Below, piece by piece: positions 1 through 64,000 of a stretch of 64,000 nucleotides of DNA. Numbering within the stretch: the first letter of the stretch is position 1; each line of letters opens with the position of its first letter. Origin of the DNA: Naegleria gruberi. Taxonomy: Eukaryota. The stretch lies in assembly GCA_000004985.1 (NCBI GenBank), contig GG738888.1; one strand, 5' to 3'. Both the position numbers and the translations under genes were made by a program. Under the pieces are notes generated by a model that saw only the letters and a list, made by a program, of their open reading frames with translations, did not search any database and had not been told where the DNA came from.

Positions 1-94
1 CAAATTAAATCTGTAAAGATTTTTCGTAGTTTTTACAATATTAAACGGTTTCAGCCAGTCGGATTCGATGGGACATCATAAGGCATTAAGTTAT

Positions 95-3000
95 TTATTT
101 CTTCTTCTTCATCGACTGCTTAACCTTCTTTGTGGATGGTCCATCATCGTTGGTAATATCCTCTGATTGGCCCTTTTTACGTTTGTTAGAAGCGCCATTC
201 TTCTTGTCAGTGAGTGTTGTTTTTTCATCTCTTGTAGTAGTTCTTTGATTGTTATTGTTGTTTGTTGTTGTTGTTGGAGTAACAATAGATGGAGGTTGAA
301 TTTCGGTTGAGAAAGGCGCTAAAGGAGACTCTTGATTTACTTCAACCTTGGAAATAATACCTTCTCCCATTGTCTTTATCTCGAACATGAGTTGAGGAAT
401 GTTCAATTCCAACATTAATCCTGACTTTTTCTTATCAGTACCAGTTGTACTATTGGCAACATTTGGTGCTGGCTTCATACAATAGGTATTACTGATTGAA
501 GATTGTTTGGCGGAGAGAACTTCTGGATTAATGGCCATAGTAATCATTGTATTATTGCAATCCTTAAAGATGAGGCCAAAACGAGAGAATCTTTGTTTAA
601 GGTCACTGTAGAGTAAATCATAAGGATTGAATCCTGTTGGTAATTTTCTATCAATATTTTGTTTGAGGTGAATGATTAAATCATAACTATCCATGTCAGT
701 GGATACAAACAGTGATGGCAATTCAGTGTTTGAGGTTTGTAAATATTCAATAAGCTCAATTTCAGTGTTCATGGCGAATTGAATCATTCTGTGAACAATG
801 ATAGCTGGTGGATTCTTTCTGGTCCAAACATAATCCATATTGTAGGAGGCAACAATGTACATGCTTGGCTTTTCATCTAAATCTTCATAGGTATTCAAAC
901 ACTTGGCAAATTCTTTTTGTACATTTTCTTCATCTTCTGTTGAAGTATTTACAAAGAGTGGAGTATCAAACCAGGAGTGAGTACAAATCAAATTCAAAAA
1001 TCTAAAGAATCCGCAAATGGCAGTCTTTGGTGCACGATATGGTGAATTTGGATCTGTAAAAATGTGCATACACATCAATTCAACAACTGCATCCTCAAGA
1101 TAATCAGACATAAAGTGAGTATTGACCCATGATTTGGCAAGTCTAACTGTTTCAGAATATTCCTTATGGTTACTCTTAAAGATACCAGAGTATTTGTAGT
1201 GCAATGGCAAAACTGTAAGAGTCTTTTCCAATTCGTGAACATTTGGATTGAGAGCTTGACCAGATCTCTTAATAATATTAATTTCCTTTGAGACAAAGAT
1301 AACAACACGGAAAGTGAATCCTTCACAAACAATATCAATCCATCTTCTTGTTGGAACTGTCTTCATTTGCAAAGTTTCACTATATTTCAAATAAATTAAT
1401 TGTTTCAATCTGTCCAAAGCTTCGACATCATCTGGCCATCTAGCATTACTTCTGAATTGCAAAACTGTCAAAATTGGAGAACTAACACTTGGAGAAGAAA
1501 CAGAGACATTGTAATATTCTGGTGAAATAACAGAAATATTTTCAACAACCAAGTTGATATCTGTTTCCATTATAATTTCCTCGAGTCTACTAAAAGCATG
1601 AGTTACCTTTGCATTAATTTCCTCAGATTCCTTCTTATTGGTCTTCAAAATGGAGTAAACATCTGAAGCAGAAACTGTACATTCAATATTCTTATCGAGA
1701 TGTTTTTGTAAAATGTAACTACAAACACTTTCTAAAAGCTTGACAGAACATTCCGTATCCTTGATGGTCCATTCAGTACAAACATGGAGAGTACCATTAA
1801 AGTCCTTAGTGGTTGTCTTTTTTCCCCAGAAGGTTTTAAATTCTTCAGTCTTTTCCTTGTTGAGTGGAGAAGGACCAACAGTGACTGGTTCAAACCATTT
1901 CTTCTTTAAAATAAGACCAACAAAAACTGTATCATCATTGCTTTCAACAATTCTCAAATATTTAACTCTTTCATCGAGAGCCTGTACGAGAGTGCTTGAA
2001 ATGAGTTGAGATGTTGACTTTTCACCGTCATTCTTGAATGAAGTTGGAATCTTGACTGACAAGATTGCATCAAACTTGTACCAAAAGTTGTGCTTGGTCA
2101 AGAAAAGTAATTCAACACCTTGGGTACTCTTTTCGTCTTTCATGTAGGCGAGAGTATTGTTGGCTTCAGATTGAATTTCTCTCCAAGCATTCTTAGTAAC
2201 TCTGTTGAAAATATTGAAATCACCATCAGCATCAAGCAAAACCAAATCAAAGGCCTTTGTAAAAACAGGATCGACTGGCTTACCAGAAAGAGACAAACCC
2301 TTGGCAATAGAGTCATCTGATTTAACAATCCAATTCATAAATAACTTGATCATTTGGAAGGAACTCATTGTCTTGTTAATCTTTCTGATGGAGAGCAAAT
2401 AATTTACCAGCATTGAAATTAAAAATCCGTTCAAACTATCATCAGATTGATAAATATTTCTATTTCTTGCCCAAACACGCAATAAAATTGCTGTCTCTAC
2501 CAAAACTGGGCAATCCTTCATTTCCTTGTGCAGTATTTCCAAATGTTTTTGATAATATTGATCCTCAGCAATTCTATGGTATTCCACAATTCCTTCTGGC
2601 TTCAAATGTTTGCCAAAGATAGTGTTTTCTATTGACGGTATAATTCTAATCTTGAAAGCATTCTTTCCAACTTTAAAGTTGATAGAAATTATTGGTTTCC
2701 AAAGATCTCCTCTGAATGGTACAATTTCCAAGTTTTCAAATAATTCGTTAGATTTAATATTTTCTGCAATAGCACAGAGATAGTAAGCTCTCTTCTCGAA
2801 GTATGTTTTTCCGTAATCTTTTGATGAAATATAATTCTAAATGGCTGTTATAACGATAAATTCTAATACTATCTCCTTACCTTTGGCATGACTACAGAAA
2901 TATCAATATTCTTATATGGTTTAGCAATAGTTCTCAACAAATAAGAACCAACAATTGCAATATTTTGAGGTGCGTTACATTGCAACTTTTGGACCTTATC

Positions 3001-3518
3001 TGAAATTTTGATAAACTTTGAAGGATAAATTTCACTAAGATTTTTAACCTTATATGATGAAATTGTATCGAAAATTTCCTTCAAACCTCTTAAACCATCT
3101 TCAATTTTAGTGCACTTCTTCCAATCAACTGATGCCTTTTTCAAAACTTCAGCAAACTATAATCTATAAGTAATTAATTCCGAATCACACTTACAGAAAA
3201 ACGAAAGAGTGGAGACTGAAACAAATTTTTGGTATCTGTCAAATTTCTAATTTCCTCCTGTGTGAAATGACTTCTCTTTTCTTGTTTTTTGTCATCAATA
3301 ACATATTCATCTCCCATCTGTTCTCTCATAATTCTAATTTTTTCCTCATCTGTTAAACCAGAATCTTCCCCTCCAAATTCTTCATCCAACATTTCAGCTG
3401 GTTTAAATCCATCATCGTCATCTTGTGTTACTTGTTCTTCTTCAACAACATCCTCTTCAATGTTTGTTTCTTCCTCTTCGTCCTTTGTTCCGAGAGATGA
3501 TAAATAATCGTCAGACAT
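95..3518 (-). CDS. Nrap/NOL6 (Utp22-like) nucleolar RNA-associated protein; 3 exons 3518..3195, 3156..2881, 2836..95
   Basis: The 878-aa ORF has an Nrap-family layout with a C-terminal basic KKKK tail. The upstream ORFs 2869..3144 and 3174..3518 join in frame through GTAAGT..TAG introns of 38 nt (3157..3194) and 44 nt (2837..2880). The middle exon carries a nucleotidyltransferase-like 'IAIVGSYLL..DIDISVVMP' motif and the first exon an acidic N-terminus. ATG at 3518. Confidence 0.75.
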
Positions 3519-3773
3519 TTTCTTCCACTTATTTTTTTAAAATCAAATTTTCGAAATTTTTATTGAACAAGCCTTTTAATTTGATATTCAAACAATTGGA
3601 TAATTAAAATTGAGGACCTTCAATAAGAAAACGTTAAGTTAGACGTCTCTTATCATAAAAGGAGTTTTGATATAACAATTTTCTCAAGTTTCCTTTGTAA
3701 TTGAACCACACATTGTTTCTTGCTCAGGAATTCTTCTTGTTCAATATTTTTAGCTCCTGCCGTTAATGAAAAA

Positions 3774-5894
3774 ATGAATGAAATCTTCTCTTCATCACGA
3801 TCAGGTGTTTACCACACAACCAACAAGAAGAAGGGACTGATGAATTCATCATCAACATCCTCAACTCATCACACAACAAGATGGCTCATATCTTCATTGC
3901 TATACTTGTTGATGTTCATTATTTTGTATAGAGTCAATGCTATGACACCCCAACAACAACAACAAACAATTCCTATCCACAACAATCTAAATGATAATAC
4001 TACACCATCTTCTTCGGATTCAATGTCCACTTCTACATCATATGACTACTTACAACATACACTCTCGAAGGAAAATGTAGCAGTTGTAGCAACAACATTG
4101 GCCACTCTAGCCTATGGATACAACAAACGTTTTGCTGATCAGACAGGAAGACTTTGGGATGGTCTTCAATCCTTTGTTTCTACTTCTTCCAAGTTAGCAA
4201 GTGATAGTGGTGTTGGTCCGGATGCTGCCTTTATTCAGAACAAGGAGTTTCTTGTTGGAAAGGCACAATTCGTGAAGAGTATTCTGGAGAAGAAGATTCA
4301 TCTATTGTTCTCGTGGAAAAACATGTTTACAGTGACCAAATGGGCTGTTATTGCAACTTCATCTGCTCAGACTGTCAAACTTGTTTATGAATTGTGGATT
4401 TATGAAGACATCTTTCAACATGCTGGGGAAACTTTACATAACTTTAAACATGATCAGAGGGAAATTTATGATCGGTTGAACGAACTCATTGATGTTTTGG
4501 AACAAATGTCCAATCTTGTTGTTACACAGGAAAGGTTTATTCCTTCATCATCGACTCCTTCAAAGTTATTTACAAGGTTGGGAGAGGCTACTAAATTAGA
4601 TGAAAGCTTTGAAAAGAATTTCATTAAATTGACCAAAAAGTTTACCAAGATTCAAGCCACTCTCCAAAAGGACATTGAAGGAATGCAAGCACAAATGGAA
4701 GAATTGAAGAGTAAGGTTCAGCAAGACTCTGCATTCTTTAAGAAGAGACAAGAGAAATCACTTACTAATACTTTTGTTGGAGCTTCTTGTTTGGCATTAA
4801 GTGTTGGAGCTTCTTTATTGTTCCCTCCAGCAGCACCTGCAATTCTTGCTTCACATGCTGGTGGTATTATCAGTTTATCAGTAGCTGGTATCAATTATGG
4901 TCTCTACTATTATTCAAACTCAAAGAAGGATAAGGCAGAATATAGATTGAAAGAAGTAGTAAAATTGCAAGAGCAAATTGGAAGTATTCGAAACCAATCA
5001 ATGGAATATTTGAATCATTATGAAGCTCAAAAGGCAGAAATTGTCAAATATATGAAGAAGTTGAGATCTGAGGACAAGAAGAAGAAATCCTTGTCGACAC
5101 TTTTACTACCAGCTATGCATGATTTCAACCCACTGGAGACTGAAAACTTGGAGCAACGACTTTGGAATATTGTGGGAATATACCAAGCAAATACTCTCCT
5201 GTTATGGTATCACTCTTTCCATTTCATTTTCCTAATGATGACACTTTTCACATTTGCCAAAAATGGGTTGAATATGTCAGCCAAGACATTGGTTGTATTG
5301 TTCTTCTATTGCGCTATCCTCCTCACCCTAGATATGGCTTACGATTTTAAAGAGAGCCGACAAACAACCTTAGATATCCATTTAGATACTTCCATTCTTT
5401 TTATTAAGGTTACTAAGCAAACATACGAGGAAAGATATAGGCATGAATGTATTTGGTATGAGCTTCCAGTCAGAAAACAATTAGAATTGGATTTAAAATC
5501 ATTGGTTCTTAAATTTGTTCCAGGATATTCAGATGTGGCAGATAGTCTTACTGCCACCAATGCCAGTGGTCATTTAATTCACAGCTCTAAATGTCTTCAC
5601 TACAAACAAGTTATGGAAAGTAATGATGATAGTGTGACCTCTAATTTGATTCAAACCAGTACTCATTCAATTGTTGGTGTTGATGTTAAACAAATCAACA
5701 ATCCATCAGAGATGTCCGGCAGTACATATTTTGATTTCATAAGCTCTGTATTTTTCAGACTAATCCGAACAGCAGCTGACTGTTGTGAAATTGTTTATGA
5801 AAGGACATCAATTGGTGCCAAGCTTTGCTTGGGAATGGCGCTAGCTTCCGTTCTATTTATTATTGCAAAGAGGATTGTTTGTTGTGGCTTGTAA
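3774..5894 (+). CDS. multi-pass membrane protein with central coiled-coil region (unknown function)
   Basis: Long ORF whose track start is TTG; the first in-frame ATG is at 3774. It has an N-terminal hydrophobic anchor and a poly-Q tract. A coiled-coil-like segment (KLTKKFTKIQATLQKDIEGMQAQMEELKSKVQ) sits between several predicted transmembrane helices. No homologue recognised. Confidence 0.45.
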   Translation: MNEIFSSSRSGVYHTTNKKKGLMNSSSTSSTHHTTRWLISSLLYLLMFIILYRVNAMTPQQQQQTIPIHNNLNDNTTPSSSDSMSTSTSYDYLQHTLSKENVAVVATTLATLAYGYNKRFADQTGRLWDGLQSFVSTSSKLASDSGVGPDAAFIQNKEFLVGKAQFVKSILEKKIHLLFSWKNMFTVTKWAVIATSSAQTVKLVYELWIYEDIFQHAGETLHNFKHDQREIYDRLNELIDVLEQMSNLVVTQERFIPSSSTPSKLFTRLGEATKLDESFEKNFIKLTKKFTKIQATLQKDIEGMQAQMEELKSKVQQDSAFFKKRQEKSLTNTFVGASCLALSVGASLLFPPAAPAILASHAGGIISLSVAGINYGLYYYSNSKKDKAEYRLKEVVKLQEQIGSIRNQSMEYLNHYEAQKAEIVKYMKKLRSEDKKKKSLSTLLLPAMHDFNPLETENLEQRLWNIVGIYQANTLLLWYHSFHFIFLMMTLFTFAKNGLNMSAKTLVVLFFYCAILLTLDMAYDFKESRQTTLDIHLDTSILFIKVTKQTYEERYRHECIWYELPVRKQLELDLKSLVLKFVPGYSDVADSLTATNASGHLIHSSKCLHYKQVMESNDDSVTSNLIQTSTHSIVGVDVKQINNPSEMSGSTYFDFISSVFFRLIRTAADCCEIVYERTSIGAKLCLGMALASVLFIIAKRIVCCGL

Positions 5895-5935
5895 ATAAAA
5901 ATTATGTTTTATACTATGTACAATTTTATTCTTCT

Positions 5936-6148
5936 CTAGTTTTTCGTTGTTGATGTTGATGTTAATTGTTTTTGTTTTTCCTTTTCAGCAAACTTTTTCA
6001 CACACTCATTGTAGTTCCTCATTTCATCCTCACATTGATTTTGATTGAAATTATTCTTTGCTAAACATCCTTGAATTTTACATGCCAAAGTATGACAAGG
6101 ATCGTCACTTGATTTATCTATATTCCACATTCCGACAGTATTTTTCAT
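5936..6148 (-). CDS. CHCH-domain (twin Cx9C) small protein, Cox19/Cmc-like mitochondrial IMS protein
   Basis: 70 aa with ATG at 6148. Two Cx9C motifs are visible in the sequence: C-HTLACKIQG-C and C-EDEMRNYNE-C. Confidence 0.55.
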   Translation of the reverse strand: MKNTVGMWNIDKSSDDPCHTLACKIQGCLAKNNFNQNQCEDEMRNYNECVKKFAEKEKQKQLTSTSTTKN

Positions 6149-6653
6149 GTCACCACATTATAAATCGATGAAGACAACCAACCTCTATTAATTGCAGTGT
6201 TTCCCATTTTTTTAATTTATTATTAATTATTATCATCCCGAATAACTTGTTTGGTCCGTGTTTTGGTCGTTTTGGTGTAAATTTTTCATTCTGGCCACCA
6301 ACTTTGATCGATTTTTAATTTTAAATTCAGAGAAAGAATGGGACCATACTGTTCTTAATGGTTATCAAGCTATGAAATCAGATGTTATTTACACATAAAC
6401 AGCTGTCAACCCGACTGCTATTATCATCATAAGGTGATGATTCATCAATAAGCTTCTTATTCGATCCATCTTCATCTACCTCATTGCGATCATCAGTATG
6501 AGTGAGTGGATCTTAGCGCCTTATTTCAAAGCCTAAAAAAATGGGGAAAACACCAACACAAAGGAACGCTCCATACGTTTGAAAATGGAGGATGATTTGA
6601 TTGAGAGAGCTTGATTCTGATCCTCGGAATCAGATGATGAGGAGCAATTCATA

Positions 6654-7278
6654 ATGGATCAGCAAGAAGAGGAAGTAATTCGACATTACTCGGTGAGTTG
6701 TTTGATGATAACGGAGGTTTTGATCGAGCTTTTGGATCCATTCCTAATTTTCATATCAGCATGATAATGATGAAAGTCTAAACAAGCCTGTTCATTACAT
6801 GAAGGAGACGGACCAAATGCAAGTGCTGGACCTAATCAACAAGCATGTACGTATATCTTTAATGTATCATTCAACTGTATCAGTGTTTACACTCAAAGGG
6901 TAAGATCGTTCACACCATGTTGGATGGCTCTTGTTATGGAGAAAACTCTCCACTCCAATAACATTGTTCAACTCGCAAACAATAGGTATGTTTTCTATTC
7001 ATTATAATTTATTCATCAAGAATTGACATAACGGAATTCATTAGTTGGTATTCATTGATATTAATTCATTCATATTTCAGGTAAGTTTAATGTATTTGAT
7101 TCATATGTAAACAAACTGGTCACGTAAAATATTTATTCATGTAGGAATAGTGTTGGCCAATGACAGCCACTCCATTTCTCCTAATGAAGTGCTTGGTCCT
7201 GCTGTGCTTGTCAAGGATATCAATGAAAAGCTTATTGTTAGACCCTTACTTAAATGTCATGCAATGCTATTGAGATGA
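6654..7278 (+). CDS. tentative small intron-rich gene (roadblock/LC7-fold-like?); exon model unresolved
   Basis: There is a dense series of canonical plus-strand donors (GTGAGT 6700, GTACGT ~6841, GTAAGA ~6899, GTATGT ~6984, GTAAGT ~7081) and acceptors (..tcatatcag, ..ctgtatcag, ..catgtag ~7142). One consistent join gives MDQQEEEVIRHYS|HDNDESLNKPVHYMKETDQMQVLDLINKH|CLHSK|G-IVLANDSHSISPNEVLGPAVLVKDINEKLIVRPLLKCHAMLLR*. The motif 'KGIVLANDSHSISP' resembles the roadblock/LC7 'KGVQGIIVVNTEGIPI' signature. Confidence 0.2.
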
Positions 7279-7864
7279 TTTTCTTCTAGTAAGTTACTTT
7301 AATAGATAGTTGAAATCTGATACTTGTTGATGTACTATAATTGTAATACCTATCATCTTGAATTTATTTAAATGCAGAGTTATCATGCTCCTTTGTTGAA
7401 ATCTTGAATGTAATCTTGACTTGGAGAAATTTCTCTAAGTCAGGACATTGTGAAATAATAAACTTATTAATTTATTAAAAAACTTTGGTCCAATAATTTA
7501 ATTTTGAAAATTAGGTACCAAATTTTGGTCAATTTTAAAATTTAAGCCTTGCCACCTAATCTGTACAGCGATGAAAATTTAAAAACGACCAAAAGTGGTC
7601 AGCAAAATTGAAAATCAATAGAGCAAACTCCATTAAAAATAATGTCATTTTGCACCAATTTATGGTACCACAGCAACTCATTCGGGATGAGTTAATCAAA
7701 TGAAAAATTAAAGAGGTTGTGATTTTGACTCAAATTATCAATATTTCGAATTGTGTTGGCATAATCTCAGCTTTATCATCTTTGGTTTATCAGAATATTT
7801 TATAGAATTGATTTACTAAACAAGGGTTGAACTGATTCATATTTCACAATTTAAAATAATGTTT

Positions 7865-7984
7865 GGCTACGGCCATATCACGATGAATGCACCTCATCCC
7901 GTCCGATTTGAGAAGTTAAGCATCGTCGAGACACATCAGTACTGAGGTTGGAGACAACTTGGGAACCTGTGGTGCTGTAGTCTT
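7865..7984 (+). rRNA. 5S ribosomal RNA gene (copy 1)
   Basis: 120 nt reading GGCTACGGCCATATCAC...CATCCCGTCCGATTTGAGAAGTTAAGC...GGTTGGAGACAAC..GGGAACCTGTGGTGCTGTAGTC, followed by a T-run Pol III terminator. All canonical 5S boxes are present. Confidence 0.85.
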
Positions 7985-8392
7985 TTTTATTCAATTTTAT
8001 TATTTCGCTGTTGTGGATACAATTTAATTACTGAACCAACAATCAATAGATTCGTTGCCTTCACTGTTCATACAGTCAAAGACTGTAGCGGGATAGTCGA
8101 GGCTTCCCGTCTAATTATTAAGCGAAGATTTAATTAAAAAAAACATTACCTCTGAACAAGTCAAAATCTCCAACATAGAGACAACAATGAATACTAAAAA
8201 AGAAAACGACTAACCAATACCAATCTCAACAACAACTGTTCGCCTCCAGCTGGTTTTGGAAGTCTTATTAGCATTATTGGTATTATAATTATGGCAATAA
8301 CTCTCACCAAGCAATTGTCTAAATTATTTTTTTTGTTAACAATAATTATTCATGTTTCAATCCCAGAACTGACATTTAAAAATCTTTAAAAA

Positions 8393-10007
8393 ATGATCAC
8401 ACAACCAAACCATTCCATCACATCAAAGGGCACTGAAAATTTCCTATTCTCTGATGATTCTCTTTTTGAAATTTTATCTTTTCACAATGATTTTACATTT
8501 GTTGTAACCAGTTGTGCATTAGTTTCTAAACAGTGGTTTAATGTCGTTAAATATAATTGTAAACACCTCTCCCTATCACGTAATAGTGATGATCGGGAAA
8601 TGGTTGGTCAATTTTTGGAAAATATTGCAAATCTTGCAGTGAGAATGAATGGAGAAATTGGATTTAATTTACAGGTTTTGGATTCGATGAAAGAATTGAA
8701 AAAACTCAATTTAGAATACAATAATATTGATCCAAATGGAATTAAGTATTTAGGTTCACTGAAACAATTGACTGATCTCAATGTATCTTGCTGTTACATT
8801 GGATTGAATTTGAGTCATTTAATATTATTGAAAGCATTAACTCATCTTAATATAACTAGTAATAATATTCGTGCAGAAGGAGCCAAATACATTGGTGAAA
8901 TGAAGCAATTGACTAAACTTTCTATTGGCTCCAATGATATTGGCCCTGAAGGAGCCAAGTATATTAGTGGTCTTGAACAATTAACTTATCTTAATATCCG
9001 TTCAAATGATATTAAAAAAGATGGAGCAAAGCACATTAGTGAAATGAAACAGTTGACTTACCTTAATGTTGTTGGAAACCATATTTGTGATGGTGGAGCT
9101 AGATTTATAAGTGAAATGAAACAATTATCTAATCTTAGTGTTGGATACAATGATATTGGTGAGGAGGGAGCCAAGTATATCAGTGAATTGATGAATGTAA
9201 GCATACTTGATATTGGTGGCAATTCTATTAATGAGAAGGGAGCCAAGTTTATTGGTGAAATGAAACAATTAACGGATCTTAGAATTTATTGTTGCAACAT
9301 TGGAGTAGAAGGAACACAATACATTTCATCACTGAATCAATTAACTCATCTTTCTATAAGTACAAATAATATTGGGGATGAGGGAGCCAAGTACATTGGT
9401 CAAATGAAACAATTAACAGATCTTAGCATACGTGAAAATAAGATTGGAATTGAAGGAGCAAAATCTATTGGTCAATTGAAAAATTTACTTAACCTTTACA
9501 TTTCTGGCAATGAAATTGGAGATAATGGAGCCCAATTTATTAGTGAAATGAATCAATTGACTATACTTGATATTTCTAGTATTAATATTACACCAATAGG
9601 CATAAAATATATCAGCAACATGGAGTATTTAACTGACCTAAGGATTATTGATAATAATATTGATTCGATGGGTGCAAAATATCAGTCAAATGAAGCAATT
9701 AACAAGTCTTGATGTCTATAACAATACCATTGGTGTTGAAGGAGCTAAATATCTAAGTGAAATGGAACAATTAACTAATCTTGAGATACCAAACAATGAA
9801 ATTGGTGACAAAGGCGTACAATTCTTAAGTAGAATGAAGCAATTAACCAGACTTGACCTAAATGAAAATAAGATAAGCGATGAGGGTGCCATATTTATTC
9901 TGGAAATGAAGAATTTGATAGATCTAAGTGTATATCATAATGAGATCAGTGAGGATTTCACTGAACGTTTAAGAGAAATGAAACAGTTAACTTATCTTGA
10001 TATTTAA
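8393..10007 (+). CDS. RNI-like / NLR-type leucine-rich-repeat protein (stand-alone LRR), apparent 2-nt deletion frameshift near 9680
   Basis: About 20 tandem 28-aa repeats of the form 'L..L.I..N.IG.EGAKYI..MKQLT.L'. ORFs 8393..9712 and 9648..10007 carry the same repeat and differ by a missing 'AT' in ...GCAAAATAT[AT]CAGTCAAATGAAG (consensus GAKYISQMKQLT). ATG at 8393. Confidence 0.6.
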
Positions 10008-10134
10008 AATAGGAAAATCATTTTTCTAATAATCCCATTTCTCTTTGTAAACTGAGAAATACGTTTCGTACAAAATATTTGAAACAAGGATTTGGGAACT
10101 TGGCTTTTACTTCAATAATGCACTTTGATTTATT

Positions 10135-12915
10135 TCAAGTAAAAATTTTGGTGAGTGTCTCTGTTAGTATTCTCTTGGTTTCATCCAACAAATTTCCGTC
10201 TATTGGAGTCGAACGAACAGTCAACACTGAAACTGATTCTACCAACTTGTTTGATTTCTCAGTTAGTACAAAGTTAATGACAGGAATCTTGTTAATCTGA
10301 CATGCAGTGGCAACAGCTAATGTGCTTGGTGTTGGCGAACTTCCAACTAGAATAACAGCTGTTGCTTGTTGTTGTTGGATAGACATGTCAAAGTGATACA
10401 TGGTTTCAGCTGCAGAGCTCAGATTTGTTTGAGCTGTATCAAACTCTCTGCTCAACATGAAGTCATTGAACGACTTGAATTTTGTAATCTTGGATAATTC
10501 ATCCGAATCTATTTGGGCAATGGATTGATCGGCAACTCCCAGGCTATATTGAATAGTGAATGGTAACTCTAAACTACTTAACATTTTAAGAATAGTTCTT
10601 CCTTCATTTTGATTACTCAGGAAAACGAAAGCAGTTCTCAGATCATTATTTCGGTAAGAGTTCATTAATCTATTACCTCTCTGAGTTTCCTTTTGAATAA
10701 TAAGAGATCTTGCTTCACTGGTGCCTTGTACTCTTCCAGTTGTATCTCCATTATTACTAATTTGCATATAATCACCTGAATATGAATTTGTTTCTAGTGT
10801 TCGAGAAACTGGCATGACGAAACATCTTATATTGGCGTACTTTCTTGCATTGGAACATAGATGCCAGTCCTCTCCAGTGGCCCATGAGAACATCTTTTCT
10901 CTGAACAATAGTTTAACCCACTCCCTCTCCATGAACCAACTTCCACCGACAACATCCACCTCAATGATCTGTTCTGAACCAGAGACAGGTCCATAAAAAT
11001 AATCCTCAGCTGTTGGAGTTCCTTTCGTTCCAAGAATTCCTCTGTAATTATTGGTATTGATAGTGTGAATGGCTGCCTCTAAAAATCTCTTCTCAGGAAT
11101 GCAATCATCATCAAAAACAGCAATATACTTGGTTGGTGATTGTAGCGCAAGTTGAAATCTTCCAAAATATTTGAGCTGCATTTCTCCCTTATTGATAAAG
11201 AGTGAAATATTATTGGATGTGGCAAGTAACTTGGCCTCTTGTATTTCATTTTCAATCTCCTCTGCTTTAGGCGATGCAAAAAAGACCATCCAAACTACTT
11301 TAGGTTGATGAGTTTGTGAGAGGAGAGCTTGCATCCATCTCTTCACTAGACCTGTTCTCTTATACAAACCAACAACGACAGTGACAGAAAATTCATCAGA
11401 GGTCTTCGTTGCTGGAGTGTATGCGCTAGGTAATGCGAATAATTCTTGCATGGTGAGTGGATCTTTTGGTTTTGATCTTTCCAATAATTCCTTCTTTCTA
11501 CTTTCGAATGGTAAGAAATTTTGAGAGTAAACACTTTCTGCAATTGAATCTTGAATGAATTGAGTGGAACATTCACTAGATTCTGGTAATTTGGAGGTGA
11601 CAAAATCACGAACAATTTTTGAAATTCTCATGCTAGCTTTTCCATCTCCAAATATGTGTTTTGAAAGAATTAGTTTCGAATTTTGTGAATCCTTGATTGC
11701 GTCGGTCATGGCTTTCACAATGTGATGATAATTAACACCTATCTTTTTAATAGTTCCAATGTATATTCCCTCTGGTCTCTCAGTTGTATCTCGCATGAGT
11801 ATAACAGGTTTTCCAATACTTGCTGATTCCTCTTGAATGCCACCAGAGTCAGTAACCACAATGTCAGCTTCACTAATGACATGTGGAAAGATGTCATAGG
11901 CAATTGGATCAACTAGTTGGACATTATCCAAAGAAGATAACACTTCATGTACTACACTCTTAGCATTTGGATTTGGATGAACAGGTAGAATGACCATGAC
12001 GTTCTTACCAAATGTGTTGGAAATTGTTTTGATGGCATTACACATCTCTTTAAAGTGTGGAATGTTCTCTCTTCTGTGCATGGTAACAAGAATTACAGTT
12101 CGATGTGAAGATGTAGTCGCATCAACATGCTTGGTTTTAAAACTTCTGATGTTTTGAAGCAACTCTGGAATTATTTTTGGTGGGAGAGACTTTAAGGAAT
12201 AGAACGAATCAATACCAGTGTTACCAGTGACATGCACATGCTGTGGACAGATGCCTTCTCTAACAAGAGCTGCTTTAGAAAATTCTGTTGGAGCGAACAA
12301 GAGACTGGCAAACGAGTCAATCACTTTACGATTCAACTCCTCTGGGAATGGACTATTGAAATCATAAGATCTCAATCCAGCTTCTACATGTCCAACTGGT
12401 ATCTTTAAATAACTGGCTGCAAGGGCAGCAACAAGAGATGTAGTTGTGTCGCCTTGAACCAACACCATGGAGATTGGCCCTTGCTTTTCAAATTCTAAAC
12501 TAATCTTTTGGAAGGCAAGTGTGAAGAAAGAGGAGATGCTTTGATTGGGAGTCATTAACTTCAAGTCAATGTCCACATGTTGATGAAATACACCAAGAGT
12601 TTGCTTTAAAATCTCACTATGTTGACCAGTACTCAACACAATCACCTCCAATTCAGAGTGATGGTTTGACTTGAGATGTGAAATTAGTGGAGCACATTTG
12701 ATAGCTTCTGGTCTTGTTCCCAAAACTATGACTACTCTTGGCATGTTCTTCTTGTGAGGAATGAGAACACTTTCATGGTTTTCATTGGAATGTGGTCTGA
12801 CCAGAACAACATCTGAATCAATAGCTGACTTGTTAGTTCTCAATAGAAAAAAGAAAACGAAACTAATCACCAATAATGTTGCACACACAATAGCGAGCTT
12901 AAATATCTTACTCAT
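10135..12915 (-). CDS. type-II membrane protein: non-hydrolysing UDP-N-acetylglucosamine 2-epimerase (WecB/MnaA-type) domain fused to C-terminal DxD-containing glycosyltransferase-like domain
   Basis: 926-aa single exon with ATG at 12915. An N-terminal signal anchor (IVCATLLVISFVFFFLL) is followed by an epimerase core (VVIVLGTRPEAIKCAPLI ... VLVQGDTTTSLVAALAASYLKIPVGHVEAGLRS ... MHRREN ... DSGGIQEE). The C-terminal ~450 aa is unrelated and carries 'YIAVFDDDCIPEKRF' (DxD). Confidence 0.75.
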   Translation of the reverse strand: MSKIFKLAIVCATLLVISFVFFFLLRTNKSAIDSDVVLVRPHSNENHESVLIPHKKNMPRVVIVLGTRPEAIKCAPLISHLKSNHHSELEVIVLSTGQHSEILKQTLGVFHQHVDIDLKLMTPNQSISSFFTLAFQKISLEFEKQGPISMVLVQGDTTTSLVAALAASYLKIPVGHVEAGLRSYDFNSPFPEELNRKVIDSFASLLFAPTEFSKAALVREGICPQHVHVTGNTGIDSFYSLKSLPPKIIPELLQNIRSFKTKHVDATTSSHRTVILVTMHRRENIPHFKEMCNAIKTISNTFGKNVMVILPVHPNPNAKSVVHEVLSSLDNVQLVDPIAYDIFPHVISEADIVVTDSGGIQEESASIGKPVILMRDTTERPEGIYIGTIKKIGVNYHHIVKAMTDAIKDSQNSKLILSKHIFGDGKASMRISKIVRDFVTSKLPESSECSTQFIQDSIAESVYSQNFLPFESRKKELLERSKPKDPLTMQELFALPSAYTPATKTSDEFSVTVVVGLYKRTGLVKRWMQALLSQTHQPKVVWMVFFASPKAEEIENEIQEAKLLATSNNISLFINKGEMQLKYFGRFQLALQSPTKYIAVFDDDCIPEKRFLEAAIHTINTNNYRGILGTKGTPTAEDYFYGPVSGSEQIIEVDVVGGSWFMEREWVKLLFREKMFSWATGEDWHLCSNARKYANIRCFVMPVSRTLETNSYSGDYMQISNNGDTTGRVQGTSEARSLIIQKETQRGNRLMNSYRNNDLRTAFVFLSNQNEGRTILKMLSSLELPFTIQYSLGVADQSIAQIDSDELSKITKFKSFNDFMLSREFDTAQTNLSSAAETMYHFDMSIQQQQATAVILVGSSPTPSTLAVATACQINKIPVINFVLTEKSNKLVESVSVLTVRSTPIDGNLLDETKRILTETLTKIFT

Positions 12916-13768
12916 TTTTTTGAAACTTAACTTTCAGTGTTAGTGCATTAACGTTGTGGAGTTTACAAGAACAGGAGTTGGCACAACAATACTCTCTACC
13001 AAGTATTTCTAACAGGTTAAAAAAACAATTGTTTGCACTCCAACGATCATCTTTGGAAGATATTGTTTCAGAAATCACAAATATGGCTACGAATTAACGG
13101 TTATGGCATCCATACTGTACTTCCAATTCCCATTTTATCAAACCACCGAAAAACAAAAGGAATTGAAATCCAACTCTCTGGAAAACTATCATCTTGTACT
13201 GCATTTCATCCTTTGTTCACTATTCCATTCCTTGACGAAATTCAAGCAATTTCTAATTAATGATTGGAAAAAGAGTTCGAGTTAGAGGAAGATTCAACAG
13301 AGTGTTGAATAATTTAGAAACGATGCATTCGTTGAATCATTCTCTTGCTTATTTAGGATTAGCTGTGGACTAGATATTAACCTTTCATTGTTGGTAAGTT
13401 CGTATGTTATGTTACTGGCCACCAAATTGGGAACAGCGAAAGGAAATATGTGTGGGCTTTGCTGTGCCAAACTACTGAATACCCATTCTCAATCAATGAT
13501 GATTAGTAAAGGTTTTTCTTCTCATTGTTGTTGTTACGGATGTGCATTCTAGAACTCTTTAAGGTGATTTCCTATTCGAAAGTTGAACTTTTAAGATCAT
13601 AGAGTGAGAATTCTTGAGAGTTGAATCCTAGATGGAATAGAAACACAATGTCGTTTCAGAATATTGGATAGGTTTGCAGATTTTTCAATCATTTAAGAAA
13701 ATATTCAACAGAGCTCACAAATTATTTATGATTGATACAAAATTTTTGATTCAAAATTGAATATTCAG

Positions 13769-14170
13769 TTATTTACGCTTGTAGAGATCGAATTTCTTGT
13801 TTCTCTTTCCACCTCTTCTATTCTTTCTATTCTTTCTATATTTTCTATTCTTCTTTCCATAAGTATCAAATCTTCTCTTTCTATTGTAATTTCTCTTCTT
13901 CTTTCCATAGACATCAATCTTCTTTCTGATAACTCTCTTCTTTCCATATCTTCTCTTCCAGCCCTTTCTCTTTCCGTAGGTGTCCAAATATTTGTGAACC
14001 TTTCTATTCTGTCTGTTTCTTCTCTTAACTCTGTACTTTCCCTTATTGTTCTTTCTAATGTACAAGGAGAGAGTTGATGCTTGTTCTTCAGCACTTACTT
14101 CACTAGTGAATGAGAGTGCAAACACAAGCAATGTCAAGGCAATCAATAGAATTGAGACGAATCTTTTCAT
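13769..14170 (-). CDS. small secreted polycationic repeat protein (signal peptide + K/R/Y/G-rich DxYGKK repeats)
   Basis: 133 aa with ATG at 14170. Signal peptide MKRFVSILLIALTLLVFALSF..SAEEQ. The mature part is about 50% K/R with repeats DTYGKRKGW/ DVYGKKKRNY/ DTYGKKNRKY/ FDLYKRK. ORFs on both strands here are shadows of the underlying TCT/TTC repeat. Confidence 0.4.
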   Translation of the reverse strand: MKRFVSILLIALTLLVFALSFTSEVSAEEQASTLSLYIRKNNKGKYRVKRRNRQNRKVHKYLDTYGKRKGWKRRYGKKRVIRKKIDVYGKKKRNYNRKRRFDTYGKKNRKYRKNRKNRRGGKRNKKFDLYKRK

Positions 14171-15089
14171 TTTTTTTGTTAATGTTTTAAGATTCTCTTT
14201 TTTGCTTTGTCAATTTATAGTTTTCCTGATATGATTGTGAAAGTATTCTTTTTTAATGTGGTATGAAAGTGGATGAGTAGAATTGAAAGATTTTCCTATC
14301 TGGTGCTATACCTGTTTCGAATAGGATATAAATGGACAATGGAAAATCAAATCTCTTGAACAACAGTAAAGAAGTTCATAATTTTGAGTTGGTTTTCAAC
14401 TGGTGGAATATCTTTATTCTTTAAAATTTCCAATCTTTCTTGCACGATTTCAATAGTTGCAACGCATTTGTCCAAGAACTAATACGAAAGTTGACTGGAT
14501 TCTTCATGTTCTCAAACTGGAATAGGTTATTTTTGAACTCTAACTATTTGATTCTCAAAAAGTAAAACTCTTTCCACAAATATTAAATCTGAAATGAGTA
14601 AAATTTAACATTGTCAACCTCTTCATTATTAAAACCTTACGTGAACATGTTTGTATCGAAGAATTGAAAACTCGAATCGTAAATTATTAATAAAATTAAT
14701 ATAAAAAAAATGATTTGCAAATCGGGATTGGCTTTTTTGCTCTCAAATAATCATGAGGGTGATTTGAATTATTTTGTCAAGAAAGGATGAGAAATTTACA
14801 TGCATGCCTACACATATATATTGTTGCATTATAAGAAATATTATTCAAGCATTAGAAAATTTAATTGATACATCACTCGGATGATGTTGACGAGATTTCG
14901 TTCATACCATAATGATAACTGTTCGAACATGTCCAAATCTATTCAGTCATGACATCTCCTTTCCCTGCACCTAAAGAGAAGTTGGCCACAGTATTGTAAA
15001 ATAATTACATTATCCACAAACAAAAAAATAGAAGCACCTTTCTAATCGACAAACACATCAATTAACTGACTATTCAATATAACATCAGC

Positions 15090-18000
15090 ATGTTAAAGTG
15101 GTGTGTCCTCATAATTATTCTTCTCTCAACCATTTTCACATCACATGCACAATATGTCACACAAACAGTGGCAGGTAATGGAATTTCCCAAAGTTTGGGA
15201 GATGGTTTTCTTGGAACACAAGCGAGTTTAAACAGTCCAAGAGATGTTGCTCTTGACATGTATGGTAACATGTACATAGCTGAAGAGAAGGCACACAAGA
15301 TTAGATTCATAAACAAGACAACAGGTATTATTTCAACATTGGTTGGAAATGGCATTGCTGGAAGTGTTGGAGATGGTGGATTGGCTATTAATGCACAATT
15401 ACATTTACCATTCTCTCTAGCAATTGATTCGACTGGTCAAAATTTGTTCATTTCTGACAGTGGAAACCATGTTATTCGTCACATTAACATGACAACACGT
15501 ATCATTTCAACTGTTGCTGGAACAATGCGTAGTCCTGGATTTGGTGGTGATGGAAATATTGCCACACAAGCACTATTAAACACTCCTAGAGGAATTAGAC
15601 TTGATTGGAAGGGAAACATTTATATTGCAGGTAGTGTAGTTTATTGACAATTTAATACTTACAATAATGCAAGATACTTCAAATTGTGCCATTAGAATGG
15701 TCAATAGAACTAATGGGCTCATTTCAACCATTGCTGGTAAGGGATCAATTTGTGGAACTAAATTATTAGGAAATGGTGGATTAGCAAATAGTACAACACT
15801 TTACAATCCGTTTGGTGTTGCGGTCGACTCATTTTTCAATGTTTATATTGCTGAGAGTTCTGCAAGTGTTATTCGATTTGTTGATAAATCAACAGGTATT
15901 ATTTCAACATATGCAGGTGATGGCTCTCCAGCATATAGCGGGGATGGTGTATTGGCAAGTCAAGCTAAATTGAATTATCCTAATTTTGTAACTATTGACA
16001 ACTTGTCAAATAATCTTTTAATTGCTGACACTGCTAATTTTGTAGTAAGATATGTGAATAGAACAACTAGAATTATATCGACCATTGCAGGATATAATGT
16101 TAATGGAAATAGTGGTGATGGTCTTCCAAGTAAGCAATCATCCTTTTCTTCCTTATTTGGAATAACAACAGACATGGAAGGAAATGTATACATTGTAGAT
16201 GCACCGAATTCTGTTGTTAGAATACTAATCAAAACATGTGATAGCTTATTATTTACCTGTAATAATCATGGTTCATGTCTTTCATCCCAAACTTGTAAAT
16301 GTAATTATGGATGGAGCACAGAAACATGTATCCAACCAACTTGTTTTGGTATTTTAGCAACCACTAATGTGGCATGTAGTGGACATGGAAAATGTTCATA
16401 TGTGGATTTATGTGAATGTGATATGGACTTTTTTGGTAATGAATGTGAATTCTTTAAATGTTATGGAATTAATTATAATAATCAATCTGTGTGCAGTAAT
16501 GGTAGAGGAAACTGTTCTTCACCAAATAATTGTACTTGTCAGAATAATTATTTTGGTAATGAATGTGAATTAACAACTTGTTATGGAATTGAAAGTAATA
16601 ATTCCAAAGTATGTTCTGGAAATGGTAAATGTATAGGAAAGGATGAATGCTCATGTATGAATGGGTATGTTGGCGACTATTGTCAGCATACTGTTTGCTT
16701 TGGTATTTATGGAAACGAAACATGTTCTTCTAGAGGAAGTTGTATAGCACCTGATAATTGTGAGTGTTTGGATGGCTACGGTGGCAGAGATTGTAGACAT
16801 TATGAAGTTTTTATGGATTTTGAAACTGTTTCCATTCATTCATCTCATCATCTGTTAATGAGAAAGTTAACAAGTGACTTATTGGAGTGTGGAGAGATAG
16901 TATCAGAATCGGATATATTAAAATTGGGGGAGAAAGATTCCCTTAAATGTTATTGGAGGGAATTAAGTGGATTTAGAATATATTTAGGCTATAATCATAA
17001 TATAACACATGGTTCAGTTTTAAATATCATGAATAATCTATTGACCATACATGTTAATGCATCTATTTCAGATCAAATTAGAAAAAGTAATGAAAATGGT
17101 GTTGTAATAGGATTTCCACTTGATGTATTTCCAACTAACAAGGATTTATTAATTAGATCTCAACATGATCAACACTATAATAATTTTAAATCAGTTTCCC
17201 AGAATTGGAAATTTTCTACAGTTATTCGTAATACAATTCATCCAATTCAAGAATTACTAGATAGAAACGATAACAAACCGATCGTTATCATTCCATCAAT
17301 TAATATTTCGGATCTTCAATCACTAACCATATCAACATTGACAATCAATGATTTATCAATTCAATCAACAAGTGAAAGAACATTTGCATTTGAGAAATCA
17401 AAGGATATTCCATCACAATTTAATATTTGGAATGAAATTAGTTCACAATCTTATTACCAAGATTGTATAGGACATAATTGTATAGTTGAATCAACATTAA
17501 TTGGAATGAAAACATCACTCACTTATTCTTTTAATGGATTTTTAATTGTAAAAAGTAAAGAATTTCAAAATAGACAAATATTTAGAATTACAAACAAAGT
17601 TGAAAATGATTTATTGAAAGAAAATTACAAAGGAACAATGCAAGTAGTAGGATTGAATTTAAATTCATACTCTTCTTCTTATTATCAAGTTGATTTGACA
17701 TATTCATCATTTGACATGTTGGATATTTATCTTGTTGGAATTAACAAGACATATTCTAGAAATGAGGCTATTGTTTTATCTACTTCTATTATTGATCCCT
17801 TTGTGTTTACCTACTCAGATATTAATAGTTTTAAACAAAGATGGTCATATCAAAATTCAATTACTAAACAATATGATTCAATTTTTGGAAGTCAGCTCTA
17901 TATTGCACCGCTACCTGTTGGATTATATGATATTTCGTTAAACGTAACTACGAAGTCCAATGTTTATACTTTTTATGGTAAAATTGATATTGTAAATTTT

Positions 18001-21000
18001 GAAAATATTCCATCTATTAACATTAAGCACGTTCCAGCAATTTATCCCTTTGGATCGAATATATATATTGAAATGTCTATAAAGAGCGACATTCCAATCA
18101 AGAAAATTCAATGGAAGTTACTAGAGGGAAAATTTGATAGCAAGCAATCACTAACTAACAATTATAATGAAATTCTAGAACAATCATTTAATCCAATCCC
18201 ACATTTTGTAAATACGCAACAATATATGTTAAATATTGAAAAAAAATATTTGATTGAGGGTGAAAGATATCAATTTCAAATAGTGGCATGGAATGAAAAT
18301 GGTCAATATGCTATCTCTAACATTTCAACACGTATTGATATGTCTCCTAGATTTTGGTGTGATATTTATGATCCAATTGGAGAAAATAAGGCATTTACCA
18401 GTACGTTTGTCGTTAATTGTGTGAATACTATTGCGGAGAGTGTATCTAGTTATTGGATTGATGTTTGGGATAATGATACAAGATTGATGATCTTGTCAAA
18501 TACTCAAAAAAGAACTTTTATTACAAAATTACCATTTACCAAATCTGGTTATTTGAATATTGGTATTAAACTTATCAATATGAATGGTTCATTTTCAAGA
18601 ATATTTAGAAAGGTGAAGGTTAATAATCCTATTTCTGATCTTTCACTACAATCTAGAATTAATTTTATTTTTTTAAATTTTAATATTATAATTGAAGAAC
18701 CTATTTCCATAGATACTATCATTAAACTATCTTGTCTTCTTTCTCTAATTGATAAGAATGATGATTTTACAGAATTAAATTCTGTTGATAAGAATATACT
18801 TGTAAAAAGTTTAACATTATTAATAACAAACTTGGATAAAATTCAACAAATTGCATTAAATGTTGATGACAAGCTAATTCAAATCATTCTTCCACTCCTT
18901 TCCAAAGTTACAACAATTATTCAACACATATCATTACAATCTATTAGTGAAACTGTATTATTACAAAATATTAAGTGGATAATAAGTGGTTACAAAAATA
19001 GTTTTCAATATTATTCTCCTTATATTATGAATCATTTATTAGATTTTACTCATGCTCAAGAATTGGAAACATTGTTTAAGACGTTATTGGTTAAAGGAGG
19101 TGGAATGAAGTCAACAGAAATGCTTCCGAATGTTGTTAATATTATACGCAGGTCCTATTTCAGTAGTGGGCTGGGTTTACAAAATCAAACAATTTCTAGA
19201 ATTTTCAATTCATTTGGAGCGAAGGGATTTTATGAAGAAATTGATACTGCATTACATTTATTAAATGGAAAACAATTCAATTTCCATTCTAATCAAGAGG
19301 ATATTCAAATAGATTTCAAAGTTTTAAACGATGTTCAATATAATCTAATTACTCCTTACAAAGTTAATTTGATTTCATATACTACCAAATCATATTTGAA
19401 CGTATCAGATAGTGTATCTTTGGCATTCATGTATGAGACTGGTGAGATAATACCTACTACAAGTTCTAAATATTCCACAGTTCAAATCAAATTCAATAAT
19501 GTGACACTAACTCTCGAAGAGGATAACATTTCATTATTGAAAGTTTTTTGTGTATCATATGATTATAGTAAGGATACTTGGAACACTGATGGAATTGAAA
19601 CGATATTTAATATTACACAAATCATGAATAGAACTATTACATTAAATGTAACTTGTCAATATCTATCATCTGTGGGCTTGACAACAATATCAATTCAAAA
19701 AGGTTTTTCAACCTACAGAAATACAAGTAGTAGTATTATTCCAAATACTCCACAATCAGATAAGATAATAGCGATTGTAGTGCCTATTTCAATATTGTTA
19801 CTCATTTCCATTTTAGTAATTCTAATATGTATAGGAATTTACTATTACAGAAGTAGATATTGGAGCAAAAGATTGAAAAATGAAAAAGAAATGGAACAAA
19901 AACTCTTAGAAATTGAATTGGAATTGAATGATAAAAACCCTCAACCCATATCCTATCTAATTCCCATTGAAGAATTGGAGTTGATAAAAAAGATTGGAGA
20001 AGGAGGGTTTGGCCAAGTTTACCTTGCAAAATGGAAACATGTTCAAGTTGCAGTGAAATGTGTCAGTAATTATGAAGATGAAGAACAAATAGAACAATTC
20101 AACGGAGATGATATGGAAGATGCATTTGAAAAGGAAGTTTTATTGTTAAATAGTTTAAAACATCCAAATGTTATTCACTTTTTTGGAGTTTGTCTTACTC
20201 AAACTAAAAAGTTAATGATTATGGAATATTTGGAAGGTGGGTCATTGGATAGAATTGTTTCAGAACTTCGTTTAAAAAGAAGGAAAATGTTATTGAGAGA
20301 AAAGATTAGAATATTGTTTGGTGTTTCGAATGGAATGAGTTATTTACACAATTTGAAACCTTCATCTATTATTCATAGAGATCTCAAGACGGCAAATATT
20401 CTACTTGATAATTACATGCAACCAAAAGTGTGTGATTTTGGATTATCAAAATTGATTGGAAATAATAATTCAACAACAATGACTACTAATTTAGGAAGTA
20501 TTTTTTATATGGCAGTAAGTGTTACTATATTACTATTTGCTAATTATGGATAGCCTGTAAGTTTTTTGTCGATATGGATGCGATTTAAATATTAAGGAAT
20601 TAATTGGAGATGGCTATCAAAATATTACAAACAAACTTGATGTGTACAGTTTTGGAATTATCATGTATGAACTCTTCTTTGAGGAAAATCCATTCCTTAA
20701 TCAAAATTCAAAGAAAATTCATCGGTTCTCCTCCAATTCATCATCTTCATCAAGCTCGTCAGAACAATCAATGGAATTGAATAGTTTTAGCGTACCTGTT
20801 CGAGTATTGAATGGAGTTAGACCTAAAATACCCTTCTCTAATATGATTGAACAAAGACAGTGGATATCAGAGTTTATGAGTGACGATTATGACCATGAAA
20901 AGAAGAGTGATATGAAAACAATCAATGATTTGTGTAAACTTGTGGATGATTATATCATGTTGATGAAAATGTGTTGGGATGTTGATCCTGAAAAAAGACC

Positions 21001-21058
21001 ATCTTTTGATGAAATAGGACAATATTTGGCTGATGTAATGTCTAACTATCAACTTTAA
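15090..21058 (+). CDS. receptor-like TKL protein kinase: signal peptide, NHL-repeat beta-propeller, tenascin-type EGF-like repeats, large ectodomain, TM helix, cytoplasmic kinase; exons 15090..15630, 15674..20514, 20554..20556 (3-nt microexon), 20597..21058
   Basis: NHL motifs (YIAEEKAHKIRFINK, FISDSGNHVIRHIN, YIAESSASVIRFVDK). A 43-nt GTAGTG..AAG intron (15631..15673) restores 'IYIA-D-TSNCAIRMVNR'. EGF repeats of the form C.C..G(W/Y).G..C. TM helix IIAIVVPISILLLISILVILICIGIYYY. Kinase motifs GEGGFGQVY, HRDLKTANILL, DFGLS, ...YMA|P|ELIG.., DVYSFGII, with introns 20515..20553 and 20557..20596. Confidence 0.75.
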
Positions 21059-21122
21059 TATTTAGGTGGGTCTTTTCTTAATTGTTTTTTGGAGTGGTAG
21101 ATTATCTTGAATTAGATTTGGT

Positions 21123-23150
21123 TTACAATAGAATGAAGGTACATCCAATTAGGACGAAACAAAGTGCAAAAACTATGAGTGATCCCACGATCAGTGTTAC
21201 ATTGGAATCATTTCTCTTTGTTTTAGTTTGTACTTTGGTATATTCTCTCATTAAATCATCATCAGAAAATCCATAAAGCTCATCAATAGATTCATCATTT
21301 CCTTCTCCTTCACCTTTGCTCGTGCTAACAACTTGCTTCCATTTACTTCTCAATTCTCTAACCTTTCCCAATATCATACCATAAACCTCTTCCTGCCGCT
21401 CTCTACCATAAGTGTTCACACTAACATCTTTCAGATATTTGTCTTTGAAATCGTTAGGTAGTTGATTTTTGGGAGTGTCAAAATCTCCAATAAGATCAAA
21501 CCTAACGACATGCTGAGCGGGAACCACTTGATATGTGTTTTCATCTCGCAAAATTGAATCAACTTGTTTTTCTGTTGAATATTTCACTGTGAAATTGGGT
21601 GAGTTACTGGTGGGCTGATATGAGAAGACACCAGTTGTTGTTATTTGAGCTTTGTCTGTACGTTTTTTGAATTTGTAATCAAATAGAACCTTCATTACTT
21701 CGTTGCTTTCATTAACATGTAAATCGTCAGTTGTTCCTCTTTTAGATTGAATAAAGTGAACTAAATGTTTGTCATTACCCACAAATATGATGCATGAATC
21801 AGCACTTGGTGTCTGAGGAGCATTCTTTCTCATTGTAAACTCTTTTGGAGTGCTCTGAATGACATCATGAACAGAACCAAAAGCATTTCCTTCAAGAACT
21901 TTGAAATTCTTTGGACAATAATAGTCAACACCATCTTTCCTCATTATCAAAGAACTATTGTTGATATGTTTGGTAACATATGGCCAATACTCTTTCAAAA
22001 ATCTCAAACCTACATCGCATATTTCATTGGCGTCTGGGCTATATTCTGGAGATAATATTGCAAGATCAATTGGTAGGACTGGAAGACAACGAATGAGCTC
22101 TGTAATAGTAATGAGAGGTGTTCCCTTTTCATTTAAATGAATCCAACCATTTCTATTCATTCTCTCCTTATCAATGGACTCAATTCGCAAATTATTTGAT
22201 AGATAGTCACTGTAAATTGCTTCATACAGCAGATTCATCAAAAATAAAGGCTTTTCAGGGTTCAAATTTTTCCAATTTAAACAGAATGTTGTGAAACCAG
22301 TTTCGTATTTTGCTGCAATTTTACATAAATATTTCCAACATTTGCCTTTCGCAAAATCAAAACGATCCTCAGTCTCAGTCATTTTCTTAACTCTGTCTGA
22401 TGCCCTGCTATAAATTCTTTTTGGTAACGTCCAACCATTATAAATTGTTTCAACATGCTCGAATACTGTTTTGGTGTCAGAAATGCCAGTGGATTTCCCC
22501 CAACTCCAGCTTTTAACAAACTCTGTACACAAACCAGGATGTCCTCTTAGTAAATTGAAACAAAGTTTGAATAGGTAGGTCAGTATTGAATTTGATGGAA
22601 AGGCCATGTTTTGTAAAAAGATATTAATTTGATCATCATTCCAATAAGCAAGCCTGATCCATTCTGTTATATCTGGATTCAAATATTCAAACATAACTGC
22701 TGATTGACTAGTAATTGCAATCAGAACAAATGTTTGTTCACACAAGAATTGGAGCATCTTTCGGATAGTTTCTTGTCCAAAACGTTCAACAATTCTATCC
22801 AAATCATCAAATTGTAAGAGTAGATCATTGGCTGTTCCTTTTAAATTTGTCAAAAGTGTCAAGAGATTTTTATCATCTAAATTCACCGATGGTTGACTCT
22901 TCAATAATTTAAATACTAATTCCTCTTCATTTCTCACAGAAGCCAAGTCTAACAAAGAAACTCTATCAAATGATATGTTAACAATGGAAAGTTTATCACT
23001 ATTTGATGTATGATATTCCTGAAAGAAACGACTCTTTCCAATTCCCTTCACACCACAACAAACAAATATACGTTTCTTATTGGCGATGGATTTGGCTAGA
23101 AGTGTAGATTGAGTAGCATTCTCAATGTAGGTTAACGTTGGTGGTGCCAT
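21123..23150 (-). CDS. tail-anchored STAND-like (NB-ARC/NACHT-like) P-loop NTPase, paralog A (full length)
   Basis: The track start is TTG; the first ATG is at 23150. Motifs: Walker A CCGVKGIGKSRF, Walker B LLLQFDDLD, sensor-1-like FVLIAITSQS, GxP motif LLRGHPGLCTEFVKSW, conserved ILSPEYSPDANEICDVGLRFLKEYWP, and a C-terminal TM anchor TLIVGSLIVFALCFVLIGCTFILL at the very end. Confidence 0.6.
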   Translation of the reverse strand: MAPPTLTYIENATQSTLLAKSIANKKRIFVCCGVKGIGKSRFFQEYHTSNSDKLSIVNISFDRVSLLDLASVRNEEELVFKLLKSQPSVNLDDKNLLTLLTNLKGTANDLLLQFDDLDRIVERFGQETIRKMLQFLCEQTFVLIAITSQSAVMFEYLNPDITEWIRLAYWNDDQINIFLQNMAFPSNSILTYLFKLCFNLLRGHPGLCTEFVKSWSWGKSTGISDTKTVFEHVETIYNGWTLPKRIYSRASDRVKKMTETEDRFDFAKGKCWKYLCKIAAKYETGFTTFCLNWKNLNPEKPLFLMNLLYEAIYSDYLSNNLRIESIDKERMNRNGWIHLNEKGTPLITITELIRCLPVLPIDLAILSPEYSPDANEICDVGLRFLKEYWPYVTKHINNSSLIMRKDGVDYYCPKNFKVLEGNAFGSVHDVIQSTPKEFTMRKNAPQTPSADSCIIFVGNDKHLVHFIQSKRGTTDDLHVNESNEVMKVLFDYKFKKRTDKAQITTTGVFSYQPTSNSPNFTVKYSTEKQVDSILRDENTYQVVPAQHVVRFDLIGDFDTPKNQLPNDFKDKYLKDVSVNTYGRERQEEVYGMILGKVRELRSKWKQVVSTSKGEGEGNDESIDELYGFSDDDLMREYTKVQTKTKRNDSNVTLIVGSLIVFALCFVLIGCTFILL

Positions 23151-23337
23151 TTTTTTTAAAGTGTCATCATCTTTACTAATCGCCAATCAAACTGTTGAGA
23201 GGTTTCCACTTTCGATAGACCTGAAATTTGATAAACAGGTTCATCTTATCAACACTACAATTTTCAACCAGACACATTGAAATGGTGTGAATTTATTTTT
23301 CCATTAAGCTTTTCAACACTCGTTGTCATTCCTTAAT

Positions 23338-25259
23338 TTACAAAACAAGAGCAGCAAAAATCAAGCAGAAAACTATAGCAAAAATTAACAAGTACCACAA
23401 GAATGAACCAACACTTGAAGGTTTCGTCTTTTTGCCATGAGATTTTTGATAATATTTGTCAGTTTCGAAATTGTCATCAGAAGCAGAACTATAATAATCT
23501 GAATCTCCTTCTTCATCCTCCATTTGAGCGACCACCTCACTGCTGCTAGCTTTTGGAATTGGTGTGTTATTAACATACTCATCGATCATCTCATTACTTT
23601 CTACAGTTTCAAGTTTAGGATTAGTATCATTCTTCTTTCTTCTTCATCTCTAGGTGATTCCCAAGCACTACTCAATTCTCTCAACAGGCTTAATAATGGC
23701 CCATAAACTTCTGTACTCTTACTCTTTCCATGAACCTCAATCTTGATAGATGGAAAGATTTTCTTCAATTTTAAAATCGATTCAGTAAAATCATTATCAA
23801 AATCTCCAATCAATTCAAATAAAATGTTAGCTTCGAGTGGTGTTATTTCTTCATAAGCTCCATTTTTTTTGCCTTCTTTAATTTCTTCACCCTTACTTCC
23901 ACTGGAAGAACCTTGCAGTCTTACTATATGAAAGTTGTTTGTGTTTGTGTGAAAAACTGAGTAAATTTCACTTCCCTTGGTTGTGAACTTTACTTTTTCC
24001 AAGAGAGGTTTTGGTGGTTCCTTTGCGTTTGTTGTCAATCTTTTAGATTTTCTTCCTATAAACAGTTCATCTACAGCTTGTTGTTTTTGTGTTTCCTCCT
24101 TTTTCTTTAAGTTTTTAAATGAGACTACTTGAAAAACATAGTCAAATAACGTCTTGAAAACCTCATCTTCCAAGCTAACAGCAGCATTTGAAGCACTTGT
24201 GAATCTTTTAGATTGAATCAAATGTAGTGAGTTTCCTATTTTACAAAAAGAATCTGCTCCTGATGCTTTTTCAGCATTCACATAGAGCATGTATTCATCT
24301 GGTTGTACCAACATTCCATAAACATCAAGTTTTGATAGAGAGTTCATAACTGAGAAATTTGTTGGAATGCTATTTCGAATTCCATCTATCGTTAAGGAGA
24401 TTGTATTTGCATTTTCGTCCTTTTGAATATGTGGCCAATAATGTTTCAAAAATCTCACACTGACATCCGTTATTTCATTTGCATTTGGGCTGTATTCTGG
24501 TGCCAGAATTGCAATATCGATAGGCAAAAAAGGAAAGAGACTAATGAGCTCAATAATTGTCAACACTGCAACTCCTCCACTTTCATATAATTGTCCTTTC
24601 TTTCCCATCTTAATAGCTCTCTTACTGGTTCGATAATTTTCATAAATTGACTTGTTGGGATCATATTTCTTTTTCTTTTGGGTGGCTGTTTCGTCCTTAC
24701 TCGAAGTCAACTTTCTTTTGACATCTGTTGTTGTGTCAGAACTAGTTTGATTGGAGTCTTTGGATTGTTTGCTATCTTTCTCACCGTTTGCAAACAGTGC
24801 ATCATGCAGGATATTCATCAACAAGAACTTTTTCATCGCATCCATTCCTGAACTAAACTTTTCCACAATTGGAGAACTATAACGAGCAGCAATTTGATGG
24901 AAATAAATCCAACACCTTCTTTTGAGAAATTTCTTGAATTTCTCTACTTCAATTTCTGAGGAATCAACTTGTCCCTTTCTGTATTCTTCCATAATTTTAG
25001 TGAATGAAATTGAGTTTAGATTTCCATCTGTCCAACACTTTACAAACTCCCAACACAATCCAGGATGTCCTTTCAATAAGTTTAAAGCAATCCAAAATAC
25101 ACTATAAACACATTTGTCTTCCCTTGAAGTATTGTCACTATTAAATCCCAATAATTTTTGTAAAAACTCCTTAATATCAGTAGTGTTCCAATATTTGTGA
25201 ATGATTATTGTCTGCTTGACATCAACTTCTTCTGGTTGACCTTCATCTGTTCTCATCAA
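23338..25259 (-). pseudogene. STAND-like NTPase paralog B, helical/C-terminal part plus TM tail; disrupted by -1 frameshift (~23625-23645)
   Basis: Aligns to paralog A from 'YWN..F..LL.GHPGLCWEFVKCW' through 'ILAPEYSPNANEITDVSVRFLKHYWP'. ORF 23338..23589 supplies the TM tail (FLWYLLIFAIVFCLIFAALVL) in the -1 frame after ...ESPRDEEE in the low-complexity GAAGAAGAAAGAAGAA tract. It is probably one gene with 25382..26212. Confidence 0.5.
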
Positions 25260-25381
25260 TACATCATATTCATCCTCATCAACATTATCTTCATCACCAT
25301 CAACATCATCTTCTGTTTGACCTTCTGTTAATGTGGCTATTGATTGTTTCGCATTAAACTTTTGTTTTTTTATAATAACGG

Positions 25382-26212
25382 CTACCTTATCAGTTTCATC
25401 AGTAGTGGCTTGTGATGAGGTGGTGGTAACGTGCTTTTTTCTGTATTATTTCTTATAACACTTGATGGAATACATTCACCAACAATAGTTTGATCTCTGG
25501 ACGAAAGTGCAATTCTAATTTTTTGAATGGGAAGAGTCAATAACAATGCAATAGATTCCTGCAATAGAGAATTTCCTCCCTGCTTGTAAAACGCTTGGAC
25601 ATCATCAAAATGAATAAGAATGATACTTGAAGAATCGAATAATTGTAAGAGAGCGTATACTCGGCGCTGATCTGATAACGAATCATAATTTTCAGGAAGG
25701 TTTCTTGCATCATCAGAGAGCTTACTAATTAAAATTCTTTCAATAAATAATCGTTTGTTTGAATTTTCGATTGGAATAAGATTTTTTTCATAATCAGAAA
25801 GTTCAATTCGCAAATATCGAACAGGAACCCATGGAGATTGTGTTTTGTTGTACAGTTCAACTCCTTCTCTGAAAAAATGTGTTTTTCCAATTCCCTTCAC
25901 ACCAAAATTGTAAATTACTTTAACTTGAGGTGTTTTGAGAAATTCGAATAAAGTTTGATTATTTCGTTGAAGTGGTTTGTCACCAACAGCTACTGCTGAA
26001 GAGGAGGATGAAGCTGATGATGAAGACGAATCTGATGATGATTGTACACCAGTTGCCCGTGACATTTTTAAACGAGAGTGTGAAAGATTGTTGTGAAATC
26101 TAATCATCATCATCATTGACCTCTTAATCGTTTCTGGAACAACGACACAATTTATGGAGTTGAGTTTACTATTAAGATTTACCGAGTTGAAATGGAAAGT
26201 GATTGAGTGCAT
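25382..26212 (-). pseudogene. STAND-like NTPase paralog B, N-terminal P-loop domain (Walker A/B + sensor-1); separated from 23338..25259 by adjacent TAG/TAA in different frames
   Basis: Walker A YNFGVKGIGKTHF, Walker B ILIHFDDVQAF, sensor-1 IRIALSSRDQT. The stop lies 2 nt from where the downstream part's reading frame begins, next to an A7/T7 run. A 1-nt deletion there would fuse the two parts into an A-like protein of about 830 aa. Alternatively it is a split or pseudogenised copy. Confidence 0.5.
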
Positions 26213-26295
26213 CAGTTCCTTCCTTGGGCGGATAAACTATTTCATGTTAACACAGATGAAATACCTCTGTTCTGTGAATTGGTCTGATAAAAATC

Positions 26296-27394
26296 ATGTT
26301 GTTGTGGTACGATTTAGTGTGGATGGTGTTGTTGCCTCTCTCTTTCTTGTTGTTTGCTTTCTACTATTTAAAGAGAGAACAATTAGTGGAGAAATCGAAT
26401 AGAAATTTTGAGTATGAGGGAGAAGATAGACTCTTTCTTATTAAACCACCAAGTAGAATAGTGGATCTCCCAAAGAATAGGTCTATAGATGAAGTTTTAT
26501 CTAGTGTGAAAATTAAAATGTTATCCTATAATAAATTATCATTGGACCAGGGAAAGAAACTAGTCGAAAGGTTATCGGAAAGAAGATATTTCAATTCTCT
26601 TCAATATTTGTGTTTAGTAAGTGTGTAATTATCTATGGAATTTATTGAATAACATCTTTCAACAGTCAAGACCTCAATATACTTGCTCATGTTCTCTTAC
26701 AACTTTGACATCTGTTTGGAATTATTTATTTACTTCAATGGGATGTGGTGATTTACCTCCATTATGTCAGGAAGATGTTATTTCATTAATGGGATTTGAT
26801 GAACCTTTCGATGATATTAGTTTTGGTAAATTGGCTTCAAACAAACGTAAGTTTAGTTTAGTTTAGTTGTAAATAATTGGAAATAGAGGATGCTTTAGTA
26901 AGTTGATCAAACAATGTGGAATTATTAATTTTATCAAAAAGTGGTTCTATACATTGTGTTCTTTATTCAAAGTTAGAGGAAGATCTTCCATGGTGTGGAA
27001 GAAACAAGGCGAAAACAATACGAAAGGTAGAACAAGAGAACAGGTAATGTCTATCATTAAACAAGGACTGAAATCAAAAACTTGTTCATTTGTCTATCAC
27101 ATGCACCATCATGTTTGTTTAATTGTAGGCTATGAAGAAACACCCATTGATCCGACACTATCCTATTCTAAACTAAACCTTTCATCAGATGAAAAGAACA
27201 CTTGGCTCATTGTTGGTGATATTTCATCCAAACTCTCACCTCTAATCTCTGTTTCATTGGATGACATAGAAAGAGACTTGTCAACTCAACCTCCTCAATA
27301 CCTCGACGTTAGACATTTGAATGATGGTTTGAAATTTGATGAAACGTTAAGCTCAAATCCCAACTGCATCATAATGTATGAGCATTGTGTGTGA
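26296..27394 (+). CDS. phytochelatin synthase-like (glutathione gamma-glutamylcysteinyltransferase / peptidase C83 fold) protein; exons 26296..26616, 26666..26846, 26973..27394
   Basis: Joined exons give ..LQYLCL|SRPQYTCSCSLTTLTSVWNYL.. (compare PCS '[25 protein letters not shown]'), ..YHMHHHVCLIVGYEE.. (PCS 'GHFSPIGGY'), and ..WLIVGDIS (PCS 'ALILDV'). Introns are GTAAGT..CAG of 49 nt and GTAAGT..CAAAG of 126 nt. The phase-1 join was checked. N-terminal TM segment; ATG at 26296. Confidence 0.5.
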
Positions 27395-27493
27395 AAATAT
27401 GTAGCACAACGATGAAGAATAAAGCTATCACTTACTTTAAATTTTCACATATTCCGAAATGAGATTAGTCCGATTTCTCTTACAAAAAAAAAG

Positions 27494-29579
27494 ATGAACA
27501 CTATTCAGAAGCTCATCTTTGTATTGTTATTGGGTCTACTTGTTAGTGTTGTGTATTCATCCACATTATCATCAACATCTGGAGATTCGTCCAGTTTATC
27601 TTCACTTTGTACTCAAATTCCAATCTCTATAACAAATATTGGTGAGTGTGTTGAAACCGAATGTAAAGCAACTATCAGCACATTAACCAAAACTCTCTCA
27701 TCCAAATCAAATTGTTTTCTTTTAACTGTCGAAAATCAAATTGTCGGTCAAATTAATATTGACATGCAAAACGGTTTCAAAACACAACAATCTAATGAGT
27801 GTTATTATTCTGATGATTATGCTTTCAATACTACTATTAAATGTAGTAGATCCTCTCGTTTGACTTGTAGTAATTGTCCAGGTTTCTCTTCGAATAATCC
27901 CTATTCGAAATGTGTTTTTGGAAGAGGTATTGAAAATCAGTCCTGGTGTGGATATACAACTTATTTTATGGGAAATTTGAGATATAAAGTTTGTCATCTC
28001 AGTGAACCTTCTCCACCATCCATAATGATGAAAGTTTCTACTAGTCAAAATTCCATTCCTTTCTACGTTAATTATACGAAAGATGTCAATCAATATACTA
28101 ACTCTGATGGTAGTATTACTGTTTCTGTTGATAATGTGAAAACTACTGATCCAGAAGTCAAGCAATTCATTGCCTATGATTCAGCAAATCCAACCGATTT
28201 CTTTTATTTACCTTTTCACTTGGTTAATATGGGAAACGAGTTTAATTATTCCAAATTGGGATGGGTCAAATCATTCCCTAAACCTAGTATTGGTCATCCA
28301 GATTATCCACCAACTAATTTCATGACTATTGGTTGTGAAACTCAAAATGGTATTGCAACAACTTCAGCTGTCTATAATTCTGACATTTTGACTTCCTCTT
28401 ATGCAGCTTCCAAAATTGGAGGCATGTCTTTACAAGATGCAGAATATAACACTTTACAATTATCAAACTTCCCTGGATTGGGTTACAATTATCAACCTTA
28501 TCATTATATTAAGGATGGTATCATGAGCATTTTTTACAAAACTCCGTCTCGTGTTACCTTTATTGGAATAACTCCTGATCTCCATATAGTTCCAATGCAA
28601 TATAATGCAATTCCTGCAAGTGTTAATATCAAGACTAATAGAGGTTTGGTTGAAACATTTACAAGTCCAGTAGCTCACTGTGATTATGTTTATACTCCTG
28701 AAGGTGGAGCATGTACTCAAGTGTGTCTTATTCGAAACTCTGATAGTGTTTCCTCATATGGATTTGCAAGAATGAATAGCTGTCAATTTAATCATCATTC
28801 TTTGGTTGGATTATCCGATTTTTCAATCACTGCAATGAAATGGCCTGAAATGCAATGGTATTCTTACACATTTAAAAAGAATATTACATCTACTAGAGTT
28901 AATACCCCTTCTCTAGTGTCAAGTGTCACAATTAATTCATTGACTGTTAGTTTGAATTATCAATTAACATTAAGAAACTTTACAATTTCATTCAAATCAA
29001 GTTCAATCATTCCAACCATTGGAAATTGTACTCAAGATGGAAATCAATTATCATTTACATTGGGAAGTTTATCCTATCCTGGAAAAATTCTGGTATACTT
29101 TTCAGATTCAAATATTCCTTCATTATCACCAGTTGTTGGTCTAATTCCATCTGTGTCAACTGTCCAATTGACCGATTCACAAGTTAAAACTCAAGATTTG
29201 GTTGTCATTGCAAGAAATGGAGATTATCAATCAACTTGTATCATTTCAATGAAAGGTGTGTTATCAACTGAACCATTTGTATCTAGACAATATTGTAAAC
29301 TTAGAGTCAACCACAAATTCAACTGATAGTGGAAATAACAATGGAAACAATGGAACTACAACTTCAGAATGGGTTGACAAGGTTTCTGCCAAGTTGGGAC
29401 TTTCAATTTCCCAATACGATTCAACTACTCAATTGGCGATTGTTGTTTCAATACTTTTGGCTATTTCATTGGCATGCACTGTTGTAATTGTTGTTATTGG
29501 AAGATTCGTGTTCAACAAGTACTTTTCCAAAAAGAAGAAATCAAGAAAATATAAGAAATATTACAATAAATATGATTAA
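27494..29579 (+). CDS. cell-surface glycoprotein (signal peptide, Cys-containing ectodomain, C-terminal TM + basic tail), paralog 1; exons 27494..29255, 29287..29579
   Basis: Signal peptide MNTIQKLIFVLLLGLLVSVVYS. Many N-glycosylation sequons. A 31-nt GTGTGT..CTAG intron (or a frameshift) joins ..CIISMK|DNIVNLESTTNSTDSGNNNG.. to the TM helix LAIVVSILLAISLACTVVIVVIG and KKKKSRKYKKY tail. It aligns along its length to the convergent neighbour. Confidence 0.55.
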
Positions 29580-29593
29580 ATAGTTGTAATGCT

Positions 29594-31738
29594 TTATTGC
29601 TGTTTCTCCTTCTTCTTTTTTCCTTTTAATGAAATGGCACACTTGACAATAAGAATAATGAATCCAATAGCCAATCCAATTGCCAACAAGGAACCAATAG
29701 CAATTCCAATAAATACTAGAACTGTAATGAAAATTTGAATTGGTTCTGTGAATCCCTTCAATGCTTCAGACAATGAAGGACTAAATCCATTCAAGAATGA
29801 TAGAATTCCAGATAATCCACTTCCACCTCCACCACCACCATCAGTGTTGTTAATTACAATTGGAGGATCATTAATTGTTACATTATAATTAATAGTGATG
29901 GCACATTGATCCTTGTAGTCACCATTTTGGACATAAATAACCACAATAGCATTCTTGTAAGAGCCAGATATGGAAGTGGAATAAGTTTGTGAAACGAGAC
30001 CAATAGTTGGATTTGATGAAGGAATGGTTGGAGATGAAAAATAGACCAATACTTTACCAGAATAGGATAAACTCTTCAAATCATAGAATACTTGATTATC
30101 TTTCTGATTGCAATTGGAAATTTTTGGCATGATAGAGTCAGATTTGAATTTAACTGTAAAATTATTCATGGTAAGTGTAAATGAAACATAGGCGGTTGTT
30201 GAAGCAATATTAACTGAAAGAGGAATAGTTGAAGTGCTTATATCATCATATGGAGTTGAGGTGATTTTCAATCCTGAATATTCATATTTGTAAGGTCTAA
30301 AATCTGGATATTTCATAACAATAGCACTTGTAAATGGAATGAGTTTTGATGAGTCAAATGTACAACTGTTCATTAAGGCGAATCCATACTCATTTACTGC
30401 GCCAGGTGTTTTTGTAATGACACATGCTTGTGTACAAGTATTCTTTTCCTTATATATTTGAATGAAATCACAATGAGCATAGGAAGGAGACCATTGAATA
30501 TTTGTTGCCAAGTTGGTATTTAATGTAAATGGAGTAGTAATAACATGGTATAAGTAAGGAACAATTTCCTTTTGAATAGTCAATCCAATAAATGAAACTT
30601 TGGACATGTCACTTGGATTATAACTCATGAAACCCTGACCAATTGACCAATATGGATTGTAAACTCCCAAATTGGTCCCACTCTGAGCTAGTCCACTAAA
30701 AAATGAGGGATCATATAATTGAACACGATAGTTTAACTTGGAAGCTCTATACTGTTCCAAGAGACTGCTATACACAGGAGCAGCTTTAACTTCCAATCTA
30801 CCTCCCATATTATCTCTACAGACAAAATCAGTAATCTTGAAACTTGAATCGAACCTAAAACCTGCATCATTACCATATGATTTGAACCAACCAATTCTGT
30901 CATAATTATACTCAGTTTTTCTGTTTGTAGTAATTGCTGGAAGATAGTAGAAATCATCTGGTTTGGCAGTTCTATACATGACAAAAGTGGAAGGTTGAGG
31001 ATCATCTCCAGAGACTGACGAAACTGTAAAATTCAATGACCTTTCTGGAGAGAGAAATGTTTTAACAGTATCCTTATATTCAATATTCAACTCTTCCATT
31101 GGTGTTGTAATGTGCAAAACAACATTCTTAGCACCTGGAGATCCCAATTGACAAACTTTGTAATCGTAACCACCTGAAACCCAAACTTTGGCACACATGG
31201 TTCCTTCATCTTTAAATATACATGGACCCCAATTAGCTAGATTTCCCCAAAATCCCCAATCAGACCAAGAACTTGTAAAACAATATGCTGTTCCTGGATA
31301 CTTTGAAGAATCGATTGGACAATATGCTCCAGATCCACATCCAAGTGACTCCTGATTATGACATCTACAAGTTGATTCCCATGTATATTGTGGATCTGCT
31401 GTGTAATAACATCCATCGGTGGTTGCTGTTTGAATTTTATACGAATCTAACAATGATATATTCACAGTACCTAAACTAGTGTCATCCAAGAAGAGTTCCA
31501 TACACATTTTTGAATTACTTCCCGTACTAACAGATCCAGCAACTACAATATTTGCCTGACACACATTTGCAACACAATTTTGAATGGAACTCACAGCAAT
31601 GGGTGTTGATTTACATGCCATGGAATTTTGACCATTCACAAATCTGAAATTTGTTGTGAGTTGATTTAGAACTATTAGTATGGATAGTAAAAGTACACCA
31701 CATATTGATCGTGCTTTGAATAAATGAAAGAAGGACAT
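29594..31738 (-). CDS. cell-surface glycoprotein paralog 2 (signal peptide, homologous ectodomain, G-rich linker, TM + KKKK tail)
   Basis: Shares blocks with paralog 1: FIGLTIQKEIVP / FIGITPDLHIVP, AHCDF..CTQACVITK / AHCDY..CTQVCLIRN, YGFALMNSCTF / YGFARMNSCQF, SLSYSGKVLVYFS / SLSYPGKILVYFS, and NGDYKDQCAI / NGDYQSTCII. Probable ATG at 31738 (MSFFHLFKARSICGVLLLSILIVL); the alternative is 31828. Confidence 0.55.
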   Translation of the reverse strand: MSFFHLFKARSICGVLLLSILIVLNQLTTNFRFVNGQNSMACKSTPIAVSSIQNCVANVCQANIVVAGSVSTGSNSKMCMELFLDDTSLGTVNISLLDSYKIQTATTDGCYYTADPQYTWESTCRCHNQESLGCGSGAYCPIDSSKYPGTAYCFTSSWSDWGFWGNLANWGPCIFKDEGTMCAKVWVSGGYDYKVCQLGSPGAKNVVLHITTPMEELNIEYKDTVKTFLSPERSLNFTVSSVSGDDPQPSTFVMYRTAKPDDFYYLPAITTNRKTEYNYDRIGWFKSYGNDAGFRFDSSFKITDFVCRDNMGGRLEVKAAPVYSSLLEQYRASKLNYRVQLYDPSFFSGLAQSGTNLGVYNPYWSIGQGFMSYNPSDMSKVSFIGLTIQKEIVPYLYHVITTPFTLNTNLATNIQWSPSYAHCDFIQIYKEKNTCTQACVITKTPGAVNEYGFALMNSCTFDSSKLIPFTSAIVMKYPDFRPYKYEYSGLKITSTPYDDISTSTIPLSVNIASTTAYVSFTLTMNNFTVKFKSDSIMPKISNCNQKDNQVFYDLKSLSYSGKVLVYFSSPTIPSSNPTIGLVSQTYSTSISGSYKNAIVVIYVQNGDYKDQCAITINYNVTINDPPIVINNTDGGGGGGSGLSGILSFLNGFSPSLSEALKGFTEPIQIFITVLVFIGIAIGSLLAIGLAIGFIILIVKCAISLKGKKKKEKQQ

Positions 31739-31959
31739 TAAAGATGAATGATGGCAGCTAGCCAGATGTGTGTGTGAAGAATATTTTTTGAAAAACAACA
31801 GCATTATAGCTATGTGGAGAACTGACATTGTCAAAGTGCATCAAAGATGATCTGAAGAATGAACAATGTATTTAAAGTGTAGTGTTGACATATTAAGCTC
31901 AACAATTGGGTAGATGTGTGAAAAGTAAACGATGTGCGTAATTGAGCTGTTAAAAAAAT

Positions 31960-32784
31960 ATGTCTGAAAAAGTTGACCTAGAAAGAGCAAAAGATTTGTT
32001 TGGCTATTTACACGAAGTAGTATCACAAGCAGAAACTAGTCTTTCCAACAAACTACGTGATGATGATGATGATTCGAATAATATTCAACTAATCCCAACC
32101 GATGAAGAACTCAATCGTTTAATCACAAAAAACTTGTGGACTCTAATCAAATCTTATGGTGTTCATATAATTCAATTATTGGCACGTTTATTGAAACTAA
32201 TTCCAACAATCTTGTTGACAATCGAAGGAGGAGCAGCCAACCCACAAATAATTGTTGGTTTGGTTAGATCAGTTTTCGAACTTATTGGAATTTCACTTAC
32301 ATTGACTGTTAATGATGGAAAGGCAGTGTTTCTCTTGTTTAGAATTGCTAAACGGGCATTACAATTGATTTTGAAACCATTGATGAAGGTAGTTTCTAAT
32401 AACAAGTTACCTAGTAGAGAGAGAGAAGAAATTACTACATTGATTAGAGCTGCTCAACCGCTTGTGGAATCTGAAAAACCAAACCAAAAACAAGCCCTCA
32501 AGTTATTGGAAACTGCTCGTGCAGTAGAAAGTCAATCAGAAGAAGATGAAGCAGGTGACAGTAGTGATAGCGATGATGAAGATTTCAATGTTCCATCTAG
32601 AAGAAGAAGATTCCACTCATCCTCCTTGGACAATAGAGCCATGTACAGGAGAAGAAATCAACCTATTTATCCAAGCTATAAGAAACCGAGAATGAAATGG
32701 TGGAAAATTGTGTTAATTGTCTTATTTACAATGATCGTTATTAGTGGAATATTTACATTTTTAAAAATAAATAAATATTTGTAA
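31960..32784 (+). CDS. tail-anchored protein of unknown function (acidic/Ser-rich middle, C-terminal TM)
   Basis: 274 aa, ATG at 31960. Internal hydrophobic stretch LIPTILLTIEGGAANPQIIVGLV, a DSSDSDDED tract, and a C-terminal TM WWKIVLIVLFTMIVISGIFTFL. Confidence 0.4.
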   Translation: MSEKVDLERAKDLFGYLHEVVSQAETSLSNKLRDDDDDSNNIQLIPTDEELNRLITKNLWTLIKSYGVHIIQLLARLLKLIPTILLTIEGGAANPQIIVGLVRSVFELIGISLTLTVNDGKAVFLLFRIAKRALQLILKPLMKVVSNNKLPSREREEITTLIRAAQPLVESEKPNQKQALKLLETARAVESQSEEDEAGDSSDSDDEDFNVPSRRRRFHSSSLDNRAMYRRRNQPIYPSYKKPRMKWWKIVLIVLFTMIVISGIFTFLKINKYL

Positions 32785-32798
32785 ATATTATAATACTA

Positions 32799-33404
32799 TT
32801 ATATTGTTATAACATTAGTTTTTCCATCCATATTAATAGAACTATCATCTAATCCTTCAACTTGTGTCAAATGTTGTGAAACTCTGCAAAATGAATGAGT
32901 AAATGAAATATATTGAACTGTCAAAAACATTAACAATTGGACAAGTAACATGAACAACACTCCATACATGATTTGCTTTTGTGAATAGTACAACAACTTG
33001 AAAAGACTCACAACACTTGTGGCAATATAAAATAAAACATTGAGAATGTGTTTTCCAAATCCAATTACTACATTCATGACAATGACATGAGTTTTAAATT
33101 TCTTTTTCCTTGGTGTGATCATGGATAAATCTTCATCTCCATCCACTTGCCATGATGGTAATAAAGAAATATTTGTTTGAACTTTGATTGTTTTATCATC
33201 GGCTACTTCTTTTCTATATAGATAAGCTGAATAGGTCAACCATAAAATTAACACAATTAACAATGAATAGGGGTAGATATCTTGTATGTAATTATAGATC
33301 AGAAAGATGGATTCAAAGGAAAGTGGTTGGAGAACGGAAAGTATTTTGAGTGAGATGGATTGTGTAGAGCAAATTCCTCGAATGACTGATGAAGCAGCTG
33401 ACAT
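32799..33404 (-). CDS. small 4-TM integral membrane protein (unknown)
   Basis: 201 aa, ATG at 33404, with four hydrophobic helices. No family recognised. Confidence 0.4.
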   Translation of the reverse strand: MSAASSVIRGICSTQSISLKILSVLQPLSFESIFLIYNYIQDIYPYSLLIVLILWLTYSAYLYRKEVADDKTIKVQTNISLLPSWQVDGDEDLSMITPRKKKFKTHVIVMNVVIGFGKHILNVLFYIATSVVSLFKLLYYSQKQIMYGVLFMLLVQLLMFLTVQYISFTHSFCRVSQHLTQVEGLDDSSINMDGKTNVITI

Positions 33405-34131
33405 TTTTTTTTTGGAATTGAAATCAAAGAAGTGTTTTCACATTATGTTTATTTGAATGATTTCACAGTGAAAATTCATCATTCAAATTATGGAGATATT
33501 GTAAAATTATCTTGAATATAACTTGAAGATGAAAATCCAATCTCCATTAGTCATCCCAATATTACTATTGACCATGCAGGACAATACTGCATTGATGGAA
33601 TTTGTCATGATGAAGTGTATGTGCTTTAATGATATTGGAAATCCTGCAAGGTAATTACTGGACAAATATTGAAAGTAATGATGAGAACGTTGTTAGGAGT
33701 GCAAATAAACAATACTAATCGAAGAAAGTGTTTGAAATGGTCAAGTACATGTTCTTGTATTTTAAAAAGTAAATTTTCAGCAACTAATATCATCATGATA
33801 ACTTTGATGAAACTATTAGGAGAGAATTTTCCCCCTGATAGAATTGATCATGCTGAACAATCCAAATATATTGTGATGGTTTTCCGAATGACCAAGTACA
33901 TCTGGAAGTGATGATAATTTTCCCAATATAAATTACTATTATATTGATAATGAATATCATTCATGATGGTTGGTATTTGTTTCAACATTGACTATTACTA
34001 CTATTCACATGATGAGGAGATGAAACGTGAAAGTATTGGTTCCTATACTTGCAATATTTTTAAAAGCTCCAATTTTTTAAAAATTGTTTTTGAAGAGATG
34101 TTGGGAAATTCACATCTTGTTGACTGACTTG

Positions 34132-36366
34132 TCATCTTCTTCTAATTTCAGAGCTTCTATCATATTCTTCTGGTCCCTCATACTGGGTAATAAAACTAAT
34201 TGTGGACATTAGTTCTTCCTCAGTCAAGCTTTCCTTTGGTAGATTTACAGACATCCATGCTGGAACACCATTTTCACAATTTACCATATGTGCATAATCT
34301 TCTAATTTTTCCTCCCATTGACGAGGTAAAACTTTGGCTATTGATGATACCTTTGAAAGATTTTTCAATAAGAATACCAACAATCTCATATTTGTATCGT
34401 CGTCATAAATTGGTGAGAGGGCAAGGAACGACTCTTGATTGGATGAATTCAATCTCTCACTTAACATGATCTTGCAACATTCCCTCATAATTTCCTTCAT
34501 TTCAAATATATGGCTCATTGAAAGAATGTAAATAAATGTCTGATCACTACACAGCCTTAAATTTGAATAATTACAATTACAAGCTTCTGAAAGAAGAATT
34601 CGAATAGCTTCTATTTTTTCAGTTTCTGCTCCAATTTCCTCACTCTTTACAAATTCAAAAACATCATAAGAAATCCTACTTGATGAATACTTTTCAAAAT
34701 ATACTGCAAGAACTGGACTCGATTTTGTTACTATTTGCTTATTGACCTGAATTTCAGTTCCCTTATCATCAATTATTAGAGTACAATCATAATTATGCTG
34801 TGAACACAACAGAATAGCATCTGACAATGAAAAAACTTGTGTGAAAATCTCTTCATTCCATGTCACTTCTATTGATTGAAATGATTGTTTGGATTCTTCA
34901 ATTCTTGAGGAAAGTTTAAGTAATTTTTCATCAGCTCCGTGAAGATATCGAACTTGAGTATAATTACTCTTAATAAAGGCAATGCATTTCTTTACAAGTA
35001 GCATGAGAATTGAATTGTGAGAATTTTTAAGAACCTTTCTCGACAAATAATCAGAAATTTGGTCAATTATTTGCATGACATTTTCTACTTGAATGAAAGT
35101 AGACAGTTTGGAAAATATGGTCTCTTTCAAATCAATTCCACAATCTCGAACATCATTCAATAAAAATAAAAATAATGTCAAACTCTTGATATCATCAAAG
35201 TACTTGGAGAGAAAGTTATCTTCATGAAAAATGTCAATACAAGACTGTTTCCCAGAATTAATATAAGGAATCACTTCACAAATGTATATGATTAATTCTC
35301 TAGATAATACCAGCTCATCACGTGAGAGACCTTTGATCAATTTTTCATTTTTGAACACTTTACAAAGGTCTGGTGAAATAATTTCAATGAGTGGAAAGTA
35401 AACTTGAAGATATGGTTCGTCCTCAATTTCCTCATTGATAACCACTAAATTATGTAGCAAGGATTTTGCATGATAATCAATTGTTGTTTTCTGGTTGGAA
35501 TATGTAACTGCAACTGTACATAAAGGGCCTACAAACACATCCAATTCCAAACTATTGTCAAAATCTAAATAGAGCCGTTCGAAATTGTCATCACCAACTG
35601 CCTCATGTGAAATAAAGTGATTTTGTGCAGTACTCCCAATTCCAAGTTTTCCAAATTGATTACTTCCAAACGATGTCAAGTATTTGTCAAAATGTAAATT
35701 GACTAAATGAGTTTCAGATGCCTCTACTTTGATTATCTTTGAATTAACACTGTTGAAATGTACAGATCCATAACAATGCTCATAGAAGAAATGAGGTAAA
35801 CTACTCCCAGACAAAGTAATCATGCCATACTTTTTCTCATACTTGTACTTCATTGATCCCCTATTAAAGTAAAAAGCAGGTTCTTCATTTCCCTTTGGTT
35901 GAGTACAATCAACAAAACCTGTCGATTTCACTCTAAAAGACTTGTATTTTGCAATTGCAAAAGGTGTATCTCCAATAATTGTCACTTTTTCCAATCCAAG
36001 TTTCAACCCGTCAAGTTTAAAAACTCTTCCATCATAGTACCAAGAAACAATTCCATCAAAATCCAAGAAAATTGAACATTGATAACCTAGAGCACAATGT
36101 CTAATACCCTTCTTGAAGATGGGCACTGGAAATCGTTTCATCTGACGATCTTGGGGTTGTAACAACTCTCCGAACGAATTCAATCCACACCCGAGAACTT
36201 GTCCCATTTGTGATCTGATGAGAACATTGTTATATTTCATTTCAACTTGAACAATTTCATCATCTGGATGATCAAGTAGATATTGAAAAAAAGGCACGGG
36301 TTGCAATGTATTTTCGTTTTGGTTAATGAAGGGAGTGAAGAAACCCTTGCCAACTCCGTATAACAT
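34132..36366 (-). CDS. RCC1-like repeat + BTB/POZ domain protein (RCBTB/IBtk-like)
   Basis: The track start is TTG; the first ATG is at 36366 (MLYGVGKG). RCC1-type motifs GCGLNSFGELL and GSNQFGKLGIG occur in the N-terminal half. A BTB-like block (..CTLIIDDKGTEIQVNKQIVTKSSPVLAVYFEK..) lies C-terminal. Confidence 0.6.
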   Translation of the reverse strand: MLYGVGKGFFTPFINQNENTLQPVPFFQYLLDHPDDEIVQVEMKYNNVLIRSQMGQVLGCGLNSFGELLQPQDRQMKRFPVPIFKKGIRHCALGYQCSIFLDFDGIVSWYYDGRVFKLDGLKLGLEKVTIIGDTPFAIAKYKSFRVKSTGFVDCTQPKGNEEPAFYFNRGSMKYKYEKKYGMITLSGSSLPHFFYEHCYGSVHFNSVNSKIIKVEASETHLVNLHFDKYLTSFGSNQFGKLGIGSTAQNHFISHEAVGDDNFERLYLDFDNSLELDVFVGPLCTVAVTYSNQKTTIDYHAKSLLHNLVVINEEIEDEPYLQVYFPLIEIISPDLCKVFKNEKLIKGLSRDELVLSRELIIYICEVIPYINSGKQSCIDIFHEDNFLSKYFDDIKSLTLFLFLLNDVRDCGIDLKETIFSKLSTFIQVENVMQIIDQISDYLSRKVLKNSHNSILMLLVKKCIAFIKSNYTQVRYLHGADEKLLKLSSRIEESKQSFQSIEVTWNEEIFTQVFSLSDAILLCSQHNYDCTLIIDDKGTEIQVNKQIVTKSSPVLAVYFEKYSSSRISYDVFEFVKSEEIGAETEKIEAIRILLSEACNCNYSNLRLCSDQTFIYILSMSHIFEMKEIMRECCKIMLSERLNSSNQESFLALSPIYDDDTNMRLLVFLLKNLSKVSSIAKVLPRQWEEKLEDYAHMVNCENGVPAWMSVNLPKESLTEEELMSTISFITQYEGPEEYDRSSEIRRR

Positions 36367-36447
36367 TTTTTTTACATTAATGTTTTTCAAAGTTCCACTC
36401 TACGTCAGTTTTGATAAATTGTACCCACAATCTTCAAATGAAAAAAA

Positions 36448-36567
36448 AAGACTACAGCACCACAGGTTCCCAAGTTGTCTCCAACCTCAGTACTGATGTG
36501 GCTCGACGATGCTTAACTTCTCAAATCGGACGGGATGAGGTGCATTCATCGTGATATGGCCGTAGCC
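36448..36567 (-). rRNA. 5S ribosomal RNA gene (copy 2, inverted relative to copy 1)
   Basis: Its reverse complement matches copy 1 at 119 of 120 positions (A to C at ...GTCGAG[A/C]CACATCAG). T-run terminator and a related 3' flank (GTGG(A/G)TACAATTTA). Confidence 0.85.
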
Positions 36568-36669
36568 ATAAACAATAGAAAAATCTTAATCATAAATAAT
36601 ACAATGTTAGGCTATAAAGCCAAATAGTTTTTTATTATGCTTTGTATTTGTTTCAAGAACAATTGAGAG

Positions 36670-37216
36670 TTAACACTTTTCAATCCATTTGGAAACAAAT
36701 TGACGATATTGTTCAGCAGTTTCTTCCAATTCTTCAACTGATTTCTTATTGGCACGATAAGTAATGAATGGTTCGCTCCATTCCAATTTACATCTGTGAG
36801 CGAGAGCTTTCAATGGATTCAACAAGTCATCGAGTGGAATCAAATTCTGACCCTCTGGAGTGTATGCCTCTTCAAAATTACCAGCTGTTACAGAAATCAA
36901 TAATGGTTTGCCCTCCAATTTCAATCCTTCCTCTCCATAACGAATATAGTACATTCTTGTGAATGTTTCATCAATCCATTGTTTCATGAAAGCTGGCATT
37001 GAGTACCATTGGATTGGAAATTGGAAGATAATTCTGTCTGCATTCAAAAGTTCTTTGGACATCAGAATTGGAATCAAACTTTTTACCATTCTCAGTAAAT
37101 AATTGATGCATGTTGATAATTTCAATATTGTCAAGAGTTGACAAGGCCTTGATCATTGAACGATTGGCTTGAGAGCTTTCAAATCTTTCGTGGAAGAAGA
37201 GGACAAGAGTAGACAT
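36670..37216 (-). CDS. flavodoxin-like NAD(P)H:quinone oxidoreductase (KefF/MdaB/NQO-like); 1-nt deletion frameshift near 37050-37062
   Basis: The N-terminal ORF is MSTLVLFFHERFESSQANRSMIKAL..NMHQLF (compare KefF 'MILIIYAHPYPHHSHANKRMLE'). The C-terminal ORF is ..ADRIIFQFPIQWYSMPAFMKQWIDETF..GKPLLISVTAG. The two frames are joined by adding one A in GTCCAAAGAAC. ATG at 37216. Confidence 0.6.
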
Positions 37217-37440
37217 TTATTTGTTTTGTTGTTGTTTGTTTTCGAATAATTGAAACATTCGAAATTAAATAGTATTTCTGAAATGTCTTCTTTTGGATTT
37301 GTGCTTGCGCTTGGCGGATTATTTTATAGCTCAAGTAAATCGAACATTAAATTTTCTATGCAATAGGGAAGTATTAATACTCACTATTCGTTCTATTTAC
37401 TGTCTATTTGGGAATGATAAGATGATAAATTGAAGGTGTA

Positions 37441-39267
37441 CTAAAACCTTCTGGTCTTTGGTACGGTAATGAAAAGTTTTGCAGCACTGAAATCTGCTTT
37501 GAGTAAGCTTTCTCTATTGATGGTATAAACAAATTGTGCATCGAATGGCATACCTGGATAATTAGCATTGGTTGACAAAAGAATAATATCATCCTTGTCA
37601 GTCTGTAAATCATTTCTAAAGGTTGCTGTGTATTGTCCACAAATGGTACCAATATATGATGGACAATTGGAAGTATGATTGAAATATTCATAATCTTCAA
37701 ATTCTTTTTTGGAATCAGCAAATACTCTTGTATCTAATGAGAGACCTAATTTCAAAGATGAATTTGCAAATTTAGTAATGGTTAATTCGTCTATTTCAAT
37801 TCCAGTAACCAATGGAACGGTTGAATTATCTTGGTAATCTTGATAAATAACATAACCATCATAAGAATCAATATTTGGTACGGAAGCATTGATTTGAAAA
37901 CTATCAATCTTGGCAAAAAAGTATAAATATCCAGATTTTGGTAATTGGCAATCAATGAATGAGCTTATTTCAGAAAAATCAATTTGTCCAATAAAAGCAT
38001 ATCTCTTTTTCCAAAGTTTGGATTTGTCAATCATGTTGGGATTTCCTCCAATCTTGGTTCTACGCCCATCGGTGGGGATTGAGGAATTGAATATGAAAAT
38101 TTCCCGATAAAAGTTAACAGATAATGAAACGGACTGTTTTAAAATCTCCCTGAAACTATTGTCACATGAATCCGTTCTCATTTTGCTTTCAACTAGTGAA
38201 TCTCTGCTACTAATATATGGATATATATCCGAAAAGAATTTGTTTTTCCATCCTTTCGAATCAAAGTTTCTAATATCTGAAAGAGTTCTACTGGTTCCAA
38301 ATGTTAAAAATAAAGGATCTTCAATCTTAGTCAAATGATAGCAATACTTCCAAATATCATCATTTTCAACAATTAAACTATTCCAATACTTGCAAACTGT
38401 TCTCATTTTCAAAAGGTCATCAACATTTCCCACAAATTTCAAAATATTTGAATGAACATCTGGTGAGATGGATGAAAAAAATGGACCTTCTCTAATTGAA
38501 ACTTGAGAAGAATCAGTATGTTGATTGAACAAATTATTAACAAGCACAGAAAGTACATTAGAAATTGAACAAATACTACTTGGAAGAGATTCAAGTAGTT
38601 CAGAATCATATTTGATAGCATTTTCAATGGCAGGTTGACCAACTGAAAAGCAAGAACAATCTCGTGTGTAATTTGAAGCAAGTTCAACAATTTCTCCCAT
38701 GACATAGCATACTATTATTTTCAAACCAACAGCAAGGACCTTCTCTTGTTTTTCAATTTGCTTTAAACTTGACAAGTTAACATTGAAATATAGAGCAATA
38801 AATCTCTCTACAGATTTTCCCTCTTCCGACTCATCTTCCATCACCTTTTCAATTGGTAAAAGAGTAGTCATTGGATATTCACCCAACCTTCCTTTCAAAT
38901 TCTTTCTACAGATTTCCATGATTAAATCATGAATATCTTGACAATGTTCCTGACTATCCATTGCATTTTCATTAGTAAAGCCATCAAGTAATTGTTTAAT
39001 GGCTTCGGAAGAATCTGTTCTCTTCAATAGTACATATGGCTTTAAATCATCAATTAATTTCAACAATAAAACCAAACCAATGGAGGCTAGAGTTTTATGA
39101 CCATGACAAGACATGAACATGTCATTATTGTGGCCAGTAGTGGGTGGAAAGTAATAGTGCTCGGCTAGATTTTTGATTAACTGATCGGCATTGAATATGG
39201 ATTGAAAAGAGGTGAGTGAACAAAAATTGATCACTGTTTGTGGAGGCTCTGTACGTGATGTTGCCAT
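37441..39267 (-). CDS. F-box protein with C-terminal DUF1963 (YwqG)-like domain
   Basis: The track start is GTG; the first ATG is at 39267. F-box-like ILKFVGNVDDLLKMRTVCKYWNSLI in the middle. The C-terminal 'TKIGGNPNMIDKSKLW..YAFIGQIDFSE' resembles the DUF1963 GG.P..W..F..QI motif. Confidence 0.45.
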   Translation of the reverse strand: MATSRTEPPQTVINFCSLTSFQSIFNADQLIKNLAEHYYFPPTTGHNNDMFMSCHGHKTLASIGLVLLLKLIDDLKPYVLLKRTDSSEAIKQLLDGFTNENAMDSQEHCQDIHDLIMEICRKNLKGRLGEYPMTTLLPIEKVMEDESEEGKSVERFIALYFNVNLSSLKQIEKQEKVLAVGLKIIVCYVMGEIVELASNYTRDCSCFSVGQPAIENAIKYDSELLESLPSSICSISNVLSVLVNNLFNQHTDSSQVSIREGPFFSSISPDVHSNILKFVGNVDDLLKMRTVCKYWNSLIVENDDIWKYCYHLTKIEDPLFLTFGTSRTLSDIRNFDSKGWKNKFFSDIYPYISSRDSLVESKMRTDSCDNSFREILKQSVSLSVNFYREIFIFNSSIPTDGRRTKIGGNPNMIDKSKLWKKRYAFIGQIDFSEISSFIDCQLPKSGYLYFFAKIDSFQINASVPNIDSYDGYVIYQDYQDNSTVPLVTGIEIDELTITKFANSSLKLGLSLDTRVFADSKKEFEDYEYFNHTSNCPSYIGTICGQYTATFRNDLQTDKDDIILLSTNANYPGMPFDAQFVYTINRESLLKADFSAAKLFITVPKTRRF

Positions 39268-39331
39268 TTTTTTTAATTTCACAATTTTCTGGAATATTTT
39301 TTCTGAGAGATTGTTACAAATAGTAAACTAT

Positions 39332-40645
39332 TTACTTGGAATAAACAACACTTCCGTTCATGATAACAGCAGAAATTGGAGGATCACACAATTCATAAAT
39401 GATATGTTCCCAATTCTTAGAGTCAACAATGACACAATCACCAACCTTTCCAACAGCCAAACTACCATGGGTTGCAGACTTTCCAATAGATGCAGCAGCA
39501 TTCAAAGTACAAGCAACAAGAGCTTCATTCAATGTCATTCTCATATTCACACAACTCAAATGCATAACAAATGGAAGTGACATACAGTGAGCATTTGGAT
39601 TGTAATCAGTTGACAAAACAACTGGAACTCCATTGTCAATCATTTTTCTTGCAGGTGGATAAGCAATTCTTAAAATATAGGCAGTTGTTGGTAAGAGAGA
39701 TGCACAAATATTCTTCTCTGCCATCAATTCAATTCCCTTATCACTCACATGTTCACAATGACTAACAGCCAATGCATCTAATTCATGAGCTAGTTCAGCA
39801 CTTCCCATTGGATTCAATTCATCTCCGTGGAAGTTGATTCCAAGTCCTAATTGTTCCTTTCCTGCTTTGAGAACTTGTCTTGTTTCTTCAGTTTCAAAAA
39901 CTCCCTTCTCATGGAAAACATCAATCAAAGTTGGACCAATTTCATCCTTTTCAATCATTTTAGCAAGGGCAGGAACTTGTTCTTCAAGAATTTGCTTGGT
40001 ATAAGCTTGCAAATTGGAATCTTTTGGAACTGAATGTCCTCCAAGATAATTACTAACAATTTCAGGAATTCCCAATTCGATATGCTTCTTATTGGCTCTA
40101 TGCAAAACCTTCAACATTTTAATTTCAGTTTCAGTTTCCAAACCATAACCAGATTTTCCTTCAATCAATGTAGAACCATTCTTCAACATGGTCTTACATC
40201 TCTTTACCAATAAATCCAACAATTCATCTTCACTCGATTCACGTGTATGTCTAACAGTAAATCCAATTCCTCCTCCCATCTTGTGAATATCCATATAAGT
40301 AGCTCCTTGCAATTTTAACACAAATTCATGACAACGATCACCACTCCAAACAGGATGAGTATGACTATCAACCAATCCTGGAATGACACTCTTTCCCGAG
40401 CAGTCAATTTCTTGTTCAAACAATTTTCCATTATTTTCATCACCATGATGATATCATGAATCCAATTCTTTAATTCCGCTTCATTTCCAATAAATACAAT
40501 TTTACCATCATGACCAATAATCATGGCCCCGGACCCTCCTTGAATAATCTCCAACTCGTTTTGTTCCTTTCCTTTTAATAATTTCTTGGAGGCATCTCGG
40601 GAAATGCAACAATTTGCTCTGCATTCTTGAGGAGTGTTTTATACA
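39332..40645 (-). CDS. hutI: imidazolonepropionase (HutI / AMDHD1 homologue); two 1-nt deletion frameshifts (~40425-40440 and ~40596-40608)
   Basis: Strong collinear similarity to human AMDHD1 and B. subtilis HutI: EIDCSGKSVIPGLVDSHTHPVWSGDRCHEF..GATYMDIHKMGGGI..GKSGYGLETETEIKMLKV..HGDEL..TDYNPNAHC. N-terminus: MYKTLLKNAEQIVAF (frame 1), then ..SRDASKK..MIIGHDGKIVFIGNEAELKNW (frame 2), then ..FEQEIDCSG (frame 3). Confidence 0.7.
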
Positions 40646-40792
40646 TTTTTTTTCAAGTGTTTTTTACAACAAGATTTGCTGTTGTGTTGGATAAGATATT
40701 TTATGGAGGATTCTCAGGATTGTAAACAAGAGGTCAAGTAATATGTAATGGAGGTAAGGTCAATGTGTTGAAACACCGAGTTGATGAGATTT

Positions 40793-41828
40793 TTAATTGG
40801 ATTTGGTTGGTGGGATGGTGAATGGAAGTTTGAATTTGATACCTAATTCATTTTCTAACAAGAGACAGCAAGCTTGTTGAGTATCGGTGGTATCTAGAGG
40901 TCTATATTCAATATTGTTTGGTTTGTAGAAAGTTTCAGCCAATTCTGGGAACTTATTATAGGAATAATCAACAATTTCAAATTCATTCTTCATGTACTTT
41001 CCATTGAAATAGTGGAATTTTCCATTATATTGTGAGGAAGAAAGAGGTTCCACCATTCTATTCTTTGCATGAATATTAGTTGGATCAAATTCAATTTGTT
41101 GGGTTTTGTAATCTGTCCAATCTTCAGTATAGAAATGCTTGTGATTTCCCAATCGATAGGCACTCTCGTGTCTATCAGCACTCAATTGCATTACTAGAAC
41201 TTTCTTTTCCTTCATGACTTGAAGAGTATGATGGAAGAGTGAACCAACCTTATTATTTGGATTTTTAACTTCACTCTCAATATTTGGATCATAAATTAAT
41301 GGATAAATTGGTGAAATCTGTACATTCATACATTTCCAATATTTGAATATTTTAATTATCAACATGTTCCGAAAATTAATTCCGATTATTAAATTCATCA
41401 TCATCATCACTAAATTACTCCACACTTACATCAACAAATACAACACCATTCTTAATCTTTTCAAAGTAAGTTTCAGGCTTTTCCAAAAACTTGTTCAATT
41501 GTCCAAAATAATTCATCAAAAAGTGATGAACAATCGAGGTGGAAAACAACTCCTCAGCATCAACAGTATTATGAAGTAACTCCCTAGAAAATAGTGTATT
41601 ATTATGAGGAGTCATCAATTGAACCGAGTAGCCAACCTTCTTCAAACGATCACACAGTTTATGTTTACTAGTCATGATATTCTCACCTTCCAATAGAACA
41701 ATCCGTGGTTCTTGTTCCGATGCATTCACTGAGGAGGAATGAAAGAATCGGAGGAGAGAGGAACAAACTTGTTGTGGCTTATTAGATTTGTGCAGCAATA
41801 GTGAATTGACGATTTGCTTTTTAAACAT
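40793..41828 (-). CDS. putative 2H-phosphoesterase-superfamily protein with mitochondrial-type presequence; exons 41828..41420, 41317..40793
   Basis: A 102-nt GTAAGT..TACAG intron joins ..KNGVVFVD|ISPIYPLIYDPN... Two H-x-T-x motifs (LLHNTVD and LFHHTLQ) about 70 aa apart. N-terminus MFKKQIVNSLLLHKSNK..LLRFFHSSS is rich in basic residues and Ser. ATG at 41828. Confidence 0.35.
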
Positions 41829-41942
41829 TTTTTTTTAAAATTGAAAATTGTAAAAGAATTTTAAATATTTAAAGTATTTAAAAAACAAACTTTTGCTAAA
41901 ATTTTGTAATGGAATATAGAACAAGTTCTAATTTTAAAAAAA

Positions 41943-43229
41943 ATGGCTCCAAAATTTACAGTGAAAGATCTTTCGTGTGATGAGTGGTTGGAAATTTGCA
42001 AGTTTTTGTCCCCTTGTGAAATGTTCAGATTGTCGCAATCTTGGAGACAGATGTATTTTCATGTGTTTAGAGAAGGAGATTCGGAAATGTTATTCGAATT
42101 GATCAAAAAAAAAGTTTCCGATGAATTTCAAAGAAAACAGAATAATAATGTATTTTTGAGTGATGAAGAGAAGGAATGGATGGCTAAGAAAGTGGAAAAT
42201 AGAAGAGATTGGAAGAATTTATTAAGAATTTATTTAAAGTTTAATTATTTGAAATTAGAAAAACATTCGAATGAATGTGTTGAATTTCTACTCTATCAAC
42301 CGTTCAATGCAATAATAACTGAATTGGATGAGAATGGGAATTGGATTCAACACATTAATTTGAACATATATCTCACTAGAAAACAAATGATAGATCCAGT
42401 TTTAATTCATGGTTACAGAGATAATGATGACAAGATCAGAGTTTTTCATTGGGAAAGACAAGATTCATCAAAACCTCCGAGAAGAAGAACATTTCGTGAT
42501 ACTATTGTTAATCATTTAGGAGTAATTGATGACCAGCGTAAGAAGCAATACTTTAGATCTCTTGTTTGGGATTGTAAGGATGGAAGAACTGAAAATCTCA
42601 TTCAAACACAAGAATTCATGATTCCCAATTTAGAAATACGAGAAACTTGTTTAGCACACCAACATGGAGGAGCTGTTTCCTTGAATTTCGGATCTTCAGA
42701 TCCGTCTGAAATAATTGTTAGAACTAATCCATTTTCTATTCGTCGTATTTTTTCAATTCGAACATTAATTAAGCAAGTATCATTTTATCATGATTTCATC
42801 ACACTTGGATTTCTGATATGGTTTGGATATAATTACCAGTACAAGTATGATTGTTTCAGACACGCCAAACAATTGTTATTCCTTCCATATAATCATATTG
42901 ATTTACAAGATCATGCTATGTATCAGCTATTTTACTCAATAGCATTTTGGAGTCTCTATTTGGGTTATGGGATTGGATTTGCGTTTCTTGGCACGTATTT
43001 TAGTCCTGGAGTAGTTACAATGTTAGTGAACTGGATTATTTACAAATATCTCGATAGTATTGAATATCCAGAAACAAGAGAACTGAGATCTCCTTGGAAT
43101 TTGCTCGCTGTTTTGGAGGCGTCTCAAACACTTTGGTGCATGGGATCTGTTGCAATATTTACAAGAAAAGTGTATACTTGGGGAAGATTTTGGAAAGATT
43201 CAATATTGGATTTAATAAGAAAGAAATAA
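41943..43229 (+). CDS. F-box-like protein with hydrophobic C-terminal half (unknown function)
   Basis: 428 aa, ATG at 41943. N-terminal F-box-like LSCDEWLEICKFLSPCEMFRLSQSWRQMY. The C-terminus has several hydrophobic/aromatic segments (FLIWFGYNYQY.., FWSLYLGYGIGFAFLGTYF). Confidence 0.4.
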   Translation: MAPKFTVKDLSCDEWLEICKFLSPCEMFRLSQSWRQMYFHVFREGDSEMLFELIKKKVSDEFQRKQNNNVFLSDEEKEWMAKKVENRRDWKNLLRIYLKFNYLKLEKHSNECVEFLLYQPFNAIITELDENGNWIQHINLNIYLTRKQMIDPVLIHGYRDNDDKIRVFHWERQDSSKPPRRRTFRDTIVNHLGVIDDQRKKQYFRSLVWDCKDGRTENLIQTQEFMIPNLEIRETCLAHQHGGAVSLNFGSSDPSEIIVRTNPFSIRRIFSIRTLIKQVSFYHDFITLGFLIWFGYNYQYKYDCFRHAKQLLFLPYNHIDLQDHAMYQLFYSIAFWSLYLGYGIGFAFLGTYFSPGVVTMLVNWIIYKYLDSIEYPETRELRSPWNLLAVLEASQTLWCMGSVAIFTRKVYTWGRFWKDSILDLIRKK

Positions 43230-43233
43230 AAGT

Positions 43234-43307
43234 TACGCCGTAAGGGAGTCGAACCCTTGACCTTCAGCGTGTAAAGCTGACGATCTAACCAACTGATCTA
43301 ACGGCGC
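43234..43307 (-). tRNA. tRNA-Val (anticodon UAC)
   Basis: 74-nt cloverleaf: acceptor GCGCCGT/ACGGCGT, D-stem GATC/GATC, anticodon stem TCAGC/GCTGA with loop TTTACAC, T-arm AAGGG-TTCGACT-CCCTT, discriminator A. Confidence 0.8.
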
Positions 43308-43366
43308 TTACAGTGAGTTATTAAACAACATATTTGTTACCTTAATCCGCCTTAAAATAATTTATC

Positions 43367-44230
43367 TTACAAATATTTTTGGATTAGTTTTGTAATAGTT
43401 TCACGAGAATGGTCATCAGCTGCTTTACACGTTTTACAAATGAGTGTGTAAGGGTTTTTAACATTTTCATTCTTAATTATCATCACATTAAAATGTTCAC
43501 ATTCTATTTGTTTTCTTTCTTCTTTTTGAATTTCTGATATTGTTTCATTATCCAAAATTCCGAAACCCTTCTCACCAGCTGCTTTGAATAGTTTCATTTT
43601 CCCTCTCTTGTACGCATCAAATTCAATCTCACTTCTTGTTCCAATATAAGCTTTTCCTCTGATTAAAGTCCTCAATTTCATATTTCTATTGATGAATTTA
43701 GTTCTCTTATTCAAAAACTCCATATACAAGTTTTCGAATACTTGTTGTGAGTCCACTATCGAAGGCAACAATTCATCAGTTGCCTTTTTTTTCTTCTTCC
43801 TATTATTATTATCATTATTAATGGCTGTTCGAAATTTGAAAATATTTGTTGGATCGTTACTTTCCAGTATTCTTTCAAGACTTCCTTGAAAACGCATATT
43901 TTTATAGAGAGCAGCATGATCTGTTTCATTCTCTCCAGAAAATATATCAACAAAATCACGACTCAGAATAAATCTCTGAAATTCAATGGTATTCACAATT
44001 TCATACACTTTCTTATCAACTAGTAGAATAGAAGTGTACAATGATTTCAAATCTAAATATTGCAAAATCACATGCCATACTTCCGTCAAATGTATTTTTG
44101 TAAACTCAGTTTCTTGAGGTTTAAGCTTTGCAATAGGAGTTGATTTTTTCTTGTTTTTTGTTTGCTTATTCTTTTTAAAATTGTGTAGATTGATCAATTC
44201 CTCGTCATCCAACAAATCAAATGCAGACAT
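43367..44230 (-). CDS. F-box-like protein (unknown C-terminal domain with Cys/His cluster)
   Basis: 287 aa, ATG at 44230. F-box-like IHLTEVWHVILQYLDLKSLYTSILLVDKKVYEI. C-terminal GKAYIGTRSEIEFDAYKRG ... CEHFNV..CKTCKAADDH. A GIY-YIG-like fold was considered but is not supported. Confidence 0.4.
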   Translation of the reverse strand: MSAFDLLDDEELINLHNFKKNKQTKNKKKSTPIAKLKPQETEFTKIHLTEVWHVILQYLDLKSLYTSILLVDKKVYEIVNTIEFQRFILSRDFVDIFSGENETDHAALYKNMRFQGSLERILESNDPTNIFKFRTAINNDNNNRKKKKKATDELLPSIVDSQQVFENLYMEFLNKRTKFINRNMKLRTLIRGKAYIGTRSEIEFDAYKRGKMKLFKAAGEKGFGILDNETISEIQKEERKQIECEHFNVMIIKNENVKNPYTLICKTCKAADDHSRETITKLIQKYL

Positions 44231-45175
44231 TTTTTTTGAAAATGTTTTCTTTTCGTTGTTGAAGCGTAAAGTTCAAATTTTTATCTTCACCGATCTGCAA
44301 CTATTTTCTTAAATTTCTTTACAGTTAATTTCGCGCCAACTAAAAACCGCTGAAAGTTGTCTATTCTTACCGTTAAATATTCAACAAAAAAAAAACAATT
44401 ACTCATCATGATTTCATCACCATGAGGAAAGTTCTCCCTTTTCTTCCTTCCACATCAGCCATGACCACATTCAAACCATAACAACATCTATATAAATTTG
44501 CCTGCCATTTACCAGGAAGATGTTGGTACACATTATAGTGAAGGTTCATGAACCGAAGTACATTATTGCTAGAAGAACACGCATATAATTGATACTTTGG
44601 AACAGCCCTGTCTCACTCTCTTTGATATGTTTTTCTATTTTGTAAAGAAGGATTGACTGGTCTAGGTAAGAATAGTGAAAAGGTAACTTTGAAAGAATAT
44701 CGCTGGTGGATACATTGTGGAGAGTTTTGATTCTTTGGAAGAAATTCCAATCACTGAAGATTTATACCGATTAAAATAAACACTGTAACACTATCCATCT
44801 CAATTTAAGAAACTTTATTCTAATCTCTATAAAACAATTCCCAATTTAATACAACACAAATTACCCAAATTTCAATCAAAAACATTTCACACCTTCAACA
44901 AACTTTTTCATCCCTCACTTTTTATCTGAAACTTTTACTGTTTGCAAGTGAAACACGAAACACCAAATTGCACCTTCGCATTCTAAAAATAAAATTATAT
45001 CAATCATCAACATGTTCATCGCTTGTTCATAAAATGCAGACGCAATCAATGCTGATTATCACAGATCAAAAAAAAACGCAACAATTTTTCTTCGCGGCGA
45101 CGATTTTAATTTCTTTTTCCTATTAATTTCTTCTTTCTGTGCACACAACTACTTTTAAACCAACTCTCTCTGAAA

Positions 45176-46629
45176 ATGATCACTACACATCAATGTGCTC
45201 CATCGAATGCTACTACTGGATCAGCTCGTCTTGATTTATTCTTTAAAGCTGCTCGTGGTATTGAAGAAAGTTTCTTGTTGCAATTGGTTGAAGCTTCATG
45301 GAATGAAAATCCATTAGATACTTTAAAGTTAATTTTCCAAACACGTGATTGTCGTGGAGGAAAAGGAGAACGTGAAATTTTTCACAAGTGTTTGAACTGG
45401 TTGATTGACAATCACCCAGAAGATTTACTTGTCAATTTGGAACTTTTACCAGAATATGGTAGATGGGAAGATTTGTTGAGATATATCAATCAAGAAAAGG
45501 GAAAGATTGGTGAAACAATTTCCAAGCTCTTTGCTGAACAATTACGTAAAGATTATGCTGCTATGCATGATGGAAAGCCAGTTACTTTATGCGCCAAGTG
45601 GGCACCAACTGAGAATTGTAAACATGACAAGAAGTTTAGTGCTGTGAAACTTATTGCTAAAGAACTCGGAATTAAAAAGGCAGAATATAGAAAGCAATAT
45701 CTTTCACCACTCCGTGAATATATCAAGGTTGTTGAAAGATACATGTGTTTGAAGCAATGGGATGCTATTGATTATTCCAAAGTTCCAGGTAATGCCATGA
45801 ATAAGCTCAAAAAGGCATTCAACAAGCATGATCCTGAAAGATTTGCCGAATATATGAAAAAGTTAGAAAAGGGTGAAACAAAGGTCAATGCCACAACTGT
45901 TGAGCCACACGAAATTGTAGCTCAATTCATGTATGGACAAGCACAATCTGAAACTGATCAAATTTTGGAATCTCAATGGAAGGAAATTGTCAAACGTGTC
46001 CAATCTCTTGGAAACATGGATCATGCATTGGCAGTTGTGGATGTATCAGGATCAATGAGTGGAACACCACTCAAGTAGCAATTTCCATTGGGCTGTTGGT
46101 GTGTGAATTATCAATGCCACCTTTCAGAGGAAAATTGATTTCTTTCCATGAAGATCCTCAATTCTGTACCATCAATCTCAACACTACTTTACGTGAAAGA
46201 GCTCAAGAAATCATGCTTATGCCATGGGGTATGTCTACAAACTTTTACAAGGTCTTTGAAACAATTTTGAGAGAGGCCAAGCAAAATAAGTTGACTCAAG
46301 ATGAAATGCCAACTTCCATCTATGTCATTTCTGATATGCAATTCGCATCTGCTGCTGGTAGTTCAATGAGCAATTTGGAATATATCAAAAAGTCCTATGC
46401 TGAAGCTGGTTATGAATTGCCAAAACTCATTTTTTGGAATGTCAATGGTAATTCTCGTGATTTTGTCAGTGGTAATGCTCTTGAAAATAATGTTGCCATG
46501 ATTTCTGGTTTCTCACCATCTCTTCTCAAAGCTGTTTTGAATGGTGATGATTTTACCCCATTTGCTATCATGATGAAGGCCATTCAAGATGAAAGATATT
46601 CCAAGATTAAATTGGCCAGCTCTGAATAA
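45176..46629 (+). CDS. DUF2828-family / vWA(MIDAS)-like protein; 1-nt deletion frameshift near 46068-46078
   Basis: ORFs 45176..46078 and 45976..46629 are joined at ..LAVVDVSGSMSGTPL|VAISIGLLVCEL.. (MIDAS-like DxSxS). ATG at 45176. About 940 bp of upstream intergenic DNA. Confidence 0.5.
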
Positions 46630-46771
46630 GCAAATTGACCTTATCAAAGTAGATAATGTTTGTAAAAAAACAAAAAATCCTTATTAAAAAGTAAAAACTC
46701 CAAAAAAGTACTCTACAATTTCTTTTTAGTTCTTTTTTGTGAATTTTTTTAAGTGAAAACAGTAGAAAAAA

Positions 46772-48690
46772 ATGTGTCAATTTATCAAGAAGGCACTGTT
46801 TACATTGTGTTTGTCCATCATAATGTTGTGGATGTATCAATATTTCAATCCCGAACATTCAATTATTAATCATGAACATTATGGAGCTGGATATAAATTG
46901 AATGCACCAATGCCTTCACGTTCCGAGCTGATTTCCAAATTGGAGAAGCATAAGAGCCAATCTGAAGATGAATTTGATGTTTTAATTATTGGAGGTGGAG
47001 CAACAGGTTTGTTTTCTTTTATTTAAAATTGGAGAACAAAATACTTGAATTATGTTGAATTTAAATTGATTAAAAGGAAGTGCAATTGCATTGGATGCCA
47101 ATTCTAGAGGACTCAAAGTTGCTTTATTTGAAAAGGAAGATTACAGCAGTGGTACATCCAGTCGTTCAACAAAATTACTTCATGGTGGTGTAAGTATTAA
47201 AGCAAATTTGAAAATTTACAAAAATTGTAAGGTGAGATATTTGAAAAAAGCAATGACAAATTTGGATGCTTCACAATTCTTCCTTGTCAGAGAAGCTCTC
47301 CATGAAAGATATCTCCTCTTCAATCAAGCTCCACACTTGACCAATTTCATTCCACTCATTACACCAATCTATTCATGGAGTGAAATTATTCCAACATTTA
47401 TTCAATTGAAACTCTATGATTGGATTGCATATCCACATCTTCATGATAGTTATTTTGTTAGCGCAGAGGAAGCTAGCAAATTATTCCCAATGATTAAGAA
47501 GGAAGGTCTGAAGGGAGCCATGATTTATTATGATGGTCAATTTGATGATGCCAGAACTAATCTGGGATTAATTTTGACTTCCATTCAGAGAGGAGTATTG
47601 TCATTGAATAGATTTGGAGTTGTTGAACTCACTCATAATTCCACAGGAAAATTGAATGGAGCTATTGTGAAGGATGAATTGACTGGAAAAACATATCCAG
47701 TTAGAGCTAATACTATTATTAATGCAGCTGGACATTTTGCTGATGATATCAGATTGATGGATGATGCAACATCTACCAAACTTCTTCAAGCAGCTTCTGG
47801 AATTCACATTGTTTTGGATGGTAAATTCTGTCCAGCCAATGAAGGACTCTTAATTCCAAAAACGAAGGACAATCGTGTGTTATTCTTACTTCCATGGAAG
47901 GGTAAAACACTTGCTGGAACAACTGACTCTCCAAGTCCAATAACCAATAATCCAAAACCAAGTGAAGCTGATATTCAGTACATTCTCGATCACATTAATA
48001 TGTACTTCCAGGTGAAGGTTTCGAGAGAGGATGTCTTATCTGCCTGGAGTGGAATTAGACCATTGAAGAAGGCGACTGAGGAGAAGGATACTGCATCAAT
48101 CTCTAGAGAGCATGCCATTTATACATCACCAAGGTAAGTAGTTGGCACTTTGCTCAATAATTATTCATATTGAGTGAAGTGGATTAATGACAATTATTGG
48201 AGGAAAATGGACAACTACTAGAAGTATGGCTTCAGATATTATGGAAAAGGCCATCAAACAATCTCCACAACTCCAAGAAAGAATAATTGGCCCACCATTC
48301 ACTGATAGAATCAAATTAGTTGGTGGTGAGGAGTTCAATCCTCTCTATGTTAAAAAGATGAAGCTCGATCCAATCATTGCTGAGCATTTGAATTCAGTTT
48401 ACGGAGATCAAGCTTATTTAGTTGAAGAAATTGCTTTGAAGGAAGGACGTACAGCAAAGCTTCATCCACTCTATCCATTCATTGAGGCAGAAATTATCTA
48501 CTCAATTAGATATGAATATGCTGTAAAGATTTTGGATATTCTAGAAAGAAGAACTAGAATTCAGTTCATTGATACCAAGACATCTTCATCTCTCATTCCA
48601 ATTATTTCTCAAATTATGGCTGAAGAATTGAAATGGACTACAGAACAAAAAACTGCTGAAGAACAAGAAGTTCATAAATATTTACAATAA
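46772..48690 (+). CDS. FAD-dependent glycerol-3-phosphate dehydrogenase, mitochondrial type (GlpD/GPD2); exons 46772..47006, 47077..47189, 47232..48133, 48180..48690
   Basis: Introns restore DVLIIGGGATG|SAIALDANSRGLKVALFEKEDYSSGTSSRSTKLLHGG|VRYL..., then ..EHAIYTSP|SGLMTIIGGKWTTTRSMA. Introns: 70 nt GTTTGT..AAAAG, 42 nt GTAAGT..GTAAG, 46 nt GTAAGT..GTGAAG. All phases were checked. Confidence 0.8.
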
Positions 48691-48717
48691 AGAACTTACC
48701 TTTACAAAATACAAGAA

Positions 48718-49985
48718 TTAAAATAATGCCTTGTAAACATTCATTAAAAACTCTTGATCAAATAAAATCATTTCAACATTGAATTTCATCCAATCTACAT
48801 CAAACTTTCGTTTGGCAGCTCTAATCACAAGTTTCAAAACAATTTCTCTATCCTCCACAATATCCTCACCAAGATAATCTATTTTTTCCACAATCTTGAA
48901 TAATTTCTCATAGGGCTGGTCAAGTGCAAAGAGTACAGTTTCCTTACTATTCCTAAATAGAGAAGCAGCAAATTTTAGAGCATATCCATTCGATTTGATG
49001 GCCTCCATTACAATATTGTTGTCGTAGGAGCAATCACTATTCAATAATCTGAGATTCAAACCATCTCTCCGCACATATTCCAATAATTCTTCCAAAGTTG
49101 TTTCCTGAGATAGTATAAAATCACAGGGAGAGTATGGGCTATCAAGGAGTGAACATCTTTTCTTAGATGGAGAATTGAGAAATTCATGGATAGAATCCAC
49201 CTCCACATATAGCTTTCGTTTGTGAGATGGTATAAACTTAATAGAATCACTATTTTGCTTCAAGGCTTCTGAAATTACGTCATCATTCATTAATTCATCA
49301 GGTACATGCTTGATTACAAATCCATTCACTTTAACAGCATCCATCACAAATGATTTGTCCTGAAATAGTTTTGTCATTAATCGACAAGATTCCAAATTTT
49401 TCACACTTTCCAAAGCAATTTCCCTATCCAAATGAAACTTTTTCTGAAACCAATGTAAACAACTATTATTGACCATCAATGATCTCTTCACAAATTCTCT
49501 ATCATTCTGTAACTTTTTCGAAGCAAACGTAACAGCAAAATGATAATTTCGAATAGCTGCCAACATGATCTCCCAATCATTCCTAAAATTCATCGTTAAC
49601 TTCTTCACATCATTCGCAGTAAGAGTTTTATATTGCAATAATAGTTGCAATACTAATTCCCTTGAGATGTAACCACCTCCCATCCCATCAAATTCTCTCG
49701 TAAACGATCCAATAAATTCACACTTTGCAACACAGCCTGATCAAAACAAATTCGGGAGATGAGAAAAGCTAAAACCTGATTACATAAATCTATTCTCTGC
49801 CTCCGATGATAGAGTTGGAGAAGTATATCGGATTGGAATGATTGATCGAGTAATAGTATTACATTGTCAATATTATGATCGGAGGATGATGATTTATTTT
49901 CCTTTAGTCTTTTGCAAGACTCTTCGGAATTGATTTGAAAAGTTTCATCATCACTTTGCAAGAAACATTCACGATTTCTTTTCAT
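48718..49985 (-). CDS. DUF4116-repeat protein; 1-nt deletion frameshift in GGG run near 49672-49690
   Basis: Repeats of the form (D/N).E.VL.A(V/I)K.NG.ALK(F/Y)A..(L)..(D/N). ORF 49653..49985 (N-terminal part) and 48718..49683 are joined at ..RENLMGW|GGGYISREL... ATG at 49985. Confidence 0.5.
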
Positions 49986-50256
49986 TTTTTTTAAATTAAT
50001 TTTTTTTGAATTAAAATTGAAAAATCATTTATGGAAATTTAATTTGAGATAGAAAGACCAATTCAAATTATTAAGTTTAGGGGTAGGTTGAAAGAGAAAA
50101 AATTATTGCAAAATGGGGTTTCGAAAGAAGTTGAAAGTTTATACAATAAAAAAATTGAGATGGATTTTTCTATTTACATATCTCCATCTATTGAATAAAT
50201 ATAAATCTGAAATCTAATCTTGATAAGTTAGATTCTAGGGTATAGTACAATTAGAT

Positions 50257-50937
50257 TCAATCAGTTTCAGATTTAATTTCAATCTTTGGTTCAATCTTAA
50301 TAGATTGGTCAAACTTCTTCTTCTTTCTCTTAGGACCATTCAAGGTCAAATAAGTTGAGGCAAACTTGCTGACATATCCAGCTGATGGTTGCTTGCCAAT
50401 CAACTCAAAAATGATTTCACCAATCCTCTTATTGGAAAAATCCTCATTATCACCCTGTTCAGACTTTATAATCTGCAACACCTTTTCAATTTGGGATGCA
50501 TTCATCAATGCTGAAGGGTGACCTCTCTCGATTGTATGGGTTGTTGAGCTATTAGTAGCACAAGTCAATTGACCCGCGTCATACGCCCTCAAATATCTTG
50601 AAAGTTGGGACTTGTTAATGTGTTTCTTTTGTGAGTACTCCATGATGGAGCCTCTTTCTCGAGCTGGATGTTCCTTTATAAAATCCAATACAATTTCCAA
50701 TTGTTCCTCCTTACTTCTCTGCTTGTAGACAACCTTTTCCTCCTTCTTTAAGCCACTAGTCACAGTGGAGGAAACTACATGTTCATATGGCAATACAAAA
50801 GCAGCCGAATCGCTAATTAATCTATCAATGGACAATTCCTTGAAAAGAACAACATCCTCTTGATCGACAAGATTCTTGGAAAACCTTGTTTCCGATGAGT
50901 TTCTATCAACAAAGGTGGTTGAGCCCAATCTCTTCAT
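50257..50937 (-). CDS. hypothetical nuclear protein with helix-turn-helix-like segments (possibly CENP-B/pogo-type HTH); basic KRKKKK tail
   Basis: 226 aa, ATG at 50937. The segments EHPARERGSIMEYSQKKHINKSQLSRYLRAY and ..NASQIEKVLQIIKSEQG..IGEIIFELIG look like psq/CENP-B-type HTH. Assignment is weak. Confidence 0.3.
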   Translation of the reverse strand: MKRLGSTTFVDRNSSETRFSKNLVDQEDVVLFKELSIDRLISDSAAFVLPYEHVVSSTVTSGLKKEEKVVYKQRSKEEQLEIVLDFIKEHPARERGSIMEYSQKKHINKSQLSRYLRAYDAGQLTCATNSSTTHTIERGHPSALMNASQIEKVLQIIKSEQGDNEDFSNKRIGEIIFELIGKQPSAGYVSKFASTYLTLNGPKRKKKKFDQSIKIEPKIEIKSETD

Positions 50938-51209
50938 TTTTTGTGTGTTGTATTATTGTGTAATCTACTTTTGATCAGTGATTTTGTTCCGATCTGGTGG
51001 TGATTCCGCGTTCTAGTTGATCGATTTTTTTAAATTGATTTTTTATTAATAGATTTTTTTAAATGCAATCTACAACTTGCACCATTTTTATTTTTGGATT
51101 CTTTAAAGTTCGATGGTGAACTTGGGCATAGAAAAAATTTGTAGCAATTTACAATACCCTAATCCAAGGGGTTGAAAAAATTCTTAGTAACAGTCCAATC
51201 ATGCATAAG

Positions 51210-51290
51210 GCGGTCTTGACCGAGTGGTTAAGGTGATTGACTAGAAATCAATTGGGGAGACCCGCACAGGTTCGAGTCCTGTAGATCGCG
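51210..51290 (+). tRNA. tRNA-Ser (anticodon AGA), class II with long variable arm
   Basis: Acceptor GCGGTCT/AGATCGC (one G-U pair), D-arm ACC-GAGTGGTTAA-GGT, anticodon stem ATTGA/TCAAT with loop CTAGAAA, variable arm GGGGAGACCCGC, T-arm ACAGG-TTCGAGT-CCTGT, discriminator G. Confidence 0.8.
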
Positions 51291-51330
51291 ATGAGTTTTT
51301 GCTTTTGAAGCCCTATCAATTAATTGTTGT

Positions 51331-54300
51331 TTATTTGTTGAGTAATTCCTCAAATGCCATCAATTTCTGAGTAATTTCTGAGAAATTGGGTCTATTGCTA
51401 GGAGAGGAATCCCAACAATATTTAACCAATTGAATAAAGGAGAAGACTATTTCGTATTTTGATTTCTCGTTTCCTAAATATTCTTCACACCACTCTTTAC
51501 ATGACAGCAAAGTGGAAAATGGAATAATTGGACGAATTCCTCGAGAAACCAATGCAGGTACCTTGAAACTATTATTCTCTACCTTCTTGTATTCTGAAGT
51601 TTCGTATTCAATTTCTCTGAATAACTTCTTTCTATTCTTTTCTTGATAAATATAAGGATTCTCTTCAAAGAAAATTTCCCAACAAATTATTGCAAAACTG
51701 TAAACATCTGAAGCTGTCGCTGTGTCTGTGGTCATTGAGTTTCCATTCTCTTCGAAATGCATATAAAATAAAGTTCCCAAGTTATTGGTCAGGTTTGTGT
51801 TTTTAGTGAGAGCTCGAGAAAGTCCAAAATCAGCAACTTTACACTTATTGGAATTATCCATTAAAACATTTCCTGGTTTCAAGTCTCTGAATATAGTTAT
51901 TTTGGTTATTTCAATATGGATGTTAAAACTTACCTGTGAATAATGGGAGGTTTCAGTGAATGTAAATAATCCATTCCTTTTGAAATATCCAACAAGATTG
52001 AAATTTTATCCGAAAGCTTAATGTTCGGCAAGCTTCCAATTCTCAATTGATATAAGAAACTTTCCAAAGATCCTTTCGTCATGAATTCCATCACAATCAA
52101 ATAATATCCCTGTAAAAATGAAACTCCATATATAGTAATAATATTTGGATGTTTCAAATTGTGCAATAAAGTTACTTCCTTTAAAAATGATTCCAATTCT
52201 TCCACTTTCTTTACGGCAACTTGATTTTGCTTCCACTTAGCTTTGTAAACTTCACCTCCCGATCCAGATCCGAGTTTCTTCTCAAATTCTAAATCCTTAT
52301 AAGGTATAAATATTTTAGATTCTGTTATAGATTTGATTCCAACAGCCACAGCACTTTCGGATGAATTATTATTAGCTGTATTTCCTGAACTAGACATGTT
52401 TAATGAACTACTTATCGATGCAGGATCACTAAACTCATCCAATTCTCTATAATCACCCAATGAAGGTCTTAATAAATGGAATGGAGAATCTTGACCTTCC
52501 AAATGTTCAGCAGTTAATGACATTTCCATTAGTTTCCTATGAACTTCTTTTTCTTGAGTATTCTTTCGATTCCATCTTCTTGAATTGTAACAGTAAATAA
52601 CACAACAACCAATAGTAGCAACACACATTACAAAAGAAATTGGAACACTCACTGTAATTCCAATAATCCAACCTGTTTCAGATTGTGAACCCAAATCCGT
52701 ACCCGTACTTCTATCTTGGCAATGTTGTCCCTTGTATCCTGATATACACTTGCAATTATCTTTGCCTAAACAGGTCCCATTTCCATGATTACAAACAGAT
52801 GAGTCATTGAATGGAATACCATTACAGGTAAATAATTCACAAAATTGTCCTAAAAAACCAGAGTTGCATTTGCAAACATTAGGCGAAAAACAGACACCTT
52901 GAGAGTTACAGACATTGGTTTTGTTTGCTGAGATTTCATTACATTTAGGGAATTCACATTGAGAACCTGTGTAGTCGGTATCGCATAGGCATGTATCTTT
53001 GGTTATACATTTTCCATGCCCATAACAAACATTGGATGCGTCAGAGGAAAGTTCAAAACATGTTGTAAATTGGCATCTTTCTCCAAAAAAACCAAAATTA
53101 CATTCACATGTATCTGGTGCCAAACATGATCCGTATCCAGAGCAAACTGATCTATTATTCGAAAGTGTTCCAAAACAAATTGGAATGGAACAATCAGAAC
53201 CTCCGTATTTGGAATTACAAACGCAAAGGTTAGGCTCAACACAAGTACCATTAAGATTATTACAGACATTTGAATTATTAGATGGAATTCCAAAGCAAAC
53301 TGGTTGTTCACAATCCAATCCTACAAACTTTCCATTTTCACAGGAACAATAGTCTGGTTTCGTACAATTTCCTTTGCTATTGCAAACTGCTGATTCGTTA
53401 GCACCAATACCATAACATATCGCATATTGACATGATGGCCCTTGATAACCTTGTGAACAATTACATGAATCAAAACCAATACATTGCCCATGACCACTGC
53501 AAACCAATGGAGAATCTGATCCATAGTTGAAGCATTTCCAATGTTCACATTGTAAACCAGATCTTCCAGGATAACATTGACAAGTATTTGGAGATGTACA
53601 ACTTCCATTAGAATTGGTACAAACTGACTCATTAAGAGCTGAAATATTATAACACAACGGAATCTGACATTCCAATCCTTCATAATTTTCTTCACAATTA
53701 CAGATATTGGGTAATATACACTTTCCATTTCCAGAGCAAACTAAACTTCCATTATTCATGATAATTGAAGAATTATTATCTATCTTTCCAAAGCAAACAG
53801 GATATTGGCACTCATTTCCTTTCCAACCAGTTTCACATTCACAATTGTCAGCTTGACTACAATTTCCATGTCCATTGCAAATTAAGGAACTGTTGTATGC
53901 CAAACTCTTTCCAAAGCAAATTGGGTATTGGCATTCGTTTCCTGTAAAACCAGATGGACAGTCACAAATATTTGGTGAAATGCAATTTCCAGTTCCAGAA
54001 CACACTAAACTGTCATCTGCACGCTTTCCAAAACAAATAGGATATTCACAATATTGTCCTGTAAATCCTGTTGGGCATTCACAAAGTCCTGGTTGAGTGC
54101 AATTTCCCACTCCTGAACAAACTCTTGTATCATTGGATACGAAATCACCACACACTGGGAATTGACAATTTGGATAACCCCAACCAGGATTACATTCACA
54201 TTCATTAGTATAGATACAGACACCATGAGAACTACACACAGATGAATCGTTGGAACTAATGCCGAAACAAAATGTAAATGGATACATGAATGGTATTTCG

Positions 54301-55826
54301 AATAATGTGAAGGCATAGTGATCTTGATGGAATGTGTAATTTGAAATTGATTCTGTAAAATAACCGTCTGTGGTTATCAATACATTGACACTCTTTGTAT
54401 CTTCATGCCTTTGCAAAGCCATTGAACTGTAATTTCCATACATGATATATGAAACTTGCCATTCTCCCTTTCTATAATTGGTAATCGATCTTACATTCAC
54501 CTTATACTCCACTTTATTCCTTCCTAACATATCTTTATAGAGACATCTCATTGCAAGGTACAAATCTTTTGAAATTCCTGAAATACTGTAAACTTGAACT
54601 CTTTCACAAGGTCTGTCAAAATTTTCCGCATGATTCATCTCTGAATTGTAGGAAGAATAATATTTGAGTTTCTTATCGTCTAATAAGGTTATACATGTAA
54701 ATGATTTCAACCCTTCATTGTCCATACATGATGTAACAAATTGGTCATTTCCTATCTGTTTCGAATATAAATCAACTTTCAAATCAAATCTGTATGAAGT
54801 ATTGGTCCACAAGTCAAGGATATTTCCACTTGTATCGAATTTAAGAATGTAAAATGAATGAAAATCAACATTGACATTGTCTATGATTGTGAAATTCTTT
54901 TGTTTTCTATCGAGCCAAGTTGTTGTACCGCTATAGTATCCACTCAGATACATTGTGGTATTTGAAATGGTTGCTTGATAGATCCTAACATAGGCAGTAG
55001 AATTGGTATTGTGTGTTTGGAAAGTCCACAATGGTTCCATTTCATAACTGTTCGATTTTCGACGAAATGCTTGGACAAAAGAATTCGAAACCAATTCGTT
55101 ATTTGCATTTGCATCTCTGTAAACCTTAAAAGATCCGTAAGAAAGGTAGGTATCTTCTTTTCCTCTTCCAGAAACATAAACTTCATCTCCTTTGACTAAA
55201 ACACTGAAAGGATTGTAACAATCTTTCGAATAGCAAAGATATTGAGTGTTCCATTGAAGTGTGCCATCATCAAGTGAAAATACAAAGAAAAGAGGACCTC
55301 CTGGTTGAGAAAATGGATGAATCTTGTTTGAAAGTGGCACATAGGCTGAAAGAAATACAAAAGCATATTTTTGATAATCAGAGGAAACTCCAACATCATA
55401 AAACTTGCAATCGTTTGTCTCACAATCTATTGAATATTGCCACAATATCGTTCCATCTGATTCGTTTAGTTTGATTACAAACAATGATTCCCTTGTGAGT
55501 GAATAGGGTGAAGTATTAAGAAATGAGGCACTTGGTTCAGTTTCGTTGGCTTTCGTCCCATTCACAAACTGATCTTCTACATTGACATTTGGATATAAAT
55601 ACAAATTCTCAGTAAATGTTCCACCCACTACCAAGTGTCCACTAGTAGTTGCAGTAAAACATTGGACACGAGCATCCTTTCCAGTCTTTGACGTGAGGAA
55701 CCAATTAATTTTGTGTGGTTGAAGATTTACAGAGGTTTCATGAGAGAAGGACGAGAAAAACACAAGAAACAGAAGAGTGATGAAGAATGACTTGTCGATG
55801 AAGGTGGATTTTGTCTCTAGATTCAT
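51331..55826 (-). CDS. receptor-like TKL protein kinase with ~560-aa beta-rich N-terminal ectodomain, ~12 tenascin-type EGF-like repeats, TM helix and kinase; exons 55826..51934, 51886..51331
   Basis: The first ATG is at 55826 (MNLETKSTFIDKSFFITLLFLVFFSSFS, a signal peptide). EGF repeats of the form C.C..G(W/F).G..CQ(Y/F)P(I/V)CFG. TM helix IIGITVSVPISFVMCVATIGCCVIYCY. Kinase motifs GSGSGGEVYKAKW ... HSLKPPIIHR|DLKPGNVLMD..DFGLS are split by a 47-nt GTAAGT..TTCAG intron at 51887..51933. Confidence 0.75.
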
Positions 55827-55991
55827 TTTTTTTGTTTGTGCGTTGAATATTGAATGTTGAGTTGTTGTCACGGTTTTGTGGTGCAGCAACCTTGAAATGG
55901 AAGGAGCAGAAATTGCTAATATAGAAGTTATGGTTTAGTTGGTAGAATTAGTAAGTTAGACTGAATTAGTTTATAAATACAAACTTTTAAA

Positions 55992-58649
55992 TTAGAATCT
56001 ATTCACAGCGTCAATAGCATCATCCCTATCAGAGTAAAATTGCACTTTTTCCCCAAAATTTTTGTTTGCTTCTTGGATGTATTTGTTAGATAAACTATCT
56101 TCTCGAATTAAATTTGGATTGAATTCTTGATATTCACTTAGAGAGATGGTCGAATAACAATCATTACCAATGCCATCGAAGTCTTTGGTGATTTTGCAAA
56201 CCGTAGATACCATACTATCTGAAGAGCATGAGGACATATTGTCAATATAATCATCATCCTCATCATCAGCTCCACTATTTGTGGTGAAGGTCTCAAATAG
56301 GTCAATACAGATAAATACATCTTTTGATAAATTTTCAATATTTTGAATATAGCAGTCATAAGAGTCATCTCTTAATAGGGCATTAAACTGGCTATGGCAT
56401 GAATTGAAAGGTCCAAACATTATTCCAAATTTATCCATTAAAGTCTTGTTAGATTGGAATGTGTTCAACATGTCATGATCTATCAATGTTGAGTGTTGAT
56501 AGTTACATAATTGAGAATGTGCATTGGCTGTTTTAAATGTTTCATTTACAAAGTTTTCACAAGCTTGTTGAAGCAACATTCTAGCATTTGGCAACCAAAT
56601 ACTACTACTTCTATAATCTTGTGAAACTTGATAGATGAGGTTATTAAATAGTTTTTTTGGAATGGTACACGATTCTGCTCTAGATGTAACCATTGCTTCA
56701 TCAAAATGTTCTTCTCTCATGTTGATTGTATGCATTTCCTGATTGTTTAACTTGGCCTTCTTTACACCATTTCTAGAAAGAAGTGAAATGAATGAGTCTT
56801 CACATGGAATTTCCTGCAAAGCCAATTCAGTATCCCAATCATCCGACTCGAAATAACGTACACAATCTTTCACATCAATTTGAGAGAAATTATGCATATC
56901 TTCATCGAAAACCAAAGGATCAAATCTTTTTCTTTTTAGAACATTGTGATCTTGCTCAATTTCTTTATATCTACCAATCAAGCTCGAATAAGACAATCCT
57001 TCCTCATATTCTTCATCACTAGAATAATCGTCAATGTTAGTTTCTGGGCAATAATCTACCATTTCAACAACGCAATGCTCGTTTAGAGGAACTGGATCAA
57101 ACTCTGAATCATATGAATAATCTATTTCATCCCCCTCTTGATGGTATGAGTCTGTATTGTATAAAACTTGGTTGGCTTCAAAATTTTCATTCTCCAAGCA
57201 CTTGAGCCCATATCTATCAGTAATAATTTTAAGAATGGCATCTTCCTCGTTTTTTCTTCCTCTAAGAATATTAAAGGTATTTTGTATGGCAAGGTAGAGA
57301 CTCGATTTTCTTGAAAAATGTTTGTGAAAAGGATTGGCCATATATTTGTTAATTAATATATCAACCATTTCAACATTGCTCATCAGGACAGCATAGTGAA
57401 GCACAGAAAACATAGAATGATCTGAAATATAAGATTTTGAGTATGAATTGAGGCTAATATTGCTAATATTAACATTTTGATTATCAAAATAATCCAAAAG
57501 TGTCTGTTTTGTCAAGGTAGAGTCCACACTCAAGCAATACTCAAGCAATGGAATGCTATTTATCCATACAGCAAAGTGTTGCAAGTAAAACCCATTCGAA
57601 GATAATGGAATAATTCTATTCAAAGAGGTTGTTCTCTCAAAATTGCACATTTTAGACCTTCTGTCAATAAATTTGAGCTTTTCTACACAAATTCCAAACT
57701 TTCTTAATTCCTCAAAAATATAAATAGAGCACACTTTCTCCTCTCCATTCGATAATTTGATATTGAGATGAGAAAAGTTCTCTGCTATGAACAAGATGAT
57801 CTGCCTAGGAATGGAATTATTCATCGTCTCCATTTCGAACCAAAAAACTGACATTTCATCCTTTAAAAAGGTTTCCTTTTTCATGTTCATTTCTAAAAAT
57901 TCATATAAATTTCTATTGAAAATATCTGAAAATTCTAACTCTGGCTTTGGTTGATCTCTCCAATTGGTCACTGTTTGAATTGCTGGTTCAAATAGTTTGT
58001 GGAAAAAAACAACAATAGAATAACCAATATTTCTCATTCCCAAATGCTCAATCATTTCCTTTCCAAGAGATATTTCCAATAATAATTGCAAAATACAAGA
58101 CCTATTGTCAATAGAATATGCCTCTATCCATTCTTCAACCAAATCATGAAGTTGAGGACCATCATCAAACAAGTCCAATTCAGAACGTGCCACTAAAAGA
58201 CCTCTAACCATGTAATTCCAATTATTATTTTTCTTGTAGCCTATAAATTGATTTCTGAGAGAATGTTGCAGTAAGCCATCAATAAATGTATGACTCTTAT
58301 AGAATTGACAATTTTCTGATTCATTATCACTTTCAGAATCATCATCGGAATTATCCTCCATGTTATTCTTGTTTTCCTGTGTAGGTTCTCTATCTACCAC
58401 CATCAAATCACCAGCTGATGAAGCCACACGTTGAGTCTTTGATTTTCTTTGGTGATAATCCTTCTTTAAATTGGCTGGATCTCGGATCGAGCACAAATCC
58501 AATAACAATGAGAATGTAGAAGCATTATCGAGCATTTCATATGTTGTTCTATTAATTTGTCTCCACACAATCAAGTCTCTAACAAAAGAATATGGCTCTG
58601 CAAAGTAGCCAAATATCAAACACATAATCTCCGGTGGTAATTGATACAT
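55992..58649 (-). CDS. F-box protein with ankyrin-like segment and acidic tracts
   Basis: 885 aa, ATG at 58649. N-terminal F-box LPPEIMCLIFGYFAEPYSFVRDLIVWRQI. An ankyrin-like HYAVLMSNVEMVDILINKYMANP. Several D/E/S-rich tracts. Confidence 0.5.
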   Translation of the reverse strand: MYQLPPEIMCLIFGYFAEPYSFVRDLIVWRQINRTTYEMLDNASTFSLLLDLCSIRDPANLKKDYHQRKSKTQRVASSAGDLMVVDREPTQENKNNMEDNSDDDSESDNESENCQFYKSHTFIDGLLQHSLRNQFIGYKKNNNWNYMVRGLLVARSELDLFDDGPQLHDLVEEWIEAYSIDNRSCILQLLLEISLGKEMIEHLGMRNIGYSIVVFFHKLFEPAIQTVTNWRDQPKPELEFSDIFNRNLYEFLEMNMKKETFLKDEMSVFWFEMETMNNSIPRQIILFIAENFSHLNIKLSNGEEKVCSIYIFEELRKFGICVEKLKFIDRRSKMCNFERTTSLNRIIPLSSNGFYLQHFAVWINSIPLLEYCLSVDSTLTKQTLLDYFDNQNVNISNISLNSYSKSYISDHSMFSVLHYAVLMSNVEMVDILINKYMANPFHKHFSRKSSLYLAIQNTFNILRGRKNEEDAILKIITDRYGLKCLENENFEANQVLYNTDSYHQEGDEIDYSYDSEFDPVPLNEHCVVEMVDYCPETNIDDYSSDEEYEEGLSYSSLIGRYKEIEQDHNVLKRKRFDPLVFDEDMHNFSQIDVKDCVRYFESDDWDTELALQEIPCEDSFISLLSRNGVKKAKLNNQEMHTINMREEHFDEAMVTSRAESCTIPKKLFNNLIYQVSQDYRSSSIWLPNARMLLQQACENFVNETFKTANAHSQLCNYQHSTLIDHDMLNTFQSNKTLMDKFGIMFGPFNSCHSQFNALLRDDSYDCYIQNIENLSKDVFICIDLFETFTTNSGADDEDDDYIDNMSSCSSDSMVSTVCKITKDFDGIGNDCYSTISLSEYQEFNPNLIREDSLSNKYIQEANKNFGEKVQFYSDRDDAIDAVNRF

Positions 58650-58973
58650 TTTTTATAATCCATTTTCAACTGAAAAGATAATCTATTTTACAACAACACT
58701 ATTTGTTTGCCCATCGTCATCATGCAAATTATTTTAGTTGCTTACTAAATTTTTGGTGTAGGCTGTAGTTGATTTTTTAATGATAAAATTTAAAATATTT
58801 ATTTAATTTAAAAAACCAAATGTAACGGCAAGCATTTCGATTGCAGAGATCATTCAGTGGTAGAGAAAAAAACCTCCGCAATACTTTCACTTATCAGTGT
58901 AGTAAACACAACATATTTCATAAGCCGCTTATCCTTTGAAGCAGCATCAGAAACTAACCATCAATCCATCACC

Positions 58974-59886
58974 ATGATTTTCAAAGGCTCACCCGTGTCA
59001 TCTTTTAGAAAAATAACAACCAACTACTTTTCTTCAGTTCATCATCACAACATTAATAATTTAATGATGACATCACAGCAGCCACACAGAAGGTTTTTCC
59101 AATTCAACCTCCAACTATTATCAAGTACATTATCGGCGAGGGTGGTAAAAACATTAAAGATATTCAAGAACGAAGCAAGTGCAAAGTGTCAATTAATAGT
59201 GCCAATAGTTCGGTTTTGATTAGTGGAGAAACGAGTGGCAATGTTGAAAATGGATGGAAATTGGTAGAGGAAACGATGAGGTCTTTCGGTTGGAGATATT
59301 CTCACGATTTGAAGGTTTTTCAAGAGGTCATTAATGAAGGTTTGTTTCTTTGGAATTTAAATTCAAAACATGTTATGGAAATAGCACAAAAACTATTTGC
59401 TGAGTTGGAGTCTAAAATTGAGCAGGAAGCAAATGAGATGGGTTCTTGTTTTGAAAAGTCACAAAAGGCCTTTAAACAAGACAAGAAGGCAGATGCCAAA
59501 AAGTGGAGTGATGAAGGAAAGAAACATCAGATACTGATGGAACAATACAGGAGAGAATCATCGGCAAAGATGTTAAATTTTGTGTAAGTATTCGCCTTTC
59601 GCTATTGGTTGAATTGACCACAAAATTACTACAAAGAAACAAGAATAATGGAGTTGAAGTGCTGGATTTACATGGACAATATTCTGAATTTGCTTTGGAT
59701 ATTCTGAAGAATAGAATAGCAGAGTTGAGAAAGAAACAAATTAAACAATTAACAGTAATTTATGGAGCTGGAAATCACTCAAACAAAAAGTATCCAATTA
59801 TCAAGAATTCTGTAACAACCTATCTCAAGAATCAAAGAATTTCTTACGAAGAAAGCAATGCTGGTCAACTAGTTGCAAAGATTTAA
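58974..59886 (+). CDS. KH - DUF1771 - Smr domain protein (N4BP2/Cue2-type Smr endonuclease architecture); exons ..59583, 59637..59886; 1-nt deletion frameshift ~59065-59095
   Basis: KH domain KVFPIQPPTIIKYIIGEGGKNIKDIQERSKCKVSI in the -1 frame relative to the upstream ATG (58974). DUF1771-like region ..EANEMG..KKADAKKWSDEGKKHQILMEQYRRESSAKMLNF. A 53-nt GTAAGT..CAAAG intron precedes the Smr domain VNKNNGVEVLDLHGQYSEFALDIL..LTVIYGAGNHS. Confidence 0.5.
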
Positions 59887-60660
59887 TCCTTTAAAGCTTT
59901 CTCAATATCTTTTGCAATAGAAAGAGGATCAGTTGTTGGAGCATATCTTCCAATTACTTTTCCTTCCTTATTGATGAGGAATTTGGTAAAGTTCCACTTG
60001 ATATTGGTTGATCCGAGAAATCCTCCAGGTCCTTCTTGCTTTAAGAATTGGTAAATTGGGTGAGCATTGTCACCATTCACTTCAATCTTCTCCATGATTT
60101 TGAAGGTTACTTTGAAACGATCTTTGGTGAATGCACAGATTTCTTCTGTGGAACCCTTTTCCTGATTGAAAGAGTTGGAAGGGAAGGCAATGACTTCAAA
60201 TTTGCCATCCTTCCCGTACTTGTCATATAATTCTTGTAGTCCCTCTAACAATATTTAATTAATAATATATATATTAATATGATTATCAAATTATTATATA
60301 ATATAATATATTCTACTTACTGTACTGAGGAGTAAAACCACAATTTGAAGCAACATTAACAATCAAGCACACTTTCCCTCTCATTTCACTCATACTGATG
60401 GTTTCACCAGTTTGTCCACTGGTAGCACTCAAGTCATAAAACTTTGATGATGCTTGTGCTTCATAGGACTGTTGAGTAGTATGAAAGTACATTAATGAGC
60501 ATCCTCCGACAATAGCTGTTGTGATGAGCTTGGTTGATAAAGTAGGATGGACAACAATACCATTCTTGCTATTATTGAAAGATTTGATAGAAGAAGAGGT
60601 TGATACTAGTGTTGATCGAATATGGCGACCACAATTTCGGATCAATTGATTTCTGAGCAT
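59883..60660 (-). CDS. glutathione peroxidase (Cys-type, PHGPx-like) with N-terminal extension; exons 60660..60321, 60244..59883
   Basis: [25 protein letters not shown]|[54 protein letters not shown] 76-nt GTAAGT..TTGTTAG intron; phase-1 join checked. ATG at 60660. About 75 aa of presequence-like N-terminus. Confidence 0.8.
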
Positions 60661-60760
60661 TTTGTTTTAAATTGATCAATCCCTATCATTGAAGTTCCAA
60701 CTAGTTATTGTGTTACAATCACAACTTCTTGTATTATGACGATTTTCCCACACAAAAAAA

Positions 60761-63700
60761 ATGGAGCAAAACCTAAAGAGAAGTCATGATGACATGGTTG
60801 AGAATGAGCAGAGATCTACTACCTTGTCCTCTGTTGATGCTAGTGTTCAAGAACCGGAAAGGAAAAAGATAAAAGCTAACAATGTTGAAGAACTTGTGGA
60901 GGAGACTAAATATTGGTATCATATTATTGCTAGTTTGGATAATGGTCCAGTTAATTATAAGAGTTTTGATCAATTAGAGAAGGGGCTCACAGATAGGGAA
61001 AAAGTGATTGAAAATATCAATCAATTATGGCATGTTCACAAAGCTAGATTGATTTTGGAAAGTTTGGATTTGTCCAATCCATATTGGAATGAAGATTGGT
61101 TCGAATTAACAAACAATGTTGGTGAATTACCAGATACTGAATATGAAGATGTCAAACTAAAAGATAAGGTTACAGCAGAGGAATTGGGACTAACAAGTGA
61201 AATATCCAAAGATCTACTCAAGGAATATATTAGTAAGAGAGAGGATATTGAATCACACAGCTTATTCTTGGTAGAAAAGCTGTTCAAGAAATGTTTGGTT
61301 CAATCTGTTGAAGAAATCACAGAAATGATAGACAAATGTATTGAAATAGATGAAAAGAATGTTGAGGTTTACTTTAGACAATTAATGGATTCAGATCTGC
61401 CTTATGATATGAGCTCCAGAAAGACAATTCTTGATCAATGGAGCAAGTACATTTTACCACAAATTGTGAAAACTCAAAATGAGTTGAATATGATAGATGA
61501 TCCAGTTAGTTTGTCAACAAACGAAGAATCCAAAACAGTTAGCAAGTTTGTACTTGAAAATGATAGTGAAGATACTGACGCCTTCTTACTGGAGACAATG
61601 CTCTTTGGAGATGAGGAACACATTAAAATAGTCAAGCAAGATGAAAAAGATGATGAAGAGGATTTCAACGATGATTACGTCCCTGATATCTTTTACTGCT
61701 CATATTTATTTGACATGGAGCTTCCTGACGAGAAGGGAAAAATAGGATCAAACTTTTTAGGATTATTGCATTGTGAGCACAACAATTCTAACGAAAACAT
61801 CTACCTTAAAATTATAGAAATTGTGATGAAAATGCATATGATTGGTGTTGCTCCTCAAGAACACCAGGAAATTGAGGTATCAGAATTGAGATTGGCAGTC
61901 TCTTTAATGATTTTGGATTGTCTTAACAAGGAGTTGACTTATTTGATTCTATCTCAGAGTAAAGAATCCACATACATGCTTTATAGACCATTAGTGAGAG
62001 CAATCCTTGACCAATTTATTGTTGACTATTGTAACCCAACCAAGTATGACAAGTATATGTTTGTGATATGCACAAATCCTGACATCCAACCAATGATAAA
62101 TGTCATGTTTGAAGAAGAGTCTGTAGTAGACACTGATAATTTAACATGGGATGTTGTGCAAACTCAAAGAGGTTCATGTTTAGATGAGGAAGAAGAAAAT
62201 AATGACGTACAACAATCAGTAAAAGAAAAACATCCTATTTGGGAGAGTACTGTCGACAAATTGAAGGAAAAATACTTTACACACCAAACAGAGGCACATT
62301 CTAAAATAAGTAGACAGAATTTGGATGATTCAATGTATATTACCTATTATACAGATAGAGACAATGCTATTAGTGAACCATTATCAAATCAAAATTTGGT
62401 TTCCTTTTACAGATATGTAAGTTTTCAAATATTCAAAATCTCTAAAACTTTTTAAAGGATTTTTTCGATTACAGTGAAGAACCATTTACCTATGAACAAA
62501 CAGCTGATAATCTGATTGAAAATAGATCAATAGATTGTTATTACAAGAATGATAAATCTCTACATCTGGATTTAACAAGATTATTGAGAAGAGGTGGTGT
62601 TGCATCATTTGATGAAGGACTACTTCTTGAGGCATATAGTACTTTGAAGAATTATATTTCACTCAGCTTGCAAACTCTTGAAGATATTTCTGAAGATGGC
62701 ATTGTTGAAGTAGATCATGTGGAAAAAGTTGCCAAACTACTGGCTATAAAAGGCGGTACTAATGGAAGAGAGTACATTCGTCTAGAACTTCCATACTATT
62801 ACAAACTAGACTATCAACAAGATACTCCAGTTGCAAAAGAGCTGGATGATGTCAGAGATTTAGAAGAAGATTTATTGAGAGGTACCGAAATTGTTGAACT
62901 TGAACCAGTTAGTGCTAGTACCAATCAAGAAATACCAGAGGGTTTAGGAAAGGATCTCTACAATGCTTTAAATAATGAACAATTTAGTTCATTGTGTGAT
63001 AGTTTTATTCAAACTGAGGATGGTGCCAAGGTTGGAGTTTTTACTCCAATCATTAAAGATAGATTACCAGAGTTTTATAGTCAATACTTTGATAGCGAAG
63101 AAAAGAGAAAGAACGGCCTTTGCATAACATCAGTACATTTTGAAGTTCAGGAGGGAGAACAATTAATCTTTGATGAAGTGGTTATCACCAAATGGTTGAC
63201 TTGCATTTATACTGGTATATTTGAAATCGAGTCTTCAGAAGAAGAGAAAAATATATTAACAATTGAGAAGTTATTGGCCAAATGGGTTCCAAGAGAAGAA
63301 GTCTCTTTGAAAGAACCAAAACATGAAACGCAACCACCACAAGCAACTGCTATAATGATAGACGAAAATGAGGAGGAGGATTCAGAAGAAGAATCAAGTG
63401 AGGAAGATTCAGAAGAAGAAAGCCAAGCTTATCAAGAAGAATCTGATTCAGACTCGGAAGAAGGCATATATAATTATAGTGATGAAGAAGAAGAATCCAT
63501 ATATTACAAAAAAATTAAAGAAGAAGAGGAAAAAACATTTAAATGTGAACCACTTTCTAGACTATTTCTTGATGAAGAAGGAAAGGATTTCTCTCTGGTT
63601 GTGAATAGCCATATAGTTAAAGTTCACAAGTACATTCTTAGCATTAGAAGCTCTTATTTCAAAGTACTATTTTTAGGAAATTTCTCTGACAAGAACATTT

Positions 63701-64000
63701 CAGAATATGATGTTTCAGATTTCTTAAAGAATCCACATTCGTTGGACTTGTTCGTCTACTTTTTGTACCACGACACGTTGGAGAATGAAAACTTTACACT
63801 AGAACATTATAAGTATCAAAATTTGATTGATTTGGAAGAATTTTCGCAATTTGTATTGTCTGAAAGATTGAAATCAGAATGCGTCTCGAAACTTATTAGC
63901 CATTCAACTTTGGAACAAACAGTTGAAATGTTAAGAACAAGTTTAGAAGCAAACAAGGAAGAAGTTTTCAACATTGCACATACCATCCTCCTCAAAACTC
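60761..64000 (+). CDS. large acidic protein with C-terminal BTB/POZ domain (partial; continues past window end); exons 60761..62416, 62458..>64000
   Basis: ATG at 60761. A 41-nt GTAAGT..TTAAAG intron joins ..LVSFYRY|DFFDYSEEPF... An acidic EEDSEEESSEEDSEEES tract. BTB-like DFSLVVNSHIVKVHKYILSIRSSYFKVLFLGNFSD at 63580-63700. The ORF is still open at 64000. Confidence 0.6.

What the first reader, a model, noticed from the sequence alone, without database searches (positions are those of the whole stretch)
20515..20596. 3-nt microexon (CCT = Pro of the kinase APE motif) flanked by two ~40-nt introns
The kinase reads ...SIFYMA|gtaagtg..atag|CCT|gtaagtt..attaag|ELIGDGYQNITNKLDVYSFGII. Treating 20515..20596 as a single intron would delete the invariant Pro of A-P-E. 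It would also give an 82-nt intron, whereas most introns I could place in this window are 31-53 nt. Two introns of 39 and 40 nt flank a perfectly consensus AG|CCT|GTAAGT microexon.
Basis: seen in the sequence. Interest (0 to 1): 0.55.

Follow-up and report, generated by a model that had tools for sequence, protein, structure and literature searches.

The report
Three-base exon in a kinase gene
A receptor-kinase gene of an amoeboflagellate relative of Naegleria and Willaertia very probably carries a 3-base exon, one proline codon between two 40-base introns; such tiny exons are already known in animals and plants, so it is mainly a neat gene-structure case and an annotation trap.

Summary
The sequence is exactly as described: ...TAT ATG GCA | GTAAGTG...GGATAG (20515-20553, 39 nt) | CCT (20554-20556) | GTAAGTT...ATTAAG (20557-20596, 40 nt) | GAA TTA ATT.... 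It lies in the kinase domain of a 1948-aa receptor kinase (15090-21058, + strand) from a heterolobosean.

Only two splicing patterns keep the frame. One is a single 82-nt intron, giving YMA-ELIGD. The other is two introns around CCT, giving YMAPELIGD.

Evidence for the 3-nt exon:
- The closest homologue, in Willaertia magna, has no intron here and reads ATGGCTCCAGAATTAAT (YMAPELIGD).
- Of 118 homologues, 109 have Pro at this position, 9 have another residue and none has a gap.
- Pfam kinase scores rise by 10.5-12.9 bits when Pro is included.
- AG-NNN-GTAAGT occurs once in 128 kb, at this spot; chance is about 1e-4, or at most about 3e-6 with a Pro codon.
- 39 and 40 nt sit at the low end of the usual local intron sizes (38-53 nt).
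- Two Naegleria paralogues have an intron exactly at the intron-2 position.

Caveats: no transcript data exist. Pro is not invariant in this subfamily. Introns of 76 and 112 nt occur nearby, so the length argument is weak.

Verdict: probably a real microexon (about 0.8), a new member of a known kind.

The parts
15090..21058 (+). Whole coding region of the host gene (ATG to TAA). The product is 1948 aa: signal peptide, teneurin-like NHL repeats, EGF repeats, a long uncharacterised ectodomain, one transmembrane helix and a TKL-type protein kinase.
   Evidence: The spliced model gives one open frame of 1948 codons with a single terminal stop. Pfam hits: Pkinase 4.7e-56, PK_Tyr_Ser-Thr 1.9e-51, TEN_NHL 2.5e-30, EGF_TEN and EGF_2. 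The signal peptide and transmembrane helix are my reading of the translated sequence; no predictor was run.
15631..15673 (+). First intron of the gene, 43 nt, GTAGTG...GCAAG, phase 1.
   Evidence: It joins ORF 15090-15647 to ORF 15667-20553 and restores the NHL-repeat motif NIYIADTSN.
15674..20514 (+). Large exon ending ...GGA AGT ATT TTT TAT ATG GCA (GSIFYMA). It holds the kinase motifs GEGGFG, VAVK, HRDLKTAN and DFG.
   Evidence: Translation.
20515..20553 (+). Intron 1, 39 nt, phase 0, between the Ala and Pro codons. Donor GTAAGTG, acceptor ATAG. The acceptor's TAG is an in-frame stop if the intron is retained.
   Evidence: Sequence. ORF 15667..20553 ends at this TAG. There is no AG between the donor hexamer and the acceptor.
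20540..20544 (+). CTAAT, a candidate branch-point motif of intron 1. The branch A at 20543 lies 10 nt upstream of the acceptor G. This part is inferred only.
   Evidence: Read directly from the sequence. Other local introns carry loose TTAAT, CTAAA or ATAAC motifs 9-18 nt before the acceptor (intron list). No experimental support.
20554..20556 (+). Proposed 3-nt exon CCT, encoding the Pro of the kinase A-P-E motif.
   Evidence: It is the only CC dinucleotide in 20515-20596. It restores YMAPELIGD, which matches the W. magna homologue. It adds 10.5-12.9 bits to the Pfam kinase scores.
20557..20596 (+). Intron 2, 40 nt, phase 0, between the Pro and Glu codons. Donor GTAAGTT, acceptor TTAAG. An in-frame TAA at 20593-20595 stops translation if the intron is retained.
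   Evidence: Sequence. The same intron position occurs in N. fowleri P0004 (123 nt) and N. lovaniensis P0032 (68 nt). AAG acceptors end 4 of the 12 other local introns.
20597..21058 (+). Last exon: ELIGDGYQNITNKLDVYSFGIIMYELFFEENPF...CWDVDPEKRPSFDEI...NYQL, then the stop.
   Evidence: Translation; 82% identical by tblastx to the W. magna homologue over its first 45 codons (20597-20731).

Best explanation
CCT at 20554-20556 is a real internal exon of 3 nt. The pre-mRNA carries two separate, very short U2-type GT-AG introns of 39 and 40 nt. Removing both joins GCA-CCT-GAA and yields the canonical activation-segment motif ...GSIFYMAPELIGD... of an otherwise intact TKL receptor kinase.

The acceptor AG of intron 1 and the donor GT of intron 2 are only 3 nt apart. 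The complexes that recognise them cannot sit there together, so the introns must be removed one after the other by intron definition (inferred). While one intron is spliced, its still-unspliced neighbour simply serves as exon sequence. Either order works on paper.

In evolutionary terms, intron 2 sits at a position shared with Naegleria paralogues and is probably old in this kinase subfamily. Intron 1, one codon upstream, was seen only in this gene among the homologues examined and is probably a later gain (inferred). That gain left one codon stranded as an exon.

Shown: the sequence anatomy, the frame logic, the homology support and the improbability of the pattern arising by chance. Inferred: actual use of both introns in vivo, the order of removal, and the evolutionary history.
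For: 1. Only two in-frame solutions exist. Reading through intron 1 stops at TAG 20551-20553. Reading through intron 2 stops at TAA 20593-20595.
2. The closest homologue, W. magna (L002 9981-11090), covers the whole kinase domain in one tblastn segment at 59% identity. It reads GSILYMAPELIGDENQKITNKLDVYSFGIIMYE. At the DNA level, TATATGGCT CCA GAATTAATAGG aligns with TATATGGCA|CCT|GAATTAATTGG.
3. Of 118 homologues aligned across this position, 109 have Pro, 9 have another residue and none has a gap. The paralogues L008, L009 and window 51361-55889 keep the same spacing.
4. Pfam Pkinase scores 196.4 bits with Pro and 183.5 without. PK_Tyr_Ser-Thr scores 183.2 and 172.7.
5. AG-NNN-GTAAGT is unique in the window. 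Simulated chance is 0.8-1.8e-4, and at most about 3e-6 with CCN.
6. The local intron catalogue has 10 of 12 introns at 38-53 nt and 9 of 12 starting with GTAAGT. GTAAGTG and GTAAGTT are the commonest extensions. Acceptors include TAG and AAG. The 46-nt intron in the glycerol-3-phosphate dehydrogenase gene was validated against W. magna P0122.
7. The intron-2 position is conserved in N. fowleri (YMAR|gtaagt..cag|EM) and N. lovaniensis (YMSN|gtaagt..tag|EM).
8. Contig L009 comes from the same metagenome assembly as L007, which is 98.2% identical to the window. On L009, a paralogue has a 45-nt exon between introns of 53 and 50 nt, so what is probably the same species already handles small exons with tiny introns.
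9. Microexons of 3 nt and even 1 nt, with strongly conserved GTRAGT donors and frequent misannotation, are documented in plants and animals (PMC8831610, read; PMC6314551, listed).
Against: There is no RNA evidence. No protein more than 59% identical to this kinase exists in the 5.8-billion-protein collection, and no transcriptome of the organism was found. Exact look-ups of the C-terminal ORF found nothing.

No other gene examined has the same two-intron arrangement, so conservation of the microexon itself could not be tested.

Pro is replaceable in this subfamily (N, R, V and HFE variants), so selection on this residue may be weaker than in most kinases.

Introns of 76 and 112 nt exist nearby, so an 82-nt intron is mechanically possible.

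Intron 2 has only a weak branch-point-like motif (TTTAAAT). Both introns are at the lower edge of the local size range, where the minimum seen is 38 nt.
Confidence: 0.8

Rival explanations
1. There is a single 82-nt intron (20515-20596). The internal AG-CCT-GTAAGT is ignored, and the mature protein reads YMA-ELIGD, one residue short in the activation segment. Most automatic gene predictors would output this model.
For: It is frame-compatible (one search lists it as the ORF-joining solution). Introns of 76 and 112 nt occur in the window. The Pro position tolerates substitutions in this subfamily.
Against: None of 118 homologues has a deletion at this position. The product loses 10.5-12.9 bits against the Pfam kinase models. 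The spliceosome would have to skip a consensus acceptor 39 nt downstream and a perfect GTAAGT donor. An in-phase AG-CCN-GTAAGT arising by chance has a probability of at most about 3e-6. The W. magna coding DNA aligns with the CCT included.
Confidence: 0.07
2. The microexon is spliced alternatively. Both mRNAs are made, one with CCT and one without. This gives an APE kinase and an A-E variant with an altered or disabled activation segment, possibly as a regulatory switch.
For: Both patterns keep the frame. Microexons in animals are typically alternative, and a 3-nt microexon changes ligand specificity in cytohesin-1 (PMC6314551). Plant microexons also show partial inclusion (PMC8831610).
Against: Nothing in the sequence points to regulation. 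Both internal sites are full consensus, which favours constitutive use. No structured RNA element is present (z = +1.05). I know of no report of the microexon regulators of animals (SRRM3, SRRM4) outside animals (background knowledge, not tested).
Confidence: 0.1
3. The region is not spliced productively. The gene would be a decaying pseudogene, or there would be an assembly error, and the apparent splice signals would be meaningless.
For: Some family members are clearly degenerate: N. lovaniensis P0016 lacks the catalytic loop. The family is large and turns over quickly.
Against: The gene has 1948 codons without a stop apart from the introns. All catalytic motifs are intact (GEGGFG, VAVK, HRDLKTAN, DFG, DVYSFG, CW..RP). 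The first intron restores an NHL repeat precisely.
Confidence: 0.03

Closest known systems
Ultra-short coding microexons of plants and animals, such as the 3-nt exon of cytohesin-1 (one Gly) and the 1-nt exons of plant APC11 and VPS55
   Same: An internal exon of no more than 3 nt, with canonical GT-AG sites on both sides and a strong GTRAGT donor directly after it. It encodes part of a conserved protein motif, is easily missed by annotation, and is thought to need ordered removal of the two flanking introns (PMC8831610; PMC6314551).
   Different: This one is in a heterolobosean (Discoba), where a full-text search found no report of microexons. The flanking introns are only 39 and 40 nt, so the whole unit is 82 nt. 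Homologues in related genera (Willaertia, Naegleria) lack the arrangement, so it looks young, unlike the deeply conserved plant and animal cases. No transcript evidence exists yet.
Recursive splice sites (ratchet points, zero-length exons) in long Drosophila and vertebrate introns
   Same: An acceptor AG is followed almost at once by a regenerated GTAAGT donor, and splicing proceeds stepwise.
   Different: A recursive site juxtaposes AG|GT with nothing kept and serves to remove very long introns. Here 3 nt are kept in the mRNA and the introns are tiny. This comparison rests on background knowledge and was not tested here.
Spliceosomal twin introns (stwintrons) of fungi
   Same: Two short introns in immediate proximity that must be removed in sequence.
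   Different: In a stwintron the inner intron interrupts a splice signal of the outer one and no exon lies between them. Here both introns have complete signals of their own and a codon separates them. This comparison rests on background knowledge.
EGF-repeat/transmembrane TKL receptor kinases of Heterolobosea (Naegleria, Willaertia, Acrasis)
   Same: The host gene belongs to this expanded family. Its best hits are all heterolobosean (40-59% identity), with the same C-terminal signature ...FFEENP(F/Y)LN...RPxIPF...CW...RP.F. EGF repeats plus a transmembrane helix were seen directly in the W. magna homologue and in Pfam hits on Acrasis kona proteins.
   Different: No close orthologue was found. 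Intron positions around APE differ between members: none, M|A, x|E, or here A|P plus P|E.

Membership tests
Microexon (internal exon of 30 nt or less; here the extreme class of 3 nt or less) | Bounded upstream by a canonical acceptor (AG) and downstream by a canonical donor (GT), each belonging to a complete intron | tested here: met
   ATAG|CCT|GTAAGT. Intron 1 is GTAAGTG...ATAG (39 nt) and intron 2 is GTAAGTT...TTAAG (40 nt). Both match local donor and acceptor usage and lie at the low end of the local size range.
Microexon (internal exon of 30 nt or less; here the extreme class of 3 nt or less) | Inclusion keeps the reading frame and restores sequence that homologues have | tested here: met
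   GCA-CCT-GAA gives YMAPELIGD, identical to the uninterrupted W. magna homologue. 109 of 118 homologues have Pro and none has a gap. Inclusion adds 10.5-12.9 bits on Pfam.
Microexon (internal exon of 30 nt or less; here the extreme class of 3 nt or less) | Presence of the exon in mature transcripts | not testable with these tools
   No transcriptome or cDNA of this organism is in the collections. Only a metagenomic DNA contig of the same species was found.
Microexon (internal exon of 30 nt or less; here the extreme class of 3 nt or less) | Conservation of the exon and its flanking introns in orthologues | tested here: inconclusive
   No orthologue is available. Among paralogues and homologues, the intron-2 position is shared by two Naegleria genes. 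The intron-1 position was not seen elsewhere; the nearest is M|A in N. lovaniensis P0008.
Eukaryotic protein kinase, TKL-like (Pfam PF00069 / PF07714) | Kinase domain above the Pfam gathering score, with catalytic motifs (Gly-loop, VAVK Lys, HRD, DFG, APE) | tested here: met
   Pkinase scores 190-196 bits against a cut-off of 31.7. GEGGFG, VAVK, HRDLKTAN and DFG are visible. APE is complete only if the 3-nt exon is included.
Recursive splice site (zero-length exon) | Acceptor AG directly abutting a donor GT, with no nucleotide retained | tested here: not met
   Three nucleotides (CCT) lie between AG and GT, and homology requires that they be kept.
Stwintron (spliceosomal twin intron) | An internal intron interrupts the donor, branch or acceptor signal of the outer intron | tested here: not met
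   Both introns have their own intact GTAAGT donor and NAG acceptor. Neither signal is split.
Introner or other repeated mobile intron element | The intron sequence recurs at other loci | tested here: not met
   blastn-short of each intron against the window and nine related loci found only chance matches of 14 nt or less. The two introns share only GTAAG and TATGGAT. The whole genome was not available.

The most novel reading that the evidence does not exclude
The spliceosome of a heterolobosean (Discoba) routinely processes an 82-nt unit made of a 39-nt intron, a 3-nt exon and a 40-nt intron. The unit arose recently, when a new intron was gained one codon upstream of an older family intron, inside the codon triplet for the kinase APE motif.

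If confirmed by RNA, it would be the first documented microexon in this supergroup, as far as my full-text search shows. It would also be one of the most compact exon-intron arrangements known. Whether the exon can be skipped to produce an A-E kinase with a crippled activation segment, acting as a splice-controlled on/off switch, would then become directly testable.
Probability: 0.45. Interest if true: 0.55.

Novelty: new member of a known kind. Interest (0 to 1): 0.4.

Why it matters
Practical consequence: gene predictors will almost certainly annotate one 82-nt intron and a kinase lacking the APE proline. The same error may be hidden in other genes of short-intron protists, as was shown to be pervasive for plant microexons (PMC8831610).

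Mechanistic consequence: an exon smaller than the footprint of either splice-site complex, flanked by introns close to the local minimum length, constrains models of intron-definition splicing and implies ordered intron removal.

Evolutionary consequence: the mix of intron positions around one motif in paralogues (none, M|A, x|E, and A|P plus P|E) is a small natural experiment in intron gain or sliding in a lineage where little is known about intron dynamics.

None of this changes a major paradigm. Its value is as a clean, testable example.

Tried and rejected
- I looked for an annotated or transcript-derived copy of the protein. The best hits were only 45-59% identical, so no gene model or cDNA of this gene exists in the collection.
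- Exact look-ups of the C-terminal ORF with two possible start codons found nothing.
- N. gruberi P0002, which reads YIGNEG at the motif, could not be fetched, so its gene structure stays unchecked.
- The JGI metagenome scan with the kinase region gave one irrelevant 26%-identity locus.
- There is no synteny with the W. magna locus, so W. magna P0025 is the nearest homologue but not a proven orthologue.
- I looked for a second example among paralogues from the same species or its relatives. L009, L008 and window 51361-55889 have no intron at the motif.
- An RNA structure bridging the splice sites was ruled out (z = +1.05).
- The introns are neither duplicates of each other nor copies of a mobile element.
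- A possible 9-nt exon at 26889-26897 (AG...GTAAGT) was rejected. The read-through frame stays open, and by my own manual reading of the sequence shown, a second intron there would run into a stop.
- GTAAGT as such is not enriched in the window (27 observed, 22.3 expected). The argument therefore rests on its position, not its frequency.
- Literature searches for microexons in Naegleria or Heterolobosea, and for the metagenome project PRJEB11402, found nothing relevant.
Full report
**1. What is in the sequence**

Positions 20500-20610 read ATT TTT TAT ATG GCA | GTAAGTGTTACTATATTACTATTTGCTAATTATGGATAG | CCT | GTAAGTTTTTTGTCGATATGGATGCGATTTAAATATTAAG | GAA TTA ATT GGA GAT GGC. The two intron-like stretches are 39 nt (20515-20553) and 40 nt (20557-20596), and the piece between them is CCT (20554-20556).

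**2. The host gene**

The site lies in a gene running from ATG 15090 to TAA 21056-21058 on the + strand.
- A first intron of 43 nt (15631-15673, GTAGTG...GCAAG, phase 1) joins two ORFs and restores an NHL-repeat motif.
- The spliced product is 1948 aa with a single terminal stop.
- Pfam finds teneurin-like NHL and EGF domains and, at the C-terminus, a protein kinase domain: Pkinase 4.7e-56 and PK_Tyr_Ser-Thr 1.9e-51.
- My reading of the sequence adds a signal peptide, a long uncharacterised ectodomain and one transmembrane helix before the kinase.
- All catalytic motifs are intact: GEGGFG, VAVK, HRDLKTAN, DFG, DVYSFG and CW..RP. This is not an obvious pseudogene.

**3. The organism**

- The best kinase hits are all from Heterolobosea (Naegleria gruberi, N. 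fowleri, N. lovaniensis, Willaertia magna, Acrasis kona), and none exceeds 59% identity.
- A glycerol-3-phosphate dehydrogenase gene in the window is 71% identical to that of W. magna.
- That same gene is 99% identical to an ORF on an ENA metagenome contig (ERZ929261, run ERR1078381). The contig is 98.2% identical in DNA to window 44491-50040.
- The window therefore comes from a heterolobosean related to Willaertia and Naegleria. Its genome is not annotated in the collections, but the species does occur in that metagenome.
- No transcript data for it were found.

**4. The frame logic**

Reading through intron 1 ends at TAG 20551-20553, which is the end of ORF 15667..20553. After CCT, reading through intron 2 ends at TAA 20593-20595. 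Between the outer sites there is no AG apart from those inside the two GTAAGT hexamers and the two acceptors. CCT is also the only CC dinucleotide in the stretch.

Only two patterns keep the frame:
- (a) one 82-nt intron, giving YMA-ELIGD;
- (b) two introns with CCT retained, giving YMAPELIGD.

**5. Protein-level test**

- I aligned the 120 best homologues. 118 cover this position: 109 have Pro, 9 have another residue (5 N, and one each of R, V, A, E), and none has a gap.
- Three further paralogues also keep the spacing: window 51361-55889 on the minus strand (YMHFE), L009 from the same metagenome as the window's species (YMSPE), and L008 from a Logan assembly (YMSPE).
- With Pro, the kinase domain scores 196.4 bits on Pkinase and 183.2 on PK_Tyr_Ser-Thr. 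Without it, the scores are 183.5 and 172.7.
- Pro is not strictly invariant in this subfamily, but a one-residue deletion has no precedent among the homologues.

**6. The closest homologue**

In W. magna (L002), the whole region from the transmembrane helix to the C-terminus is a single uninterrupted tblastn segment (9981-11090, 59% identity). It reads GSILYMAPELIGDENQKITNKLDVYSFGIIMYE. Its DNA, GGAAGTATTTTATATATGGCT CCA GAATTAATAGGTGAT, aligns base for base with the window's exon end + CCT + next exon, GGAAGTATTTTTTATATGGCA|CCT|GAATTAATTGGAGAT. The loci are not syntenic, so this is the nearest homologue and not a proven orthologue.

**7. Splice-signal and size test**

I built an intron catalogue for the window from ORF continuity. 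It has 12 introns of 38, 41, 42, 43, 44, 46, 47, 49, 49, 53, 76 and 112 nt.
- Nine start with GTAAGT. The next base is G in three, T in three and A in three.
- Acceptors are TAG (4), AAG (4), CAG (3) and GAG (1).
- Two introns were confirmed by homology: the 46-nt dehydrogenase intron against W. magna P0122, and the 47-nt intron inside the HRD motif of the second kinase.

Both proposed introns fit this picture in donor form (GTAAGTG, GTAAGTT), acceptor (TAG, AAG) and size. Intron 1 also has a good CTAAT branch-like motif 10 nt from its acceptor; intron 2 has only TTTAAAT.

In L009, a kinase paralogue has a 45-nt exon between introns of 53 and 50 nt. L009 comes from the same metagenome assembly as the 98%-identical contig L007, so it is probably from the same species. 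Small exons with tiny introns are then normal for this organism.

**8. Chance**

GTAAGT itself is not enriched (27 observed, 22.3 expected). AG-NNN-GTAAGT, however, occurs exactly once in 128 kb, at this site. In 400,000 simulated 82-nt introns per background model, an internal AG-NNN-GTAAGT leaving two halves of at least 30 nt appeared at 0.8-1.8e-4. With a Pro codon in the middle it appeared 0 to 1 times.

**9. Intron positions in the family**

| Gene | Structure at the motif |
|---|---|
| N. fowleri P0004 | YMAR\|GTAAGT...(123 nt)...CAG\|EM |
| N. lovaniensis P0032 | YMSN\|GTAAGT...(68 nt)...TAG\|EM |
| N. lovaniensis P0008 | YM\|GTAGGT...(61 nt)...AAG\|APELL |
| W. magna, L008, L009, second window kinase | no intron at the motif |

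The first two have a phase-0 intron directly before the Glu codon, which is exactly the position of intron 2. P0008 has an intron one codon upstream of the position of intron 1. Intron 2 therefore looks like an older family intron. Intron 1 looks like a later addition or a slid intron that stranded one codon. This history is inference.

The two introns are not copies of each other and do not resemble anything else in the sequences I hold. No RNA structure stands out.

**10. Mechanism**

Shown: two complete sets of splice signals, 3 nt apart.

Inferred from general knowledge of spliceosome footprints, and from the discussion of plant microexons in PMC8831610: the acceptor complex of intron 1 and the U1 complex on the donor of intron 2 cannot occupy the site at once. 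The introns are therefore removed one after the other by intron definition, each treating the unspliced neighbour as exon. The exonic bases next to local donors show no consensus. Recognition evidently rests on the intronic GTAAGT, which is why a 3-nt exon can be tolerated.

**11. Comparison with what is known**

Microexons of 3 nt (cytohesin-1, PMC6314551) and even 1 nt (plant APC11 and VPS55, PMC8831610) are established. They are typically misannotated and are followed by strong GTRAGT donors. The present case is a member of that kind.
- It differs from recursive splice sites, which retain no nucleotide.
- It differs from stwintrons, which have a split splice signal and no exon between the introns.
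- A full-text search found no report of microexons in Naegleria or Heterolobosea.
- Its special points are the lineage, the extreme compactness (82 nt in all) and its apparent youth.

**12. Verdict**

It remains unproven without RNA. My probabilities are:
- about 0.8 that CCT is included in the main mRNA;
- about 0.1 that it is alternatively included;
- about 0.07 for a single 82-nt intron;
- about 0.03 for a non-functional locus.

Novelty: a new member of a known kind. Interest is moderate (0.4): a tidy, directly testable curiosity with practical weight for annotating short-intron protist genomes.

Noticed in passing
window 51361-55889 (-): A second receptor kinase of the same family, with many teneurin-like EGF repeats, a transmembrane helix and a TKL kinase. 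Its activation segment reads GTLFYMHFEENGN, so HFE replaces APE, and there is no intron there. It has a 47-nt phase-2 intron inside the HRD motif (51887-51933). The same intron position occurs in the paralogue on L009.
   Followed up: partly
window 44491-50040; L007 (ENA ERZ929261, run ERR1078381, project PRJEB11402): A metagenome contig is 98.2% identical in DNA to this part of the window. The unidentified heterolobosean, or a very close strain, is therefore present in that public metagenome. A kinase paralogue (L009) comes from the same assembly. No paper mentioning the project was found.
   Followed up: partly
L002 8001-11102 (Willaertia magna GCA_041937235.1, protein P0025): The deposited gene model skips most of the kinase domain. 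The DNA nevertheless encodes an uninterrupted, intact domain (tblastn 9981-11090). This is probably a misannotation in the public record.
   Followed up: partly
L009 3708-3855: A 45-nt exon (GMKYLHGLNPVIIH, 3761-3805) is flanked by introns of 53 nt (GTATGT...AAATAG) and 50 nt (GTAAGT...AATTAG) in a paralogue from the same metagenome assembly as L007, so probably the same species. Small exons with tiny introns would then be routine there.
   Followed up: yes
window 7865-7983 (+) and 36449-36567 (-): Two dispersed 5S rRNA genes (Rfam 99 and 105 bits) lie on opposite strands between protein-coding genes, not in a tandem array.
   Followed up: no
window 43234-43307 (-) and 51210-51290 (+): tRNA-Val (TAC) and tRNA-Ser (AGA) genes. 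The Ser gene sits just downstream of the second kinase gene.
   Followed up: no
window 26847-26903 (+): A 42-nt intron (26847-26888) is followed after 9 nt by another GTAAGT (26898), which looks superficially like a 9-nt microexon. The read-through frame stays open, and by my own manual reading of the sequence shown a second intron would run into a stop, so this is probably coincidence. It was not checked against homologues.
   Followed up: partly
window, 12 catalogued introns (e.g. 15631-15673, 48134-48179, 59584-59636, 62417-62457): AAG acceptors are common: 4 of the 12 catalogued introns, plus intron 2 of the finding. The exon bases before the donor show no consensus. Splice-site recognition seems to rest almost entirely on the intronic GTAAGT.
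   Followed up: partly
window 10135-12915 (-): One 926-aa ORF combines a UDP-N-acetylglucosamine 2-epimerase domain (2.4e-95) with a family-2 glycosyltransferase domain. This is an unusual fusion for a eukaryote and a possible bacterial acquisition.
   Followed up: no
L005 about 2860-2960 (N. lovaniensis P0016): This family member has lost the catalytic loop, DFG and most of the activation segment. The sequence goes from ...LKPNPVV straight to ...EMIEGDVKYNHKVDVYSF. It is a naturally truncated or degenerate kinase in the same family.
   Followed up: no
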